The notes beneath the pieces were generated by a model. It was not told the origin of the DNA and made no database searches. It was given only the letters and a program-made list of their open reading frames with translations. A DNA stretch of 63,013 bases, counting the filler, from Kipferlia bialata (lineage: Eukaryota): assembly GCA_003568945.1 (NCBI GenBank). It is 6 parts of 6 records of this genome, joined end to end, with 100 filler letters (N's around TTAATTAATTAA, not from the genome) between each part and the next. Parts side by side here need not be neighbours in the genome. Positions count along the whole stretch, not along the records: positions 26,143 to 39,102 come from BDIP01001006.1; 5 more parts are not named here. The stretch is one strand, 5' to 3'. Shown here in pieces: positions 1 through 63,013 of the stretch (positions are counted from its first letter, which is position 1; the number at the start of each line of letters is the position of its first letter). The position numbers were made by a program, and so were the translations under genes.

Positions 1-60
1 GCTGTCTGCCAAAGTCATGGCACAGATGGAGATGGAGAAGAGAGTGGTGAGTATATATGG

Positions 61-91
<31 letters not shown>

Positions 92-3000
92 TGAGAGAGA
101 GAGGGAGAGAGAGAGTACTCTCTGCCAAGGTCATGGCACAAGTAGAGATGGAGAAGAGAGTGGTGAGTAGATATGAATAATAGTCACTGTACACGTATCA
201 GACACTTCTCTCTCTTCCTCTCCCTCTTTACTAATCACTCAGGCCCTATCCCTCCAGGAGTCAACACTGAGAGCAGCATAGTGTATAGTGCATAGTATAT
301 ATATATAGTATATATATACATATAGTTGTATAGAAAGTCTAATCCCCAGGCCCTATCCCTCCAGGAGTCAACACTGAGAGCAGAATGGGAGAGAGAAAAG
401 GAGGAAGAGAAGGAACAATGGAGCAGGGAGAGAGAGAGAGAGTGGCACACAGAGAGGGAGAGAGAGAGACAGCAGTGGGAGAAGGAGAGGGCATCGCTTG
501 TGTTGAAGTACACGGAGATTCAGGTATATATATTTATGTATATACTCCACATACTATATAGTACCATGTATAGGCTGTGTATACATGCTTGTGTTGAAGT
601 ACATGATAGAAATTCATGTTCCCATGTAATTTGTGACGTGTATTTCACTCCATCAGTAAGACAATTTGTATATGGAAACACGCCTATTGCTCTCATACAC
701 TGGTAATATCTAGTCATATGGTTGTATTGACCTATCAGAAGAGAGATACCCTTAGAGAGGCAGACACATTCATCTATACACTTGTGTGTACACTATTCTA
801 ATAATTTGTACAATCCTATATATTGACTTACCCTGAGAAGAGGCAGAGATACTCACCCTTTGTACATAGTAGTAGTATATAGTATAAGGTCAACTCTCAA
901 TAAGTATAATGTTAGTATAATGATTCTTGTATAATTCTACTATATTCTTAAGCTCTAGGAGAGAGATGCTCTGAGAGAGGCAGAGGTACTCACTCTGCAG
1001 TCCAAGCTGAGGGAGACTCAGGTATACTAGTAGCCAATATGTTCTATTTAATAGATACTTACATAGATGTATATATTAAAAGGTACACTTTGTTAGCAGG
1101 CTATGTGTTCTGTTATATATATATATCGTCACTCAACCTGCAGTCCAAGCAGAGAGAGGCTCAGGTACGCTATGTAAGTATGCTATATATACTACTGCAG
1201 GGATGTTGTATATATATACCTATATATATATATACATAGCGCCACTCACCCAGTCCAAGCTGAGCGAGGTTGAGAGGGAGAGAGAGACTGCCTGTACCCA
1301 GGTACACTCTGGCGTATATTCATCTAGTACCTGCACAGTCTACCATATACATACATACATGTGTATACCATATGTGCAGTCTGAGTACGATAAGGCTATG
1401 CAGGGAAAGATGAGAGAGGTTGAGAGAGAGAGGGAGAGAGAGTAGGCAGAGGGACTCTCCCTATGTATTTGTATACCCGTATGTGTGAACTATTCAGCAT
1501 ATACTGATGATGAGGACGGCTACATATATATTGTATATTCATATATACTGATCTCAGGCCCAGACATTGGCCCAGCAGAGCACAGAGCACGTGTCAATAC
1601 TGCAGGAAGAGGTGTGGGTATACCAAGACATGTACATATATATGAGAGAGAGAAAGAGAGAGAGAGATGGGCGTGTCAGTACTGCAGCAGGAGGTGTGTG
1701 AGTGTGTGTATATATAGATATGAGAGAGAGGGAGTATCCAGATAGGGTGTCATACCTATCTTTAGTCTTTCGGTAAAGCATTTCTCTAATATCCAGCTTA
1801 CCACTGTTGCCCAGACTGCCAGTGAGAGCCTCTAGCATATATCATGTTTATGTATGTGTATATCCTGTATATCCATTCTTCTGACCTGTAGGTAGACACC
1901 CTCTCTCAGACTGCCAGTGAGAGGGTCGAGCAGCTGTTAGTATAATCATAACTAATGTGTATACCTATATATATGGACTATACCTATACCTATATATATC
2001 CTCTATCACTATCCAATATCCAGCTTACCACTGTTGCCCAGACTGCCAGTGAGAGGGTCGAGCATATATCATGATTAAGTATGTATATATCCATTCTTCT
2101 GACCTGTAGGTAGATGCCCTCTCTCAGACTGCCAGTCTAGATGTATATACTAAGCCAAGTGTTTATATACTGGCATTTATATACCCAGTCTTCTGACTTG
2201 TAGGTTGACACCCTCTCTCAGACTGCCAGTGAGAGAGTCATTCAGCTGATAGTATAGTCATAACTGTCCAACTTAACACAATATAACTATCTCTAATATT
2301 CAGCTCAACACTGTTGCCCAGACTGCCAGTGAGAGAGTGGAGCAGGTGGTAGTTCTAAGGGAGAAGAATGAGGACTTGATGGATCAGGTGAGTTGCATTC
2401 TTTAGGTATTAGAGAGTATATATATATATAGAGAGAGAGAGAGAGTCGAGCAGGTGGTGGTGCTGAAGGAGAAGAACGATGATCTGATGGCTCAGGTAGA
2501 GTAGTACATCTACTAAATATGTATTGGTATATATACATAGAGAGAGAGAGAGAGCAGGTGGTGGTGCTCAAGGAGAAGAACGAGGACTTGATGGCACAGG
2601 TAATATAGTATATATATACTATATATAGTAATTTACGTAGGGGGAGAGAGAGAGAGAGAGTTGGCAGTGCTTAAGGAAAAGAATGAAGTTTGATGGCTCA
2701 GGAAATAGAGAATGTGTCTATAAAGCGATAGATAGAGATAGAAAGAGAGAGATAACTTAATGGTGGAGGTAATAGTGAGTATTGTGGTATATATGTTGTA
2801 TATGTATGTGAATTTGTAATATAAATAAACGGTAGTGTGTATTGCATATCTATATTTGAATTCCTCTCTTTCTCTACACCCTTATTTACACCAGATTGAC
2901 AGGCTGAGGGGCAGGGAGAGAGAGGGAAGGGTCAGACTGATAACAAGGCCAATTCCAACAGGTACTGACGCTCTTGTTATATTTATTAATTCATTCGTCT

Positions 3001-3193
3001 AATATTTGATATTAGTATTAATTAGTATTAATTGTGTGTCTCTCTCTCTTTCGTTATCAGGCGTTGACCCAAGAGCCTTTTCCCTGTTCGACATGGACCT
3101 ATCCTTTTTTCTCTCTCGGTCTCTCTCTGTCTCCACTCCTAATACTCTTATACGCAGGCGTTGACCTTAGAGGCTTCTCCCTGTGCGACATCG

Positions 3194-3225
<32 letters not shown>

Positions 3226-3337
3226 GGCTTACACTTAGGAGTAGATCTTAGAGGCTTCTCCCTGTGTGACATGGATCTGAGTGGGGCATACTTTGAAGGG
3301 GCCAGAATGGAGAGTGAGTGTAGCAGTAGTAAAGTAC

Positions 3338-3374
<37 letters not shown>

Positions 3375-3444
3375 CATGGATCTGAGTGGGGCATGCTTTG
3401 AGGGCGCAAGGATGGAGAGTGAGTGACTATATATATATACGTAC

Positions 3445-3481
<37 letters not shown>

Positions 3482-3773
3482 CATGGACCTGAGTGGGGCA
3501 TGCTTTGAGGGGGCCAGGATGGAGAGTAAGTATATACACTTAATATATATACATATATATATATATGTATAAATATATAAATAGGGAGAGAGAGAGAGAT
3601 GGACCTGAGTGGTGCATGCTTTGAGGGGGCCAGGATGGAGAGTGAGTGTATTCACTATATATACATATATATATATATGTATAAATATATAAATAGAGAG
3701 AGAAAGAGACATGGACCTGAGTGGTGCATGCTTTGAAGGGGCAAGGATGGAGAGTGAGTATATACACTATATG

Positions 3774-3816
<43 letters not shown>

Positions 3817-6246
3817 GGCTCTGACTGGGGCATGCTTTGAGGGGGCAAGGATGGAGAGTGAGTACATATGTCTAATTATTAGCATATAATATACTAACCA
3901 TATGGGCACTTGTATTGCTGGGTCTACACTTAGGGGTACCTGTCTCAGGGGTGCATCTCTCTCTCTCTCTCTCTCCCTCTCTCTCTCTCTACCTTTATGT
4001 ATATACATATCTAGTAATAGTCTAATTCCAGGCACTGACATCACCAACTCCATCATAAAGGGTGCCTCTCTCTCTCTATCTCTCTCTCTCTATATAGACT
4101 CTTACCCTAGGCACTGACCTTACTAATTCCGTACTTAGGGGTGCCTGTCTGAGTGGTGCCTCTGTGTCTCTCGTTATATATATATCTCTCTTTATATATA
4201 TGAATATGAATACTCTTACCATAGGTACTGATATATCTGGGTCCACCCTCCGAGGTGCCTGTCTCAGTGGTGCCTCTGTATAAATATATATATATATATG
4301 TCTAGATATACATACTCCAATTCCAGGTACCGACCTTTCCAACTCCATCCTTAGGGGTGCCTGTCTTAGTGGTGCCTCTGGTGTGACATGTGCCATGCTC
4401 AGAAGCATTAGAGACATGGATCTAACAGGTAAGGCATAGTATATATATATACATATACATATATATGGGTGCCTCTGGTGTGACATGTGCAATGCTCAGA
4501 AGTGTCAAGGATAGGGACTTGACAGGTATATAAGTACTATATACAGGGTATGTGTATTCATACAGTATGTATACGGGCATGGAGCAAACTCGTATTTGTA
4601 CATGCATATAACGGTATATGTGAGTCTAGAGACAATCCTGACATCAGGCGTCGACCTGTCCGGTCTCAACCTGTCCCTGTTCGACCTGTCCAACATGAAC
4701 ATGAGGGGGTGTAACATGAGGTAAGGGATATAGTTTAGTATATACATAGTATATACTATGTAGTATATAGTATATATGTATGTAGTTTATATATACATGT
4801 CCCTGTTCGACCTGTCCAACATGAACATGAGGGGGTGCAACATGAGGTAACCTTTACACTATATACACTATACTCTAGGATACCATTCATCAGTATGCAT
4901 CTGTTTGACCTCAGTTGCTGCCAATCTCTCTTGGACCTCTTTCTCTCTCCATCTCTCTCTCTATACCTATATTATATGTACATTCTCTCTCACTAACCCC
5001 AGTGGCTGTGACCTGTCCAGGACCACCTCTCTCTCTCTCTATATATATATATATATTTATGTACATTCATATTTATACATACTAATCTAACATCCAGTGG
5101 CTGTGATCTCTCTAGGACTAACTTTGATGGGACAGTGCTGGCAGATGCATGCCTGGAGGGTGAGTATATATATATATATGCAAAAGTTTATGAATACATC
5201 AATATAGCCTTTGATGGCACAGCGCTAGCGGATGCATGCCTGGAGGGTGAGGAAATGTGTATGAATCTACATTTAGTGTATATTAAAGTGTGTATATACT
5301 CTATGTGTATGTATGCACATGCAAATGTGACAGTCCTGGCCGGTGCAAGCTTGGAGGGTAGGATATCTATATTTTGAGTAAGCTTACCAATGTGAAGTGA
5401 ACGGATAGTTCTCTCTTCCCCTCACTCCCAGGTGCAATTCTTCCAGACATCTCTCTCCCTCTCTCAACGCATATGTATCTGTGTTTCTACACACAACCGC
5501 TTACTCCCAGGTGCCATTCTCCCTGACCTTGAGGTCCTGCATAGGGTGAGTGTGAATATATATAGTTATGCATGTAACAATATGTATAGTAGTGCCATAT
5601 GTGTAACCAACTTCTCTCCCTCTCTCATATTCTCTATACTGCAATATTCTTACCATTAGGTCAAGCTCTCCCCTGGCCATGTCTCATTCGTCCCAGCAGG
5701 GAAGGACATACAGAGACATAGTGCGGGGACAGGTAAGTATATATATATATATACACTTACATGCATGTACGTAGGTTATAGGGGGGGAGAGAGACTTGGC
5801 AGGCACATACAGAGACACCGTGCGGGGACAGGTAGATATACATTAAATGTATACATTTACAGGAATATACGTAGGTTATAGAGGGGGAGAGAGAGAGAAG
5901 CACATACAGAAGCACAGTGCAGGGACAGGTACATACAGCCTATATGTCCTGGAGTAGATAGTGGCAGCTATATAGAGTGTACTCTCTTACATTCTCTACA
6001 CTTGTATTCTATATACTTACTCCAGGTGCCAAGAACAAGAAGCAGACTGTCAAGACCCACCTAGTCATTCCGGCCACAGAAGGTATATATACATGTATAT
6101 ATATACAGACACATAGTACCATATTATTATACATATATATAGTACATGGAGTACTTAATACAGACGGTTAAGACCCACCTTGTGATACCTGCAACAGAAG
6201 GTATATACACATATAGATGTGTATATATCATAGTCTTTCTATCTGA

Positions 6247-6289
<43 letters not shown>

Positions 6290-7258
6290 TCCTAGGCATC
6301 TCATGGACCCTCAATTCCAACTACAACTGCTGGGTCTACCTGGGGTGGCAGAAGAACTCAACAGAGGCACTATTGAAGGGTGTGCATGGGGTTGTACAGT
6401 GCACGCGGTACGTATATGGGTATCTCATGTATGGTACAGTCTGATATATGTTGGTGAACCATACACTGCAACACTCTGTTGAGTCTTGTTCTCTCTCTCT
6501 GTGCAATCATATACATGTGTATACATAGACTATACGTGTGCTTCTATATACGTTTGCCTGACGTCAGCATTGGTCGCACCGTCACTCTTAAGTCACCCTT
6601 CAGGACATTCAGGAGGTATGAGTGTACTGGTATACCCTAGAATGCTATGCTTTAATATACTTTAGTTAACTCTGTATGTCACCCTTTAGAACCTTCAAGA
6701 GGTAAGGGTGTGTATGATTCCACCATCAAATAGAACTGTGTGCCATATACTGTTGCATATGTATGAAACTATATATGCACACATATATGTATCTCTGCCT
6801 CTAACCCTAAGGGATTGTGAGCCAGGCAATTCCATACTCACTATATATGTATATGTACATATATATATATCCAGAAGTATTCTTACACCTGTGTGCATAA
6901 TTGTCGCCTGTACCTATTACACATATCCATTAACCTCTGTGTGACTGGGATCCCATCATTTCATCTATATATCATGTATAGATCGTATATATAAACATAT
7001 GTGTGTGTAACTATACGCTGTGTACATACGCTTACACCTATGCCTCTGACCCCAGGGACTGTGAGCCCGGCAAGCCCCTCAAGATTGAGATTAGGCATGT
7101 ATACAATCACACTAGATTTATTCCATCTAAGCTGCCTTGCCACTGCGCACAATATATTCTTGACTATTCCTCGCTACTTCTTTGACCTTCCTTAACCTTT
7201 CAGGGCCATTGGCGAGGTCCTCATCACCCTCGACCACATGCAGGAGGAGCCCGTTTAA
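1..7258 (+). CDS. Multi-exon gene (5' partial): Glu/Arg-rich coiled-coil region, then pentapeptide repeats, then an unassigned C-terminal domain
   Basis: Spliced reading gives ...EWEREKEEEKEQWSRERERE..., GVDLRGFSLCDMDLSGAYFEGARME (3239-3313), GTDLSNSILRGACLSGAS, GVDLSGLNLSLFDLSNMNMRGCNM and GCDLSRTNFDGTVLADACLE, which fit the A(D/N)LxX pentapeptide pattern. It ends RDCEPGKPLKIEIR|AIGEVLITLDHMQEEPV-TAA at 7256-7258. Introns carry many half-exon copies. Confidence 0.75.
1790..2701 (+). repeat. Half-exon array: five acceptor+5' halves, intact exon 2304-2387, three 3' halves
   Basis: Core CAGACTGCCAGT occurs six times; GAGAAGAA(C/T)GA..TGATGG..CAG occurs about four times. Confidence 0.9.
3061..3860 (+). 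repeat. Half-exon array: two 5' halves, intact exon 3239-3313, five 3' half+donor copies
   Basis: GA(T/C)CTGAGTGG(G/T)GCATGCTTTGA(A/G)GG.GC.AGGATGGAGA|GT is repeated, each copy preceded by (GA)n. Confidence 0.95.
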
Positions 7259-8530
7259 GGGCAGGTACAGTACAGTGTACGACTCATTGCGAATGGTGTT
7301 CAAAGTCTGATTTTCTACTTTGACTCCGTTTCGAATTTTGTACATCCATTTTGTCTGTTTTATTGTCCTGTTTTAGCGCCACTATTTGACCCAAAGAGTG
7401 AAACTCTTCTCGCAACTGAGGGGAAGAGTGTTTCAAAATCACCACTATGTATATTACTAATAGACACTCGTGTATGTTTCGCGTGAACTTGGAAAGTATG
7501 ATTCTTCAAGTGTTTGAGTAATTCTCAAACAATCTCAATGAGATTGACATACAGTTGGAGACTCCAATGGAGATCCAACTGCGTGTTGGTGTAGTTGATC
7601 AGTAATAGTTATTGAATCTTGCAAACACTATAATATCTAAGACAACAAATACGTCACATTCTCCGATACAATGTAACATATATCAATTGCAATGGGTCCA
7701 ATATGTATCAGACAATGAGAATACTAAACCTACGCGCTCCCTCTCTCTGGCTTCCGCTGTCTTTTCCTAGCCACATAACTAGACATAATCTTGGCATTAC
7801 GTAATTTACGTACGTTGTAAATATTAGTATACATCATCATCATCTCTCTCTAGCTCTCTACCACTCTATATATCACTCCCTAGAAGGGAGTCCCTACAGA
7901 GTAGAGTATCCATTGGAAAGATGACAGTATGCAGTAGGGAGAGGTTTTGTACGGAGGGAAGGGGAGAGAGGTAGCGGTTGTATAGGACTCCGATATAGAG
8001 AGAGAGGATGACGTGTCTTGGTGCAATACAAGTATTATACAACTGTCAGAGAGTCAATATGTGATAAGGTGTATTTGTGGTAGGAGAGCCCAATACTATA
8101 GTATCCATAATGAACTGGCGACGGAGCCTTGAATCCAATCACTGCATTGGACCAATAGACTCTTCATATGGTATTAGTATACTTATCCCAAATTGGGACC
8201 CAATTACAATACTACTATAGAACACATATAGTGGAGCCTCAGTATGAGTAATTACGCACACGAATCGAGATAGGACTACATCAATCTATTGACAGTCCTA
8301 TGTGACTATGTATAGCATACACATACTATGTGTGTGCTATGTGTGACACATAGTCTGAGCGTTAACCCACTAATACAATGGAAAATGACTAACCACTTCC
8401 CACAATAACCGAATACTACAAAGGAAACATGAAACACAGAAAACAAAGTTATACCAACACAGGGAAACTCAAAACGGGAACAGTGTCAACCCAACTCAAC
8501 AAAAGTCAACAAAAGTCAACCTAGGACAAC

Positions 8531-10481
8531 TCACTGCAGGCTCCTCTCGTAGTCTAGCTGTCTGACAGCCATCAGGAGCTCATAGGACAGACCCTCAGTC
8601 AGTGTCACATCTACTGCCACCTCCCCCCTCCTGGGCAGGCCCCGTATCTTCCCCTCTCTCCTGACGGGCCGGCGTGGGCCCCTCTTGGCCTTAGCAGGCT
8701 CTGCAGGTGCTGTAGAAGGTACAGGGGGCAGCAGGGATGCAGGGAGGGTGCTCTGCCGGATGAGGAGGGCCTCGTCTGCGAGGTAGGTCCTGGGGGTTAA
8801 AGAGGGTGTAGAGGGAGAGAATAGGGGTGTAGGGGAGAGAGAATAGGGGTGTAGGGGGAGAGAGAGAAAGAGGAGGGCCTCGTCTGCCAGGTACGTTCTG
8901 AGGGTTAAAAGGGGTGTAGAGGGAGAGAGAATAGGGGTATAGGGAGAGAGAGAGAAAATGGAGGGCCTCGTCTGCTAGGTATGTTCTGGGGGTTAAAAGG
9001 GTGTAGAGGGAGAGAGAGGAAAAGGACGATGTATACAATATGAGAGACGGGGTTGGCCCTTCCTGTGGCTACATAGACGTACAATTCCTTATATACCATA
9101 CCTGGGATCGTACTGTGCCCTGCATCTCTCCCTGTCCAGTCTCCATGCCTCTGCCTCTATGTTGGCAAGTCTCTCTCTCTCTGCCTCCTCCTTCTCCCTG
9201 GCCTATCATTAGTATAGAACGCACTACATATACCATACAATACTATCTTGCTCCTAGCGCCTAGGGGGTAAGGACGGAGTACAAGAAGATTTGAAGTCTC
9301 TCACACATGATATAAACATCTTATCATAAATATGAAATATACCGTAATACATTCTTGCCGTGCCGCTGGCCGCCTCTTCTCTCTCTCTTTCTCTCCCTAC
9401 CTATCCCACTATCACTCTCTCTCTTTCTCTCTATATATACATATCAATACACTCATACCTTCTGCTGTGCCGCTGCCCGTCTCTTCTCTCTCTCCCTCTC
9501 CCTCTCTACCCTCCTATCACTCTATATATATCTATATACATGCCTTCTGCTGTGCCGCTGCCCGTCTCTTCTCATACAACATACATAACCATACATAACT
9601 ACAATATATATATATACTAATGTGTGTGTACGTGTGTGTGTGTATACATACCTTCTGCTGTGCCGCTGCCCGTCTCTTCTGGGTGGCTGTCATCTTGGGC
9701 CTATGGTTAGTGACATACATATACATATAGAGTATATATACACACATTTCTATTTGTATATATGCACATATATCTATATACATGTATGTATAATGAATCT
9801 CTTCTGGGTGGCTGTCATCTTGGGCCTATGGTTAGATATGTCTATATACATACATACATATGTAGAGTATATAATATAAATATATAGTATAGTATATGCA
9901 GTATTACTATATATATAATAGTACTGTACCTGGGCGCCTCTGGCTCCAGACACCACCCTCTGCGCTGCCTTCCAGAATACAGTGTGTATATACTATAGTA
10001 CTATAAATATAGTATATATAGTACATATATATTTGGTATAATGTACATATACACAAACCTTGGCGCCTCTGGCTCCGACTCCACCCTCTGTGCTGCCTTC
10101 CAGAATACAGTATATATATATATACATATATATATAAATACATACTCTAGTAATATTGTATATACTATATATACTATATACACTAATCACCTTGGCGCCT
10201 CTGGCTCCGACTCCACCCTCTGTGCTGCATACCAGATTACAACATGTACTATAGTGTACATATATAATATATATACTATAATAATATTGTATATACTTTA
10301 TATACTATATATACTAATCACCTAGGTGCCTCTGGCTCCGACTCCACTCTCTGTGCTGCCTTTCTGCCCCTGCGCCTGGGGAGCTTCTCCTTCTCTCTCT
10401 CTCTCTCCCTCTCTCTCTCTCTCTCCTTAGCCCTCTCGGCACGGCTCATCCTGGGGTGAAAAACATGTTGTAACTAAGGGT

Positions 10482-10514
<33 letters not shown>

Positions 10515-12902
10515 AAGTAGGCCCTGCTCATCCTGGGGTCAAAAACAAGGAAAGAAATAGAATAGGGTGTACAGGGAGACAGATACTAGCATTACACACA
10601 CAGTACACCGTAACATCGCAGCGCGAATTAGCAAAACTATAGTACACACTAGTACATTGGTTCCAACTACCTGCCTCTTCCTCTAGTCCCCTTCTCTCTC
10701 TCTCCCTCTCCCTCTGCCTCTACCTCAGGGACCACTGGCACAGAAGGGGAGGGGACGCTGGTGGTAAGTGTATATATAATATACATACAAGGTATATATA
10801 CACAATACAATAGTATATAGATGACCCGTGTACCACAGGCACTGATGGGGAGGCGATGCTAGCGTGAGAATACGCAAGAATACTTAGAATCGCTACATCT
10901 ACTCGTCGTTTGTATGTAATTGTACTTCATCAAATAATGCCCAATCACTCTTTATACATTTCTAAATAGCTAAAGGTATGTACCTAGTGTTGGGGACAGG
11001 TGAGGGTGCCTTCTTGGCTGCCTTGGTATACTCTATATATACTCACTCTATACAAGTACTTGCCATAAGTATATATATATATATTATAGTACCTAGGCAC
11101 TGGAGATGGTGCCTTCTTGGCTGCCTTGGTAAATATATATATATATATTCAAAATGCAAAAATCACTATAGTATACCCAGTTGTATATTGTAACTAGACA
11201 TATAGTAGTATAGTAGTATACCTCGTGGGCACGGGTGATGGTGCCTTCTTGGCTGCCTTGGTTATATACACTCTCTCTCTATATATATACGCTCTCTCTA
11301 TATATATATACTTGCCGTGAGTATATATATAAGTACAGTACCTAGGCATGGGAGATGGTGCCTTCTTGGCTGCCTTGGTGTTCAGAGGGGACATGGGGGC
11401 ATCGGGCTCTCTGTCTAGGGGTTAAGGGTGTAGAGGGANNNNNNNNNNNNNNNNNNNNNNNNNNNNNNNNNNNNNNNNNNNNNNNNNNNNNNNGAGAGAG
11501 AGAGAGAGAGAAGAGGGGACATGGGGGCATCGGGCTCTCTGTCTAGGGATTAAGAGCGTAGAGAGAGAGAGAGAACAGTAAATCATGATTGGGGAGCATA
11601 GTATGTAAAATATATGAATATATGTACCCTGCAGGTAGTTCCACAGCTGGGGGTGCTTCCTCCTCAGGTGTATCCTCATCATGGAGGGGTATGCCTCGTG
11701 GTGGAGGCAGTCAGGGGCTGGGCAGGTACTAGTATAAGGTATGTATATGTGTATATATCTATATATATATAGAGAGAGAGAGAGTGGATTGGCAGGTACT
11801 TTGAGTGAGAGGTAGATACCACTCTATGAAGTCACAAGAGTGTATGAATACACATGTATTATATATACACTGTACACTCACTCTATGTAGTCGAAGAGGC
11901 ATATATACAATATATATACATATATACATATATAATACACTATATCAGATAGTATACAATATACACTCACTCTATGTAGTCAAAGAGTGTAAGCACACAT
12001 ATACTTATAGAGTATACTTATAGAGTACACACTATATATACACAATTCACTATAACACACTTAGAGAGAGAGAGAGAGAGAGAGAGTTAGGGATATACAT
12101 ATAGAGGCACTCCAATACACTATATACACATACTCTATGTAGTCAAAGAGTGTCCTGACTGTACTCTATATATATACACACTCCTAGCTATGGCAAGGGT
12201 ATCAAGTCATCTATACACAATATAGAACACATATACACTATATGAAAGTATATATAAACAGTGTATACACATATACACACTGGATACATACTCCATGTAG
12301 TCAAAGAGTGTCCGTGCTATGGCCAGGGCATCAAGGCATAGAGATATATATGTACTCTAACACATAGTATATACACTATATATGTATATATCTTGTGTAT
12401 ATATACACTCACTCTATGTAGTCAAACAGTGTCCGTGCTATGGCCAGGGCATCAAGGCACATATATACAATATATATACTTATATATACTCTAACACACT
12501 ATACATATACTATATATATATACACTATATGTATGTATCTAGTATATATAGTGATATACACTCACTCTATGTAGTCGAAGAGTGTACGTGCTATGGCCAG
12601 GGCATCAAGGCATATACATACACAATACACTACAGTGTATACTATACATAAGTATATATACTACATATATATACACACTATCCATACTCTATGTAGTCGA
12701 AGAGTGTCCGTGCTATGGCCAGGGCATCGAGGCATATAGATATGTATATATATACATACAGTATATATATACTACTATACACTTTATCAAACTATATATC
12801 ATATATATACTATAGTATACACTATACATACTCTATGTAGTCGAAGAGTGTCCGTGCTATGGCCAGAGCATCGAGGCACTCGGTCTCAGTGTAGGTATCG
12901 TC
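8531..12902 (-). CDS. Multi-exon hypothetical protein (5' partial), basic and low-complexity
   Basis: Exons with CCCAG acceptors and GT donors: DDTYTETECLDALAIARTLFDYIE, ...HHEAYPSMMRIHLRRKHPQLWNYLQ, ...KAAKKAPSPMP, ...KAAQRVESEPEAPR, HRPKMTATQKRRAAAQQK, and last exon RTYLADEALLIRQ...LDYERSLQ-TGA (8531-8533). No family recognised. Confidence 0.6.
11820..12902 (-). repeat. Half-exon array: about eight 3' half+donor copies downstream of the intact exon (about 12902-12830)
   Basis: Plus-strand ACTCTATGTAGTC(A/G)AAGAGTGT(CCGTGCTATGGCCAGGGCATC) recurs with AT-rich spacers. Confidence 0.95.
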
Positions 12903-12933
12903 CTGGGGTAAGATATATAGTATATATATATAT

Positions 12934-12975
<42 letters not shown>

Positions 12976-13074
12976 NNNNNNNNNNNNNNNNNNNNNNNNN
13001 NNNNNNNNNNNNNNNNNNNTTAATTAATTAANNNNNNNNNNNNNNNNNNNNNNNNNNNNNNNNNNNNNNNNNNN
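12976..13074. other. Artificial contig linker (N-run, TTAATTAATTAA, N-run)
   Basis: Six-frame stop linker at 13020-13031 inside a roughly 100-nt N block. Confidence 0.97.
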
Positions 13075-13077
13075 NGG

Positions 13078-13129
<52 letters not shown>

Positions 13130-13597
13130 GTTGGAAGGCAGTTAGTAAATACATAAGCTTATGCATTGTATATACTGTTGACCCACCTCCGAGAATCAAT
13201 GGGTCCGGGCCTGTTTCTGGCAGTGCGAGAGACGCGACAGCCTATAATTAATTGACGCAGAGACATATATATACATAGACTCAAAGGGATTGAATGGCAA
13301 CACAACAATAATACGGTTCCCTCTTCTGCTCTACACTAGTACCTGATACGTCAACAATTGCCTATAGGAATTATGATATATACACATACACCACCACCTG
13401 TATCGTAGAGCAGGAGAAAGCCCCCTCCCACCACATACACTATGAAGGCATCGCCAATCTGCTTGCCGCCAAGGGGGACACTGACCAGTTCTAATAATGG
13501 CACATCCGCAGAGGGAGGCCGCATACCGGTTATGTGCTTGGCCACCCGGGCCGTACACTCAGATTACAGATACAAGTGCTGGAAAGAGAGAGTGAGT

Positions 13598-13695
13598 TGT
13601 CTGAAGTGGGACTTGAACCCTCAATCGAGTAGCTTTGCTTCACCGTGAGATAAGCCGCTTATCATAAGCGGCTATCAAGCCGCACTGTATCAGGC
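13598..13695 (-). other. tRNA-like relic: T-arm and 3' acceptor half resembling tRNA-Leu, next to a perfect hairpin
   Basis: Minus strand GGGTTCAAGTCCCACTTCAGACA (13620-13598) resembles the B-box/3' end of eukaryotic tRNA-Leu (GGGTTCGAATCCCACTTCTGACA). I cannot fold a clean cloverleaf. Confidence 0.3.
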
Positions 13696-13900
13696 GCACA
13701 ACACAGTAAGTAGAACAAGGTGATCCACGTGCCACAACATCCTCATACGCAATTTACACACACAACACCCTCCCGAAAACACGGGAACCCTCCCAAAACA
13801 AGCACTCGGCCGAAGATTCTTCCCTCGACCGAATGACTGAAACCACTAATAGTACAACCTCACACTCTCCCAGACAATACGATACCCACATTATGGCCTG

Positions 13901-14764
13901 TCACTCCGGACAGCATACCCCATGGGACGCGAGCAGGGCCTCTAGCTGGGAGACCCTTCGGTGCAGCCGCCTGTTCTCAGACACCAACTCAGACACGCCG
14001 CTCAGGATGACCTGAGCGTGAGGCCCCAGACTCCATGTACATATGGGTACCGATATATATATATACAGACATGGATGACCTCGCCCATGTCGCACGCCCT
14101 GCTGCTCGAGGGGTTCCGGTCGCCGTAGTACACCCCCCCCTGTCCTTGCATGTGCATATGCCGGGCAGGGGACCTTCCCCCCTTGCCGTACTCGAGGGAG
14201 GATGTCCTACCCTCCTGACCCCTGTCCACAGACACCGACACCCGGTCAGACGAGAGAGAGCAGGGGGCGGGGGTGGCAGAGTTGGCGTGGGGCACAACAG
14301 CAGGAGTCACAGTAACAGTCGTCACTGGGTTGGGAGATGCTTCACGACAAATAGAACCGACCCACAAATGTATACAGTATGAATAACAAAAGATGGGTAA
14401 TACTGGCGAGGGTCAGTGTACCTGAGAACCTGCCCCTCTGATGGACATGCCCTGCCTTCCTCTCGCAGGATGAGTGTGTCTCCTTCCCCACACTGGTTGC
14501 CCTCGGGTGATCAGTGTGGGTACTTGGCATGGACACAGGGGGGCATCGGGAGGTATTGGTGGAGTGTAGCAGAACCCCCGACTCCGTGGATGCCGCTGGC
14601 ATGCCTGTGGCAGGCAGAGGCCAGAGGGGCAGGTGAGTGGAGAGATCAGGAGCCAATATCGTGGCGGGAGGGGTGACTTGGCTTCCCTGATTCCCAGAAG
14701 AAGATGTCACACTGCTAGATTGACTCCCTGAGGATATTGTGGCTTGCAAGGAAGCCTCTGGCAT
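13901..14764 (-). CDS. Three-exon Ser/Pro-rich hypothetical protein with a short C-terminal coiled coil
   Basis: Exons at about 14764-14422, 14339-14080 and 14011-13901 join in frame: MPEASLQ...RGRFS|ASPNPV...CDMGE|VILSGVSELVSENRRLHRRVSQLEALLASHGVCCPE*. The start could lie slightly upstream. Confidence 0.5.
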
Positions 14765-14959
14765 GGACCACCTTGTGAAAAGCCGGCTTTGTCAGGCTAG
14801 ACCGACCTCCATTCTGATCATCAGAGACAAAAAGCTTGAAGGGTTTGTCGAGGCAGCTGCCTGGCAATGCCAGTGGCATCATATCGGACTCACTCTCTTA
14901 CACAAGCAAAGGGGGTAACAACAACCCATCCCCCCCGCGCCACACCACGCACCTACTTG

Positions 14960-17900
14960 ATGGACTACAACGATCTAGGCCTTGACCCCTTTGATCAGGA
15001 TGGGTTCGATCAGGACGGGTTCGACGATACGTACGATGACTATCAGTACGATGACTACTCCTCGGAGGACGACCGCCTAGCTGCCCAGGACGAGGAGCAG
15101 GAGGAGGAGGAGGAGATATACACCCGCGAGAGGGAGATGCACGACCTGACCCTCGACCTTGATATGGGCCCTGTCCAGAGGTTCCGTCTGTACATCCTCG
15201 ACTTCTACTTTCTGCGGCGGTTCCTCGCTTTCTACGACCTGCCTTCAATCGCAGAGTCACTCCCCCTGGCCACGTTCTGTGATGAGATCCTGCCCTGGAT
15301 GCGGCACATGGCCCGGTCCATCGACCCCGACGCCCATGAGGGCGAGACTGCATACGAGTTTGAGGGCCTCTTCCTGAACATCCAGAGGCTCATCGACGAC
15401 AACTACGCCACGCCGGCTGACTTTGCATACGACATTCAGAGGAGGTATGTGGGGGTGGTATGGGGACGTGTTTAGTATGAGACTAGGATAGCCACCCATC
15501 TCTGACATGCCTTCCCTGCTGTGCGTATCAGCAGTGTGGGGTTGGAAGATGTCGCATATCTCTCTTAATTGTACTCTGTCTCATTTTTCAGTTCATGCAT
15601 TGTGTCTCTGGCCATGTGCTCTGTATATCCCCATCCATATCTGCATCATATCATATGAGCACCCGGCTGTATCCCTTGTCCCCTCATACTCACCCCAGGT
15701 TCATGGGCGACCCCCAGCCAACTGACAGGGAGGAGGCATACTACCTCAAGTATCTGCTGTTGGCCAGGACGCCAGAGATAGCAGCTGCCCTGCTGAAGAA
15801 GGAGGCAGACCCAGAGACAGGACTTACAGGTACATACTGATGACCTATTCATAGTAAAGTGATATGGGGCATTGGTGGGTACTGCATATGTCGTTATATA
15901 TGTGGTCATCATATATGTTGTGGCCCTTCCATATGTATATATTCTCATGGTTGTGCACTCTGCGGCTCACCCCAGGGATGGAGGTTGTGTGCGAGGGCAT
16001 CCTCCCTCTGCTGCTGTGTGCCGTTAGATCTTGTGTGGCAGACAGACCCAGGGAGCTCATCACCCGGTCAGTCCGGTCGGCCATCGAGATCTCGGCCCTT
16101 CTGCCCTCTGAGCTTGTGTCCACCTACACCCTCAGGCGCCTGGCCCTCCCTATGCTGGAGAGGGCCCTGTTCTCTAGGCAGGGCATGGACGAGGGAGAGG
16201 CGGTGGCACACCACTTCGGTCCCCCCCCTGACGACACCCCTCTCTCCTCTGATGCCGCGTCTGCCATGGGGTGGGGCGAGGGCACCCTCTTTGCGCTGTC
16301 TGGCACTGTGGAGGACTTCCTACAAGATGGGGTGGAGATGAGGGTGGGACCCTATGGGCTGGCCGAGTTTGAGATGCTACAGGTGGGGTAGGGTATTATG
16401 ATACAGGCATCGTTGTGTAATGAGACTGTCCTACCCGTCTCCCATGCATATATATCCCCCCCCCCCCTCTATATACTGACCCCCAGGCCTACCAGCTGAG
16501 GGATGACATCATGATCAGCGCCTGTGAGCTGCTAGGTGCCATTGGGAGCAGGCTCCCTGCTGCCGACCTGTGTTCCATTGTCCTACCCATCCTGGGCCGC
16601 CTGGCCACCTCCAGACCCATCAAGGATGCCGTGCTGGCCGGCTCTGACCATGTCGACGACCCTGGCCTCAGCGTCCTGCTGGACGCCCCCACGGCTGAGT
16701 CGCTCATGTTGACAGGCCGCATCGAGAAGAGTGTGTTTGTGAGGCGGGAGGCCGTGTCTTCCCTGGCCCTGCTGGCCGCCAACATCAACGTCGTCCACTC
16801 CAACAGCAACAGCGTGGGGGACGGGCCCGTGGACCTGGGCTTCCATGCCGGGGACACCACCTACCTGGACCCAGCCACCTGCTCCCTCCTGCTGCCCCTG
16901 GTCACCGAGCTGATATGCAAGGACATGAGCTGGGGCATCCGGAGGGTGGCAGTCGGGTGTCTGCCCGCCCTGGCCGGTCTGTTCCCCTTCCAGGACAGGG
17001 TCGAGCTGCTGTGCCCTGCCTTCCTGCAGATGCTCAAGGACCCCTCGGAGTGGGTGAGGCTCGAGGCCCTCAAGGTGCTGGGGGCCTTCCTCTCTAGGGT
17101 GGTGCTGGACGAGGACAGAGAGAGGGACGACAGCCTCCACCCCACCCTGGCTGGTCCATGCCACGTGTCCCCCATAGCCCCAGGGGTCCTGGGCACCTTG
17201 GCCGCCTCTCCCGTGGTGGCCCAGCTGGTTGAGGTGTTTGCCTCTGTGCACCCTGTCTGTGAGCCTTCCTATGACGATGTCATAGAAGACAGCATGAGTG
17301 ATATGTCCGACATGGACCTGCCGGACATGCCTGCCGGGCTGGAGCTGAGGGCAGAGATGTCCCACCCTGCTGGCTTAGACCCTGTGGAGGGGATGGGCGA
17401 GGACGACGCAGACACCCCCCCAGGCCTGGACGTGCCCCCTGGGATGGACACTGAGCCCATGCCCTACCCCCACATCACCCTGGAGACAGCCGAGACACAC
17501 GTGCTGGTGACTGCCCCCCTGCAGCTGTCGCAGAAGCAGAGGACCAGCAAGGAGGTGATCCTCAATGCGGCAGAGTCCTTCCCCCTGGTGCTAGCTGTGT
17601 TTGGCCACTGCACTAAGTACAAGGCCCTCCTCCTGCCCCTGTGCAAGGCATACCTCGACAGCCCCATACCCACTCTGAGGGCACCCATAGCTGGGGCCCT
17701 GGGGGAGCTACACGACGTTCTCCCCCCCGAGCGCCTCCTCGGCATTGTGTCTGCGTGTCTGTTTGACCAGGACTCTGTCATCAGATTATCCACCCTGGAG
17801 AGGCTGCACATCCTGGTGTCCAGGTCTCAGCAGGTGGCCAGGCAGATACCCTTCACGCTGCGGTCTCTGCTCTTTGTGTCTAACCAGGACATGCACCCAT

Positions 17901-18823
17901 CCTCTGTGGGAGGGGGCACGGCATACCAGTGCGGCAGCTGGCGCCTGAGACAGTCTGTGGCCGAGCACCTAGATGCCATTGTCGAGGCCAACCTCAATGC
18001 CCTGCACATCGCCAGGGACCAGATCATCCCCTACCTACACGATACCCTGGGCCCTGTGTTTGTGGTGCTGCTGAGGGACCCCGTGTCTGCTGTGAGGAAG
18101 GCAGCGGCCAAGGCTGTGGGGTGTCTGATAGCCAGACTGGCCACCCAGCACATGTCGCCCATTGACAGTGAGGTGCCTAGGGACTGCCCCCTGGCCATCG
18201 AGGGGAGGTGGGAGGCCTTTGTGCAGAGCCAGTGGGAGGGGGTCAAGGGGATAGCGGGCCCTGCCCCGACCCTTGCCGCTCTGTTCAACCTCATCAACGC
18301 CCTGGCGGTGCACCAGATGGGGGAGAGGGGCAGGGGGCATGCAGGGGGGGTGGAGCCAGACAGCGTGGAGGCAATCTCCGGCCCCCTGTGCAAGAGGGTC
18401 CTGGTGCGTGTGGTGCACTTTGCCTTGCTCAACAGCTCCACATGCGCTGCCCTCCCTCTGGTCAACGTCCTTTGCCAGCTCGTGTCCCACCCCAGCCCCA
18501 GCGTGCAGATCTCAGCCGTGCGGTGTGTGTACTCCCTGAGACTCAACCACAAGCCCATCAGCAGGCACCCCAGTGTGCTGCACGTGCTGGATGGCCTGCA
18601 GCAGAGTGAGTCTATCGAGGTGGCCAAGTTTGCGGTGGATGCGCTGAGTGTGGCCACAGGGGAGGAGGAGGAGGAGGAGGAGGAGGTTGTGCATGAAGAG
18701 GAGGAGGGCCTTGCGAGTGAGGGAGAGGGGTCTCAGTCTGAGTTTGGGAGGGACCGGATAGAGGGCAGCAGCGACTACAGCGACGAAGGCAGTGACTTCA
18801 TGACTGGGGAGTTCCCAGGTTGA
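14960..18823 (+). CDS. PPP4R1: HEAT-repeat protein, Ser/Thr protein phosphatase 4 regulatory subunit 1-like (PP2A-A/PP4R1 family)
   Basis: Exons 14960-15444, 15699-15829, 15976-16382 and 16487-18823 splice in frame. Motifs CKDMSWGIRRVAVGCL, FLQMLKDPSEWVRLEALKVLGAF, AAESFPLVLAVFG, WRLRQSVAEHL and LLRDPVSAVRKAA match remembered PP4R1 HEAT repeats (e.g. ISDPSRWVRQAAFQSLGPF). Confidence 0.75.
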
Positions 18824-19362
18824 CACCTTCACTGCCTACCCTAGGCCTGTGTCCTTCACTCCTGTGCCTCTTATGTCACCTTCTTTTGTTAGTCTCACCC
18901 CTTTATAGTGTATGTGTCTTTATTAGTTTCAACTGGTGTTCGTGAGCCAACTCTATGTGAGTCAGTTACCTTCCAGTTATTTGTTGTCGTCTGTATTTTT
19001 GTACCACTAAATTGCGAGCCATTCCGACTGTCTATTGGAGAGTATTGGTATGTGTGTCAATGTAAGAGGCAAGGTATCGTTGTGTTTGTGTTTATATTAG
19101 CACTGATCTATTCCTCGCTGCCCTCCTCAAGTAGAAGTTCTAGAAAGAGCATCAAGAAACATTAATAGTTAATATATACAAGGAACGTACATCTAGATCT
19201 TATACTCTAGAACTACTAGCTAATAATTAATGGCAGTGCGTAAGTCCCTGTCGACCAATGACGTGTAGTTTTTGCTTAGTGGGACCCTTAGATCTACGGA
19301 TTCCAAAACAAGGACGAACGACGACTGCTCCAACACCGATTCCCAACAAACTCACTCCGATT

Positions 19363-20528
19363 ATGTCCTCTGTCACACCGGTCAATGCCTTTGAGTGGAG
19401 GTATGGATGCCCGTAGTACTTTCCACTTCTTTTGTGCATTCCTGTTGAAATGTATTTCGTCCACTTCTGTGTTCTCAATGCAGCACCTTCGACCCCTCCG
19501 GCAAGACCCATGTGATGAAGAACCTGGTCAACGGGGAGTGGCACGCCACAAAGACCACCGGATCCCTTCTCAACCCTCTTACGGGCGAGGAGGATTACAT
19601 TGTGAGTTCTATTTTGCCTTGTTTTACAGCACTTGTCACGTTGCCTCCTGGCTCTACTGCGTGAATACGGCCATCAATCAGTTGTGTTCTTACCCCAGCT
19701 CTACCCCGAGACCACCATGGAGGAGGCCCAGGTCTTCGTCGAGAGCCTGAAGAAGTGTACGTGAGTTTGTCACCTCTTCACTGTAGAGCCTATTATCCAT
19801 TCCCCCTACCCCTCACGCTATAGGCCCCAAGAGTGGCCTTCACAACCCCCTCAAGAACCCCAAGAGGTACAGGGACTGGGGAGCCATCACCTTCAAGGTG
19901 GCCACCGAGATCCGCAAGCCCGAGGTCTCCGACTACTTTGCCCGTATCATACAGGCAGTCTGCCCCAAGTCATACACACAGGCCATCGGCGAGGTCAACG
20001 TCGTGGCAACCTTCCTCGAGAACTTCTGTGGTGCGTGGTCTCCCCTGCATGGCATACATATAGTTCAGCCTGTTCTTCTACTGGCAACTCGATAAACCCC
20101 AACACTCTCTTCTATGACACCACGCCGTTACTCCTCCTTGTTTTCTTTCCACTCTGACTCTTAGGAGACCAGGTCCGCTTCCTCGGTGGAGGTGAGCATG
20201 TGCCAGGTGACAGGGTCGGGCAGCAGGCTAATGGCTACAGGTGGCCCTTTGGACCAGGTGCGTCATGGTTTGTTATTGTATTATGTATATATACATCAGC
20301 CAGCTCCCCCCCCCCCCATGTCTCTCTGTCTCACCCCCAGTGGCCATTGTTGCTCCCTTCAACTTCCCCCTCGAGATCCCCGTGCTCCAGCTGATGGGTG
20401 CCCTCTACATGGGCAACAAGGTGCTGCTTAAGGCAGCCACCACCACAGCTGTTGTCATGGAGCAGTACCTGCGCCTCCTGCTCTGGGCCGGGTGCCCACA
20501 CGAGTGCCTCGACTTCATCAACACCAGG
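19363..20528 (+). CDS. ALDH12A1: Delta-1-pyrroline-5-carboxylate dehydrogenase, ALDH12 (plant-type P5CDH); 3' end lost in a gap
   Basis: Six exons give ...KNLVNGEW...PKSGLHNPLKNPKRY...DYFARIIQAVCPKSYTQAIGEV...FLENFCGDQVRFL...GQQANGYRWPFGPVAIVAPFNFPLEIPVLQLMGALYMGNKVLLK, all ALDH12-specific motifs. Confidence 0.92.
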
Positions 20529-20546
20529 GTACGACTCTCTTTTTCA

Positions 20547-20595
<49 letters not shown>

Positions 20596-20886
20596 ACCAC
20601 CGCGGGNNNNNNNNNNNNNNNNNNNNNNNNNNNNNNNNNNNNNNNNNNNNNNNNNNNNNNNNNNNNNNNNNNNNNNNNNNNNNNNNNNNNNNNNNNNNNN
20701 NNNNNNNNNNNNNNNNNNNNNNNNNNNNNNNNNNNNNNNNNNNNNNNNNNNNNNNNNNNNNNNNNNNNNNNNNNNNNNNNNNNNNNNNNNNNNNNNNNNN
20801 NNNNNNNNNNNNNNNNNNNNNNNNNNNNNNNNNNNNNNNNNNNNNNNNNNNNNNNNNNNNNNNNNNNNNNNNNNNNNNNGTGGGGT

Positions 20887-20920
<34 letters not shown>

Positions 20921-21557
20921 GTATACATCGGACTTTGAGCAACGGTGGAATCCATCTCTTACTCTGCGTGTTGGTTCAGAGAACAAATACAGTATGGAAA
21001 CGAATGGAGGAGTAGATGTAAGTGTGTGGAATACGGCACCTATGGCTGTGGAATGCATGTCAATGTATGTCTCATCTGGGATGCACTTCTTACACAGCAG
21101 AAGGTCCGGAGAGTCCGACTTGTTGGTCTGGGGGTCAGAGAGGGAGCCAGGGAAGAGACGAATAATTCAATAGTATATCAATACTGAGCCAAGCACATAT
21201 ACCCACACAACCAGTACAAATATCACGATATTACATAACATACGTACATCCTCACTGGAACGGGACACGAGACTCATTCTCGATGTGTGCTGTCAAGAGT
21301 GTGTGGGGAGTGGACAGTGAAGAGGTGAAGATGGACACATTGGTGGTCAATACTAAACCTCGGTTTTAATTGGTGTCGCTATTTAAAATCGATGTTTGTA
21401 AATTGAATATGATAAATATAGTCTCAAATCGAGGTGATCGGCCAGCCTCCCAGAACCTCTTTCCCAAACAATCCCCACCCAACATCACACACCTGCACAC
21501 ACACCTAGACCCACTTATTCCCCTGCTCACACTTGTCTGCGTATACTGCGGCGAGTG

Positions 21558-24500
21558 ATGCCTGAGCAGGGGTCCTGGGTGATAGGCAAGGGGTCGAGAC
21601 GCCGTATGCCGACCCTCACCACCTTATGCCTGCTATTTATAGCACTGCTGGTGTCTGGGGTGGCCTGTGATGCCGGAGAGATGAGAGCGAGAGAGAAGGG
21701 CCGCCAGCCCACCCATCACTCGGGACAGAGGCTGGGACCCGGGGGGGTATCCCATGAAGAGAGTGGCCTGTCCCTTGAGGACAGTATCCAGGACACCCTG
21801 GACGCCATGGACGTCAAGGCCAGAAACTAGTGAGTGCACAGTGTGTATATATGCGTGGTGTCTTTGTGTAGTGGGATATTGGGACTAGTCATTCATTCAT
21901 CTGCCTAGTCTCCCTATCCTTCAGGCTTACTCACCCCCAGCTGTAGCTACAACTACCGCATCACCTTCAACTATGCCAGGGACTCCGACCCCGACGACAC
22001 ATTCCACCCATCTAGGTAGAGGGGGGTGTGCTAAGTGTATACATATGTGTTCATACATTTGTTATGTAGTATATAGCAGCCCTCACCCTCTAAGAATGAC
22101 TACCAGTCCTCAGTATCAGCATCTGATAATAGTATATACATATGTGGATTCATACACATGTGTTATATGGTATATGGCCCCTAATGTCCAGGAATGACTA
22201 CCAGTCCTGGCAGAGCGGGTGCGGCACCTCCTCTGTCAGCTATGGACAGAGCACCACCCCCAAGCAGTACAAGGGATACTCCCCCTACTACGGCACAGTG
22301 TCCTTCAAGGTGCGGTGTATCAGTATCATAGAGAGTATGTATAGTATATATGTAGTATCATAGGTACTTATACTATGGCACAGTGTACTTCAAGGAAGGT
22401 GTGGGTAAAGGTATTGTATTCATTTGTATCCCACGTCACACACGACATCGCGACTATTTCCGTCCGTGATCTATGTGTGCACCTACCCATCTCTCACCCC
22501 AGATTGGGTGCTGGCAGTCCTACACGTCCAGCAGAGACGTCGTGTCAGCGGTATGTATTGTCAGTGTTCTCTATCTGTCCATTACAAAATGTAAATATGC
22601 ATCTTTTTACTATATAGACACATCATGCAGAGAAGTCGTGTCACCAGATACGTGTGTTGTGGTGTATGCATACACACACATATATATAGTGTTTTATCAC
22701 TATTGCAGTGTTGTATGTGCTCTGTTTTGGTCTTCCAACCATATGCCTCATAGATATATATCTATCTATATATACCCTCACCCCAGTGGTCTGTGACGCA
22801 TGAGACTGACCCCCCCACAGACCAGTATGGAGAGCTGACCCTGCCCCATGCGCTGCTCAGGATAGACAACCCGGAGGAGGAGGTGGGGGGATGCACATGT
22901 GTGTATATGCGTATATGTGTATTTATGGATAATGTAGACACCACTACTATATTGGATAGATATCCTGGAGTGGACAGGTGTGTATAGTATCGTGCACCCT
23001 CACCCCCAGACCGTGTTCCTGACCTACTCTTCTGGCTATGGGGACAACTGCACCGGCTGCAACGTGGGGGATGGGTCTACCATCAACCTATCCCTGTACA
23101 CCCCATACTCTGGCAGCACAGACTACGCAGTCACGGCCAAGGACGCGTCAGGTATGGGTGTGTATGCATTGACACACTCGGTAACTGCACCCCCCCCAAC
23201 CCCAGGCAGTGTGCTAGGTGTGTATGAGGGTGCCCTGTCTGATGAGGATGACGTCACCCTGGAGCTGTCGGGGTCCACAGCCACACTCACCGTACAAGGG
23301 GTGGCAGGGCTCGAGGTGGGGGGAGGCACAACCATACACTCATGTCTATGTATATATCCATTGTGACTGGCATAGCATACCCTCACCCCTAGGACCTCCG
23401 GATGCTTGTGCAGGACACCTCCACTGGTCTGCTAGTGGTGGAGGAGTACCTACTCGATGACTACACATGGGGGGAGGTGGGTGGCAGTTGGGGTGTAGTG
23501 TATATGTGGCAGTCAGTGTGTGTATGCTCTCTCTCCCTGACCCCCAGGACATCTCCGTCACCCTTCCCTACGACGTTGAGTACACTGTGATGGTCAGGTC
23601 ACAGACAGACACGGTCTTCACAAGGTGGGTGTGCATATGGAGACCAGAGATACACTCCCTAGACACCCCCCCCTTCCCACCTTAGGTACCAGACCGTGAC
23701 CCTAGATGAGGATGGCACCACCGTGGTGTTTGGGTCCCACCTGATAGACCTAGACAGCACAGACATGGTGCAGCCACTCAGACTCACGCTCTACAGCGAC
23801 ACTCTGCAGAGCCAGGTACAGTGTGTGTATATATATAGCTATCCCTACTGTGGGTATATGCACTGCTCACCCCTAGGTCTTTGAGCACTACTACTCTGCC
23901 GGCACCCTGCACTCTGTACCTGTCCTCGAGGGGCCATTCTTCTATGAGGTACATATGCAGTTAGTGTATGTGGTGCCTATTCGCAGATTCACCTTTGAGT
24001 GGCTGATCGTCTTTGATCAGTGTCAAGGAGTGTATTGATATGTACGTATGATCCATATCCATGGTGTAATAGGTACTATTTGGTACTTTGTCACTGTAAT
24101 GCCGCACCCACCCCAGCTGGCCTGGCTGAGTGACTCCTCTGTGGGTGAGACCATGACATACGAGTACACCCATGAGTGCTGGGACTACATGGACGGTACG
24201 CAGTGGTGGATGTGTGTGTATATGAATATAGATACTAAAGTGCATCCCCCCCCCCACCCCAGCTGCAGACTGTGCCATCACTGAGCACATGTGCCAGGTG
24301 TCCTTTGACGCATCTACCCTGGGAGTGGCTGCACCAGAGAGCATCAGTGTGCTGTACGAGGGTACGGTGGTGGAATATATATATAGCGGTGGTGATTATG
24401 GCACCCGACTCACCCTATGTGCTGTATTGGATACATTCGTATATAGTGTAAAGCCGTATATGTATGAATGCCCCCTCACCCCCTAGGCAGTGGTGTGTAT

Positions 24501-25961
24501 GGCCAGGGCCTGGACGGGTATGACTCCCACTCAGTGGTGGTCAGTGAGTACAGTGTCAGTGGCATGGACACTACACCCCTGACAGTGCTCAGGGGCACAT
24601 ACGACATCATCATGCACTATGTAGATGGGACACTCCTGGTCAGTGACGCAGGTGGGGGGCTATGCACTCAGTGTCACACATCGTTGTATGTACTCTGAAT
24701 GTGCCTTGACTCTATGTATACATACTCTCTCTGAGTCTAACTTTCTAGGCCTGTGTACCGTGGACTCTGCTGTCACCACTGTGGACCTGGTAGACATCTT
24801 TGAGGCACACGTGCTCCCACTGCCATCAGGTGCATACGAGTGTGATAGATATAGAGATAAATATTGATATGTATACATATATACTCATATGTATACCCCC
24901 CCCCCCCTGACCCCAGGAGTCTCCTCCTCCTCCCTCACCTCCATCGACGTGTCTGAGACCACCCCGTCCAGTGACCCCCCTGCCACCATCCACCTCTCCT
25001 CTGCCTCTGCTGCCTATACTGCAGTGACAGACGGGGTGTACCTGCCCAGTGGCCATGTGTACCAGGTATGGGTTATGCACCCTTGTATATATATATAGGT
25101 TGAATACATCCTCTGACCCAGGCTGTCTACACCTCGTCCTCCGGTACCTCTACTCAGTCCAACATCATGTACACTGTGCCCTCTGCCCCTGTCAATACAG
25201 TGCAGATGGGATTTGGGACATATGCCACAGCATGCGACACAGACATGACGGTGCAGAGGTGTGTAGTGTATGTGTATGCTTTGAGTCTACCCCCCCCCCC
25301 ACCCTCTGACCCCCCAGCAGCCTAGGCGGTGTGGCCGGGTATCTCTATGCTGAGTCTGGATATGCCCTGGCAGGGAATGGAGTCGCCGACCAGGCAGCGA
25401 TAGCTAGGTGTGGGATGGGTACTACGCTCCATATCCACACTATATTATATATGTGTGATACCATTATGTATCTGACCCCAGCTACCCCTGGAACACTGGG
25501 TGTGTGCTGGTGTGGGACGATACCCTAGACACCCCAGACTGGGTGGGACACACACCCCACACCCTGGAGTCATGCACCCCCCTCGACGTCACAGTGGAGG
25601 TAGGAGGGGTGCTGTGTGTACTGTATGTATGTATCTGATCCATGCTGCATACCCCCCTCACCCCCAGACCGATGTGACTGTGACTGGCAGTGGGGGTGCC
25701 ACCCTGTCTGTGACTGTGTACACACCCAGTGCCGGCCAGAGGGTGCTGGTATCGCTGACAGGCGCCACAAAGCCAGAGGCTCAGGTGGGTGCAGCTGTAT
25801 AGTGGGATATGCCCCTCTCTTGATACTGCCACCCTCTGTCCTTCCTCTCCCCCCAGATCCCGACCTCCATCATGCGGCATGAGGGCAGAGACTATGCCAC
25901 CATCACATGCACAGAGCCAGACGCCCTGCCAGGCACACAGCCATCCACGGTGGCATCCGAG
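21558..25961 (+). CDS. Predicted secreted or cell-surface multi-exon protein, beta-rich, 3' partial
   Basis: Signal-peptide-like MPTLTTLCLLFIALLVSGVAC, then about 20 short GT-AG exons rich in Thr/Val/Ser/Asp/Tyr with scattered Cys (Ig-like character). Family not recognised. Confidence 0.6.
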
Positions 25962-25993
25962 GTCAGATCGTTTATGAATAGTATATGTTTTCA

Positions 25994-26025
<32 letters not shown>

Positions 26026-26042
26026 CCCCACCCCCGCCCCCG

Positions 26043-26142
26043 NNNNNNNNNNNNNNNNNNNNNNNNNNNNNNNNNNNNNNNNNNNNTTAATTAATTAANN
26101 NNNNNNNNNNNNNNNNNNNNNNNNNNNNNNNNNNNNNNNNNN
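26043..26142. other. Artificial contig linker
   Basis: TTAATTAATTAA at 26087-26098 inside an N block. Confidence 0.97.
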
Positions 26143-26144
26143 CA

Positions 26145-26493
26145 GGGAGGGGTGCCCAGACTCACATCCTGGGACCATCCCTTGTTCAGGTGTATAGGGT
26201 GTATATAGTATAGTATATATAGTGTATATAGTATATCTAGTGGTATATATAGTGTATATATACTTATATACCTATGTGTATGTATGACCAGGGAGGGGTG
26301 CCCAGACTCAGGGCCACCCATTATTGAAGTGTGTGTGGTGTAGTATAGTGAAGATATTCTAGTACTAATGAGACCATGTTTCTCGTTCATGTAGTTCCTA
26401 GATTGTTGTGACTCATTCCTCACTTCAGGGTTGTCCTCACCCGCACTGTAGCGGGCAGTACAGTGTATACAGTATATTGACATGTGTGTATAT

Positions 26494-26529
<36 letters not shown>

Positions 26530-28311
26530 TAATAGTGAAGATACTGACCCCCAGGGTTGTCCTGACCCGTACTGTGGTGGGTATACTGAGTGAACAGCAG
26601 ACACAGACACAGACACAGAGGTCTAGGGCGGAGGCCCCCCCTGTCCCATCCTCACCCAACGCATCGGCATCTGCATCTATGCCCGGTATGATATGTATAT
26701 ATATACACTCTATGCATTGACTATGTATTACAGTCCTCACCCGACGCATCGGCATCTGCATCAATACCGGGTGGGTGCTGTGCCTATATACTGTATATAT
26801 AGTATATATCATACACATATATATACTAGGTATTTATACAATGTCCCCTCCTGTCCTGACCCCAGGTGGGTGTTACCAGAGGTCAATACACTGTATATAC
26901 TGTAAATGTATTTTTTAGCACACATATATACTATGTATTCATACAATGTACTTTCCTGTCCTGACCCCAGGTGGGTGTTACCAGATGTCACCGGCCAGGC
27001 ACGGGGAGAGGCAGACGCAGGTAAGATAGAGTACTGTATATATGATAATGTATGAGTATATACACATATATATATTTGTATATATATCACCGGCCAGGCA
27101 CGGAGAGAGGCAGACTCAGGTAATGCAGAATACTACACATATGATACATGTATATACATATATATTTGTATATGTCATGGTGCAGACAGGAGGAGAGGCA
27201 GAGGCAGGTGAGTATATATATTATGTAATATTATATAATACCTATTAATTATTTATGTATATATTGTGGAGAGTCAGACTCAGGTAAGACATGCTGTTTC
27301 TCTTCAATGAGTGTGTTGTGCATGTGTGTTGCAGATACCTATCAGTGTGCGCTATCATTGAGTATTCCTCTGTCACCCCTCAGTCCAGCCAGACCCAGCC
27401 CCTTCTCTCATGTGTTTATACGCAATACACATATATATATTATACAATTATATATACACTCCTCTCTCTGATATGTAGGGAGGCCTGTCCACCCAGCCCC
27501 AGCCCCTGGACATGTGTGTATACGCAATATGTATATATGTATATATATTTATATATATATAAACTCAGCTCTAATCAGCAGTCTGGCCTGTCCACCCAGC
27601 CCCTGGACATGTACTTATACATACATACACACACATATATATATACTCATCTCTCACCCCTCAGTCTGGCCTGTCCACCCAGACCCAGCCCATATACATA
27701 TTCGCAATATATATATATATGTATATGTATATATATGAATACTCCTCTCTCTTATTTCTAGGCTGGCCTGTCCACCCAGCCCCTTCTCATGTATTTATAC
27801 GCAATATATGTATACATATATGTATGAACATATTAATACTCCTCTCTGATATGTAGGGAGGCCTGTCCACCCAGACCCAGCCCCTGGACATGACTGGGTC
27901 AGATGGCATAGCACCGCCCAGCCAGACCCCCCAGACACTCAGCCACACCTCTATGGCAGTGGCCATGCAGAGGTACAGGGATACATATATGTATAGTAAT
28001 ACATGTATATATATATATGAATAGGTATATAGACAGACCCCCCAGACACTCAGCCACACCAGTATGGCAGTGGCCATGCAGAGGTATAGTACTCTTGTAC
28101 CATATAGTCTTACACATTGTTCCCACCCCAGAGCCAGGGACAATGCCTATGTGTCTATGATATCTCTCTCTTTCTACATAAATATTATACTCTTTTATGT
28201 GTATATGCTATATATGTCCCCCTCTCATCCCAGGGCCAGGGACAATGCCCCAGCCCATGCCCTGTCGACAGAGGACATAGAGGGACTGGAGAAAGAGGTA
28301 TATAGCAGTAG

Positions 28312-28363
<52 letters not shown>

Positions 28364-29373
28364 ACGTACGTTCATACTGAGACATCCATCATTATTGGGT
28401 ATGACAGAAGATATACAATACATCTGTATCCCCACCCTGACCCCCCAGGTGACTGAGTATCTGACCCAGCGTGCATCCACGGCTGGGGGCATGCCAATGC
28501 ACCCCACGTTCAGGTGGGTATACTGATGTGTATATCTACTATATATATCTCCTATATAAATGTGTGTGTATATACCAATGTGTGAGTGAACACTTTGTAA
28601 GCGAAGTGGAACTGGTGGCATACTACTGCACCCCACATTCAGGTGGAGACTAGATATACTAGTGTAGTTATATATATAAAAATGTATATGTATATACATA
28701 TTAATTTTTGGTGAGTGAATACTGGTGTGAAGTGGTGTAGTGGCGTACCAATGCACCCCACATTCAGGTGGGTATCTAGACTAGTGCTGTTATATATATC
28801 TACCTGTCTATGCTTATAAATATATAAATATAAGTATATAAATATAAATATCTATGCATGTGTATAGTAGGGTTTGTGTCTAGCAGTGTAGATATGTACT
28901 GTTGACGGGTATGATTGGCAGATCAATGCACCCTGCACTTAAATAGGGCAGTTGTATATACCTATTTGAGTGTATATATATACCTACATCCCTCACCCCC
29001 AGCCACCGTCTGTCCTCTCTGCTGCACTCGGCACCGGCCACAGTCATCAGGTATATACATATATATATATATATAGATAGATAGATCAGGTATAGAAGGG
29101 TATACATGTATTGAGATAGATATTCAGTCATCAGGTAGGGAGGGTTATACGTAATAGTCAATTATGTACGCACCTGCCACAGTCATCAGGTGGGGGAGTG
29201 GAAATACGTTATAGTCTAAGATGAATACACCTTTTTGATTGTCTGTATTGTCATCATTTCACCCCCAGGCAGGGCTTCTACTCTGGCCAGACCCCCGTTG
29301 TCCCCCTCTTCTCCCACATAGAGATTGGGGTGCTGAGGCTGCCCCAGGGACTAAACACGAGGTACATATATGT

Positions 29374-29425
<52 letters not shown>

Positions 29426-30444
29426 TTATACATTCACTAAACTGTAAATATTATGTGTAGCCACAATGATGTATATATATATGTATGTATTGAGAGGGGT
29501 GCTGAGGCTGCCCCAGGGACGAGGTGTATCATCAGTATTCTGATTCATCTTATGTCCACTATTGTATATGTGTAACCAGTATACTTGATATGATACACAC
29601 ACCCATATACATATATTCTTCATATATATATTCATATTTCTCTCCCCCAGGACCATGCTCCAGACCATCCATACTGGATTCTCTCTCTCTCTCTCTCTCA
29701 ATATATATATATTCATATATTCTTTATATATATATCACCCCCAGGACCATGCTGCAGACCATCACATCTCACCCCCTGCTGTGCAGACCGGGGCCTAAGG
29801 TATGGGGGATATGTATATGCTACGTACATACTAACCCAGGATCAAATACTCACTGTGTCCATGTCTCTCCCACACACACTCTCTTTCTCTCTATACATAT
29901 ATATATATATATACACATATCCAGATCCAAAATCACACATATATACATATATGTATGTACATATATATCCTAACACCCCAGGACCAGCTAGACCCCCACT
30001 GTGCCTTCTCCCTCATGTACACCCCCCCCTCTGCCTCTATCTCTCTCTATATATATACGTCATACCCTCTAACCCCAGGACCAACTAGACCCCCACTGTG
30101 CCTTCTCCCTCATGTACACCCCCCCCTCTGCCTCTGTCAGTAGGGGTGGCCAGAGGGAGGAGGGGGTGGTCACGGGGATGGTGGCCAGGCTGGCCAGAAC
30201 GGACGCAGAGTATATAGGTACTCTTCCTATATATATGTATATACATATATTGTTTAGTATAGTATGATTATACTGGTATGGAGGGGGTGGTCACGGGGAT
30301 GGTGGCCAGGCTGGCAGGGACTGATGCTGAATATATTGGTATGTTGCTGTGTATATATGTATATAGAGGTGTATAATTTATGGATATTGGCATGGTGGCC
30401 AGACTCGCTAGGACAGACGCAGAGTTCATAGGGTTGTGAGTCCA

Positions 30445-30476
<32 letters not shown>

Positions 30477-30554
30477 GTATTTATATATGTGTGTGCATAT
30501 TGATAACCCCCAGTCTCCCAGCACCGTGCCTCTGAGTCTGAGAGGGGTTTGCCT

Positions 30555-30608
<54 letters not shown>

Positions 30609-30666
30609 CCTATACTCACTCTCAGTCTCCCAGCACCGTGCCTCTGAGTCTGAGAGTGGTTTGCCT

Positions 30667-30718
<52 letters not shown>

Positions 30719-30844
30719 CCTATACTCACCCCCAGTCTCCCAGCACCGTGCCTCTGAGTCTGAGAGGGGTGTCCCTGTCTCAGACTCAGTCATGTCATCC
30801 ATGGGGTGGCAGGGGGTGGAACCATCACTAGTAGACTGGTGTAG
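26145..30844 (+). CDS. Multi-exon hypothetical protein fragment; may be the N-terminal part of the membrane-protein gene that follows
   Basis: Exons such as VVLTRTVVGILSEQQ..., ARDNAPAHALSTEDIEGLEKE, TMLQTITSHPLLCRPGPK, DQLDPHCAFSLMYTPP... and ...VMSSMGWQGVEPSLVDWC. Phase continuity across the poly-C run near 31390 is ambiguous. Confidence 0.5.
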
Positions 30845-31345
30845 GTATGTTAATACATGTAGTGTATAGTATAATACATATGGATGTATATATGTATACT
30901 CAGTCATGTCCTCCATGGGGTGGCAGGGGGTGGAGCCATCACTGGTGGACTGGTGCAGGTACATATATATAGTGTATAGTATAATATATACTATATATAT
31001 GTAGTATATATACTCTGTCATGTCCTCCATGGGGTGGCAGGGGGTGGAGCCATCACTGGTGGATTGGTGTAGGTATAGTATATATATATGTGTGTGGTAG
31101 ATGTATACACCTATAGTATATATATACATGTATATATAGTATATATCGTGTATATATACTCTGTCATCCATGGGGTGGCAGGCAGTGGAACCTAGCTTGG
31201 TGGACTGGTGTAGGTGTGTATAGTAGTATAGTAGTATAATAGTACATAGTACATATTGTATGTATTACATATAGTATTTGTATAGTCTGTCATGTCATCC
31301 ATGGGGTGGCAGGGGGTGGAGCCTAGCTTGGTGGATTGGTGCAGG
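30510..31345 (+). repeat. Half-exon array: two 5' halves, intact exon about 30735-30844, four 3' halves
   Basis: TCTCCCAGCACCGTGCCTCTGAGTCTGAGAG occurs three times; TCCATGGGGTGGCAGG...TGGTG(T/C)AG|GT occurs five times. Confidence 0.95.
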
Positions 31346-31387
31346 TGTATAATTGCACACAACTATTTCGTTCTTTTGTATACATAT

Positions 31388-31419
<32 letters not shown>

Positions 31420-31607
31420 ACCCCCCCCCTGGGTCTGTCAATAATGTGTTAATATGTATATTGCACTCTCCTCTCATCCCTAGGCCACCCCAACCTGCTC
31501 TCTCCTATTTTCTCTCTCTCTCTCTCTCTCCTTCTCTCTTTCTCTTTGTATCTACCTATAATATATTGTAGGCTAGACTCATACCTAGGCCACTCCAACC
31601 TACTTCC

Positions 31608-31639
<32 letters not shown>

Positions 31640-31695
31640 CCGGAACCTTCAGGCTATAGTATAGTGGACTCCTTGCTATTCTCCTCTCATACCTA

Positions 31696-34600
31696 GGCCA
31701 CTCCAACCTGCTTCCCAAGCAGAGCCACGAGAAGAGAGAGACCATTAACATGGACCCCCACATCAGACACGCAGTCAAGGTACAGTGTATATCTATATAT
31801 ATATATACATGTATATATATATATATTGAGAGAGAGAGAGAGAATCAACATGGACCCCCACATCAGACACGCAGTCAAGGCTAGTTCTCTGGGTGGACTG
31901 TCTCCTGCTCCCTCTCTCTCTCTCCCTCTAGCCCCTTATTCCAGATGTCCCTCACCTATGTGTTTGTCTGGCTGGGTCTGTCCATCATTCTGCTCTGGTC
32001 CAACTGGCTCGAGGCATTCTGGAATGTAAGTGCATTCTCTACAGTATATATAGTATATAGTATATATGTATATAGTGTAGTATATATATAGAATAGTCAT
32101 TCTGCTCTGGTCCAACTGGCTAGAGGCGTTTTGGAATAGATGTATACTATACATTTATATATATAGTACATAACTTGCTTGAGGCATTCTAGAGTATTAG
32201 TATATATGTTTGTGTAGTGTATATAAGCCATTCTATACCATGTAACCCCCTGGGTGTCTGTATCTCTACATTATTGTGTGTATATTTATATATACATAAT
32301 GTATCTATAAATGTCCTCTTACCCCAGGGCTTCCAGTCCATGAACCCCCTGAGTATATATTTAGCTGCACAGTATTGTATGTATATATACAGTATTATTT
32401 GTATATATATATTGTACATATACTTACCCCAGGGCTTCCAGTCAATGAACCCCCTGGGTGTGTTCAAGGGAGAGGAGACAGTGTACCCAGACACAAGGTA
32501 CTATATATAGAGACACAATGCACACCATATATAGATATATATTAATGGATAGATGTATTGACCTTAGTGTTCAAGGGAGAGGAGCCTGTGTACACGGATA
32601 CACGGTGCATGATCCTCCCTGTCTCGCGCTCTCTCTCTCTATCTCTATCTTTCCATATCTCTTATTGTATTTCTATTTACCTTTCTTTCTAACCCTAGCC
32701 CCTGTGGCGCCTTTGCCATGCTCCTCCCCGTCTGCTACTGGATAGGTAATATACACTGATATATGTATTGGCATTGAGTAGTGATACTAGGTATTAGACA
32801 GTGTTATATTCATAGTAACATCATATACTGATACCGTTACTGTGCTTGATTCATATCTTAGTATTTGATACTGACCCTGACAGGTGAGCTGGCCCTCTGC
32901 ATAGCAATGAGGTTCACCATCAACGGTAAGCAGAGAGAGGGAGAGGGAGAGAGAGAGGGAGAGGTTATGCCTGACGTTGTGGAGGAGGTACCCGAGGAGC
33001 CAGTAGAGCGAGGGGAGGAGAGAGAGGCAGATGCAGAGACAGATGCTGAGGAGAGAGAGAGCGTCTCCACCCTCTCTCTGTTCCGTGTAGCTGTGGTGGC
33101 ATCCATTGTTGTGTGTGTGGCCCTGTCCCTAGCATCTGCATTCCTCACATACCCTGTGGAGAGGGGGGTTACACACCACTTCCAGAGAGAGGCTGTGGCT
33201 AGAGGTATACCCCACAAAATGTATTTACAAGTATGGACAATATGAGACTGAATGCCTCAATGTATCAACTGTTATATATTGTGTATCTATTATATATCCT
33301 GACCCTAGGCTACTCCATTGACATCGTTGAGGATGCCGATGATATTGATTATATAAGTATATTCTCACGTATATAATAGTATCTATATATCTATATATAT
33401 GATACTATTGAAGTCGAACCTCAGGCTACTCCATTGATATCATTGAGGATGCCGATGACATCGAGGACCTGCCATGGGTCACACTCAACGACGGGAAGGT
33501 AAATAGTGATTGTTTATGTATATGTATAAGGATAATATACATATATATACAACATTTGTCTGATACTGATACCTGCATGGGTCACACTCAACGATGGGAA
33601 GGTATTCACACTGTGCAGGAGTAAATGTTTCAATGTATGTATAAGGCCACACTCAGCTATGGAAAGACAAGCTTGTGCATTCTAGGTTACCATACAGACT
33701 CTCACTAATGTCAGGGCAACAAGTTCTGGGACCACATTGAGGCCATGCTTTACAGGTATCAGAGTTTGCATCTTCCTATGCCACTACGTTACATGTACCA
33801 TACCCTACATAAATTCTCTTATATTTGACACTTGAACATGTAGTAATTCCAGCGCATTCTTTGCACCCATCGTATTAAGTATTTATTCTCTCCACCTGTG
33901 TATGTATGTACTAACTATGCTCTCTAAATTAACTATATGTTCTCACCCCAGTGAGCTCTATCTTTCCCATCTATATATCTTTCTATATATTGAACTTAGA
34001 AGTATATATGTCAACACCCTAATATTTCAGTGAGCTATGTGCCCCCATCGTGGGTCTTTTTCCATACACTTCTCTCTCCATCTCTATCTCTCTCTCTCTC
34101 TCTATATATATATATACCAACATCAGCTCTATGGCCCCATCATGAGTATGTTCCCATACACTTATCTCTCTCTTCCCTCCCTTCTCTCTATTACTATGTA
34201 TATATATACTTACGCAAGTGAGCTCTGTGCCCCCATCATGGGTCTGTTCCCATACACTGTCAGTGGTCTGGCAGGCACAGCTATTGGGATGTATGTGGGG
34301 TTGTTATACGCAACAGGTATACTAATTCACATACATATTTTCTATTATCTATATCTTCCATTTCCTCTCTCATATACCTTCACCTAATGCCCTCGCAGAT
34401 GACATAGTTCTCTCTCTCTCTCTCTCTCTCTCTCCCCCTCTCTTTCTCTCCCTCTCTTTCTCTAATACACAGCCGATGCCCCCTCTCTCAACAAGAGTGT
34501 CATGCATCTCTATATATATCTCATCTCTATATATATATNNNNNNNNNNNNNNNNNNNNNNNNNNNNNNNNNNATCTCATCTCTATATATATATCTCTCTC

Positions 34601-37066
34601 TCTATCCCTCTTTTCCTCTCCCTCTCTCTCTCTAATACCCAGCCAATGCCCCCTCTCTCAACAAGAGTGTCAGGCACCACTTCAACAAGCTCTACTGGAT
34701 TGCAGGTATTGATCCACTCTTCCATTTCACTTTCATCTATGTATACAATCATTTTGGGTGTCATTTTTTAGTGTTATTTATTCCTTTAACAGACACAGTG
34801 GTGTTGTTTTGCATCTCACCCCCAGCCATCCTCTATGCCGTGGGTGGTGTGTGGGCTCTGGTCAGTGACAGCCCCGGATCATTCCAGGTATACAAATGAT
34901 AACATATACACAGTAACAGATCCATTGTGTATCATGCAAATTAGTTCTAGTAGAGTAGTCCCACATAATGTTGAGATATACATTCACAACTAGGGCTCCA
35001 TGTTCCTTGGCCAGATGGGTCTGATAGATGGCAAGGGGGAGTCACTCATGTTCCACACAGGTGAATGAGTGTATATATTACAATCCTATGTAGACCTATA
35101 TCTACCAACTACCTTACTTCCAGGCAACTACGAGCTGTTCCTGTGTGCCATGGAACAAGTCTATGTTCTCTATTATTAGTATATGTGTATTCAAATCTAT
35201 ATGTAAGTGTAAGCTAACCCTAGGCAACTACGAGCTGTTCCTGTGTGCCATGGAGCTTGTTGTTGTGATATTTGTCATAGACAGGGTGGACCTGAGGAAG
35301 ACACAGGAGGAGAAGGTATTGTAATGAGTATACATATGTGTGTGTGTGTGTATACATATATAAGTGTGTGTTGTATAGTTGGTAGAGTATATACGGATTT
35401 GCTGTGAGTGGTGGCGTACTACTATTGTTGGATACGACATTATATATGCCCTAAGGCCAGGACGACATACTAATAATGGTTAACAAAATTACTTTTTAGA
35501 TTATTATTGGCGTTCTTGCTGTTAATGACGTTCCTCTACTCTTAAACACGGGAATATAGTCTAATGTCAGGACGCCCTGGCCGCCAAGACCCTGTGGCTC
35601 CGTAGACTGGGGACATACTCCCTGTCCTGCTTTGTGTATGACGACATCTACTTCGGTACGAGTATCCATCCAGTCATGCATTTGTGGTGTGTGTCCCTGG
35701 TGTCATGCAATTCATCTTGTCTAGTTTTCCTCACATGTCCGATACTGGAATATACTTTACTTATGGTATATAGTATAATTTCCATATATGATGTATATTG
35801 ACCAGTAGGTGTCCCTCAGATGTGAATGAATATATATATGTGTGTATTATGCATTTATGTATAGACAATTCATACGTCATATTGACCCCAGGTGTCCTGC
35901 AGCTCATAGTATCTGTGGTTAACTGCCGATACTAGTATATATGTATACATATTACTATTCGGACAGTAGTGATAATGATACTAATCCCTAGGTCTCCTTC
36001 AGCTCCTAGCCTCTGTGTTCAACCCCACCTGTCTCAATGATAATGGACACTTGACAGAGTGCCAGGGAATCACAGGTTAGTATATATATACATACACATG
36101 TACTCATTATATATGTATTTGAGTATTTGTGTGAGAGTATGGGCAACCAGCTGTAATAGAATGCATGTTCTATACATAGACTCTGTACACACGTATGTAT
36201 GAACTGTTTTGTGTACTCCTCTCACTCCAGCCATGTTCTACTTCCTGATAGTGGGTATGGCCACTGACTGTGTGTGTATATACATATACACATATCTATT
36301 TGTACACTTGTATGCACTTACTACATACTCTAACCCCAGCCATGTTCTACTTCCTGATAGTGGGAATGGCCACCGTGTTCGGTCTCATGCATGTCTTTGA
36401 CCTGTCCCTGGGCACACTGTCCATCGACTACCCCTTGAGTGCTATCACAGGTAGGGTATTTATGTATATATAGACTACTACCCTATATGATATATATATT
36501 TATAGTCATATCACCTGCATATTTCTGTGTTTCTGGGCACACTGTCGATCGACTACCCACTCAGTGCTATCACAAGTGAGTATTAGGTTGCCAATCGGTT
36601 GTATATATCCGACCCACTCCCCCTCTAACCTACAGGCCTTGGCGCCCATGTTATGGGCTTTGCTTCTCTTTTTTCATCTACTCTTATTGTCATGGAATAC
36701 TGTGGTACTGGTAACCATCGGCTAACCGACAGGCCTTGGCGCCCACATTGTTGAGCGTGTGGTGTGGGTATATGACATGATCTGGTGGAAGAGACGCCAG
36801 GGCAAGGGGGGAGAGGCTGAGGGAGATGAGGGTACTGAGGATCCTAGGCCCAAGATTGGCGGTCCAACCCTGTACAAGAGGTATACTATGATGATATGTT
36901 AACAACACTCATATTCTGAATACTTCCAATATATGTCCATAACAGTATCCTCACAATCAGGGTCAGACCAGGCATGGACAAGAACCACAACAACATCACT
37001 GTCCTGTCTCTAGTGGCCAAGGACCCCGACCAGGAGGAAGGCGGAAAGGCAGGGACGACAGTCTAA
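31696..37066 (+). CDS. Polytopic membrane protein with weak resemblance to the DUF418/HGSNAT-like C-terminus
   Basis: Spliced ...HAVK|PLIPDVLTYVFVWLGLSIILLWSNWLEAFWN|GFQSMNPLG..., many hydrophobic segments, LRRLGTYSLSCFVYD, ending ...GKAGTTV-TAA at 37064-37066. Synonymous changes in the intronic copies support this frame. Family assignment is tentative. Confidence 0.6.
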
Positions 37067-37617
37067 GCCAATGGTTACATAGTCCAATAGCTGATAGTAG
37101 AAGGTTCTACCTTATCTGTCCTTCTATTGCTATTGAGATTTAGAGTTAGAGGTATTTGAATTAGAAGTTAGTGGGTTTGCATTGTAGCATTCGTTCTTGC
37201 GGCATCTGCCGCATTGTGTATAAATATAGTGTCTTGGTGGTTCAGGAAGTGGAGTATGGAACGTCCTGTGTTGAGTCTGAAGATTCCTTATCTACTTGAT
37301 TAGTCCTGTGTTGCCCCTGGACAGGTGGTGGGATTTTGATAATGCGTTGAGACTAGAGGGTATAGCCCCTATGTAAGACAGGATGTCTTCTGGACACTGA
37401 TACTCTGATAAGATAGAAATATCCAATGGATGTGTTACCTTGACTCTTCTAAAATGTCACTTCTGAAGGAATAGTGATGTGTATAGTCATCTATACTAGT
37501 ATCTCCTAGGAGGAGGACTCTAGGCTTATGAAGCATCCTCATAATGGAGATATTCTACAATATTATTAAGAGATTGTGGCTGTGACACTGACATTGAGAT
37601 CATCTGAATTAGATGGC

Positions 37618-38397
37618 TCAGTCCGCATCTGAGAACCTCTGGAAGAGTGCTGGATCCAGCGCCACCACCAACACTCTCTGCCCCTGTACCACTAGCATAG
37701 TGGTGGGGTTGAGCATGCTGGCGGATGTAACGATGTCGGAGAAGGGGAGAGGAACAGAGAGTGCGGCCTCACCAGACACTCTGTCATACATATACACCTT
37801 GGCCACCAATGGACTAGCTGCGCTGGGTCTCTCTCTCCGAAACAGACAGATATACGGCCCTATATCAACCTCGGCGGAAGGATTACCGTCTGGATACACC
37901 ATGCTTGGGTACAACACCGGTTCCGTATACCATCTTGGGGAAATGCCAGGGAGACTTGGAGTGATAGAGACCACGTGCGACTTACTGAAAGTCATCGCAG
38001 AGTCTCCCAAGGCCACCATACAGCTATGCCTAACTGTCCTACAATCTGGTATACTACCCTCAGGAAACTCCCATATCTCCCCCGTCCCTCCTCGCAAGTC
38101 CTGGACCCACAAATGAGTGGGCAAACGAAAGAGGTCAGTAACTCTATGTCCATCTGTGGTATACTCCATGATCCCACGTAATAGCAGTAGCTTACCGGAG
38201 ACAACCCCTGCCTGGTAATGGATTATTGGATCCGGAAATAGTCTACCACTGCTCGGTTTGAGTTCTTCTATCTCCCCAGAACTGTTGTCATAGATATACA
38301 CCTCCATAGAGACAGGTGTGATTACTCGATCACCATTTTCTCTCATGTCAGGAATCAAACATACTCGGGTAATTACCGTCAGGCTATTCCATCTCAT
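37618..38397 (-). CDS. Intronless 259-aa divergent kelch/beta-propeller-like protein
   Basis: Uninterrupted ORF with repeated strand motifs (VYIYDNSSGE, GVVSGKLLLL, IGPYICLF, VYMYDRVSGE, ASMLNPTTMLVV). Confidence 0.6.
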   Translation of the reverse strand: MRWNSLTVITRVCLIPDMRENGDRVITPVSMEVYIYDNSSGEIEELKPSSGRLFPDPIIHYQAGVVSGKLLLLRGIMEYTTDGHRVTDLFRLPTHLWVQDLRGGTGEIWEFPEGSIPDCRTVRHSCMVALGDSAMTFSKSHVVSITPSLPGISPRWYTEPVLYPSMVYPDGNPSAEVDIGPYICLFRRERPSAASPLVAKVYMYDRVSGEAALSVPLPFSDIVTSASMLNPTTMLVVQGQRVLVVALDPALFQRFSDAD

Positions 38398-39102
38398 TAG
38401 TGTCGAGGTCCAGACTCCTGGGGGTTTGCAAATGTGGTATGGTATTCAGTACACTTCGTAACCAAGTAGTTGTAGTGTACCGCAGTATTGGAGAGACTCT
38501 TTCAAGGAGAGTTCCTAGTTTCATTGAATATACAATAGTGTCTTACCACCTAAAAAGTCCTTGGTTAGGACATATGTGTCACAGTTACTACTGTATGGGG
38601 ACAATACTACAGAATGTATATTAATCAATCATAACAATTCTTACCTGTCTTACTCTCCAGTATAGTTCCTTGTGATATCACTTCTAGCGTGTCGGGATCC
38701 AGTGTGAATCTGGGTCACTTAGAGATTCCATAGAGACAAATATTCTTAAGTAGGCTAAGGACTCTCTAGTAGAGAGAGAAGAGTAGTCATTATTTGACTT
38801 TGTTCTTTGAATTCATAGTTCTGTTGAATAGTATACAATTGTATGTTACAATATAATAATCAGAATGCAAAACTCTAGACAGTGTACAAACACTCTAGCA
38901 AACCGACGTGGCGCAACATATACTGTATTATAAACACTGTTATGCACATACTACTACCTACATATACTTTGTATATGTACTATATCCTTACATATATAAA
39001 TGCAAATTGAACTCTTTTATAACGGCTATATTTACAGGTGGAAACCAGGTTCTCGATGCAATAATCAACACTGGCTGATATATACATGTGTTTTTGGCAA
39101 GG

Positions 39103-39202
39103 NNNNNNNNNNNNNNNNNNNNNNNNNNNNNNNNNNNNNNNNNNNNTTAATTAATTAANNNNNNNNNNNNNNNNNNNNNNNNNNNNNNNNNNNNNNNNNN
39201 NN
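39103..39202. other. Artificial contig linker
   Basis: TTAATTAATTAA at 39147-39158 inside an N block. Confidence 0.97.
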
Positions 39203-39265
39203 GGGTGTGTGAAAATAAATACCCCCCCCCCCCCCCCCTTCCCGACTCCCCCTCTCACCCATCAG

Positions 39266-42200
39266 TCCTCCAACTCCTATGAGTTTGGCCAGATGACCCC
39301 CACCTCCATACCCAAGAGAGAGGTAATGCCCCAGCCACGGAGGGGGCAGTCCAGCATGGCACAGAGCATGGACAGGTGTGGAGTGTTATATAGTATAGAT
39401 GTATGTGTTGCAGGGTGGATTCATATTCCTGTGTGTCTATCTCAACACCACTCTCCTCACTGCAGGATTGTTGACACCCTCCTAGACGATGAGGGGTGTG
39501 GCACCTCTCCCTCTGCCGGGGGACTACCCGCTGTGGCTGAGCACCCAGGCAGTGGCATGGCCAGGGAGAGAGGGTCCAGAGGGCTGCCAGGTACGTAACA
39601 CTTATACTTATATATGTACAAATGTATAGATCCCACTGTGTGTCTGACCCGCCCCCTGATGCCGCAGGAGACGTATACCTGGCCTGTGATGACTGTGATG
39701 AATCAGAGAGCAGTGGGGATGTGGAGAGGGCCAGGTCCAGGGGCAACACTCCCAAGGGCCCCCCTCCCTCTGCCCCCTGGGGTGTGGACAGAGCCAGGGT
39801 CAGGGGGACCCACCCCAGGGGCCTGCCCCCCAGAGACACCAGCTCCTATGCAGGTGCAGCCAGTCCCAACCCATCCCGGGCATACAGAGAGGGCAAGGCG
39901 GCCCTGCCCCCCCACCCCACGCAGCGTCTGCCGGCCCCTGCCAATCTGACTGGGAGCACCCTCATGTCGATGCGGGACTCTGCACACGTGGCCACCATAG
40001 GGAAGAGGCAGATCAGCTGGTGCGGGTCCACCCTGCCTGGCGTGCCCCCCAAGCCCAGTGCAGGTGGGGACAGGTGCCAGTGTGCACGCACCCGGCTTGG
40101 CAGGGAGTGCCAGGATGGACGGGAGGCAAGGGGGGAGAGGGACGGTAAGGGACCCTGCCCCTGTGCCGGTGCGTCCTCTGCATCCAGGACACGCTCACCC
40201 ACCATATCCAGCTCATCGTCCAGGTGGGTCACTGCATTCATATATATGTGTATGTGTATATGTATGTATATGTGTGTATATACTGCCCCCCCACCCCAGT
40301 TCATCCGACTTCAAGAGGTCTGACGTGTCTGACAGTGACAGCAGTGACATGCCTAGACCTAGGCCGAGGGTCGCATCTACTGGTCACGAGAGCAGTGCTG
40401 AGTCGTCGGAGTATGGCAGTCCCCAGGGGCCCAACTCATCAGGGTGTGCACCCCTGAAGCTCTCCATCCCAGGTGTATTCGATATTTACATTATGATACT
40501 GATTCATGTCGTGTAGATGTTGATATATGTATATACTGACCCAGGCCAGCACCGCGGCAGGGGCCACTCCGACTCTGACCACGAGGGGGAGAGAGAGGGC
40601 GAGGGGTCTGAGTCTGGGCTGTGGCAGAGGCGGCACTCCCAGTCAGACCAGTCGCACTCGGGGTACAGCGCCGGGGGGGCATTCGGCCACTCTGCGGCAT
40701 CGATGAGAGATGCACAGAGGGAGAGGGAGAGAGAGAGGCTGGCAGACATGGACAGGCGCCACGGCACCCGCACCTCCACCCCCCCTGTGTCTGAGTCCAT
40801 AGGCATCAAGGGGAGAGGCAAGGCTCAGTCTCTGCACCTGGACTCCAGCATAGGCACCGACTCCAGCGGGTCTGTGCTCAGGGTGTCAGGGCCATACGAG
40901 TTTGGGACACCTAACCTCACGGCCAAGGCAGAGGCGCAGTCCAAGTCTAAGTCCAAGTCCAAGTCCAGCGCAGACACTTCCTGGGAGGTACAGTGTGTAT
41001 GTGTAGAGGTCATATAATGAAGTGCTCTCGATGCACCCCCCCCCCCCACCCCAGGACATCCTGTCTGGCATGGCGGGTATACAGGAGGCAGAGGCCAGGC
41101 AGGCAGAGCAGGAGAAGGCAGAGTACTCCAACGCCCTGCTGCACCTGAGAGATGGTCTGGGGCCCTCCCCCGGCCCACCATCCAGCGCAAGAGGCAGGAA
41201 CCACTCTTCCGACAGGGCGTCTGGGTCCATCCCCCACAGGACGTACTCCTACCCCAACGCCCACCTCGGCGATGACTTGAAGGGCAGGGGGGACAGGAGG
41301 GGGTCTCAGTCCGAGCACTCCTCCTCTCTCTCCCAGTCCTGCCCCGGGTCTCTGCAGTGTCCAGACTCCAGACAGAACACAGAGTCCAGCGGGGACTTCT
41401 GTCCATCACCCAGGGCTCAGGTGTGTATTGATGTTGTGTGATGGTCTAGTCCCCCCCCCCCCTCCCCCCCTTCCCTACCCTCTCACCCCAGGCTGCAGCT
41501 GCGAGGCGTGCCCTCGAGGCTGAGGCCGAACATGCCCAGACGGTGCAGCTGACCTTTGGGCCTGGGACCGTGACCAAGAGTGGCCAGGCAGGGCTGTCGG
41601 AGAGTGTGGCCAGAAAGATCCTGCCCAGGAGTGTGCTGGCCCAGAACATACACGACGCCATGCACCTCTACAAGGTGTGTGGTCATAGCGGTGTATGTAC
41701 AGTCTACTATGGTCTCACTCTCACCCCAGGGAAAGACCCGTATCCGCAGGGGGGAGAGAGAGAGGGCCATCGAGGCCCAGAAGTATGACCTGAGCCACAG
41801 GGACAGGACCCCCTACGAGAGGAGGATGGATGACATACTGGTGGCCATCTCAGCTGGGCCCAACCTGAAGTCCCCCAACCTCAGGATAGGATGGGGGGGC
41901 AGCACCGCCCTGAAGGTGCTGGGGAAGGCGGTGTGGGGCCTCCTACCCGCCACGCTGCTCTCCCTCTTTGCCTTCAGTGAGGTGACAACAGCGGCCATCA
42001 TAGCGACGGGGGCAGCCCTGCTGGTGGGCCTCACCATCCTGGCGGTCTACCTCATACACATATCGGTGCGGCCCATCATGTTCATATTCGCCCAAACATG
42101 TATCTTACCCAGTGTCTTTGCCTGAAGGTCTTTACCTTCCCCTGTCCGTGTTATAGTTGTCCACTCACCCTCACCCTCAGATGCGCTCTCTGACCCCTGC

Positions 42201-43877
42201 CCCTGGCAAGCTGTGTGCCTCCCACCTCCTGACTTCCTGGGACTTCCAGCTCCCCACCCACCAGTCCGTGCGGGAGGCACAGGGGTTTATGAGGTGTGTA
42301 TATATTCCATGTATGACCCTTGAGTGAATGTGACATGTACACATGTATGTCTCTCCGGCCCTCACCCTAGGATGCGGGGCCGTATCCTAGCTCGGACATA
42401 CCAGTCCAGACATCAGAAGCATGTCCACGCCATGTCCAAGTACCTGCTCCCCGTGTGTGTGGGTGTGAGTGGCCTCATAGGGATGGGTCTGTCCTACATC
42501 AGTCAGACCCCGGCCATGGTGAACAGACACACACTGATGGGGGTCATCACAGCCACAGTATACACACTCATACCATTCGGTATATCCATGGTACACTCCC
42601 AGGTGGGGGTGGCTGATGACCTAACCCTCTCTCTCTCGCTCTCTCTCTTCCTCACCCTAGGTCACAGGCTTTGCCCCCTGTGGAGCTGTTGCGGCAGGTG
42701 GCTTCTGTGGGGGTCTCGCCATCATCATGCCCATCATATCCCATGCCATATACCTCACAGGGGGGGTACAGATGGAGGAGGGAGAGCTGCTCGAGTCCGT
42801 GTTGTTCTCGCTGTGCTACGTCCCGCCCATTGTAATTTTCCTGGTGCGGGGTGTCATACTCGCTGGCTTGTCACGCCTTGTCACCTTCATCAGAGAGGGC
42901 CCAGGGGCCACCACTGAGTGCCGCCTTGCCTTCCCCACCCAGCCCATGTGTGCCCTGACCTGTCTAGCCGTGCCCCTGTCCGTGGTCTCGGCTCTTGAGT
43001 TCACCAACCTCTTTGCCTTTGTATGGGCACCCCCGGTCCTGGTCCCAGTGGCATGCAAGCTGGCATTCAAGCTGATTGGCGGGACAGGGTTTGCAGGCAG
43101 CCCAACGACAGGTACAGTTGTCACTGTCAATGTCATGTATAGCATTATTGGATTATGTGAATACCAATAGGGTCTTTATGTGTCACTGACCCCAGTTGTG
43201 CGCACCAGCGCTCTGCTCCTGGCCGTTGCATGTCTTATGTCGGTGGAGGTACGGTACCTCTGTCCCTCTATCTCTCTCTCCCTCTCTGTCACTCTCTCTA
43301 CCTGCCCCCCCCGACCCCAGTGCATACTGTACGAGGCCCAGGTCCCCTCCACCCTGCTGGAGGGCAGGTCCTTCTGGGAGCACATCGAGGTGGGGCATGT
43401 CTATAACGGGTGTGCGTACCTCTCTCCCCTCCACACTCCCACCCCCTCCTCGCCTCTCCCTCACCCCAGCACACCCTGGGTGGGGACGACGGTGTCATCA
43501 ACATCCTGACAGAGGTGAGTCAGTGCCTAGCCGTGCGATGGTTGGGTGTAGTCTATGCACTAGTACTATATTATTACTGGTGTTATATTTACAACTATAT
43601 AGCCCCCGTCCCACCCTGATAGTGTAGGTTGTGTACTCTGGCATGGTAGTGCTGATAGTGGGCCTGTTCATGTGCTACCAGCTGACCGGAATGGTCAGGG
43701 AGAGGCGGAAGGTAGGGATGCAGCTGATTATACACTAGGTATACGCATCGTTACCCTCCTTCCCTCTCTTACCCCTAGGTCATGGATCTCTACAGCCAGA
43801 TAGACGACGAGATGTGCAAGGCCCGGCTCTACGCCATGGTCGGCATCACTCGCAGGGCACCCACCCCAGACAAGTAG
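39266..43877 (+). CDS. Long disordered N-terminus plus multi-TM domain; divergent transmembrane channel-like (TMC) candidate, 5' partial
   Basis: In-frame exons with IGWGGSTALKVLGKAVWGLL, LLTSWDFQL (compare the TMC FTSWDY motif) and several TM helices. A final TM is followed by a charged helix (VVLIVGLFMCYQLTGMVRERRKVMDLYSQ). Stop TAG at 43875-43877. Confidence 0.5.
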
Positions 43878-44663
43878 GGGTGCATCCTTATAGTGCCCAT
43901 ACTTATAGGCTAGATATAGGCCACTTTGTAGTCGACTACTGCACACTAGTTAGCGGGTGTGTATTGCGTCAGGTTTACTAGTGGGAGAATAGCCCCCAAG
44001 CCTCTATGTTAGGCCCAATTCCTACGGCTCTCCTTAGTGTAGCAATATATGCTACTGTTATACTTCCTTTTCAGATGAATAGATCAACAAACGGAGTACC
44101 CTCTCTACTCTCACTGTCTATATACTAACATCCTCTATTCAACCTTCTATGCTGTCTCCTCCTCCTCCTCGTAGACCCAGGACTGGATGCCTGAGGGTCA
44201 AGGGGAGGGGGGGGGGGGGGGGAGGGGGGGTGAATGAACTAATTGGAGACAANNNNNNNNNNNNNNNNNNNNNNNNNNNNNNNNNNNNNNNNNNNNNNNN
44301 NNNNNNNNNNNNNNNNNNNNNNNNNNNNNNNNNNNNNNNNNNNNNNNNNNNNNNNNNNNNNNNNNNNNNNNNNNNNNNNNNNNNNNNNNNNNNNNNNNNN
44401 NNNNNNNNNNNNNNNNNNNNNNNNNNNNNNNNNNNNNNNNNNNNNNNNNNNNNNNNNNNNNNNNNNNNNNNNNNNNNNNNNNNNNNNNNNNNNNNNNNNN
44501 NNNNNNNNNNNNNNNNNNNNNNNNNNNNNNNNNNNNNNNNNNNNNNNNNNNNNNNNNNNNNNNNNNNNNNNNNNNNNNNNNNNNNNNNNNNNNNNNNNNN
44601 NNNNNNNNNNNNNNNNNNNNNNNNNNNNNNNNNNNNNNNNNNNNCCTTTTTGGGGGACAACTT

Positions 44664-44701
<38 letters not shown>

Positions 44702-44753
44702 TATACCTACCAAAACATACCTCAATTCCATCTCTCACAACCAGTCAGTTGGT

Positions 44754-47700
44754 ATGACAGAAACCCGAGAATCCGTCTTCGAGTGTATCTCAACAGCGAG
44801 GGGTCCTGGGGGCTTCTACACCTTCACCCTACCAGCTCAGTGTGAGACTGGATGCACGGCCCTTACAGTGATCTCCAACCGCTATAGAAAGGTATCAGTG
44901 TCAGTATATAGTATGGTATATATATACTTATGCTGATACTGATATAGTATAATGAATCCAATGCTGAGACTGATGCTAATGCTGGTATAGTATGGTGTAT
45001 ACAATACTGAGACTGAGACTGAGACTGATACACAGGACCTGCCCCCCACTCACGACGGCAAGGGGTGGTCGCTTGCACGTATACTCGTGGACAGTGACAA
45101 TTCCACTGGCGAGCCTCGTATCGTGCCTGGAGATTGGCTTCCTGACCACGACAGGGCGGAAAAAGGTATCAGTGAATGCAAGATTTTTGGTCTCTATATA
45201 TTTGTTGATTCAATCATTGTCTGATAGTCTCAGATACCCTCCTGAACCAACTAAGTGGGCCTAGCCGTGGAACCACATATATTGGCAACACCGTGGCCAC
45301 ATGGGTCGTGGGGCCATGTGTGTACTGTTTCTGCTACGGAGACCAGGTATCAATACTACTGGGATATGGTCAAAAGTTAGTATATACCACATACATGGCA
45401 TGAATACACTGGGAGAGAGACAAATAGAGATTATTCTGCAATGGTGATCAGGTATAGTACCTAGGTAGAATAATACATTATCCGATTCCCATTATCTCCC
45501 TCCATATATCACTATACATGTACACTTAGCCTATGGGTCATAAGATATTGCACCCCGTATCAATGGATACTCCTGTCTCTCTCCCACCCATTTTTACCAC
45601 CTGATGATGCATATTCTCTCTCTTGGCGACCATGTGTGCAATGCGTATTCAGACTGACATTTCTTTCTTAAGATTCCGCTCCTACAAGACACTCAACCCA
45701 CCCTCTAACATACGTAGATGATGCACATTCTGTCCCTTGACGACCATGTGTGGAGGGATGTCCCAATGAAGGCAGGTATGTGAACAATGATAGGAAGCAT
45801 GATACAGAGAGGGGGGAGAGACAGACACACTATGACAAACTAATATATCATATAGAGTCAATTGACTATATGTGGATGGTAATATATGTCCCAATGACGG
45901 CAGGTGTGTGTACACCAATAGCTAATATGATAATCAGGGGGGGAAAGACAGATAGACAATGACATACTTCTACTTCTCTAGAGTGGTATGGAAATGTCTG
46001 GATTATAGTATATGGCGTAATGTATTATAGTACTATACATGTATAGTGTATAGTGTATATTGTATACGCTTATAAATATCCCATGGCTGTCCTTAATCAG
46101 CAGAGGGCCTGGATCCGGGATACATGAATGTCACGTGTGTCCTGGAGGGCAAGCCGGTTCTCTACGGAGGTATGACTACTGTAGACAGTGTATAGACTCT
46201 ATAGGCAGATGCCGTGATATGGGTGAGAGAGAGAAATCTGACTCTGTACCTTTGGACACATCGGACGTCCCTCTCACTTTCCAATGTCTTGTTTTGTTCA
46301 TGTATATGCAAATGACTCTGACTATCTCAGTGAGACAGTCAGAGGTGAGATTCTCACCCTTCACGTCTCTCCTTCCACATTTACATCCACATGTCTATAC
46401 ATATGAACACATGTCTGAGTCTAACTATCCGGGGACCCCCATTCCCGAGAGCGACAAGCTCCGTGATCCCTGGAGAGAGCAGGTATAAGTATCAGTATCA
46501 ACATATATGAGCAGGTAACACACCGTTAGGGCTCTAATATATATTGGCATATAGAGGTGTATTGATTGACATGTTTATGCGTACCCCTGCAGCGAGCAGG
46601 TAACCATCTCTATCTGGGCAAATATGCTATATCGTATTGTATCTTGTGTAGCATTGAAGTTTCTCTCTCACACCACATGTTTCTATGAGTGCGTATATAT
46701 GTATGTAGGAGTGTGTATAATGTATATATGCCTAACAGTGTATATACATTAGTATTATATGTATATATTTATATACACTAATGGTATATATATGTGATAG
46801 TAGATATCTATTTCGAATACTATATTACTAGGACCTATTAATATAGATATACTAATGTACCACTGACCCAGGTCAGTGGCAGAGACGACTCCTATCGCAT
46901 GTGGGTCTTTGACCCAGAGAGAGAGCAGGAGGGGTGGAAGGTAATGTGCAAGGATAGTATTGATATTATATGTAAATTAGTGTATTGAGGAAAGAGAAAG
47001 AGATAGGGGAGAGAGAGAGTATGGCGGTGGAATATGTTCATCAGCTACCTATGCTACCACTATAACACACATATAACCTCAGATAGTAGTGTCGAGTGTG
47101 TATTCTAGAAATCTAACGCTACCCTTCAGCGCCTGACCTCTCCTGTTCCAACACTATACATTACAACTACACATGCATAGACGCTATAGCTACCTCTCGT
47201 GTATGTATCCTGTGTCATCCCCTCACATCTTCAGTGCCTGTCCTGTCCTGTTCCCAAGCTAGGTGTCTCGTCCCTCTGTGCCATAGGAGACACCATCTAC
47301 GGAGTGACAAAGGAAGGTAAGTGTCAACCTGTGCTCTTGGAAAGACAGCCGATGGGACGAGTACTCAGTTAGGGTTCTAGCTATATATGTGTTCCCTCTC
47401 ATCCCCGTAGGTATGTGCACCTTCACTCTGAGTGCTGGCTGGTCAGGGGGAGACGGCACCATGGTCTTCACGAGACAGCAGAGAAGCTCCAGGTGCACTC
47501 CAATCGTGGATAGATACATACTCTACCATCGAGTGTTAGAGTTTGTTAGTTACAGCTACTCGCTGGGGGGCAATACGCCCAACACCTACCACTATGTTGC
47601 CTACGACACCCTGACTGGAAAGTGGCATGATTGTGGTATCTGCCCCTTCGGCATTGCATCCTATGACTCGGCTACTGACACACTTCTATATGCCCAGAGG

Positions 47701-47820
47701 GATACATGGAAGCTCTATCAGCTGAAGGAGAGAGAGAGAGACAGAGATCTTGGGCAGGGATGGGACATTGACACAACTATTGAGCAGGCACCTCTTCTCA
47801 AGATCCTGCAGCAGCACTGA
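44754..47820 (+). CDS. Multi-exon hypothetical protein with divergent kelch-like character
   Basis: Exons MTETRESVFECIST..., ...TWVVGPCVYCFCYGDQ, ...RMWVFDPEREQEGWK, and last exon ...YVAYDTLTGKWHDCG...LLKILQQH*. Internal exon chain not fully resolved. Confidence 0.45.
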
Positions 47821-48064
47821 TGTGCTGTAAATGTTACAGTGTAAACAATCAATATATAGAGATCAAAGCACTACTTGAGGTGTTTGTATATTCTATACTC
47901 AAGTGAGTCTTGGACAATACCCCTTCAGTTCGTGTGTGCTATCTATAGTAAAACACTACTTATGATCTAAGGCGAGTACCATCAGTGGCATCACTAATTC
48001 TATATTCTGGGTAGATCAAGCAGATATACCCGTAGATTCTCTCTCCAGCTGTCTTTACTGTTTC

Positions 48065-51000
48065 TTACTCGAGCATGGTGTCTGCTACGGCTACCTTGCG
48101 GTAAGATACATTATCAGTATAGATACTGATAAGGATACTGACACAAACACTGCAGTACACGAGTATCGTATGTAGACTCACGAATACGGAGTTGAATTGT
48201 ACATACACGTATACTACCTATACTGTACCTGAGTGGCATTGGCACCTGTCTGCTGGGGGATGGCAAGAGAACGAACAGCATCTGGGTGTGAGTGTAGATG
48301 GAGAGAGAGACTTGCATCTGGGTGAGAGATGGTCAGGGACTATCACATCACTCAGAGTACTATGATATTTACTTATAAAATGAATATATGTATTAGTATA
48401 TGTACACTAATATACCTGACACTGTCACAGGAAGGGCACTCTCAGACATATCAAGTATAGGACATATACTACTACACCTACACCATTACACTTCATCTAT
48501 ACTATGAATACATTACTGTATAGTTATGCATTAGAGTGCATACATACATGTATATACCTGACACTGTCCAGAGGATGGGCACTCTCAGACCAGCAGCCTT
48601 GAAGCCAACATCTAGGATTAGAGGTTGAGTATAGGATAGTTGGATATATATTGGTTACCAATGATAAGATGGAGAAAGAAGGACTGTATGACGCAATAAT
48701 CACTACGCAGAAGCCAAAATCTGGCATAAGATGGAAAGTCGCAAGTGAATGCAGAGAGAGAGAGATGTAAGAGTGAGAACAAGGCCTTCACAAATGAACA
48801 CAAGAGAGAGGCTGTACTTCTCACATCGATGTACAAGATACTCTCATATATATTAATATAGACTCTATCCATACATATACTCTATCAATATACACAATAC
48901 TATATCACTCATGAAACGTACTTGTCGTGACCTCAATGTAGGTGTTTCTCATGTAGATCTGGGACAGATCACCAACGGAATCACTACAGTTAGAGATAGA
49001 GATAGAGACTCATACATATGTAGAGATAGTGGTGTGAGTGAGAGATATGTTCCTCATATAGATCTGGGACAGATCCCCAACGGACTTGCTAAGGTAAATT
49101 TAGCATATCAGAATATATATGTGTATATATACATATAGAGAGAGAGAGGTATATCTGGACCATTTATCAGCGTGGGGACAGGACCAGAGAGGTATATGAT
49201 AAATATAGAATATGTATTGGCATATATAGCCACCAGTATGTGTGATAGAGCGACGGGGGAGGACATTCAATTACAATCAGACATTGCCAGTGATGAGTGT
49301 ATAGATTGACACCTAATAGTAAGATGTGGAGTAGTATTGTTGTCTTTGTCCATACCTATCAGAGTAGTGATGACAGGAACTCCAAGTATGATATGTATGT
49401 ATATAGAGGTAGATAGACTTTATTTGTAATTAATTACATATATGGTATATATAGTATATATACATATACCTATCCAGTGTAGTGATGTCTGTGGTGGGCA
49501 TTGGTAGGAACTCTCTCTCCCAGGCATACTCCCCCAGCTGATGGTAAGATCTAATACACAAACTCTTACAACACATGCTATATATATTAGATAGAGGAAT
49601 AAGAACTCTCTCTCCCAGGCATACTCCCCTAGCTGAGGGGTTAGAATTAACCAATCTATACAAAATGTTACGATATCAGGATAGGTGCTGTCGTATGTAT
49701 ATATTATTCAGAATACACAACCGGCTATATCCTATTCTGTACATTCATTCTACATACAATATACTATATACACTCACCTTGTCATAACCGTTGGGTGTCA
49801 TTTGATATGGTAATAACGCAGAATATCCAATTATTATGTGATATATAGTTTAGTACTCACACTACATACACTCACTTTGTCATAGCACTTTAGATATAAT
49901 CATGTCTGTGGGATATACTACACTCCATGTATATAGTATTGTACAGTATAGGGTGTATATACAATACACTGATGATGTACATGTATATATATATAGTATA
50001 CATATCATATAATGCAGAATATACCTTGTCGTAGCCCTTGAGTGATGCCATGTCTGTGGGACGGAAGGCAGCACTAGCATATGAGAGACGGACACATAGA
50101 CAGGGAGAGAGAGAGAGAAAGAGAGAGAGAGAGAAGGAGAAAGATAGGACTCGTAGTTCGATGGTCGCAGTGGTTAACTTAGGGGCTACCCTACCTGTTT
50201 GGCTGTATGTTTATGTATCTTTGTGTATGTTTGGCTGTATGTTTATGACTATTGGCTCAGTGTTCTCTCGCTCCATAAATATGGGGTATTGTGTACATAT
50301 GTGCATCTAAACAGTATTCTACCTGTTTGGCTGTATGCTTATGACTATGGGCTCAGTGTTCCTGCCACCCTTCCCTGGGATGGGGGTATCAAGCTTCACT
50401 TCACCCTTAAATCAGAGAGAGAGGGGGGATAACGAGACAGAGAGAGAGTTACATTATATAGGCATGACTGGGTTGATCCACCAGTGTATATACAAATGTT
50501 CATACTGCGCGATCAAGTTTATATATATCTATACCAGAAAGTATATATAATATGCATATATATAATACCTATATCTTGTGGAAGGGCTTGACTGGGTCGA
50601 AACACCAGAATATATATAGGTATGTACAATTCAGAACCAACATCTCAATATGTAAACATCTCAATATGTAAATATAAATACATGTATATGTATATATATA
50701 GTATATGATTACCTGTATCTTGTGGATAGGCTTGACTGGGTCGAACCATGTCTCACAGTCGGCACTGCCTGAGATAAGGGGGTAGAGAGAGAGAAGGAGA
50801 GAGAGAGAAGGAGAGAGAGAGGTCTCACAGTCGGCACTGCCTAAGATAAGGATGTAGAGAGAGAGAGAGATGTCTCACAGTCGGCACTGCCTGAGATAAG
50901 GGGGCAGAGAGAGAGAGAGACAAAGAAAGAGAGAGAAAGAAAAGAGGCACTATCTGGGAATGTATATAGAGAGAGAGAATACCAACCACAGGACTTGCAA

Positions 51001-52086
51001 ATGAGAGGCATTCGCAACAGGAACTGCCAAATAGCAGGGCTAACAAGAGAGTGTGTGGGAAATTCATGTAATGATTACATTGTAATCACCAGTAGAGAAA
51101 GAGGAATACCTGTCTCGAAGCAGTAATAATAGAGAAAGAGAGAGAGAGCATACCTGTCTCGAAGCGTCTTGCCATACGGGCTGTGATGCACCAGCGGATC
51201 TGAGGGGTGAGACATATATACACTAATTTAGAGCCGACAAAATGTTGTTCTTATATCGCTGTATATATTGTACTACACTACCTCAGTGATGGTTTTGTTG
51301 CTCAGGTTCATATACATATGTGTATACTAGTTAATAATTATTAGTCAATACATATATATCTATACATACATCTAAATATACACATGTTGTGTAAGCAATT
51401 GTAATTGACAATTCCTCAGTGATGTCATTGTTGTCGTATCTCTACTATAGTAATAATTATACACAGATATACAATATGAAACTATACTAATATAAATATA
51501 CACTAACACATGCAATACCTCAGTGATGGCCTTGTTGCTCAGGTTCTCAACGTTGAGGGTGAGAGTGGTACCATCGCTAAGGATGAGACAGAGAGAGAGA
51601 GACTGACGACAAGGTTGGTAACAGCGTGTAGATTCATGGTGGTAAGAGTCGAACTCACTCTGAGAGACGAGGATGGTACTTACAGTGTATATGTGGATAA
51701 AGAGGAATTGTCAGAAACACCGCAAAGAGAAAGAGCCTCTCACCCTCCGTCTCTTTGTACAATTTGTATTTGAATCTCATCTATACATTGTATTATACAT
51801 ATATGTATATATATGTATATACTATATATGTATATACACTATGTATAATATACAATATGTATATTATAAATTATATATATATATGTATATACACTTTATA
51901 TATGTTTGAATATACCTTGGTGTGGTGACCAGAGATGGAATGGACCCAATAAAGTGTTTGATGTCCTATCTATCTTGTATAGTATATATATGTGTGTGTA
52001 TATACATATATATATGTATATATACATATATATATACCTTGGTGTGGTGACCAGAGATGGAATGGACCCAGTCATCTTGACATTGG
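48065..52086 (-). CDS. Multi-exon hypothetical protein (5' partial)
   Basis: Exons such as ...LILSDGTTLTLNVENLSNKAITE, IRWCITARMARRFET, SADCETWFDPVKPIHKIQ, LGEYAWEREFLPMPTTDITTLD and DVGFKAAGLRVPILWTVS with canonical splice sites. The 3' end is uncertain. Confidence 0.45.
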
Positions 52087-52107
52087 CTGAGTGTGAGAGA
52101 AAGGATA

Positions 52108-52159
<52 letters not shown>

Positions 52160-52259
52160 NNNNNNNNNNNNNNNNNNNNNNNNNNNNNNNNNNNNNNNNN
52201 NNNTTAATTAATTAANNNNNNNNNNNNNNNNNNNNNNNNNNNNNNNNNNNNNNNNNNNN
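52160..52259. other. Artificial contig linker
   Basis: TTAATTAATTAA at 52204-52215 inside an N block. Confidence 0.97.
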
Positions 52260-54034
52260 CACTCTCGCATGCAAATGCCCCACTGTCTGTCACTGTACAT
52301 GCAGATGAGGTGTCGACTCCATCCAGGGACACTCTGCTAGACACCTGGTCATAAGTGGACGTATCTGTATGAATATGCATATGAATAGTACATATACACA
52401 ACATAGGATTTTCTCAGTACACCTCCTAGCTACATACCTGGTGATCGGAGCCAGCGTAGGTACCATCTGAGTCATACAGTATAACCTTCTGCAGTACACT
52501 AACACCTGATGTCACATTATTGTGTATAAATACTACCACACAGGATCCACTGAATGTATTAGTATATATATATATACCACATACGCCACTGGGACACACA
52601 CCTGCGGTAGCCTCAATGTGAGCTGTCTCTACTACTGTATGGGCTATGTCCGGGCTGCCAGGTACGGTGAGAGTGGCTGAGAGCTCAGTACCCTGCTCAG
52701 TTACCAGAGTCACAGGAATGTCAGCTGAGGTAAGGGCGTGCCCAACTTACATATATATACATAAATATATATGAATGGCTGAGAGCTCAGTGCCCTGATT
52801 CGGTCACCAGACTAGAGTGACCTCTATCTGTTCTGGAGGAAGAAAACGTATCAGACTCTATAAACATATATGTATACATAAATATGTGTCAATATGGATA
52901 CCTGTCCCTGCTTCACAGTACTATATACTATATATTTAGTATTGACTATATATATAGTACAGTGGATACCTGTCCCTGCATCACAGTCATAGTCTGGCAG
53001 AGCCAGGGAACTGTCTTGGAATGTGTTGTTGGCGTATGTGACCGTGTTATCACAGGAGGGGCAGTCAGAGCGGTACACAGACGTTACACGGCTGGAGTGA
53101 GAGACACTGAATAGAATACCTACTATCATTGTGAACTCATTGTTGTCATTGGAGGTTAGGCCATAAGAACAATATATGGAATCACAGTAGTATATGTCGC
53201 ACCCGTCATTCCCAACTGCATTGCTGTAGGCGTCAAAGAGGCTCAGCACGACAGCACAAGTAGTTACGCCACAGCCATAGGGGGAGAGCTCCTTGAGGGC
53301 AATGGTGAAGGAGGACGTGTCTCCTGAGGGTCAGACTATACTGTTACTGATGCTGATCCTGATACTATAAGACTGCATATGCCCCTAGTCACAGAGTACA
53401 TGATGATTCGATCACGCACCTGCAGATACATCCACCGATCTCTGTATGTCCACAGTACCAGTGCCGTCAGGGTAGCTTAGCCAGACATACAGAGGCGTGG
53501 CGCCCACCTGAGGATAAGGAGTAGGTCATCACTCTTGTATACCAACATCAAGATGACATTCTCTACCCACAGTGAACAATGTGAATGAATATACAAGACA
53601 AGAAGTGTGCCTGGGTGGGGACTGTTAATAGAATATACATAAGTACAATGCAGTGTACCATGTATAAATATGAGATATTTGTGAGAGAAGAAGTGTACCT
53701 GGGTTGGAACTGTTATGTCGTAGTCTAGGGAGACAGCACCAGAGGGGGAGACGGCACTGGCACTTATGTCCTGTGATAAGAATGACCACAGCAAAACATA
53801 GAATTGTCATATATCTACGCATTTACGAGATAGACCTCACCCAATGATTAGAAAACTAAGCTATATATATATCACACGAAATATTGCCCTGTGCGAGGAT
53901 GCCTGCACCCTCAGGACTGCATCTCTCTCTATCCTCTCAATATACTCAAATATATATAGAGAGAGAGATAGAGGTAGACATGGTCCCACCTTGCTGTGCC
54001 AGGATGCATGCACCCTCATGTCTCTCTCTCTCTC

Positions 54035-54073
<39 letters not shown>

Positions 54074-57000
54074 TAAGAGATACATGGTCCCACCTTGCTG
54101 TGCCAGGATGCTTGCACCCTCATGTCTGTCACCGCATGTCCATACCCATCCACAGGGGTCACAGTCAGGGTACGGCTGGTGCCTGCTAGTACCCCCTCTG
54201 CTATATCTATGGAGGTCAGGGTAGTGCTGGGGGCGGCATGTACTATCTGAGGTGAGTGGGTCTCAAGGATATTCAGAGTCACTGACGACTAGGTACGAAA
54301 CCTAGAATAGAAGAGTGGTAATACCTCAGTGCTCAGCTGCAGTGTATCGGTGGTCCCTCCTTGAGTGACAGAGAATGTCACGCTGTACACCCCAGGAGTG
54401 GCCTCAGAGAGTAGTGCAGCAGTGGAGAAGGCCTGACTATCGGTGTCCCAGTCGGCATTGACTGAGGTGGGTATATGCAGAGATACAGACAAAGTGTGAT
54501 AGAGTCACATATCCTGATCCAAAGAATGCAGCCATTATATATAGATATATATATATATATACAGACTAATACATGTATATATATATGGATATATATAGAC
54601 ATAACGTCTAAATATGAGTATACCTGTGTAGTCTCTCCCTACCTGTCTGACTCTCCCCACAATTATATATATACACACACACATACACACACACACATAT
54701 ATATCATCTGAGTGGTCTCTACCTGTCTGACTCCCTTCCGATCCCCCATACTCTACAGACACTGTGACGCCACTTGGAGCAGAACTGAACTCGTTTCCGA
54801 ATGCGTCAAATGCCCTCATTTCACATCCAAAGGACTCGTATACTGGGATGCCATACGTCCATTGAGGGTGGACGGTAGCGACCCCGGCCTGGTCGGTCTG
54901 ATAGAACTGAGAGGTATAGTCGAAGGAGTAGGGTGCGATGGAGACAGTGAGTGCCGAGGTATACACCGTCTCTGACTCACTGCCGTACGATGCCGTGATC
55001 GTGTAGGATGTGGAGCCAGCTGTGGTTGCACCAACTGGCGGTTAGACGGGGTTGTGAAAGAACAATATATATTCAATTCATTGATCACCATACAACATGT
55101 ACCCGGGCAAGTGTATGAAAATGCGTCGCTCCGGTTGAAGACACATGCGTCAGGTGTGTCTGCCTCTCCCTCTACTAGTACAGACAGAGACAGAGGGGTG
55201 TGGATGGGTACACCGTCCCCAGTGACTGTCAGGGTAAGTGAGGCGTCTACCCCTGCCACTACTGTGGTGACGAGACTGCCACTGGAGGTGAGATATACAT
55301 CCATGAGAATTCACTAAGAATTAGTGGATTCACACCTTACACTGACTCCATCGGGAGTCCCAGCCACAGTTACAGTGCTGGACAAGATGTTGCCACTGTC
55401 AGTCAAAAGACTAACATCGTGAATGCCTGACAATGAGTCGATATGACTGTACTCTGAGACTATGTGGCACCTATACACATTCCTGACACCATACATTGAA
55501 TGCCTGTAGCTACACTCTCACACACATATATAGCATAGTAGAGTGACCTGGGATAGTGTTGATACATCCAGCAAGATACATGTATATATGAATAGATACA
55601 CTATATATACAGAATATAAATACAAATATATGAGTAGCGGTCTACCTGCCGAGAGTGTAGATACATCCAGCAGCACCCTGTACTCTGGGCACGGGGGGTC
55701 AGACGCAGTGTCAGTGTCGTATGTAGATGTGACAGCACTCGACTGTCCCTTAGAGTTTAGCCACAGCTCGAAGGCGCCTGCACGACTGACAGTGAGAGAC
55801 ACTCAGTATCAGCATCAGTGTCATACAGACAGAGCCAAACAGCTAAAAGGGAACAAGAATAGTCATAACTAAAGATAAAGAGACGAAAGTCACCTAGAGT
55901 CCAGCCTATGAATATCATCGTGGTCGTAGATATGGAACCCTACGGGAATGTCCGAACCCCCGATAAAGGTGTTGTCCACAGTGAAACTTGCCACATCCAC
56001 GTATAACCCCACTTCCTGCACCACTGAATCCCCGACCTTGACCTCTGCTGTGCCGGTCTGGGAGAGAGTGACAGAGGCTGTGTGTGTGTACGTGTCCTGA
56101 TCCCAGCCAGCGGGTATCACCACTCCCCCTACTGTGATGGACACAGAGGGGGTATCACCCCCCACCACCCCCCCCTCTGCATCCAGTACTGTGATAGAGA
56201 CGGTGGTGGGGATAGAGACAGGGAGGTATAGTGGTGACACATCAGCAGAGGCTCCAGTGGGGAGAGAGGCTGCATCATACACTGAGGCAGGAACTGAGAA
56301 GACATCCCCGTCTACGTATACGTGTAGAGCATGCAGACCAGCTGCTGGGAGGGCGGTACTGATCACTCCAGCATCCGTGTCCCAGACCCCCTGTATATCC
56401 ACCCCAGAGTCATCGTACTGCACCAGTACCTCTCTCTCTGCCTCTATAATGGAGGCACCTAGGCTGTTGTAGAGGTATACACTGAGGGTTGTCTCTGAGA
56501 CATCGACAGGGGGGCAGTAGACATCCACCACTGGTCCATACTCTAGAGAGACAGGAACGGAGACATACTCAATGAGAGAGCACTCGGGTACAGGGGTGTA
56601 GTGGATGCTAGCCTCTACAGAGGTGTCATCCACAAGTACAGTGGATGAGTCTAGGTAGTACGTGCCAGTCTCCCCCTGCCAGTCTAGGGAGTAGGTAGTG
56701 GAGTCTAGGGAGAGAGACACAGCCATCCCGGGCTCCTCTAGATCAGACATTGACACCTTAACAGCTGTGGTCCCTATCAGTAGCTCCTGGGGGGCAGAGG
56801 GCTCGTACACAGAGTCCAGGATCAGGGCTGCCCCGATGTTACCGTCCCACCCCCTTGCACCCACTACCAGGGTACTGCCTGAGAGAGAGACGGAGTACCC
56901 GAGCGAGGCACCTGAGGCAGTGCCGTCCATCTGGTACACCACCTCCCACACCCCATCCTGCTCCTGATACACGTACACAGCACCAGTGCCGGAGTTCTCG

Positions 57001-58813
57001 GCCGAGGCACCTACTACGAGGGTGGAACCAACCAGGGAGAGAGCCCTACCGAAATGCGATCCATTGGTCACCCCAATGAGCGTCTGCTGGGCAACCCAGT
57101 CGTCCCCAACCTTGGTGTACACAAAGACATATCTGTCCTCCTGCCAGACCACCAAGGTGTCTCCACTCAAGGCCACTGTCCTACCAAAGTGCCAGTTGGA
57201 CTCGATCAGATAGGTCTGGGTCCAAGTAGTGCCTACTCTGTCAAAGATATACACCAGACCTGGACTGTCCCACGTGCCCACCGCCAGCCTATCTCCATCT
57301 AGCGCCACGGCAACCCCGAAACTGACACTGTCGTCGATATAGACGGCGGGCTTCAGCCTCTGCTGCAGCTCCCATGAGAGGGTGCCCCCCACCCCCTCCT
57401 CCAGCGTGTATACATACACCGCACCGTCGTCCTCATAGCCAGCACCGATGGCCAGTGATGTGCCACTGATGGCAATGGATGTACCAAAGACCCTGCCTGG
57501 CTGTGAGAGAGGGTATGTCATGATTGATGTCGCTATATAACCATGCACCCGTACGTACGTTCACACAAGTAGTAGAGCCACGAGCATATGTCCCATAATC
57601 ACACTCTGTATCCGAATATACATACTATGAAATGTACTCATACCTGTGTCAGACGCTAGACGCTCTGTCTTGGCCCAGGTCCCAGTCTCAGTATCCAGGC
57701 TATACATGTCAACGAATCCCACCCCGTTTCCCGCATAGTAGGACCCTATGGCAGCCCAGCCGTCGCCCATAGCTAGAAGTGAGTACCAGTATCAGTCAAC
57801 ATACAATGATAGGGGCATAGGTCTAAGAATATTAACTCCAAGGTACAAACCCACAGTACAGCTACAAGATATACATATTATATCCACTATATATACCTAG
57901 ATCAGCCCCAAATGAGTTGTTGGATGAAGGTGTCTCAGACTCCAATGTCTGAGTGTATTCCCACACACCATCGACTGAGTGGTAGACATAGCACGCCCCG
58001 GTGTTGCCTGTCCCCCTCCCGAATGCTGATATCATGGCCCAGTCTCCATACACTGCGGTGTATCCCGCATAGTAGTCGTCTGAGGCCCCGTCGTCCCTGG
58101 TTGTAAGTATCAGTATCATATACATATACCTACATATATATACCTGGAGAGCTGTGTGATGTGTGTGAAGGGCGTGTATGTGGTGAGGGTCTCCTGGAGC
58201 AGGACAGTCCCGCTCACGGCACCAGTCACACTGGCTGTACAGGCATCCCTGACCACAACCTAGGGTGAGCGGCAGATACATACATTCACACACACACACA
58301 CATATATATATGTAAATGTATATAAGTATATACTGGTGTTATGTAAAGTATACTAAATATTTACACATACCACCATATACATATTGAAACATAGTATATA
58401 GTATAGGATGACGAATATTCTATATATGTGTAGTGTGTGTAGCATTGCGTACCTGAGCAGAGTATGAGGATGTATCCTCACTCCACCCCAGTGTGTACGC
58501 ACTGCCATTGAGAGTGAGTGTGAGTGCCTCTGTGCTCTGCACCCCCTCCCCCTCCCCTTCCTCTGTCACCGTGACAGTCAGAGGGACTGTCAGGCCAACA
58601 GGGTAGGAGGTGGGGGAGAGAGAGTAGGAGTAGGAGAGGACACTGCCCTTGACTACATACCCCACCACCTCTCTCTCTCCCTCCACCCCAGGATAGATAG
58701 AGGGGAGGATTACTGTATCCACTCTCTCTCTCTGAGCCAGGGAGAGAGAGAGAGAGGAGAGTGGGGCATCGTACTGAACAGACAGTAGAGACGGGTGGCC
58801 AGGGTCTTGGGCC
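52260..58813 (-). CDS. Large surface protein with an FG-GAP (integrin-alpha-like) beta-propeller and filamin/Ig-like repeats, partial at both ends
   Basis: About seven FG-GAP-type blades (AGYTAVYGDWAMISA, FGADL/AMGDGWAAIGS, FGTSIAISGTSLAIGA, FGVAVALDGDRLAVG, FGRTVALSGDTLVV, FGRALSLVGSTLVVGA, LGYSVSLSGSTLVVGA). They are followed by Ig/filamin-like motifs (AFDAFGN, TVTPVDGYGH, LFDAYSN). Confidence 0.8.
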
Positions 58814-59027
58814 TGGGGTGAGGATCAGATGCATATCGTCTTTACCCACACAACACACGCACACGAACACACACTATATATATGAGAGGGAGATATATAT
58901 AGCAAAGGGATATGAGCCTGGCGTCAAGACATACACACATATTACTTTATCACGTAGGTATATGCAATGGGTAGTGTAGGAGTGGGGGGGGGGGGGGGGG
59001 GGGAAAAAAAAAAAAAAAAAAGGGGGG

Positions 59028-59127
59028 NNNNNNNNNNNNNNNNNNNNNNNNNNNNNNNNNNNNNNNNNNNNTTAATTAATTAANNNNNNNNNNNNNNNNN
59101 NNNNNNNNNNNNNNNNNNNNNNNNNNN
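59028..59127. other. Artificial contig linker
   Basis: TTAATTAATTAA at 59072-59083 inside an N block. Confidence 0.97.
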
Positions 59128-59177
<50 letters not shown>

Positions 59178-59244
59178 GACACCCATAGAGGCATGTTATG
59201 TAGTCAGAGTCACGGGTACCACCGTTGTAAGTGCACACCCATAC

Positions 59245-59545
59245 CTGCGGTGTGACTGGCTGCCAGTGCCCCTTGCACTCAAGGCCCCACCCTGCCCCTC
59301 CCCTGTGGACACACCACTGTATGTACCACTCACAGGTAGGGGCGGGACCGACTGGGAGGCTCCTCTCTCTACCTCCCTTATGGGGGGGAGGGGGTCGTTC
59401 AGGGTGAACGACCTGGGGGTCGACTCTTCACCCTGCGCATCTGGGTGACAATGGGGCCCAGTGAGAGGGGGTAGGACATCCATCCTGGGCCACTCCTCCT
59501 ACACCCACCTGTCTGTATGGAGGCGGTACACCCGGCACACCTCAT
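59245..59545 (-). CDS. Possible 5' exons of another gene, truncated by the contig end
   Basis: MRCAGCTASIQT|DAQGEESTPRSFTLNDPLPP... joined across a GT..CACCCAG intron. Confidence 0.3.
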
Positions 59546-59681
59546 CACTGCACTGAGGGTATCAACTGAAGAGGTCCACACTGTATACAGCTACAGTCCC
59601 TGATATTTGTGCAGGTTGCAATTCGGGTAATTTCAACTGGTCAATGAATATGACACAATACAACTGTAACCACTGGCATAT

Positions 59682-62600
59682 CTATCTCCTTGTCCCCCCC
59701 TGCGTGGCTGACAGGAATGTGTTCATCAGCTCCTGCATGCTGCCGAGGGTGGCTGCCACCCCCTGCTCCTGTTGTGCCTGTGTCTGTCTGACTAGGAAGG
59801 CCTCTCTGGCCTGCTGTTGCTCCTGGGCCTTGAGTCTGGTGCGGCGCATGTCAGACTCTTCGAGAGAGGGTATGGCACGGGTCCTACTGGCACCCAGAGA
59901 GGATGCCGCTAGGGCAGGGCCTGTCGATATCTGGAGGGTGTCAGTCGCTGTGGCAGAGGCTGGATCAGCACTGATCACCGCTGTGTCCGCTGTGTGTGTG
60001 TAGGGAGTGGTGAAGAGGGGCACGGCAGAGGGGATGCGCTGGGCGGGTACCATGTGGGGGATACCAGACACCGACGCTATCACCCCTGGCTGCCTCAGAC
60101 ACAGGTACCCAGTGGCCACCTGTCCTACCTTGGGCCGCAGAGCAACACAGGCCCTGAGGCCAGGCACGTACACGCTGTCTGTCTCTGCCCCCCCTCTCCC
60201 CCTCATGCCTAGGCCATCCACCACTGGGTAGTGCACAGAGAGGGTGGCGCCGGAGTGTGAGGCATAGAGCACAAAGGACCCATCGAACTGGCCACACGCA
60301 CACACAGACCCACAGGGGGAGAGGCTCAGGGGGTGCAGACCAGCGACGGGGAAGGGGGTGGGGGGAGGGGGGGAGAAGGTACCAAAGGGCAGGCGGAACT
60401 CAGTGTCAAACCCGTGTGTGGTGCCGTCTGGTGATCTGTACAGCACCTTGCCACTCCACACACCCCTCACCTGCTGCCTCTGTACAGGGTCTGCCACCTC
60501 CCGTGCATCCCTCCCCACCATGACCAGAGACCTAACACCCACACCAGGGCTGGCCTCTGAGTAGGCGACATGGCCACGCACACTCACCTGGGGTGGGGGA
60601 ATCATTAGACAGTTGCGAATATAGACATATATACAGATGTAAAAAGTATTAATATACAGATGTAAAAAGATACCGCATCTCCCCCTGCATACCTGTCCCA
60701 TCTGGAGGGTGACGCCTCTGGGTAGCTCTTGGGCTGCAGCGGCAGGCACCGACTGCGGGGGGTCACACACAGAGACCTCCCACTTGTGTATGCCGCCACT
60801 CTCGTCTGCAGCCACCAGGGCCACAGCCGGTGCGTCCCCCGCCCCCCTGGCCTGTACCCTCATAGCTGATAGGGCATTGACATGGGTCAGGGGGTCAGTG
60901 AGGGTGTGGATGGGGTGTCTGAGGAGGATGTTGGCAGGGGACTCGGTGTGCTGGGAGGGGCCAGGAAGGACCCACAGGGAGACACACTCCCCTAGTCCAG
61001 CAGAGGCCAGGTACTCAACGGGGGCCTCGCCACTGTCGGAGTGGGAGAGGGGCAGGAAGGAGACGGCATAGACTGGGGAGGCATGCTCAATCACAGCCCA
61101 CAGACAGGAGCTGGGGGTCAGACAGGAGACATATGAGGCATAATGTTAGTGGAAAAATAAGTCGCACTAGTCAAGAGGAATATCAATGTACACTCTCACC
61201 TCGTCTCTGCCCCAGATATTGGCAGTGTGGCTGAGTCAGCTGAGTACACGGGCCCTGTCCACCAGACAGACACCACCCCATCACCCGAGGCACAGGCCAG
61301 CAGAGACCCAGTCTCATTGAAGGCCAGGGAGTATATGGGGCCGAAGTGGGGTCCAAGGTCTGCCAGCAGAGTGCCTGTGTCTGGGTCATGTAATCGGATG
61401 GCAGAGGTGTCAGCTGGGGGTGAGGGGGAAAGGAATACTAGGCGATATCTATGATGCCTTCCCACTATGAACACATACGTATACTTTCTAGTGGCAGAGG
61501 CGTCGGCTGGGATAAGTGTGTGTGTGTGGGGGGGGCTTATGAATACACACACCAATACACCCTTCCCACCTGTAACCTGCACACCAGCTGCCAGCAGTGA
61601 CCCGTCTCTGCTGTAGGCCAGGGAGTGTGTGCCTGGGATGGTCTGGGATATGGGGGTGGCACCGAGAGAGGCACGGGGGAAGGCAGGGGTACCGGCAGCG
61701 GGCTTTCCCTTGGGGGCCAGGAGTGAAGGGGGGATGGGCAGATAGGTGAGGGGGGGCAGCCGGTGGAGCTCGGTCCGCCTGTATATGAGTGGTGGACCAT
61801 ATGTAACTAATATCAATAGTATTCGACACATCAGACTGACAGAGTGAATGGATACATAGAGAGACGGATACCCCTCACCTCTCCATCAGCGCCCTGCCCC
61901 CTGTCTCGAGATCATTCAGGGCCAGGGAGGACTCACTCTCAGAGGGTCTATCCCTGCCTCCCTTCTTCCTCCGTCTGTTCTTTCGCCGTCCATCTCCACT
62001 TCCACTCTCACTGCCGCTCTCACTTTCTGAGCCTTCCATGTCAACACCATCCCTGCCCGCTTCTCCAGCGTTATAGCTGTCACTGTCGCTGAGAGCATTC
62101 ACCTGATGTCAAATGGATGGATTCCAAAACAGATTCTTGTCATGGGAGAGATCTACATGTAACATATTGGAGCTATATACTACACACCTCTCTCTCATAC
62201 GGGAAGACTGCCCGGCTCTTAGTAAGGGTACGGGACCTGAATCTGATAGCCTTGAGACCCAGCTTGAGTATACACCCTGGGGGTCAGGTATCATAGTGAC
62301 AATACACACAATGCACACTGTTGGTGGCAAGAACTAGCACACCTACCCCACCCGTGTATTACACCCACCTGGTATGACGCGTCTGAGTCTTGGGGACAGC
62401 ATCTGCAGAGACAGGACGCATGGCAGTGCCCTCACTGCCTCTGGGCCATTGGGCTGCACACTGCACCTAGGGGGTGAGGGAGAGACAAGACTCCTGGTAC
62501 ACTAAGCATCATAGTCTGCTTGAGTGATGTAACCACACCAACACACCCCTCCCTGCCCCACCTTGCCACCAGCCTCTCCCCCTTGGCCCCCTTGGCAGAC

Positions 62601-62928
62601 CAGGAGGGCAGCACAACAACGTCAATCTCCAACCTACAGGTGGCACTGATCAGGTGGGACACAACGTCCTGGGGGTGAGGAATACACATATATAACACTA
62701 TGGACACAGCAATATAGTAGTAACTCTACCTGCACCACAAAGTCCTCATTGAACACTGCCCTCCCCCCCTCTATGTAGTGGGAGGCCCCCTCCCCCCCTC
62801 TGGCCTCTGTCAGGGGTATGGGCTGGGTCATCAGGGGCAGAATGGTGGTGCTCTCGCTGGACCTGGCCGTGCCCTCTGCGTTGAAGGTGGTCACCTCCTC
62901 ATAGGCTGTCACGGCAGGCTGGCCAGGC
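59682..62928 (-). CDS. AHI1: Jouberin/AHI1-like WD40 ciliary transition-zone protein, 5' partial
   Basis: ILPLMTQP...AVFNEDF (compare AHI1 ILPIMTQP...IVFNENF). Then come WD40 blades SLAYSRDGSLLAAG, IRLHDPDTGTLLADLGPHFGPIYSLAFNETGSLLACASGDGVVSVW, IEHASPVYAVSF and LSPCGSVCACGQFDGS, in the AHI1 order. Comparison is from memory. Confidence 0.7.
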
Positions 62929-63013
62929 CTAGGGGCATTAGAGAGGGGGAGAGAGAGGAAAGGGGGGGGGGGTTGTAGTGTAGTCTAGACATCGTGAGTA
63001 CCACCTAGAATCG

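Follow-up and report, generated by a model that had tools for sequence, protein, structure and literature searches.

Tandem part-exon copies in introns of Kipferlia bialata resemble amphioxus mirages and may derive from diverged alleles

Comparable repeats and silent copies

The closest described counterpart of the intronic arrays reported here is the "mirage" of amphioxus, found in Adh3, the globins BflGb6 and BflGb9, troponin C and PGBD5 (PMC3087553, PMC3902484). As the available text of PMC3087553 describes them, mirages are minisatellite-like arrays in which one exon-intron boundary, of either kind, is repeated in tandem, with units of 10–160 bp that are 81–100% alike; many units keep AG/GT, and regular splicing is unaffected. 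The same text proposes unequal crossing-over as their source and also intron gain from a unit. Human F7 intron 7 holds a 37-bp VNTR whose first unit spans the exon-intron boundary, and the accessible part of that report (PMC1557585) describes the downstream pseudo-donors as functional yet silent, the most upstream donor being chosen. As there described, F7 is one locus, with the donor side only and with sequence-identical pseudo-sites, unlike the Kipferlia arrays.

Tandem exon duplication leading to mutually exclusive exons also leaves exon-like copies with coding-type divergence in adjoining introns, and it requires whole exons with both splice sites. Kipferlia differs in this respect: none of 124 copies carries both an acceptor and a donor, the sole match to both ends being an exon truncated where its scaffold begins. 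The silent cassettes of vlsE and pilS and the pointers of ciliates are non-expressed partial copies beside expressed sequence, and they serve antigenic variation or programmed deletion. In contrast, the Kipferlia copies decay, occupy unrelated genes and show flat DNA depth, and where vlsE/pilS donors have an intact frame, these copies have four stops and 14 frameshifting indels out of 18.

Kipferlia is a free-living fornicate protist. The initial annotation put its array architecture forward as a candidate undescribed system, but it is that of the amphioxus mirage as given in the available text of PMC3087553, and so was already known. Our literature search, with most subscription papers outside its coverage, found no account of such arrays in Kipferlia or another protist, nor of their density and codon signature. 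The mirage reports concern individual loci of an animal, whereas the Kipferlia copies occupy 48 of the 61 introns of four genes (A–D below), often lie on both sides of one exon and have a narrow unit size.

Placement and form of the copies

We analysed a stretch of 63,013 nucleotides, filler included, made of six joined parts of the genome (the window). Nine genes or gene parts were modelled in it, giving 121 exons and 112 introns with every frame open; models of genes B, D, E, F, G and H were hand-built, and the set leaves out the central part of gene E, the portion of gene F above 55785, the piece-6 gene, and the HEAT and dehydrogenase-like genes of piece 2. Each exon was aligned to both flanking introns with a score cut of 28, which 0.87% of non-cognate pairs reach, so about two false matches are expected in 224 pairs. 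This gave 126 exon-copy matches in the 112 introns, and 122 of them have the polarity that the initial annotation had given: 72 are a 3′ part downstream of its exon and 50 a 5′ part upstream. The other four comprise two at first exons truncated by the scaffold start and two at threshold. Two wrong-polarity matches (score 28) were dropped before sequence analyses, leaving a sample of 124 copies from a single window, including three right-polarity matches of score 28; the count is a floor, since a visible copy near 2110 scored under the cut. The part-exon copies thus hold up in both coordinates and geometry, and so does the claimed range of one to eight per exon side, with the maximum behind exon 12832–12902.

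Where an intron has both kinds, the 3′ copies all precede the 5′ copies (17/17). Duplication of a whole intron with both exon ends predicts 5′ copies ahead of 3′ copies, seen in 0/17, and was rejected as the source. On geometric grounds the polarity is no evidence of a system, since it follows necessarily from tandem duplication over a splice junction: whenever one breakpoint falls inside the exon and the other inside the intron beside it, head-to-tail duplication produces this arrangement.

Gene A (1..7264, + strand) encodes coiled-coil, pentapeptide repeats and a C-terminal domain, the pentapeptide match (E 0.0019) lying under the Pfam cut-off, and has 18 modelled exons and 35 copies in 13 of 17 introns. 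Its exon 2304–2387 has four detected 5′-half copies upstream (1797..2253, +), of two alternating sequence types, and three 3′-half copies downstream (2436..2701, +) with a breakpoint in common. Five 3′-half copies lie downstream of exon 3239–3313 (3373..3857, +), and four 5′-half copies with strongly synonymous differences lie upstream of exon 4327–4428 (3929..4278, +). Gene B (8513..12902, − strand), Lys/Arg/Glu-rich and with a zinc-finger-like motif by eye, has 8 modelled exons and 22 copies, one threshold match having been dropped; the eight 3′-half matches downstream of its exon 12832–12902 (11882..12734, −) include two that may be halves of one split copy. Gene C (26143..37066, +), a membrane protein identical to P0001, has 28 exons and 44 copies in 21 of 27 introns, and gene D (48065..52086, −; hand model, open frame) has 11 exons and 12 copies in 8 of 10.

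The feature is uneven, as genes E–H have copies in just 9 of 51 introns. Gene F, an FG-GAP repeat protein, has two 3′-half copies downstream of exon 54094–54246 (53889..54026, −), while the control genes G (21941..25961, +) and H (39266..43877, +) have short introns (medians 74 and 77), with copies in 3 of 19 and no credible copy in 15, respectively. There is no unit-sized tandem repeat in 13076–21500, and no close tandem match in the HEAT and dehydrogenase-like genes of piece 2 or on piece 6.

Like mirage units, those of Kipferlia span the exon-intron boundary (122/126 matches). The homologous intron flank is copied along with the exon part, with similarity exceeding background over about 9 nt on the donor side and 20 nt on the acceptor side, so the unit is a junction-spanning tandem repeat. 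Units are head-to-tail and minisatellite-sized (median 105 bp; 10–90%, 85–140), and members of most multi-copy families share breakpoints. Splice signals are often retained, again as in mirages (AG in 42/45 acceptor copies, GT/GC in 57/68 donor copies), and splicing in the contig is unaffected in gene A and at gene B's last intron. A branch-like motif accompanies 62% of 45 decoy acceptors versus 70% of 112 real ones, and it stands ahead of 2/74 3′ copies versus a background of 11.6% (p = 0.010). Open ends were said to run into microsatellite, which is true of 64/124 copies, where a dinucleotide run is present, but not of the 60 without a dominant run. (GA)n favours 3′ over 5′ copies by 13 to 0, and (CT)n favours 5′ over 3′ copies by 16 to 0. 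Pairing of these tracts to loop out decoys was considered and rejected: the tracts show polarity along introns, but there is no co-occurrence, both being present in 5 of 112 introns (p = 0.76; long introns p = 0.21).

One 48-nt exon (1254..1301, +) resembles an exonised 3′-half copy of exon 959–1021 and is a candidate for exon and intron birth, with 17 of 18 letters alike across the acceptor and flanks that align. Its inclusion in the transcript is inferred from a 165-nt length sum in the spliced contig, its own piece not being among those listed. Across 224 exon-junction pairs searched for intron gain from units, two matches scored at least 26 (null 15/4000), one credible and the other C-run noise.

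Origin of the copies

Differences between copies and their intact exons fall mainly at silent codon positions (mismatches by position: 90/1440, 85/1440 and 291/1416), so the copies are likely to come from other alleles. dN/dS is 0.20 (bootstrap 0.15–0.27 over 74 exon sides; 0/5000 replicates at 0.5), and the bias is present on both exon sides. CpG and base composition were rejected as its cause because it survives CpG removal (6.7% vs 24.0%) and base standardisation (0.25), as were internal pentapeptide repeats, because it persists without gene A (5.1% vs 20.9%). The 42 copies without a 0-fold mismatch differ at 45 of 220 4-fold sites (20.5%); the same-class expectation is 4–7% in the snapshot simulation and 22–25% in allele models with 0.10–0.12 constrained divergence per lineage. 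Changes confined to a single copy occur at 4-fold sites with double the frequency seen at 0-fold sites (p = 0.0014). This bias points to diverged coding donors; the available text of the mirage reports (PMC3087553, PMC3902484) contains no such analysis. The copies themselves look dead, given frameshifts (14 of 18 indels) and unconservative amino-acid changes (34% conservative vs 31% at random), and they contain 4 stops in 1349 codons.

Read contigs were compared over 1–9850 only, which covers gene A and the downstream part of gene B. There, unbranched DNA pieces of up to 1277 bases span exons and copies with no differing letter, and depth is flat at 427–482 over copy-rich and unique pieces (unique DNA 463; 3949–4277 is left out of the depth listing, repeat letters being skipped in both runs). 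The 9850 bases hold one differing letter, fixed in both runs, and 96% of 1018 sampled 31-mers occur in run X1. Since contigs cross the copies at flat depth, the idea that the assembler stacked alleles in tandem, one of four models in the initial annotation, is hardly credible; up to eight distinct units per exon and the stops and frameshifts within copies also speak against it. In its favour are the short-read scaffolds with gaps at microsatellites, the fact that just 12 of 41 copies in 1–9850 share one listed contig piece with their exon, and the chance that X1 is itself the source of the window. The flat depth also bears on ciliate-type elimination, and among the joints listed microsatellite noise dominates. 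At the RNA level, the exon chain of gene A (350–7264) agrees with the spliced contig by abutting pieces or exact length sums; the contig joins intact exons and skips the copies of gene A, including those of 3373..3857 and 3929..4278, as well as those of gene B's last intron, which is spliced. The arrays are therefore spliced out and unused in the one transcript checked (gene A). Copy-specific letters, a check suggested earlier, are absent from the 8 listed transcript pieces of the spliced contig, and the model of non-canonical or recursive RNA processing is not supported for this transcript. It is decidedly improbable that copies are kept for use under protein-level selection, whether as silent cassettes converted or recombined into the exon or through non-canonical splicing. 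Low dN/dS, the AG and branch-like motifs kept at decoy acceptors, and the one copy apparently turned into an exon would suit such use. However, copies are skipped in the spliced contig (contigs do drop rare isoforms and may hide low-level use), their frameshifts and near-random amino-acid changes speak against the donor-cassette model, retention of splice dinucleotides is probably about what 6% decay per site leaves, and the hosts are unrelated intracellular and membrane proteins rather than a single antigen family.

A simpler reading needs no diverged allele: slippage or sister-chromatid exchange in one haplotype, then neutral decay. It accounts for the polarity, the breakpoints shared within families and the 13/124 copies identical to their exon, which are young and do not require a diverged allele, and the amphioxus cases in the available text of PMC3087553 are most simply read in this way. 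We nevertheless find it quite unlikely for Kipferlia, because it predicts a 0-fold/4-fold ratio near 0.55, never below 0.40 in 180 simulations, against 0.25 observed; these simulations set the mutation rate of a copy equal to the synonymous rate of its exon, and an exon lineage whose silent sites change several-fold faster would produce the same signal. It also predicts that 4-fold mismatch rises steeply with 0-fold mismatch, but the rise is nearly absent (0.205, 0.233, 0.289), and mismatch hardly changes as copies lie farther from the exon (rho 0.11, p = 0.33). If the donors had been paralogous genes or the two parental genomes of an old hybrid, rather than an allele population, they would have left an identical silent-site bias, and the two sequence types alternating upstream of exon 2304–2387 fit such donors. 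We think this unlikely: three or more states occur at 12/148 4-fold sites (0-fold, 2/613), an excess with P = 0.004 under two parents and 0.14 under independent lineages. Length-limited searches for a paralogue of gene C found P0001 alone, both with residues 60–420 among proteins of 465–1481 aa and with one exon among proteins of 190–2000 aa.

We consider it probable that many diverged alleles supplied the units through unequal exchange or conversion, each unit being a dead piece of a once-functional allele. Of the initial annotation's models, the one that the evidence favours most, through the codon-position bias, is unequal recombination between diverged alleles, though the second allele it implies was not seen in 1–9850. 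A scan of metagenomes for relatives with P0001 gave seven pattern matches, none confirmed. Of 68 informative pairs, 25 fail the four-gamete test, and these belong to 4 of 10 families (8 of 10 pairs in copies 3373..3857); such failures can also stem from repeated 4-fold mutation or conversion within one array. As for concerted evolution of inner units, some families have shared variants and mosaics, with no clear gradient. Against the allele model, the tight 105-bp unit and the contrast of genes A–D with G–H are left unaccounted for. The model also requires a synonymous diversity of about 0.2, which lies at the upper end of values known from eukaryotes; theta above 0.1 is given for some hyperdiverse eukaryotes in the available text of 10.1101/259507.

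Under the allele model, one break in an exon and one in the adjoining intron would leave an intact exon and a half copy, which is a 5′ half if it lies upstream and a 3′ half if it lies downstream. Any other combination of breaks would change the protein and be purged by selection. When diverged alleles met, exons would match best, so an intact half could mispair with a copy on the other allele, and exchange would add units and bring coding-constrained sequence into the array. Units would decay neutrally thereafter. The spliceosome would use the first donor and last acceptor around the exon, by exon definition or oriented scanning, and selection would strip branch signals ahead of 3′ copies, so that these are not exonised.

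Possible cryptic sex, splice-site choice and intron origin

Against the allele model, sex is unobserved in metamonads; in its favour, fornicates are without Ku-dependent end joining and Rad51A but keep two Dmc1 paralogues, both according to the available text of PMC8516963, and that of PMC8682777 states that Dmc1 tolerates mismatches. We tentatively suggest, with rather less confidence than for the allele model itself, that the arrays may be a genome-wide by-product in Kipferlia of Dmc1-only, Ku-less repair that pairs diverged alleles only at exons. They might then store fragments of many past alleles, so that one genome would preserve a record of cryptic sex, as repeated recombination between alleles, and of a synonymous diversity of about 0.2, with units occasionally becoming new exons and introns. 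If so, hidden sex would leave a trace in these arrays, and the allele model, if true, would give mirages a mechanism, their origin being termed unclear in the available text of PMC3087553.

Whatever their origin, the arrays offer ready-made test cases for how splice sites are chosen. The spliceosome of Kipferlia is reduced: 87 of 174 proteins were found, and a preliminary search gave no snRNA candidates, in the available text of PMC6679479. This spliceosome passes over intact decoy donors and acceptors that lie about 100 bases away from the genuine sites. The arrays account for long introns and pose a risk to gene prediction. The genome paper, in its available text, favours an ancestral origin for Kipferlia's 124,912 introns (PMC5874029), and the candidate exonised unit bears on whether these are ancestral or partly gained.

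Partial exon copies at splice junctions

The free-living fornicate Kipferlia bialata has 124,912 introns, and its genome paper, in the text available, makes no mention of junction repeats and uses 'duplicat' 0 times (PMC5874029). We modelled nine genes or gene parts in the window, which consists of six scaffolds separated by N spacers, all with open frames, and aligned each exon to its own flanking introns. Across 108 aa, one exon of gene C (26143-37066, +) matches P0001, 'KIPB_004635, partial [Kipferlia bialata]', with 100% identity, and the 28-exon model gives P0001 exactly.

The alignment returned 126 matches, 122 of which are a 5' exon part upstream of the exon or a 3' part downstream, bearing out the polarised half-exon copies claimed in the initial annotation. 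Of the other four, two belong to first exons truncated where a scaffold begins and two are noise at the threshold (~2 expected by chance); the latter pair was removed, leaving n=124 copies for later analyses. A masked self-comparison found 189 close direct matches, including 99 in the first scaffold piece, 62 in the third, 3 in the second and none in the sixth. Copies occur in 48/61 introns of genes A (1-7264, +), B (8513-12902, -), C and D (48065-52086, -), versus 9/51 in genes E-H.

A unit is ~105 bp (~35 exon, ~70 intron), its breakpoint is mostly common to copies of the same exon, and 3' copies precede 5' copies in 17/17 mixed introns. The intron flank beside a copied splice site is homologous to that of the real site. 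Each unit therefore amounts to a junction-spanning tandem duplication, a geometry that is enough to produce the polarity. Amphioxus mirages, which are minisatellite-like tandem copies of exon-intron boundaries, share with these arrays the boundary-spanning units, the unit size and splice signals that are often retained while regular splicing is undisturbed (here in gene A and the last intron of gene B), as far as they are described in the available text of PMC3087553 and PMC3902484. Our literature search turned up neither an example from a protist nor an analysis at codon level; supplements of PMC3087553 and PMC8516963, outside that search, may be relevant to either.

Stretch 8766-9017 holds two young units upstream of gene B's last exon, their intron parts still closely similar, along with a short inner repeat. 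Modelled introns are themselves polarised on the sense strand, with G runs and (GA)n toward the 5' end and C runs and (CT)n toward the 3' end; (GA)n-(CT)n pairing was considered and rejected after tract analysis across these introns. Intron GC is 0.45 and 0.49 in copy-poor genes G (21941-25961) and H (39266-43877), versus 0.36-0.38 in genes A-D. A HEAT-repeat gene (14954-18823) has a 2.3-kb exon and no junction copies by masked self-comparison and tandem-repeat check. By eye, the middle of gene E (46300-46872) allows no model with AG acceptors; near 46430 there may be a decayed exon or an acceptor of non-canonical type. The ~2 kb behind gene C (37067-39102) has no obvious gene, contains a matching 33-bp pair (37768, 38272), and may be a decayed element.

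Arrays in DNA and RNA

The proposal that the arrays are mis-assembled is opposed by flat depth in the DNA sequencing run X1, which contains 96% of 1018 words sampled from 1-10000. Among the matches listed, eight X1 pieces on 1-9850 have a depth of 427-482, equal in copy-rich and unique sequence, though the window may itself stem from X1, so the comparison checks re-assembly and does not count as an independent sample. These pieces carry one differing letter, common to run X2. At least 12 of 41 copies share one X1 piece with 31 or more letters of their own exon; array 3373-4278 is unbridged by any X1 piece among the matches listed. Position 8642 is C in the window and G in both runs at full depth, likely an assembly base error.

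Non-canonical RNA processing of the copies had also been suggested. Record 9 of X2 (2264 nt) is spliced, and in it 3238-3313, 4327-4425 and 4645-4718 abut, leaving out 10 copies, as do 9101-9204 and 8536-8788, leaving out 2. Its other inter-piece gaps (165, 69, 231 and 145 nt) arithmetically equal modelled exon sums exactly, so there is no space for any more of the 33 copies that gene A introns carry downstream of exon 350-523. Of the eight listed pieces of this record, seven have no differing letter. Copy use in RNA is not supported by this contig, and contigs conceal rare isoforms. Length sums also place a 3' UTR intron of gene A at 7265-8539. Within 7265-8788, the final exons of the two genes overlap on opposite strands (on the gene B side, its last coding exon), and the two transcripts are joined in one unstranded contig. 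Gene A intron 7095-7203 is GC-AG, in agreement with the 145-nt sum.

Decoy sites are largely intact (AG 42/45, GT/GC 57/68), and a branch-like motif accompanies 62% of decoy acceptors (n=45) versus 70% of real ones (n=112). Ahead of 3' copies it occurs in only 2/74 (p=0.010 versus background). What decoys are missing is a partner site. First-donor, last-acceptor choice would fit exon definition and also the oriented scanning demonstrated for human F7 (PMC1557585, available text). Exon 1254-1301, whose inclusion in the transcript is inferred from length, resembles a unit in which exon letters came to serve as an acceptor, a single candidate case of the unit-to-exon event proposed for amphioxus mirages.

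Silent-site bias and the growth of arrays

Mismatches between copies and their exons affect 6.2% of first, 5.9% of second and 20.6% of third codon positions, with a dN/dS of 0.20 (bootstrap 0.15-0.27); between adjacent copies pN/pS is 0.31. An exon-derived copy in neutral decay changes at all sites, so dN/dS far below 0.5 is impossible for it. Simulations of copying then neutral decay (n=180, same aligner), presuming equal neutral rates for exon and copy, gave 0-fold/4-fold ratios of at least 0.40 (means 0.55-0.58), whereas the observed ratio is 0.25. When each lineage was also given 0.10 of constrained divergence, the simulations matched both rates as well as the flatness of the 4-fold rate from copy to copy. 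The bias remains after controls for base, CpG, side and gene A, and among single copies (5.9% versus 18.9%). The copies look dead at present: 14 of 18 indels shift the frame, there are four stops, and amino-acid changes are scarcely more conservative than random. Bias and present decay together indicate two phases, divergence as coding sequence and then decay.

The silent-site bias favours the part of the initial interpretation that invoked recombination between diverged alleles, and we think it rather probable that arrays grew by unequal exchange or conversion between such alleles. Slippage or microhomology repair may have made the first duplication; later, an intact half on one allele would mispair with another allele's copy. 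Ku-dependent end joining and Rad51A are absent from fornicates, which possess two Dmc1 paralogues (PMC8516963), and mismatches are tolerated by Dmc1 (PMC8682777; available text of both); by our inference, exon halves that are 75-90% alike could thus plausibly pair. Counting against alleles, no second allele was seen in either run, nor any relative in a metagenome search, and the implied diversity of ~0.2 is extreme (10.1101/259507); protists have the largest median effective sizes (PMC12895298; both in available text).

A paralogue of gene C was searched for among proteins of 465-1481 aa (residues 60-420) and, with one exon, among proteins of 190-2000 aa, and none was found. Of 68 informative pairs, 25 are incompatible with one tree. 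Three states occur at 12/148 4-fold sites (P 0.14 under many lineages versus 0.004 under two), which many donor lineages fit better than two. It is possible, if somewhat doubtful, that the arrays preserve, as a kind of fossil record, many alleles and the traces of cryptic sex.

Follow-up and report, generated by a model that had tools for sequence, protein, structure and literature searches.

Half-exon arrays are real and widespread in the window, the whole stretch of 63,013 nt of Kipferlia bialata DNA analysed in this study. Partial exon copies lie in the neighbouring introns of 52 of the 81 exons surveyed, with 120 copies across seven exon chains, and these copies differ from their exons mainly at third codon positions. 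We give about an even chance to the explanation that short stretches spanning splice junctions were duplicated in tandem, and that the copies are likely rewritten when they exchange sequence, out of register, with working alleles that have diverged, and decay thereafter. The copies likely keep the protein sequence through functional alleles carried by other haplotypes, in a population that recombines and is very diverse, and not through translation of the copies themselves.

The focal exon and its intronic copy

The original prediction concerned a single exon and a copy of its 3' end in the following intron. The exon is part of chain A (positions 2–7258, + strand), the 18 exons of KIPB_004625 (P0001, partial), which encodes a pentapeptide-repeat protein. 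The translation of these 18 exons is exactly that of the annotated P0001, and the reading frame of the focal exon is thus known without the help of the copy. The focal exon itself (6026–6082, +) is a complete coding exon of 57 nt, phase 1 to 1, with an exact match to P0001 and 0 other letters over 6023–6080 in an RNA contig. Its last 40 nt (6043–6082) are the template of the intronic 3' half-exon copy (6161–6200, +; offset 118). The two 40-mers share 33 of 40 bases. Their 7 mismatches, at offsets 6, 9, 21, 24, 27, 30 and 33, are at third codon positions only, and all are synonymous, as had been claimed, with 0 amino-acid differences. Both sequences translate to QTVKTHLVIPATE, and GTATATA stands directly 3' of both.

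The probability of 7 out of 7 synonymous differences is 9 × 10−5 at a dN/dS of 1 and 0.002 at a dN/dS of 0.5, which is the expectation when constraint acts on only one of two copies. The pS of this pair (0.68) is within the top four among copies of at least 8 codons. Because the pair is a hand-picked extreme, the weight is carried by the pooled test, which gives a dN/dS of 0.196 when the pair is left out (119 copies). The best further match of the focal 40-mer inside the window reaches 23 of 40 bases.

The intron that holds the copy (6083–6295, +; 213 nt) consists of one repeat unit of 118 nt and a core of 95 nt, and is spliced out whole in the RNA contig. The next coding exon (6296–6407, +), also supported by the RNA contig, matches KIPB_004625 of K. 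bialata, a free-living fornicate, at 100%. By eye, the 12 nt at 6152–6163, which end in the CAG of the focal copy, resemble the real acceptor at 6014–6025 at 10 of 12 positions. The copy ends in AAG, then GT, and this donor is intact, with a score of 10.5 that is as high as that of the real exon, without a good acceptor in front. Use of the internal CAG as acceptor would give an exon of 37 nt, and its score lies at the 2.7th percentile of the 74 real acceptors. In agreement with the original prediction, ordinary alternative splicing does not explain the copy, since the RNA contig skips it and the internal CAG is a weak acceptor. The focal copy may be a whole-exon duplicate minus its first 20 nt, lost between two CAGs. 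The acceptor score at its CAG is low (0.8), and such acceptor-like remnants are not in excess among the other copies.

Read support and splicing

A DNA contig of 1235 nt (run X1) spans positions 5072–6237 without a single differing letter or gap, at a depth of 427 (neighbours 420–487). This run is possibly the source of the assembly, and hence the match shows only that the junction occurs in reads. Run X2 was taken as RNA solely because its contig joins exons at GT..AG. This contig covers chain A from 4327 onwards (4327–7265), and in all 8 listed pieces it has 0 other letters relative to the real exons; minor forms are invisible in contigs. Its pieces 6023–6080 and 6298–6406 are four letters apart, so that 6082 is joined to 6296 and the focal copy is skipped. 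The RNA joints in copy-bearing introns (4720–5098, 5159–5511, 6082–6296 and 6615–7056) use the outermost donor and acceptor. For instance, one intron contains a 3' copy (4795–4846) followed by a 5' copy (5003–5028; together 4795–5028, +), with an inner donor and acceptor 156 nt apart, and the outermost sites are joined here as well. Likewise, two 3' half-copies of exon 5098–5159 (5209–5357, +) are skipped. This shows that the spliceosome ignores intact, normally spaced inner donor-acceptor pairs in the introns covered by the RNA contig. Joining of the outermost sites despite an inner pair 156 nt apart suggests exon definition, which would explain the tolerance of half-exons.

The RNA contig also contains a GC-AG intron (7095–7203), where 7092 is joined to 7202 and the GC donor follows 7094. 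The 74 acceptors of the seven chains have a branch-like C-T-(A/C)-A/C about 7–11 nt before the AG and a short C-rich spacer, forming a compact 3' splice site that presumably resembles those of other metamonads. Of 174 spliceosomal proteins, 87 were found in K. bialata, and candidates for snRNAs were not (PMC6679479). Another study reports 124,912 introns, and the word stem 'duplicat' is absent from the text examined (PMC5874029).

Arrangement of the copies

Chain A and most of chains B and E1 were taken from annotated proteins, while chains C, D1, D2 and E2 were built by hand from AG/GT sites and an open frame. The frames of chains B to E thus rest on annotation or on hand-built open chains. 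Every exon was aligned to both adjoining introns (162 pairs) with codon-blind scoring, at a threshold that let through 8 of 972 pairs of unrelated sequence. This gave 123 matches, from which one at 3370 (another repeat) and two at 9428 and 1407 (microsatellites) were discarded prior to any count, leaving 120. The chains were picked where repeats are visible, and copy frequencies are therefore valid for those chains only.

The 3' halves, which include the donor, lie downstream of their exon in 66 of 66 cases, and the 5' halves, which include the acceptor, lie upstream in 45 of 45 cases; none are reversed. The remaining copies are 8 internal ones and 1 that is cut by the window edge. The splice junction is reached by 111 of the 120 copies, which means that the duplicated unit crosses the exon-intron boundary. 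This arrangement is the geometry of tandem duplication across one splice site, because a unit of ~105 nt composed of an exon part and the adjoining intron end places 3' halves downstream and 5' halves upstream. Copy spacing has a median of 105 nt (quartiles 97–122) without a bias towards multiples of three (44, 38, 38). Intron length equals 145 nt plus 103 nt per copy (r 0.92, 72 introns), and copies account for most of the intron-length variation in the studied chains. A dinucleotide run is found within 10 nt of the broken end in 46 of 111 copies, against a background of 18.5%. Arrays hold up to 5 to 8 different copies. Hence, what had been described as one pair resulting from one recent capture is actually one among 120 copies with a fixed geometry and ~105-nt spacing.

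Several simple origins could be discarded. Whole-exon duplicates that were randomly truncated later are ruled out by the zero reversed arrangements, a single captured fragment covering the whole intron by the finding that 3' and 5' copies are unpaired within introns (Fisher P 0.63), and frame-preserving donor choice by the spacing without a 3n bias.

The introns of chain A contain 35 copies (dS 0.57, dN 0.09, pS 0.40), and its RNA-supported exons have a dN/dS of 0.13. Five 3' half-copies of exon 3239–3313 lie at 3373–3857 (+). All five have Cys where the exon has Tyr, and four gametes occur in 8 of the 10 informative site pairs of this array. Upstream of exon 4327–4428, four copies of its 5' part are located at 3929–4278 (+), three with the exon start and one internal. 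Two 3' half-copies of exon 5660–5732 are found at 5798–5928 (+).

Chain B (KIPB_004626, P0002; 8531–12902, −), extended upstream by hand, has 22 copies with a dN/dS of 0.06, including eight copies of one exon end at 12734–11882. The annotated P0002 begins at an internal Met, and the frame is open upstream through 11728 and exon 12902–12832 without a stop (12902–11628, − strand), indicating that the annotation is probably 5'-truncated. Chain C (21941–22882, +) has four hand-built exons and 3 copies. Chains D1 (26555–30844, +; ten hand-built exons in one open frame) and D2 (31697–37046, +; seventeen hand-built exons in one open frame of 535 codons) have 25 and 17 copies, with dN/dS of 0.24 and 0.26, respectively. 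A long C run (31390–31430) lies at the frame break between D1 and D2, which probably reflects either an exon that is missing or a misjoin. Chain E2 (48065–52086, −; eleven hand-built exons) has 13 copies with a dN/dS of 0.35. Chain E1 (52263–55785, −) comprises thirteen exons encoding the C-terminal part of P0003, an FG-GAP repeat protein, and has 5 copies with a dN/dS of 0.37; these last 13 exons of P0003 were placed by hand.

Filler is present at 12976–13075, 26043–26142, 39103–39202, 52160–52259 and 59028–59127, each time as two runs of 44 N separated by 12 nt, and the linker is identical at every point that was displayed. The first piece measures 12,975 nt, equal to the length of its contig. 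The window thus consists of joined contigs, genes do not cross the filler points, and the seven chains would sit on five pieces. A diagonal scan for tandem repeats yielded none passing in 12879–22093 and 22644–26425. Within these repeat-free stretches, 19500–20550 and 22787–25960 look like multi-exon genes with short introns. Copy-rich and copy-poor genes stand side by side in the window. Long intron-free reading frames occur at 16424–18823 (+; 799 codons) and 37618–38445 (−; 275 codons) in a window that is otherwise intron-dense.

Constraint at the codon level

In the 120 copies, mismatches amount to 90/1414 (6.4%), 82/1417 (5.8%) and 281/1389 (20.2%) at codon positions 1, 2 and 3, in line with the synonymous bias of the focal pair. 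The pooled dS between exon and copy is 0.35 and the pooled dN is 0.066, giving a dN/dS of 0.19. Neutral decay simulated through the same detection gives 0.50–0.55 at five divergence settings, which upholds the earlier claim that neutral decay is no explanation. A neutral pseudo-exon would have a dN/dS of ~0.5 or more relative to the working exon. When the set is reduced to the copy closest to each exon side (71 copies), pS is 0.257 and pN is 0.058, with the same ratio (P 3 × 10−10 to 2 × 10−6 vs. 0.5). The ratio varies among chains from 0.06 in B to 0.37 in E1; all seven are <0.4, with E1 and E2 on small counts. Adjacent copies compared with each other have a dN/dS of 0.27 (49 pairs; P 6 × 10−4 vs. 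0.5).

Twofold third positions show 71 synonymous vs. 16 nonsynonymous changes, and fourfold sites show 56 transitions vs. 81 transversions. This synonymous excess at twofold positions, despite an excess of transversions at fourfold sites, means that the filter acts on amino acids and not on position. Tolerance of mismatches with a period of three by the recombinase alone is ruled out as well, since the changes are synonymous rather than merely periodic. Amino-acid changes in the copies are more conservative than chance would give (mean BLOSUM62 −0.09 vs. −0.47), and stops are fewer than expected (4 vs. 8.8). The GC3 of the copies is exon-like (0.66 vs. 0.67; intron GC 0.37), and synonymous changes are balanced in direction (89 vs. 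87).

The intron flanks of the repeat units differ by 0.3–0.7 per base at bases 3–10 from the splice site, compared with 0.06 at codon positions 1–2. Beyond about 10 nt, donor-side flanks are near unrelated levels. Flank divergence was not correlated with pS (Spearman −0.22 and 0.12).

Variation along the arrays

In the 28 multi-copy arrays, pN increases from 0.060 in the nearest to 0.097 in the farthest copy (P 0.012), whereas pS, from 0.275 to 0.312, shows no significant rise (P 0.45). Since pN rises and pS does not, pS minus pN stays at 0.215. A constant, allele-like baseline with decay on top of it fits the arrays. Constraint is weaker on copy-private variants (0.27–0.54) than on shared or exon-private variants (0.06–0.17) in all six settings, with Fisher P of 0.001–0.045 in five of these and 0.47 in the smallest. 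Four gametes were found in 13 of 32 site pairs, all from two arrays, and the clustering expected of conversion tracts is marginal (P 0.048).

Within a single clonal lineage, a ratio of at least 0.5 would be expected between an exon and its non-coding copy. A toy simulation with 100 individuals and independent sites gave ratios of 0.61–0.79 in four clonal settings. Four settings with recombination or inter-homolog conversion gave 0.17–0.29 at a theta of 0.1–0.15, and ratios were 0.35–0.71 at a theta of 0.02. The highest pS of the recombining settings (0.247) is below the observed 0.26–0.28, and therefore exchange with diverged alleles needs an allelic synonymous diversity of at least 0.2. Metagenome scans for other strains produced 260 pattern matches, none confirmed, and a further scan produced 0.

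Origin of the copies

The arrays look like the product of repeated exchange plus decay. The repeat units would arise by microhomology slips at dinucleotide runs, and half-exons alone would survive because they would have no partner splice site. Exons would be the best homology left between haplotypes. An out-of-register crossover or conversion between a copy and the working exon of another haplotype would rewrite the copy with selection-filtered sequence, and the copy would decay neutrally between exchanges. Synonymous distance would then approximate allelic diversity (about 0.2–0.25), and amino-acid distance would mostly reflect decay. The original prediction proposed either selection on the copy or capture from a diverged allele or paralog. 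Capture from a diverged allele seems to fit best; capture from a paralog is unsupported, and the case for selection on the copy itself has become weaker.

Schizophyllum commune, a hypervariable fungus, offers a parallel, with crossovers that occur preferentially in exons (PMC4209137) and a diversity of 0.20 (PMC4576712); exchange in Kipferlia needs that much or more. A synonymous diversity near 0.2 and exon-concentrated recombination are the very conditions required (PMC4209137, PMC4576712). In contrast to the Kipferlia arrays, these are allelic, in-register crossovers measured in crosses, and the abstracts of both papers are silent on intronic half-exon arrays (PMC4209137, PMC4576712). The examined fornicates have lost Rad51A and possess two Dmc1 paralogs, metamonads are without NHEJ, and no sexual process has been observed in Metamonada (PMC8516963). 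Mismatched triplets are stabilised by Dmc1 (PMC6719624). We infer a possible connection between Dmc1 and the half-exon arrays.

Exchange with diverged alleles has its weak points. No donor allele turned up in either metagenome scan. Copy-private variants are far below neutral, which could equally result from weak selection acting on the copies themselves. The model leaves the narrow spacing of 105 nt unexplained, and chains E1 and E2 (0.37 and 0.35; small counts) are closer to the neutral value.

The main rival, which we consider rather unlikely, is that selection acts on the copies in place. Copies would be used in frame in a minority of transcripts, through weak splice sites or a homology-guided switch between direct repeats, and this use would be visible to selection in a huge population. 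This would agree with the low dN/dS of copy-private variants (0.27–0.33 in most settings), with the conservative amino-acid changes and the shortage of stops, and with the copy acceptors, which are kept in 43 of 45 copies with real-like scores (median 8.9 vs. 9.3). Rare forms would be dropped from RNA contigs. A possible in-frame GT/AG swap within 12 nt exists for at most 72 of 111 copies, the focal copy included and 10 of them exact, a number that is an upper bound because the search was loose and without a shuffled null. However, dN/dS does not depend on whether such a swap is possible (0.23 with and 0.21 without), and the focal swap sites score −6.3 and −9.6, under all 74 real sites of each kind. 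Splice-like sites, meaning those that equal the lowest-scoring tenth of the real ones, were found at the broken end of 3 of the 66 3' halves and of 1 of the 45 5' halves, and are thus no commoner than the background of 7–8%. Copy donors are weaker than real donors (6.0 vs. 9.4, P 1 × 10−4), the spacing has no preference for multiples of three, and the RNA contig consists of real exons in its 8 pieces. Furthermore, a stop or frameshift occurs in 17 of 120 copies (some at alignment ends) and the splice dinucleotide is lost in 14 of 111, but the 33 disabled or internal copies keep the bias (dN/dS 0.31, P 0.005 vs. 0.5). Disabled copies do have more amino-acid changes.

An alternative explanation, unlikely in our view, might be one or a few past hybridisations, in which two diverged subgenomes were collapsed by imprecise homeologous recombination that left junction fragments, later expanded. 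No record standing diversity would be needed, and such events would yield synonymous-biased pairs with the same geometry. The observed pS, alike across copy ranks (0.26–0.33), would fit as well. Against this, three states occur in 6 of 73 variable columns of the larger arrays, 8 of 71 nearest copies are identical to their exon, synonymous distance is overdispersed (P 0.002), and dS ranges from 0.17 to 0.57 among chains. The 3' and 5' copies are unpaired within introns, and a second, diverged chain A or B protein was not found among the annotated proteins.

That diverged paralogs within the genome supplied the copies, by capture or conversion, is very improbable. Chain E1 does have a paralog, P0004 (KIPB_000156, 3414 aa), and our searches covered annotated proteins. 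Yet the first 1317 residues of P0004 all agree with P0003 (1317/1317), and P0004 carries 0 of the 8 amino-acid changes of the E1 copies. The exact P0003 sequence stands under two gene numbers, reflecting either a very recent segmental duplicate or assembly redundancy. Exon queries from chains A and B returned only their own protein among the annotated proteins (1 of 2 and 1 of 542 candidates). A search of representative proteins gave pentapeptide-repeat matches only, and among its best 150 matches only P0001's own best stretch reaches the focal exon, relatives >50% identical being hidden in such a search. In addition, several diverged paralogs would be required for each of the unrelated genes.

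That the copies are neutral tandem duplicates, their bias coming from picked extremes or the detection threshold, is hardly credible. The focal pair is extreme, the chains were chosen by visible repeats, and E1 and E2 are nearer 0.5, but neutral decay through the same detection stays at 0.50–0.55 while all seven chains are <0.4, and the changes at twofold and transversion-rich fourfold sites argue against it. We give almost no weight to an assembly artefact that stitched diverged haplotypes or strains in tandem: the DNA run may not be independent of the assembly and contigs hide heterozygosity, but the 1235-nt contig has 0 differences at a depth like its neighbours, arrays hold up to 5 to 8 different copies, and copy starts are non-homologous to the upstream part of the exon, which would leave no shared word for a graph assembler.

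Comparison with known systems

Surveys exist of exons that are duplicated in tandem and spliced in a mutually exclusive manner (PMC9013439, PMC8373072, PMC5740500). As in mutually exclusive exons, homologous exon sequence lies in the adjoining intron, divergence is mostly synonymous, and protein-level constraint is found between copies (0.19 for exon-copy and 0.27 for copy-copy comparisons). In contrast, mutually exclusive exons have their own acceptor and donor, whereas the Kipferlia copies are halves with one splice site, never reversed and often disabled. In the RNA contig that was examined (4327–7265; minor forms invisible), no copy replaces its exon.

For potato RdRp, the gain of an intron has been ascribed to a tandem duplication that spans an intron-exon boundary, in a paper that also cites the AGGT model (PMC4974935). 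In Kipferlia, too, a tandem duplication across a splice junction inherits the parental splice signals. However, chain A gains no new intron or exon; the existing intron grows by about 103 nt per copy. The Kipferlia duplications are also recurrent over many exons, with codon-level constraint in the copies.

When tandem duplicates evolve in concert through interlocus gene conversion, their variation becomes mosaic and reticulate, and young copies are near-identical. Concerted evolution of tandem duplicates is treated in PMC3966223. The Kipferlia arrays share near-identical young copies and may share mosaic variation among neighbours, with reticulation seen in two arrays. However, clonal conversion within one lineage gives 0.6–0.8 in our simulations, and the observed 0.2 needs exchange between diverged haplotypes or selection.

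Pseudogene donor libraries for gene conversion are known from chicken immunoglobulin and trypanosome VSG genes. Similar to these libraries, partial non-expressed copies lie beside an expressed gene and keep a coding-like sequence. Such libraries feed amino-acid diversity to one locus family, whereas the Kipferlia copies are mostly protein-preserving (pN 0.06) and occur in unrelated genes.

Half-exon arrays work like tandem duplication under conversion, but on the features tested they do not qualify as mutually exclusive exons, as cases of intron gain or as neutral pseudo-exons. No published account of intronic half-exon arrays with codon-level constraint was found among the titles and abstract openings of mostly open-access papers. 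Apparently, intronic half-exon arrays are undescribed.

Implications for Kipferlia

A low dN/dS of an intronic exon copy need not imply that the copy is used. Were selection acting in place, the copies would point to a route of RNA processing that is so far undescribed; we regard it as a long shot that a non-canonical mechanism guided by homology splices or switches the halves into mRNA. If instead the copies are snapshots of alleles, a single assembly yields a testable estimate of outcrossing and diversity. Tentatively, introns built of ~105-nt junction repeats may be an archive of the alleles of other strains, written by mismatch-tolerant, Dmc1-only recombination. This possibility, which we hold to be somewhat less than even, would be proof of cryptic sex and of a synonymous diversity of at least 0.25 in a free-living metamonad, a diversity above that of any eukaryote on record in the literature examined. 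One genome would then be a record of unseen sex and extreme diversity.

Follow-up and report, generated by a model that had tools for sequence, protein, structure and literature searches.

Tandem repeats that run across exon–intron boundaries have been described as 'mirages' in amphioxus, in Adh3, troponin C, the globins BflGb6 and BflGb9 and PGBD5, by reports whose passages on the subject call the mechanism unclear (PMC3087553, PMC3902484). The copies of exon ends that we describe here from introns of Kipferlia bialata share the structure of mirages: 92 tandem units extend across exon–intron boundaries, either exon edge can be duplicated with its copies in the adjoining intron (54 copies of 3′ and 38 of 5′ edges), and many units retain their splice signal, GT in 44/54 and AG in 37/38. 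They differ from those of amphioxus in occurring in a unicellular metamonad, in touching 57 of 112 exon edges in the affected genes and in their narrow range of unit length; in addition, their divergence is mosaic and strongly biased towards silent sites, a feature that goes unreported in the passages on mirages (PMC3087553, PMC3902484). Internal tandem repeats at exon–intron boundaries also occur in human segmental-duplication genes and, as far as the relevant sections describe them, are similar in being intragenic tandem duplications over splice sites that arise by slippage or unequal crossing-over, but they create new introns or splice variants, whereas the Kipferlia copies lengthen existing introns with no use seen (PMC2812944). 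Tandem exon duplication with mutually exclusive splicing was considered and rejected, as whole exons need both an acceptor and a donor and the second site is present in 0/54 and 4/38 copies of the two kinds. Gao and Lynch (2009) reportedly treated duplication within genes as one way in which introns arise. There is also a likeness to the silent donor cassettes of gene conversion, known from the chicken Ig pseudogenes, Borrelia vls and trypanosome VSG, which are likewise unexpressed partial copies near a working gene with their coding features kept. The Kipferlia copies, however, carry splice sites with them and are spread over unrelated genes, and since their differences from the exon are mostly silent, conversion would give no protein variety.

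K. bialata is a free-living, intron-rich fornicate whose repeat-rich genome is available as a fragmented short-read assembly, and the genome paper reports two k-mer peaks, taken as diploid (PMC5874029). The window, meaning the whole stretch of DNA analysed (63,013 nucleotides, filler included), is made up of six pieces of scaffolds, separated by N runs with a linker that has stops in all frames, and is not one locus. Its main features are the following.

13020, 26087, 39147, 52204 and 59072: joins between the pieces, N runs with linker
3060-4430, plus strand: exons of a pentapeptide-repeat-like protein (labelled by eye), with many junction copies
11882..12902, minus strand: the largest array, predicted exon 12902-12832 with seven copies of its 3′ end, 0 differences at 0-fold sites
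26143..30844, plus strand: gene X, model exons 1-11, orphan and hydrophilic, the gene to which the codon-block array belongs
28031..28083, plus strand: copy of the 3′ end of exon 27857-27972, differing from it at 3 of 53 nt and showing another switch of serine family (TCT/AGT)
30079..30217, plus strand: exon 10, with its own 3′ copies at 30280-30338 and 30389-30431 and a 5′ copy at 29982-30041
31389..31429, no strand: poly-C run, where the assembly has probably misjoined two genes or omitted sequence between them
31697..37066, plus strand: gene Y, model exons 12-28, which codes for a multi-pass membrane protein and also has copies

The 92 splice-site-anchored half-exon copies lie at the edges of 56 exons in four gene stretches that were picked for their visible repeats, so that the copy counts hold for this window and for affected genes only. 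Half of these exons (28) come from the KIPB_004635 model and the other 28 were predicted and checked for open frames, the frames of genes A, B and C being predictions made without RNA. The region at 3060-4430 was left uncounted because internal protein repeats confound the counts; one gene predicted at 44.7-47.6 kb and exons whose frame was doubtful were also left uncounted. No copy was removed after the search, and a few short or poor matches are kept among the 92. The 3′ copies comprise the 3′ half of an exon with its donor and lie downstream of it, while the 5′ copies comprise the 5′ half with its acceptor and lie upstream. In a control for this polarity, 3/98 tests gave a match in reverse placement, and each of the three fell on the diagonal of a known 3′ copy of a short exon. 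Duplication of whole introns with both exon ends was rejected, as it predicts 5′ copies before 3′ copies within an intron and the opposite order is seen. Units have a median length of 107.5 nt, with 88/92 between 70 and 180 nt, three below 70 and none longer than 180; as a guess, the lower limit might be set by splice-site competition. Intron length follows copy number (rho 0.83, 27 introns). Twelve of the 92 copies are identical to the exon, and copying from the same allele therefore occurs too. The intron stubs beside the copies resemble the true stub barely more than unrelated stubs do, exceeding the 95th percentile of the null in 16% of cases, and this likeness does not track the divergence of the exon part.

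Several other traits of the window deserve mention. Decoy donors have been lost in 10/54 copies, as against 1/38 decoy acceptors. Before exon 2304-2387, four 5′ copies at 1797-2238 (plus strand) alternate between two types, giving a higher-order repeat, and in one of these types several amino acids are changed conservatively relative to the exon; the alternating copies possibly derive from a lost sister exon or a distant allele. Intron-rich genes with short introns at 13076-26042 and 39203-43900 are nearly free of copies (judged partly by eye) and adjoin copy-filled genes. Repeat density is 0-1 matches per 2 kb at 14-26 kb and 38-44 kb, and it is by this density that the genes at about 22.5-26 kb and 39.2-43.9 kb were judged copy-poor; the predicted gene at 52602-57496 is intermediate, with copies at 5/28 edges and a median intron of 108 nt. 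Acceptors throughout the window have a motif resembling a branch point immediately 5′ of a C-rich run and the AG. In this they resemble Giardia and Trichomonas, in which branch point and acceptor are fused.

The only protein match of exon 30079-30216 is KIPB_004635 of K. bialata (100% identity), a model of 846 aa that maps onto the window as 28 exons at 26143-37063 on the plus strand. It is probably a chimera of two genes, X and Y, misjoined at the poly-C run, the alternative being one missing exon at that point. We read it as two genes because a contig of run X2 (1928 nt, RNA by guess) enters sequence absent from the window past 30844, and because the part of the model that resembles its relatives by BLASTP begins with residue 306, encoded by the first codon of the exon that follows the poly-C run. 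The relatives of gene Y have about 87 extra N-terminal residues that have no counterpart in the window. Four relatives of the model were obtained with HMMER, namely a Kipferlia paralogue (47% protein identity with gene Y), two Dysnectes proteins and one unnamed protein; word-index protein searches gave a self-match only, and a Pfam search with the model protein gave no family. A weak lead is the match of one Dysnectes relative of gene Y to PF07786 (HGSNAT_cat) at E 0.0054; the Atlas lead for gene Y is Acyl_transf_3, found in 13% of members, and every row of the Atlas structure comparison has TM < 0.5. The earlier remark that the gene belongs to no evident family was borne out for gene X by the protein searches, but the downstream part does have relatives, although it probably belongs to another gene.

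The codon block that carries the serine switch is located at the end of exon 11 and in four copies downstream of it.

30514-30554 and 30626-30666, plus strand: two copies, repeating every 112 nt, of the acceptor and 5′ start of exon 11; young, with almost no differences even in the intron stub
30736..30844, plus strand: exon 11 of KIPB_004635, intact and in the TCA form, with the codons for EPSLVDWC at 30819-30842 and its donor following 30844
30898..30958, plus strand: copy 1, 3′ half with GT, of the TCA family; five codons differ, all silently
31012..31072, plus strand: copy 2, of the TCA family; six codons differ, all silently
31162..31213, plus strand: copy 3, of the AGC family, with one Gly/Ala change and with 5 nt deleted close to where it starts
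31286..31344, plus strand: copy 4, of the AGC family; eight codons differ, all silently

The preliminary description had five 24-nt blocks at 30819, 30933, 31047, 31188 and 31319, all reading EPSLVDWC, and they are exactly as it gave them, each followed by AG and, across the junction, GT. The frame of exon 11, on which that reading depended, is confirmed by stops in both other frames and by the X2 contig, which joins the end of exon 10 and matches 30734-30844 with 0 differences; the exon ends at 30840 in the NCBI model and at 30844 where this contig leaves. Tandem periods of 114 nt (array 30784-31127) and 112 nt (array 30445-30770) are present around the exon. The peptide had been taken as unchanged, which is true of EPSLVDWC in all copies, but copy 3 has GGG/GCA (Gly/Ala) besides its deletion. 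Across copies 1-4 the differences from the exon amount to 0/41, 0/41, 3/34 and 2/41 at 0-fold sites, counting two serine positions classed as 0-fold, and to 3/11, 4/11, 5/9 and 5/11 at four-fold sites. By similarity, copies 1 and 2 pair, as do copies 3 and 4, yet 18/36 informative column pairs show all four gametes and do not fit one tree, five of the columns being the single block discussed below.

The TCA and AGC families differ by one contiguous stretch of 5 nt, made up of the third base of the proline codon, the serine codon and the first base of the leucine codon, and the CCT-AGC-TTG form is common to copies 3 and 4. CTA/TTG had been counted as two changes, a number that is correct relative to the intact exon only; between the families there is one, since all four copies have G in third position. 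One multi-base event is enough for the block because the five changes are contiguous and common to two copies, and we have dropped the argument that three substitutions at the serine codon indicate long divergence: the count of steps could reflect a single event and by itself gives no date. A random 5-nt replacement would preserve Pro-Ser-Leu in 2/81 cases (our own arithmetic), and therefore the block most likely arose in a then-working exon. Jumps between the two sets of serine codons, TCN and AGY, whether stepwise or by one multi-base change, are given in the part of the literature consulted as the most frequent apparent three-base changes; the synonymous jump seen here is of this kind but separates an exon from its own copies, which lie 370-500 nt off in the intron, and is part of a 5-nt block (PMC7954308). 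With all copies counted, there are more adjacent differences than expected (45 vs 30, p 0.001), but the nearest copies alone give 19 vs 16 (p 0.19), so that an overall surplus of multi-base changes is not demonstrated. The serine switch is a minor marker, and the weight of the finding lies more on the window-wide pattern than on this switch.

This pattern is that the copies differ from their exons mainly where the protein does not change. Differences affect 108/1903 0-fold sites (5.7%) and 128/506 four-fold sites (25%) in the 92 copies, a ratio of 0.22 whose bootstrap by exon edge gives a CI of 0.16-0.32, with 0/4000 replicates reaching 0.5. If copies were made and then decayed, the ratio should be at least 0.5 because a dead copy mutates everywhere and the exon only silently. 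The ratio is 0.23 with the nearest copies only; the bias is weaker in the 5′ copies (0.32, and p=0.053 against 0.5 with the nearest 5′ copies only), and in gene C the ratio of 0.43 is not significant. Sites that vary among the copies are also silent-biased (44/435 vs 39/110 at four-fold sites), and at 9/110 four-fold sites the exon is set apart from all its copies. It was therefore right to claim that the templates had diverged as coding sequence; 'long', in so far as it came from the number of substitutions, falls away. The minimum silent divergence that must predate copying, estimated as corrected d4 minus twice d0, is 0.19 (CI 0.10-0.28), or 0.16 (0.08-0.25) with the nearest copies. The amino-acid differences, of which 102 are distinct, are of a conservative kind (mean BLOSUM -0.10 vs -0.79 under a null that ignores transition bias), and there is no drift in base composition (60 AT-to-GC and 58 GC-to-AT). 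Decay of the copies is slight, as AG is kept in 37/38 and stops occur in 3/92. Divergence does not rise with distance within arrays (rho 0.07), and mosaicism outside the exon 11 array is slight, with four gametes in 3/35 column pairs. In a toy simulation (single runs, N=200, rough) aimed at a d4 of about 0.22-0.25 and a d0 of about 0.05, rows came near the target only at theta 0.2 with homologues as donors (0.228/0.043 and 0.208/0.062), while at theta of 0.06 or less all rows with d4 above 0.2 had a ratio of at least 0.43.

Because the differences are mostly silent, the copies are likely to come from other working alleles, and the reading towards which we lean, though not strongly, is that they are exon ends of diverged alleles left in introns by repair or unequal exchange between homologues. 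The population would then have to be very diverse, with a silent diversity of ~0.16-0.19, which is at the upper end of the eukaryote range. This reading is weakened by the lower bias in 5′ copies and the non-significant ratio in gene C, by the scant mosaicism of the other arrays, by divergence that stays level with distance and by the 12 identical copies. In the X1 and X2 contigs over 30724-30962 we found neither an intact AGC exon nor a donor allele for the copies, a scan of the metagenome collection for relatives or other alleles of the exon gave none, and the contig comparison listed no variant letters on exon 11. The X2 contig has exon 11 in the TCA form only and skips the copies on both flanks; contigs drop rare forms. 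Within 30724-30962, X2 gives no cover over copy 1, which in itself proves nothing.

Under such an exchange between homologues, a break or slip would fuse the intron to a mid-exon position and yield a first unit of ~110 nt. Units would then be added or overwritten when the end of an exon and a copy on the other homologue exchange out of register, and copies 1-4 of exon 11 may share one start because such exchange would reuse the start point. The only duplications to survive would be those straddling one exon edge, on the intron side, tolerated because the outer splice sites would still yield normal mRNA. CCT-AGC-TTG would have arisen once in a working exon, by one multi-base change or via Thr or Cys intermediates, and its source allele may now be extinct or present in other isolates. 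Each intronic unit would in this way be a sample of a once-working allele. Fornicates are described as being without NHEJ and Rad51A while retaining two Dmc1 paralogues (PMC8516963), and DMC1 is described as mismatch-tolerant (PMC7809202). A bolder version, which we put forward tentatively and on balance doubt, is that mismatch-tolerant, Dmc1-only recombination of strongly diverged homologues pushes working exon ends into introns and so builds a genome-wide archive of alleles, with a silent diversity of ~0.15-0.2 and with strong decoy splice sites ignored by a reduced spliceosome. To our knowledge, lancelets have mirages without the losses of NHEJ and Rad51A.

That the copies are instead older versions of one lineage, taken from the resident exon under ordinary diversity, with the exon then drifting silently and the copy static or decaying, would be simple and would account for the identical young copies (12/92) and part of the silent bias; the farther copies of exon 11 also differ more. 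We consider it unlikely, as the ratio could not then drop much below 0.5 where 0.22 (CI 0.16-0.32) is seen, the copies differ mutually at silent sites in patterns that cannot be nested in one line of descent, and revival of copies under selection missed the observed pair at theta 0.02 or 0.06 in the rough simulation. Our doubts are much the same about donors that are paralogous genes or a second subgenome (an ancient hybrid or polyploid) rather than ordinary alleles. Two discrete types are indeed present in some arrays, TCA/AGC at exon 11 and the alternating types before exon 2304-2387, and the assembly, fragmented according to the genome paper, could miss a paralogue (PMC5874029); but gene X has no paralogue in the protein searches, gene Y has one of 47% identity in protein while the copies in gene Y are ~90% identical in DNA, and the same pattern extends across unrelated genes. 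A past hybrid and a diverse population look alike in the present data.

Two or more haplotypes placed in tandem by the assembler via TA repeats could produce a similar picture, given a short-read assembly of a genome reported as repeat-rich (PMC5874029), a unit length near the typical short-read length and a misjoin or omission 45 nt beyond copy 4. Such an artefact is nevertheless very improbable. An independently assembled X1 contig spans 30789-30932, from the exon end through the intron and the intron-to-mid-exon junction into the start of copy 1, with 0 differences (copies 2-4 lie outside it), and run X1, possibly the assembly's own source data, contains 0.87 of the sampled words of 26150-34500. 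This bridging contig has a depth of 388, close to the 402 of the exon contig, and the piece common to copies 1 and 2 has 832, a weak argument as contig depth is not copy number; up to seven distinct copies occur at one edge, which therefore do not represent two haplotypes. Least probable of all, in our judgement, is that the copies are in use and are kept coding by alternative or recursive splicing. Use would directly account for the constraint, and the decoys are strong, with 31/54 donors and 31/38 acceptors reaching the 10th percentile of true sites, but an acceptor of true strength stands at the start of 0/54 3′ copies and a donor at the end of 4/38 5′ copies, when random intron windows have such sites at 19% and 16%. 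Moreover, offsets are not multiples of three (35/24/33), three copies contain stops and the single X2 contig has the TCA form.

The structure of the copies is already known from mirages, and what is new is a dense metamonad case with differences that follow the codons. In the literature, covered by title and start of abstract, we found no report of junction copies in Kipferlia or any protist and none of codon-structured divergence of junction repeats; the main text of the K. bialata genome paper has no mention of duplication, heterozygosity or polymorphism (PMC5874029). The K. bialata spliceosome is described as reduced, with 87/174 of the proteins searched for (PMC6679479), and it apparently passes over decoy splice sites that are almost perfect and lie 100 nt from real ones. 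A metamonad case as dense as this makes the mechanism of mirages testable, since alleles from other isolates should match the copies. If copying from other working alleles is true, a major factor behind intron length would be identified for an intron-rich fornicate, and one genome would reveal the diversity of its population together with evidence for genetic exchange and the history of recombination.
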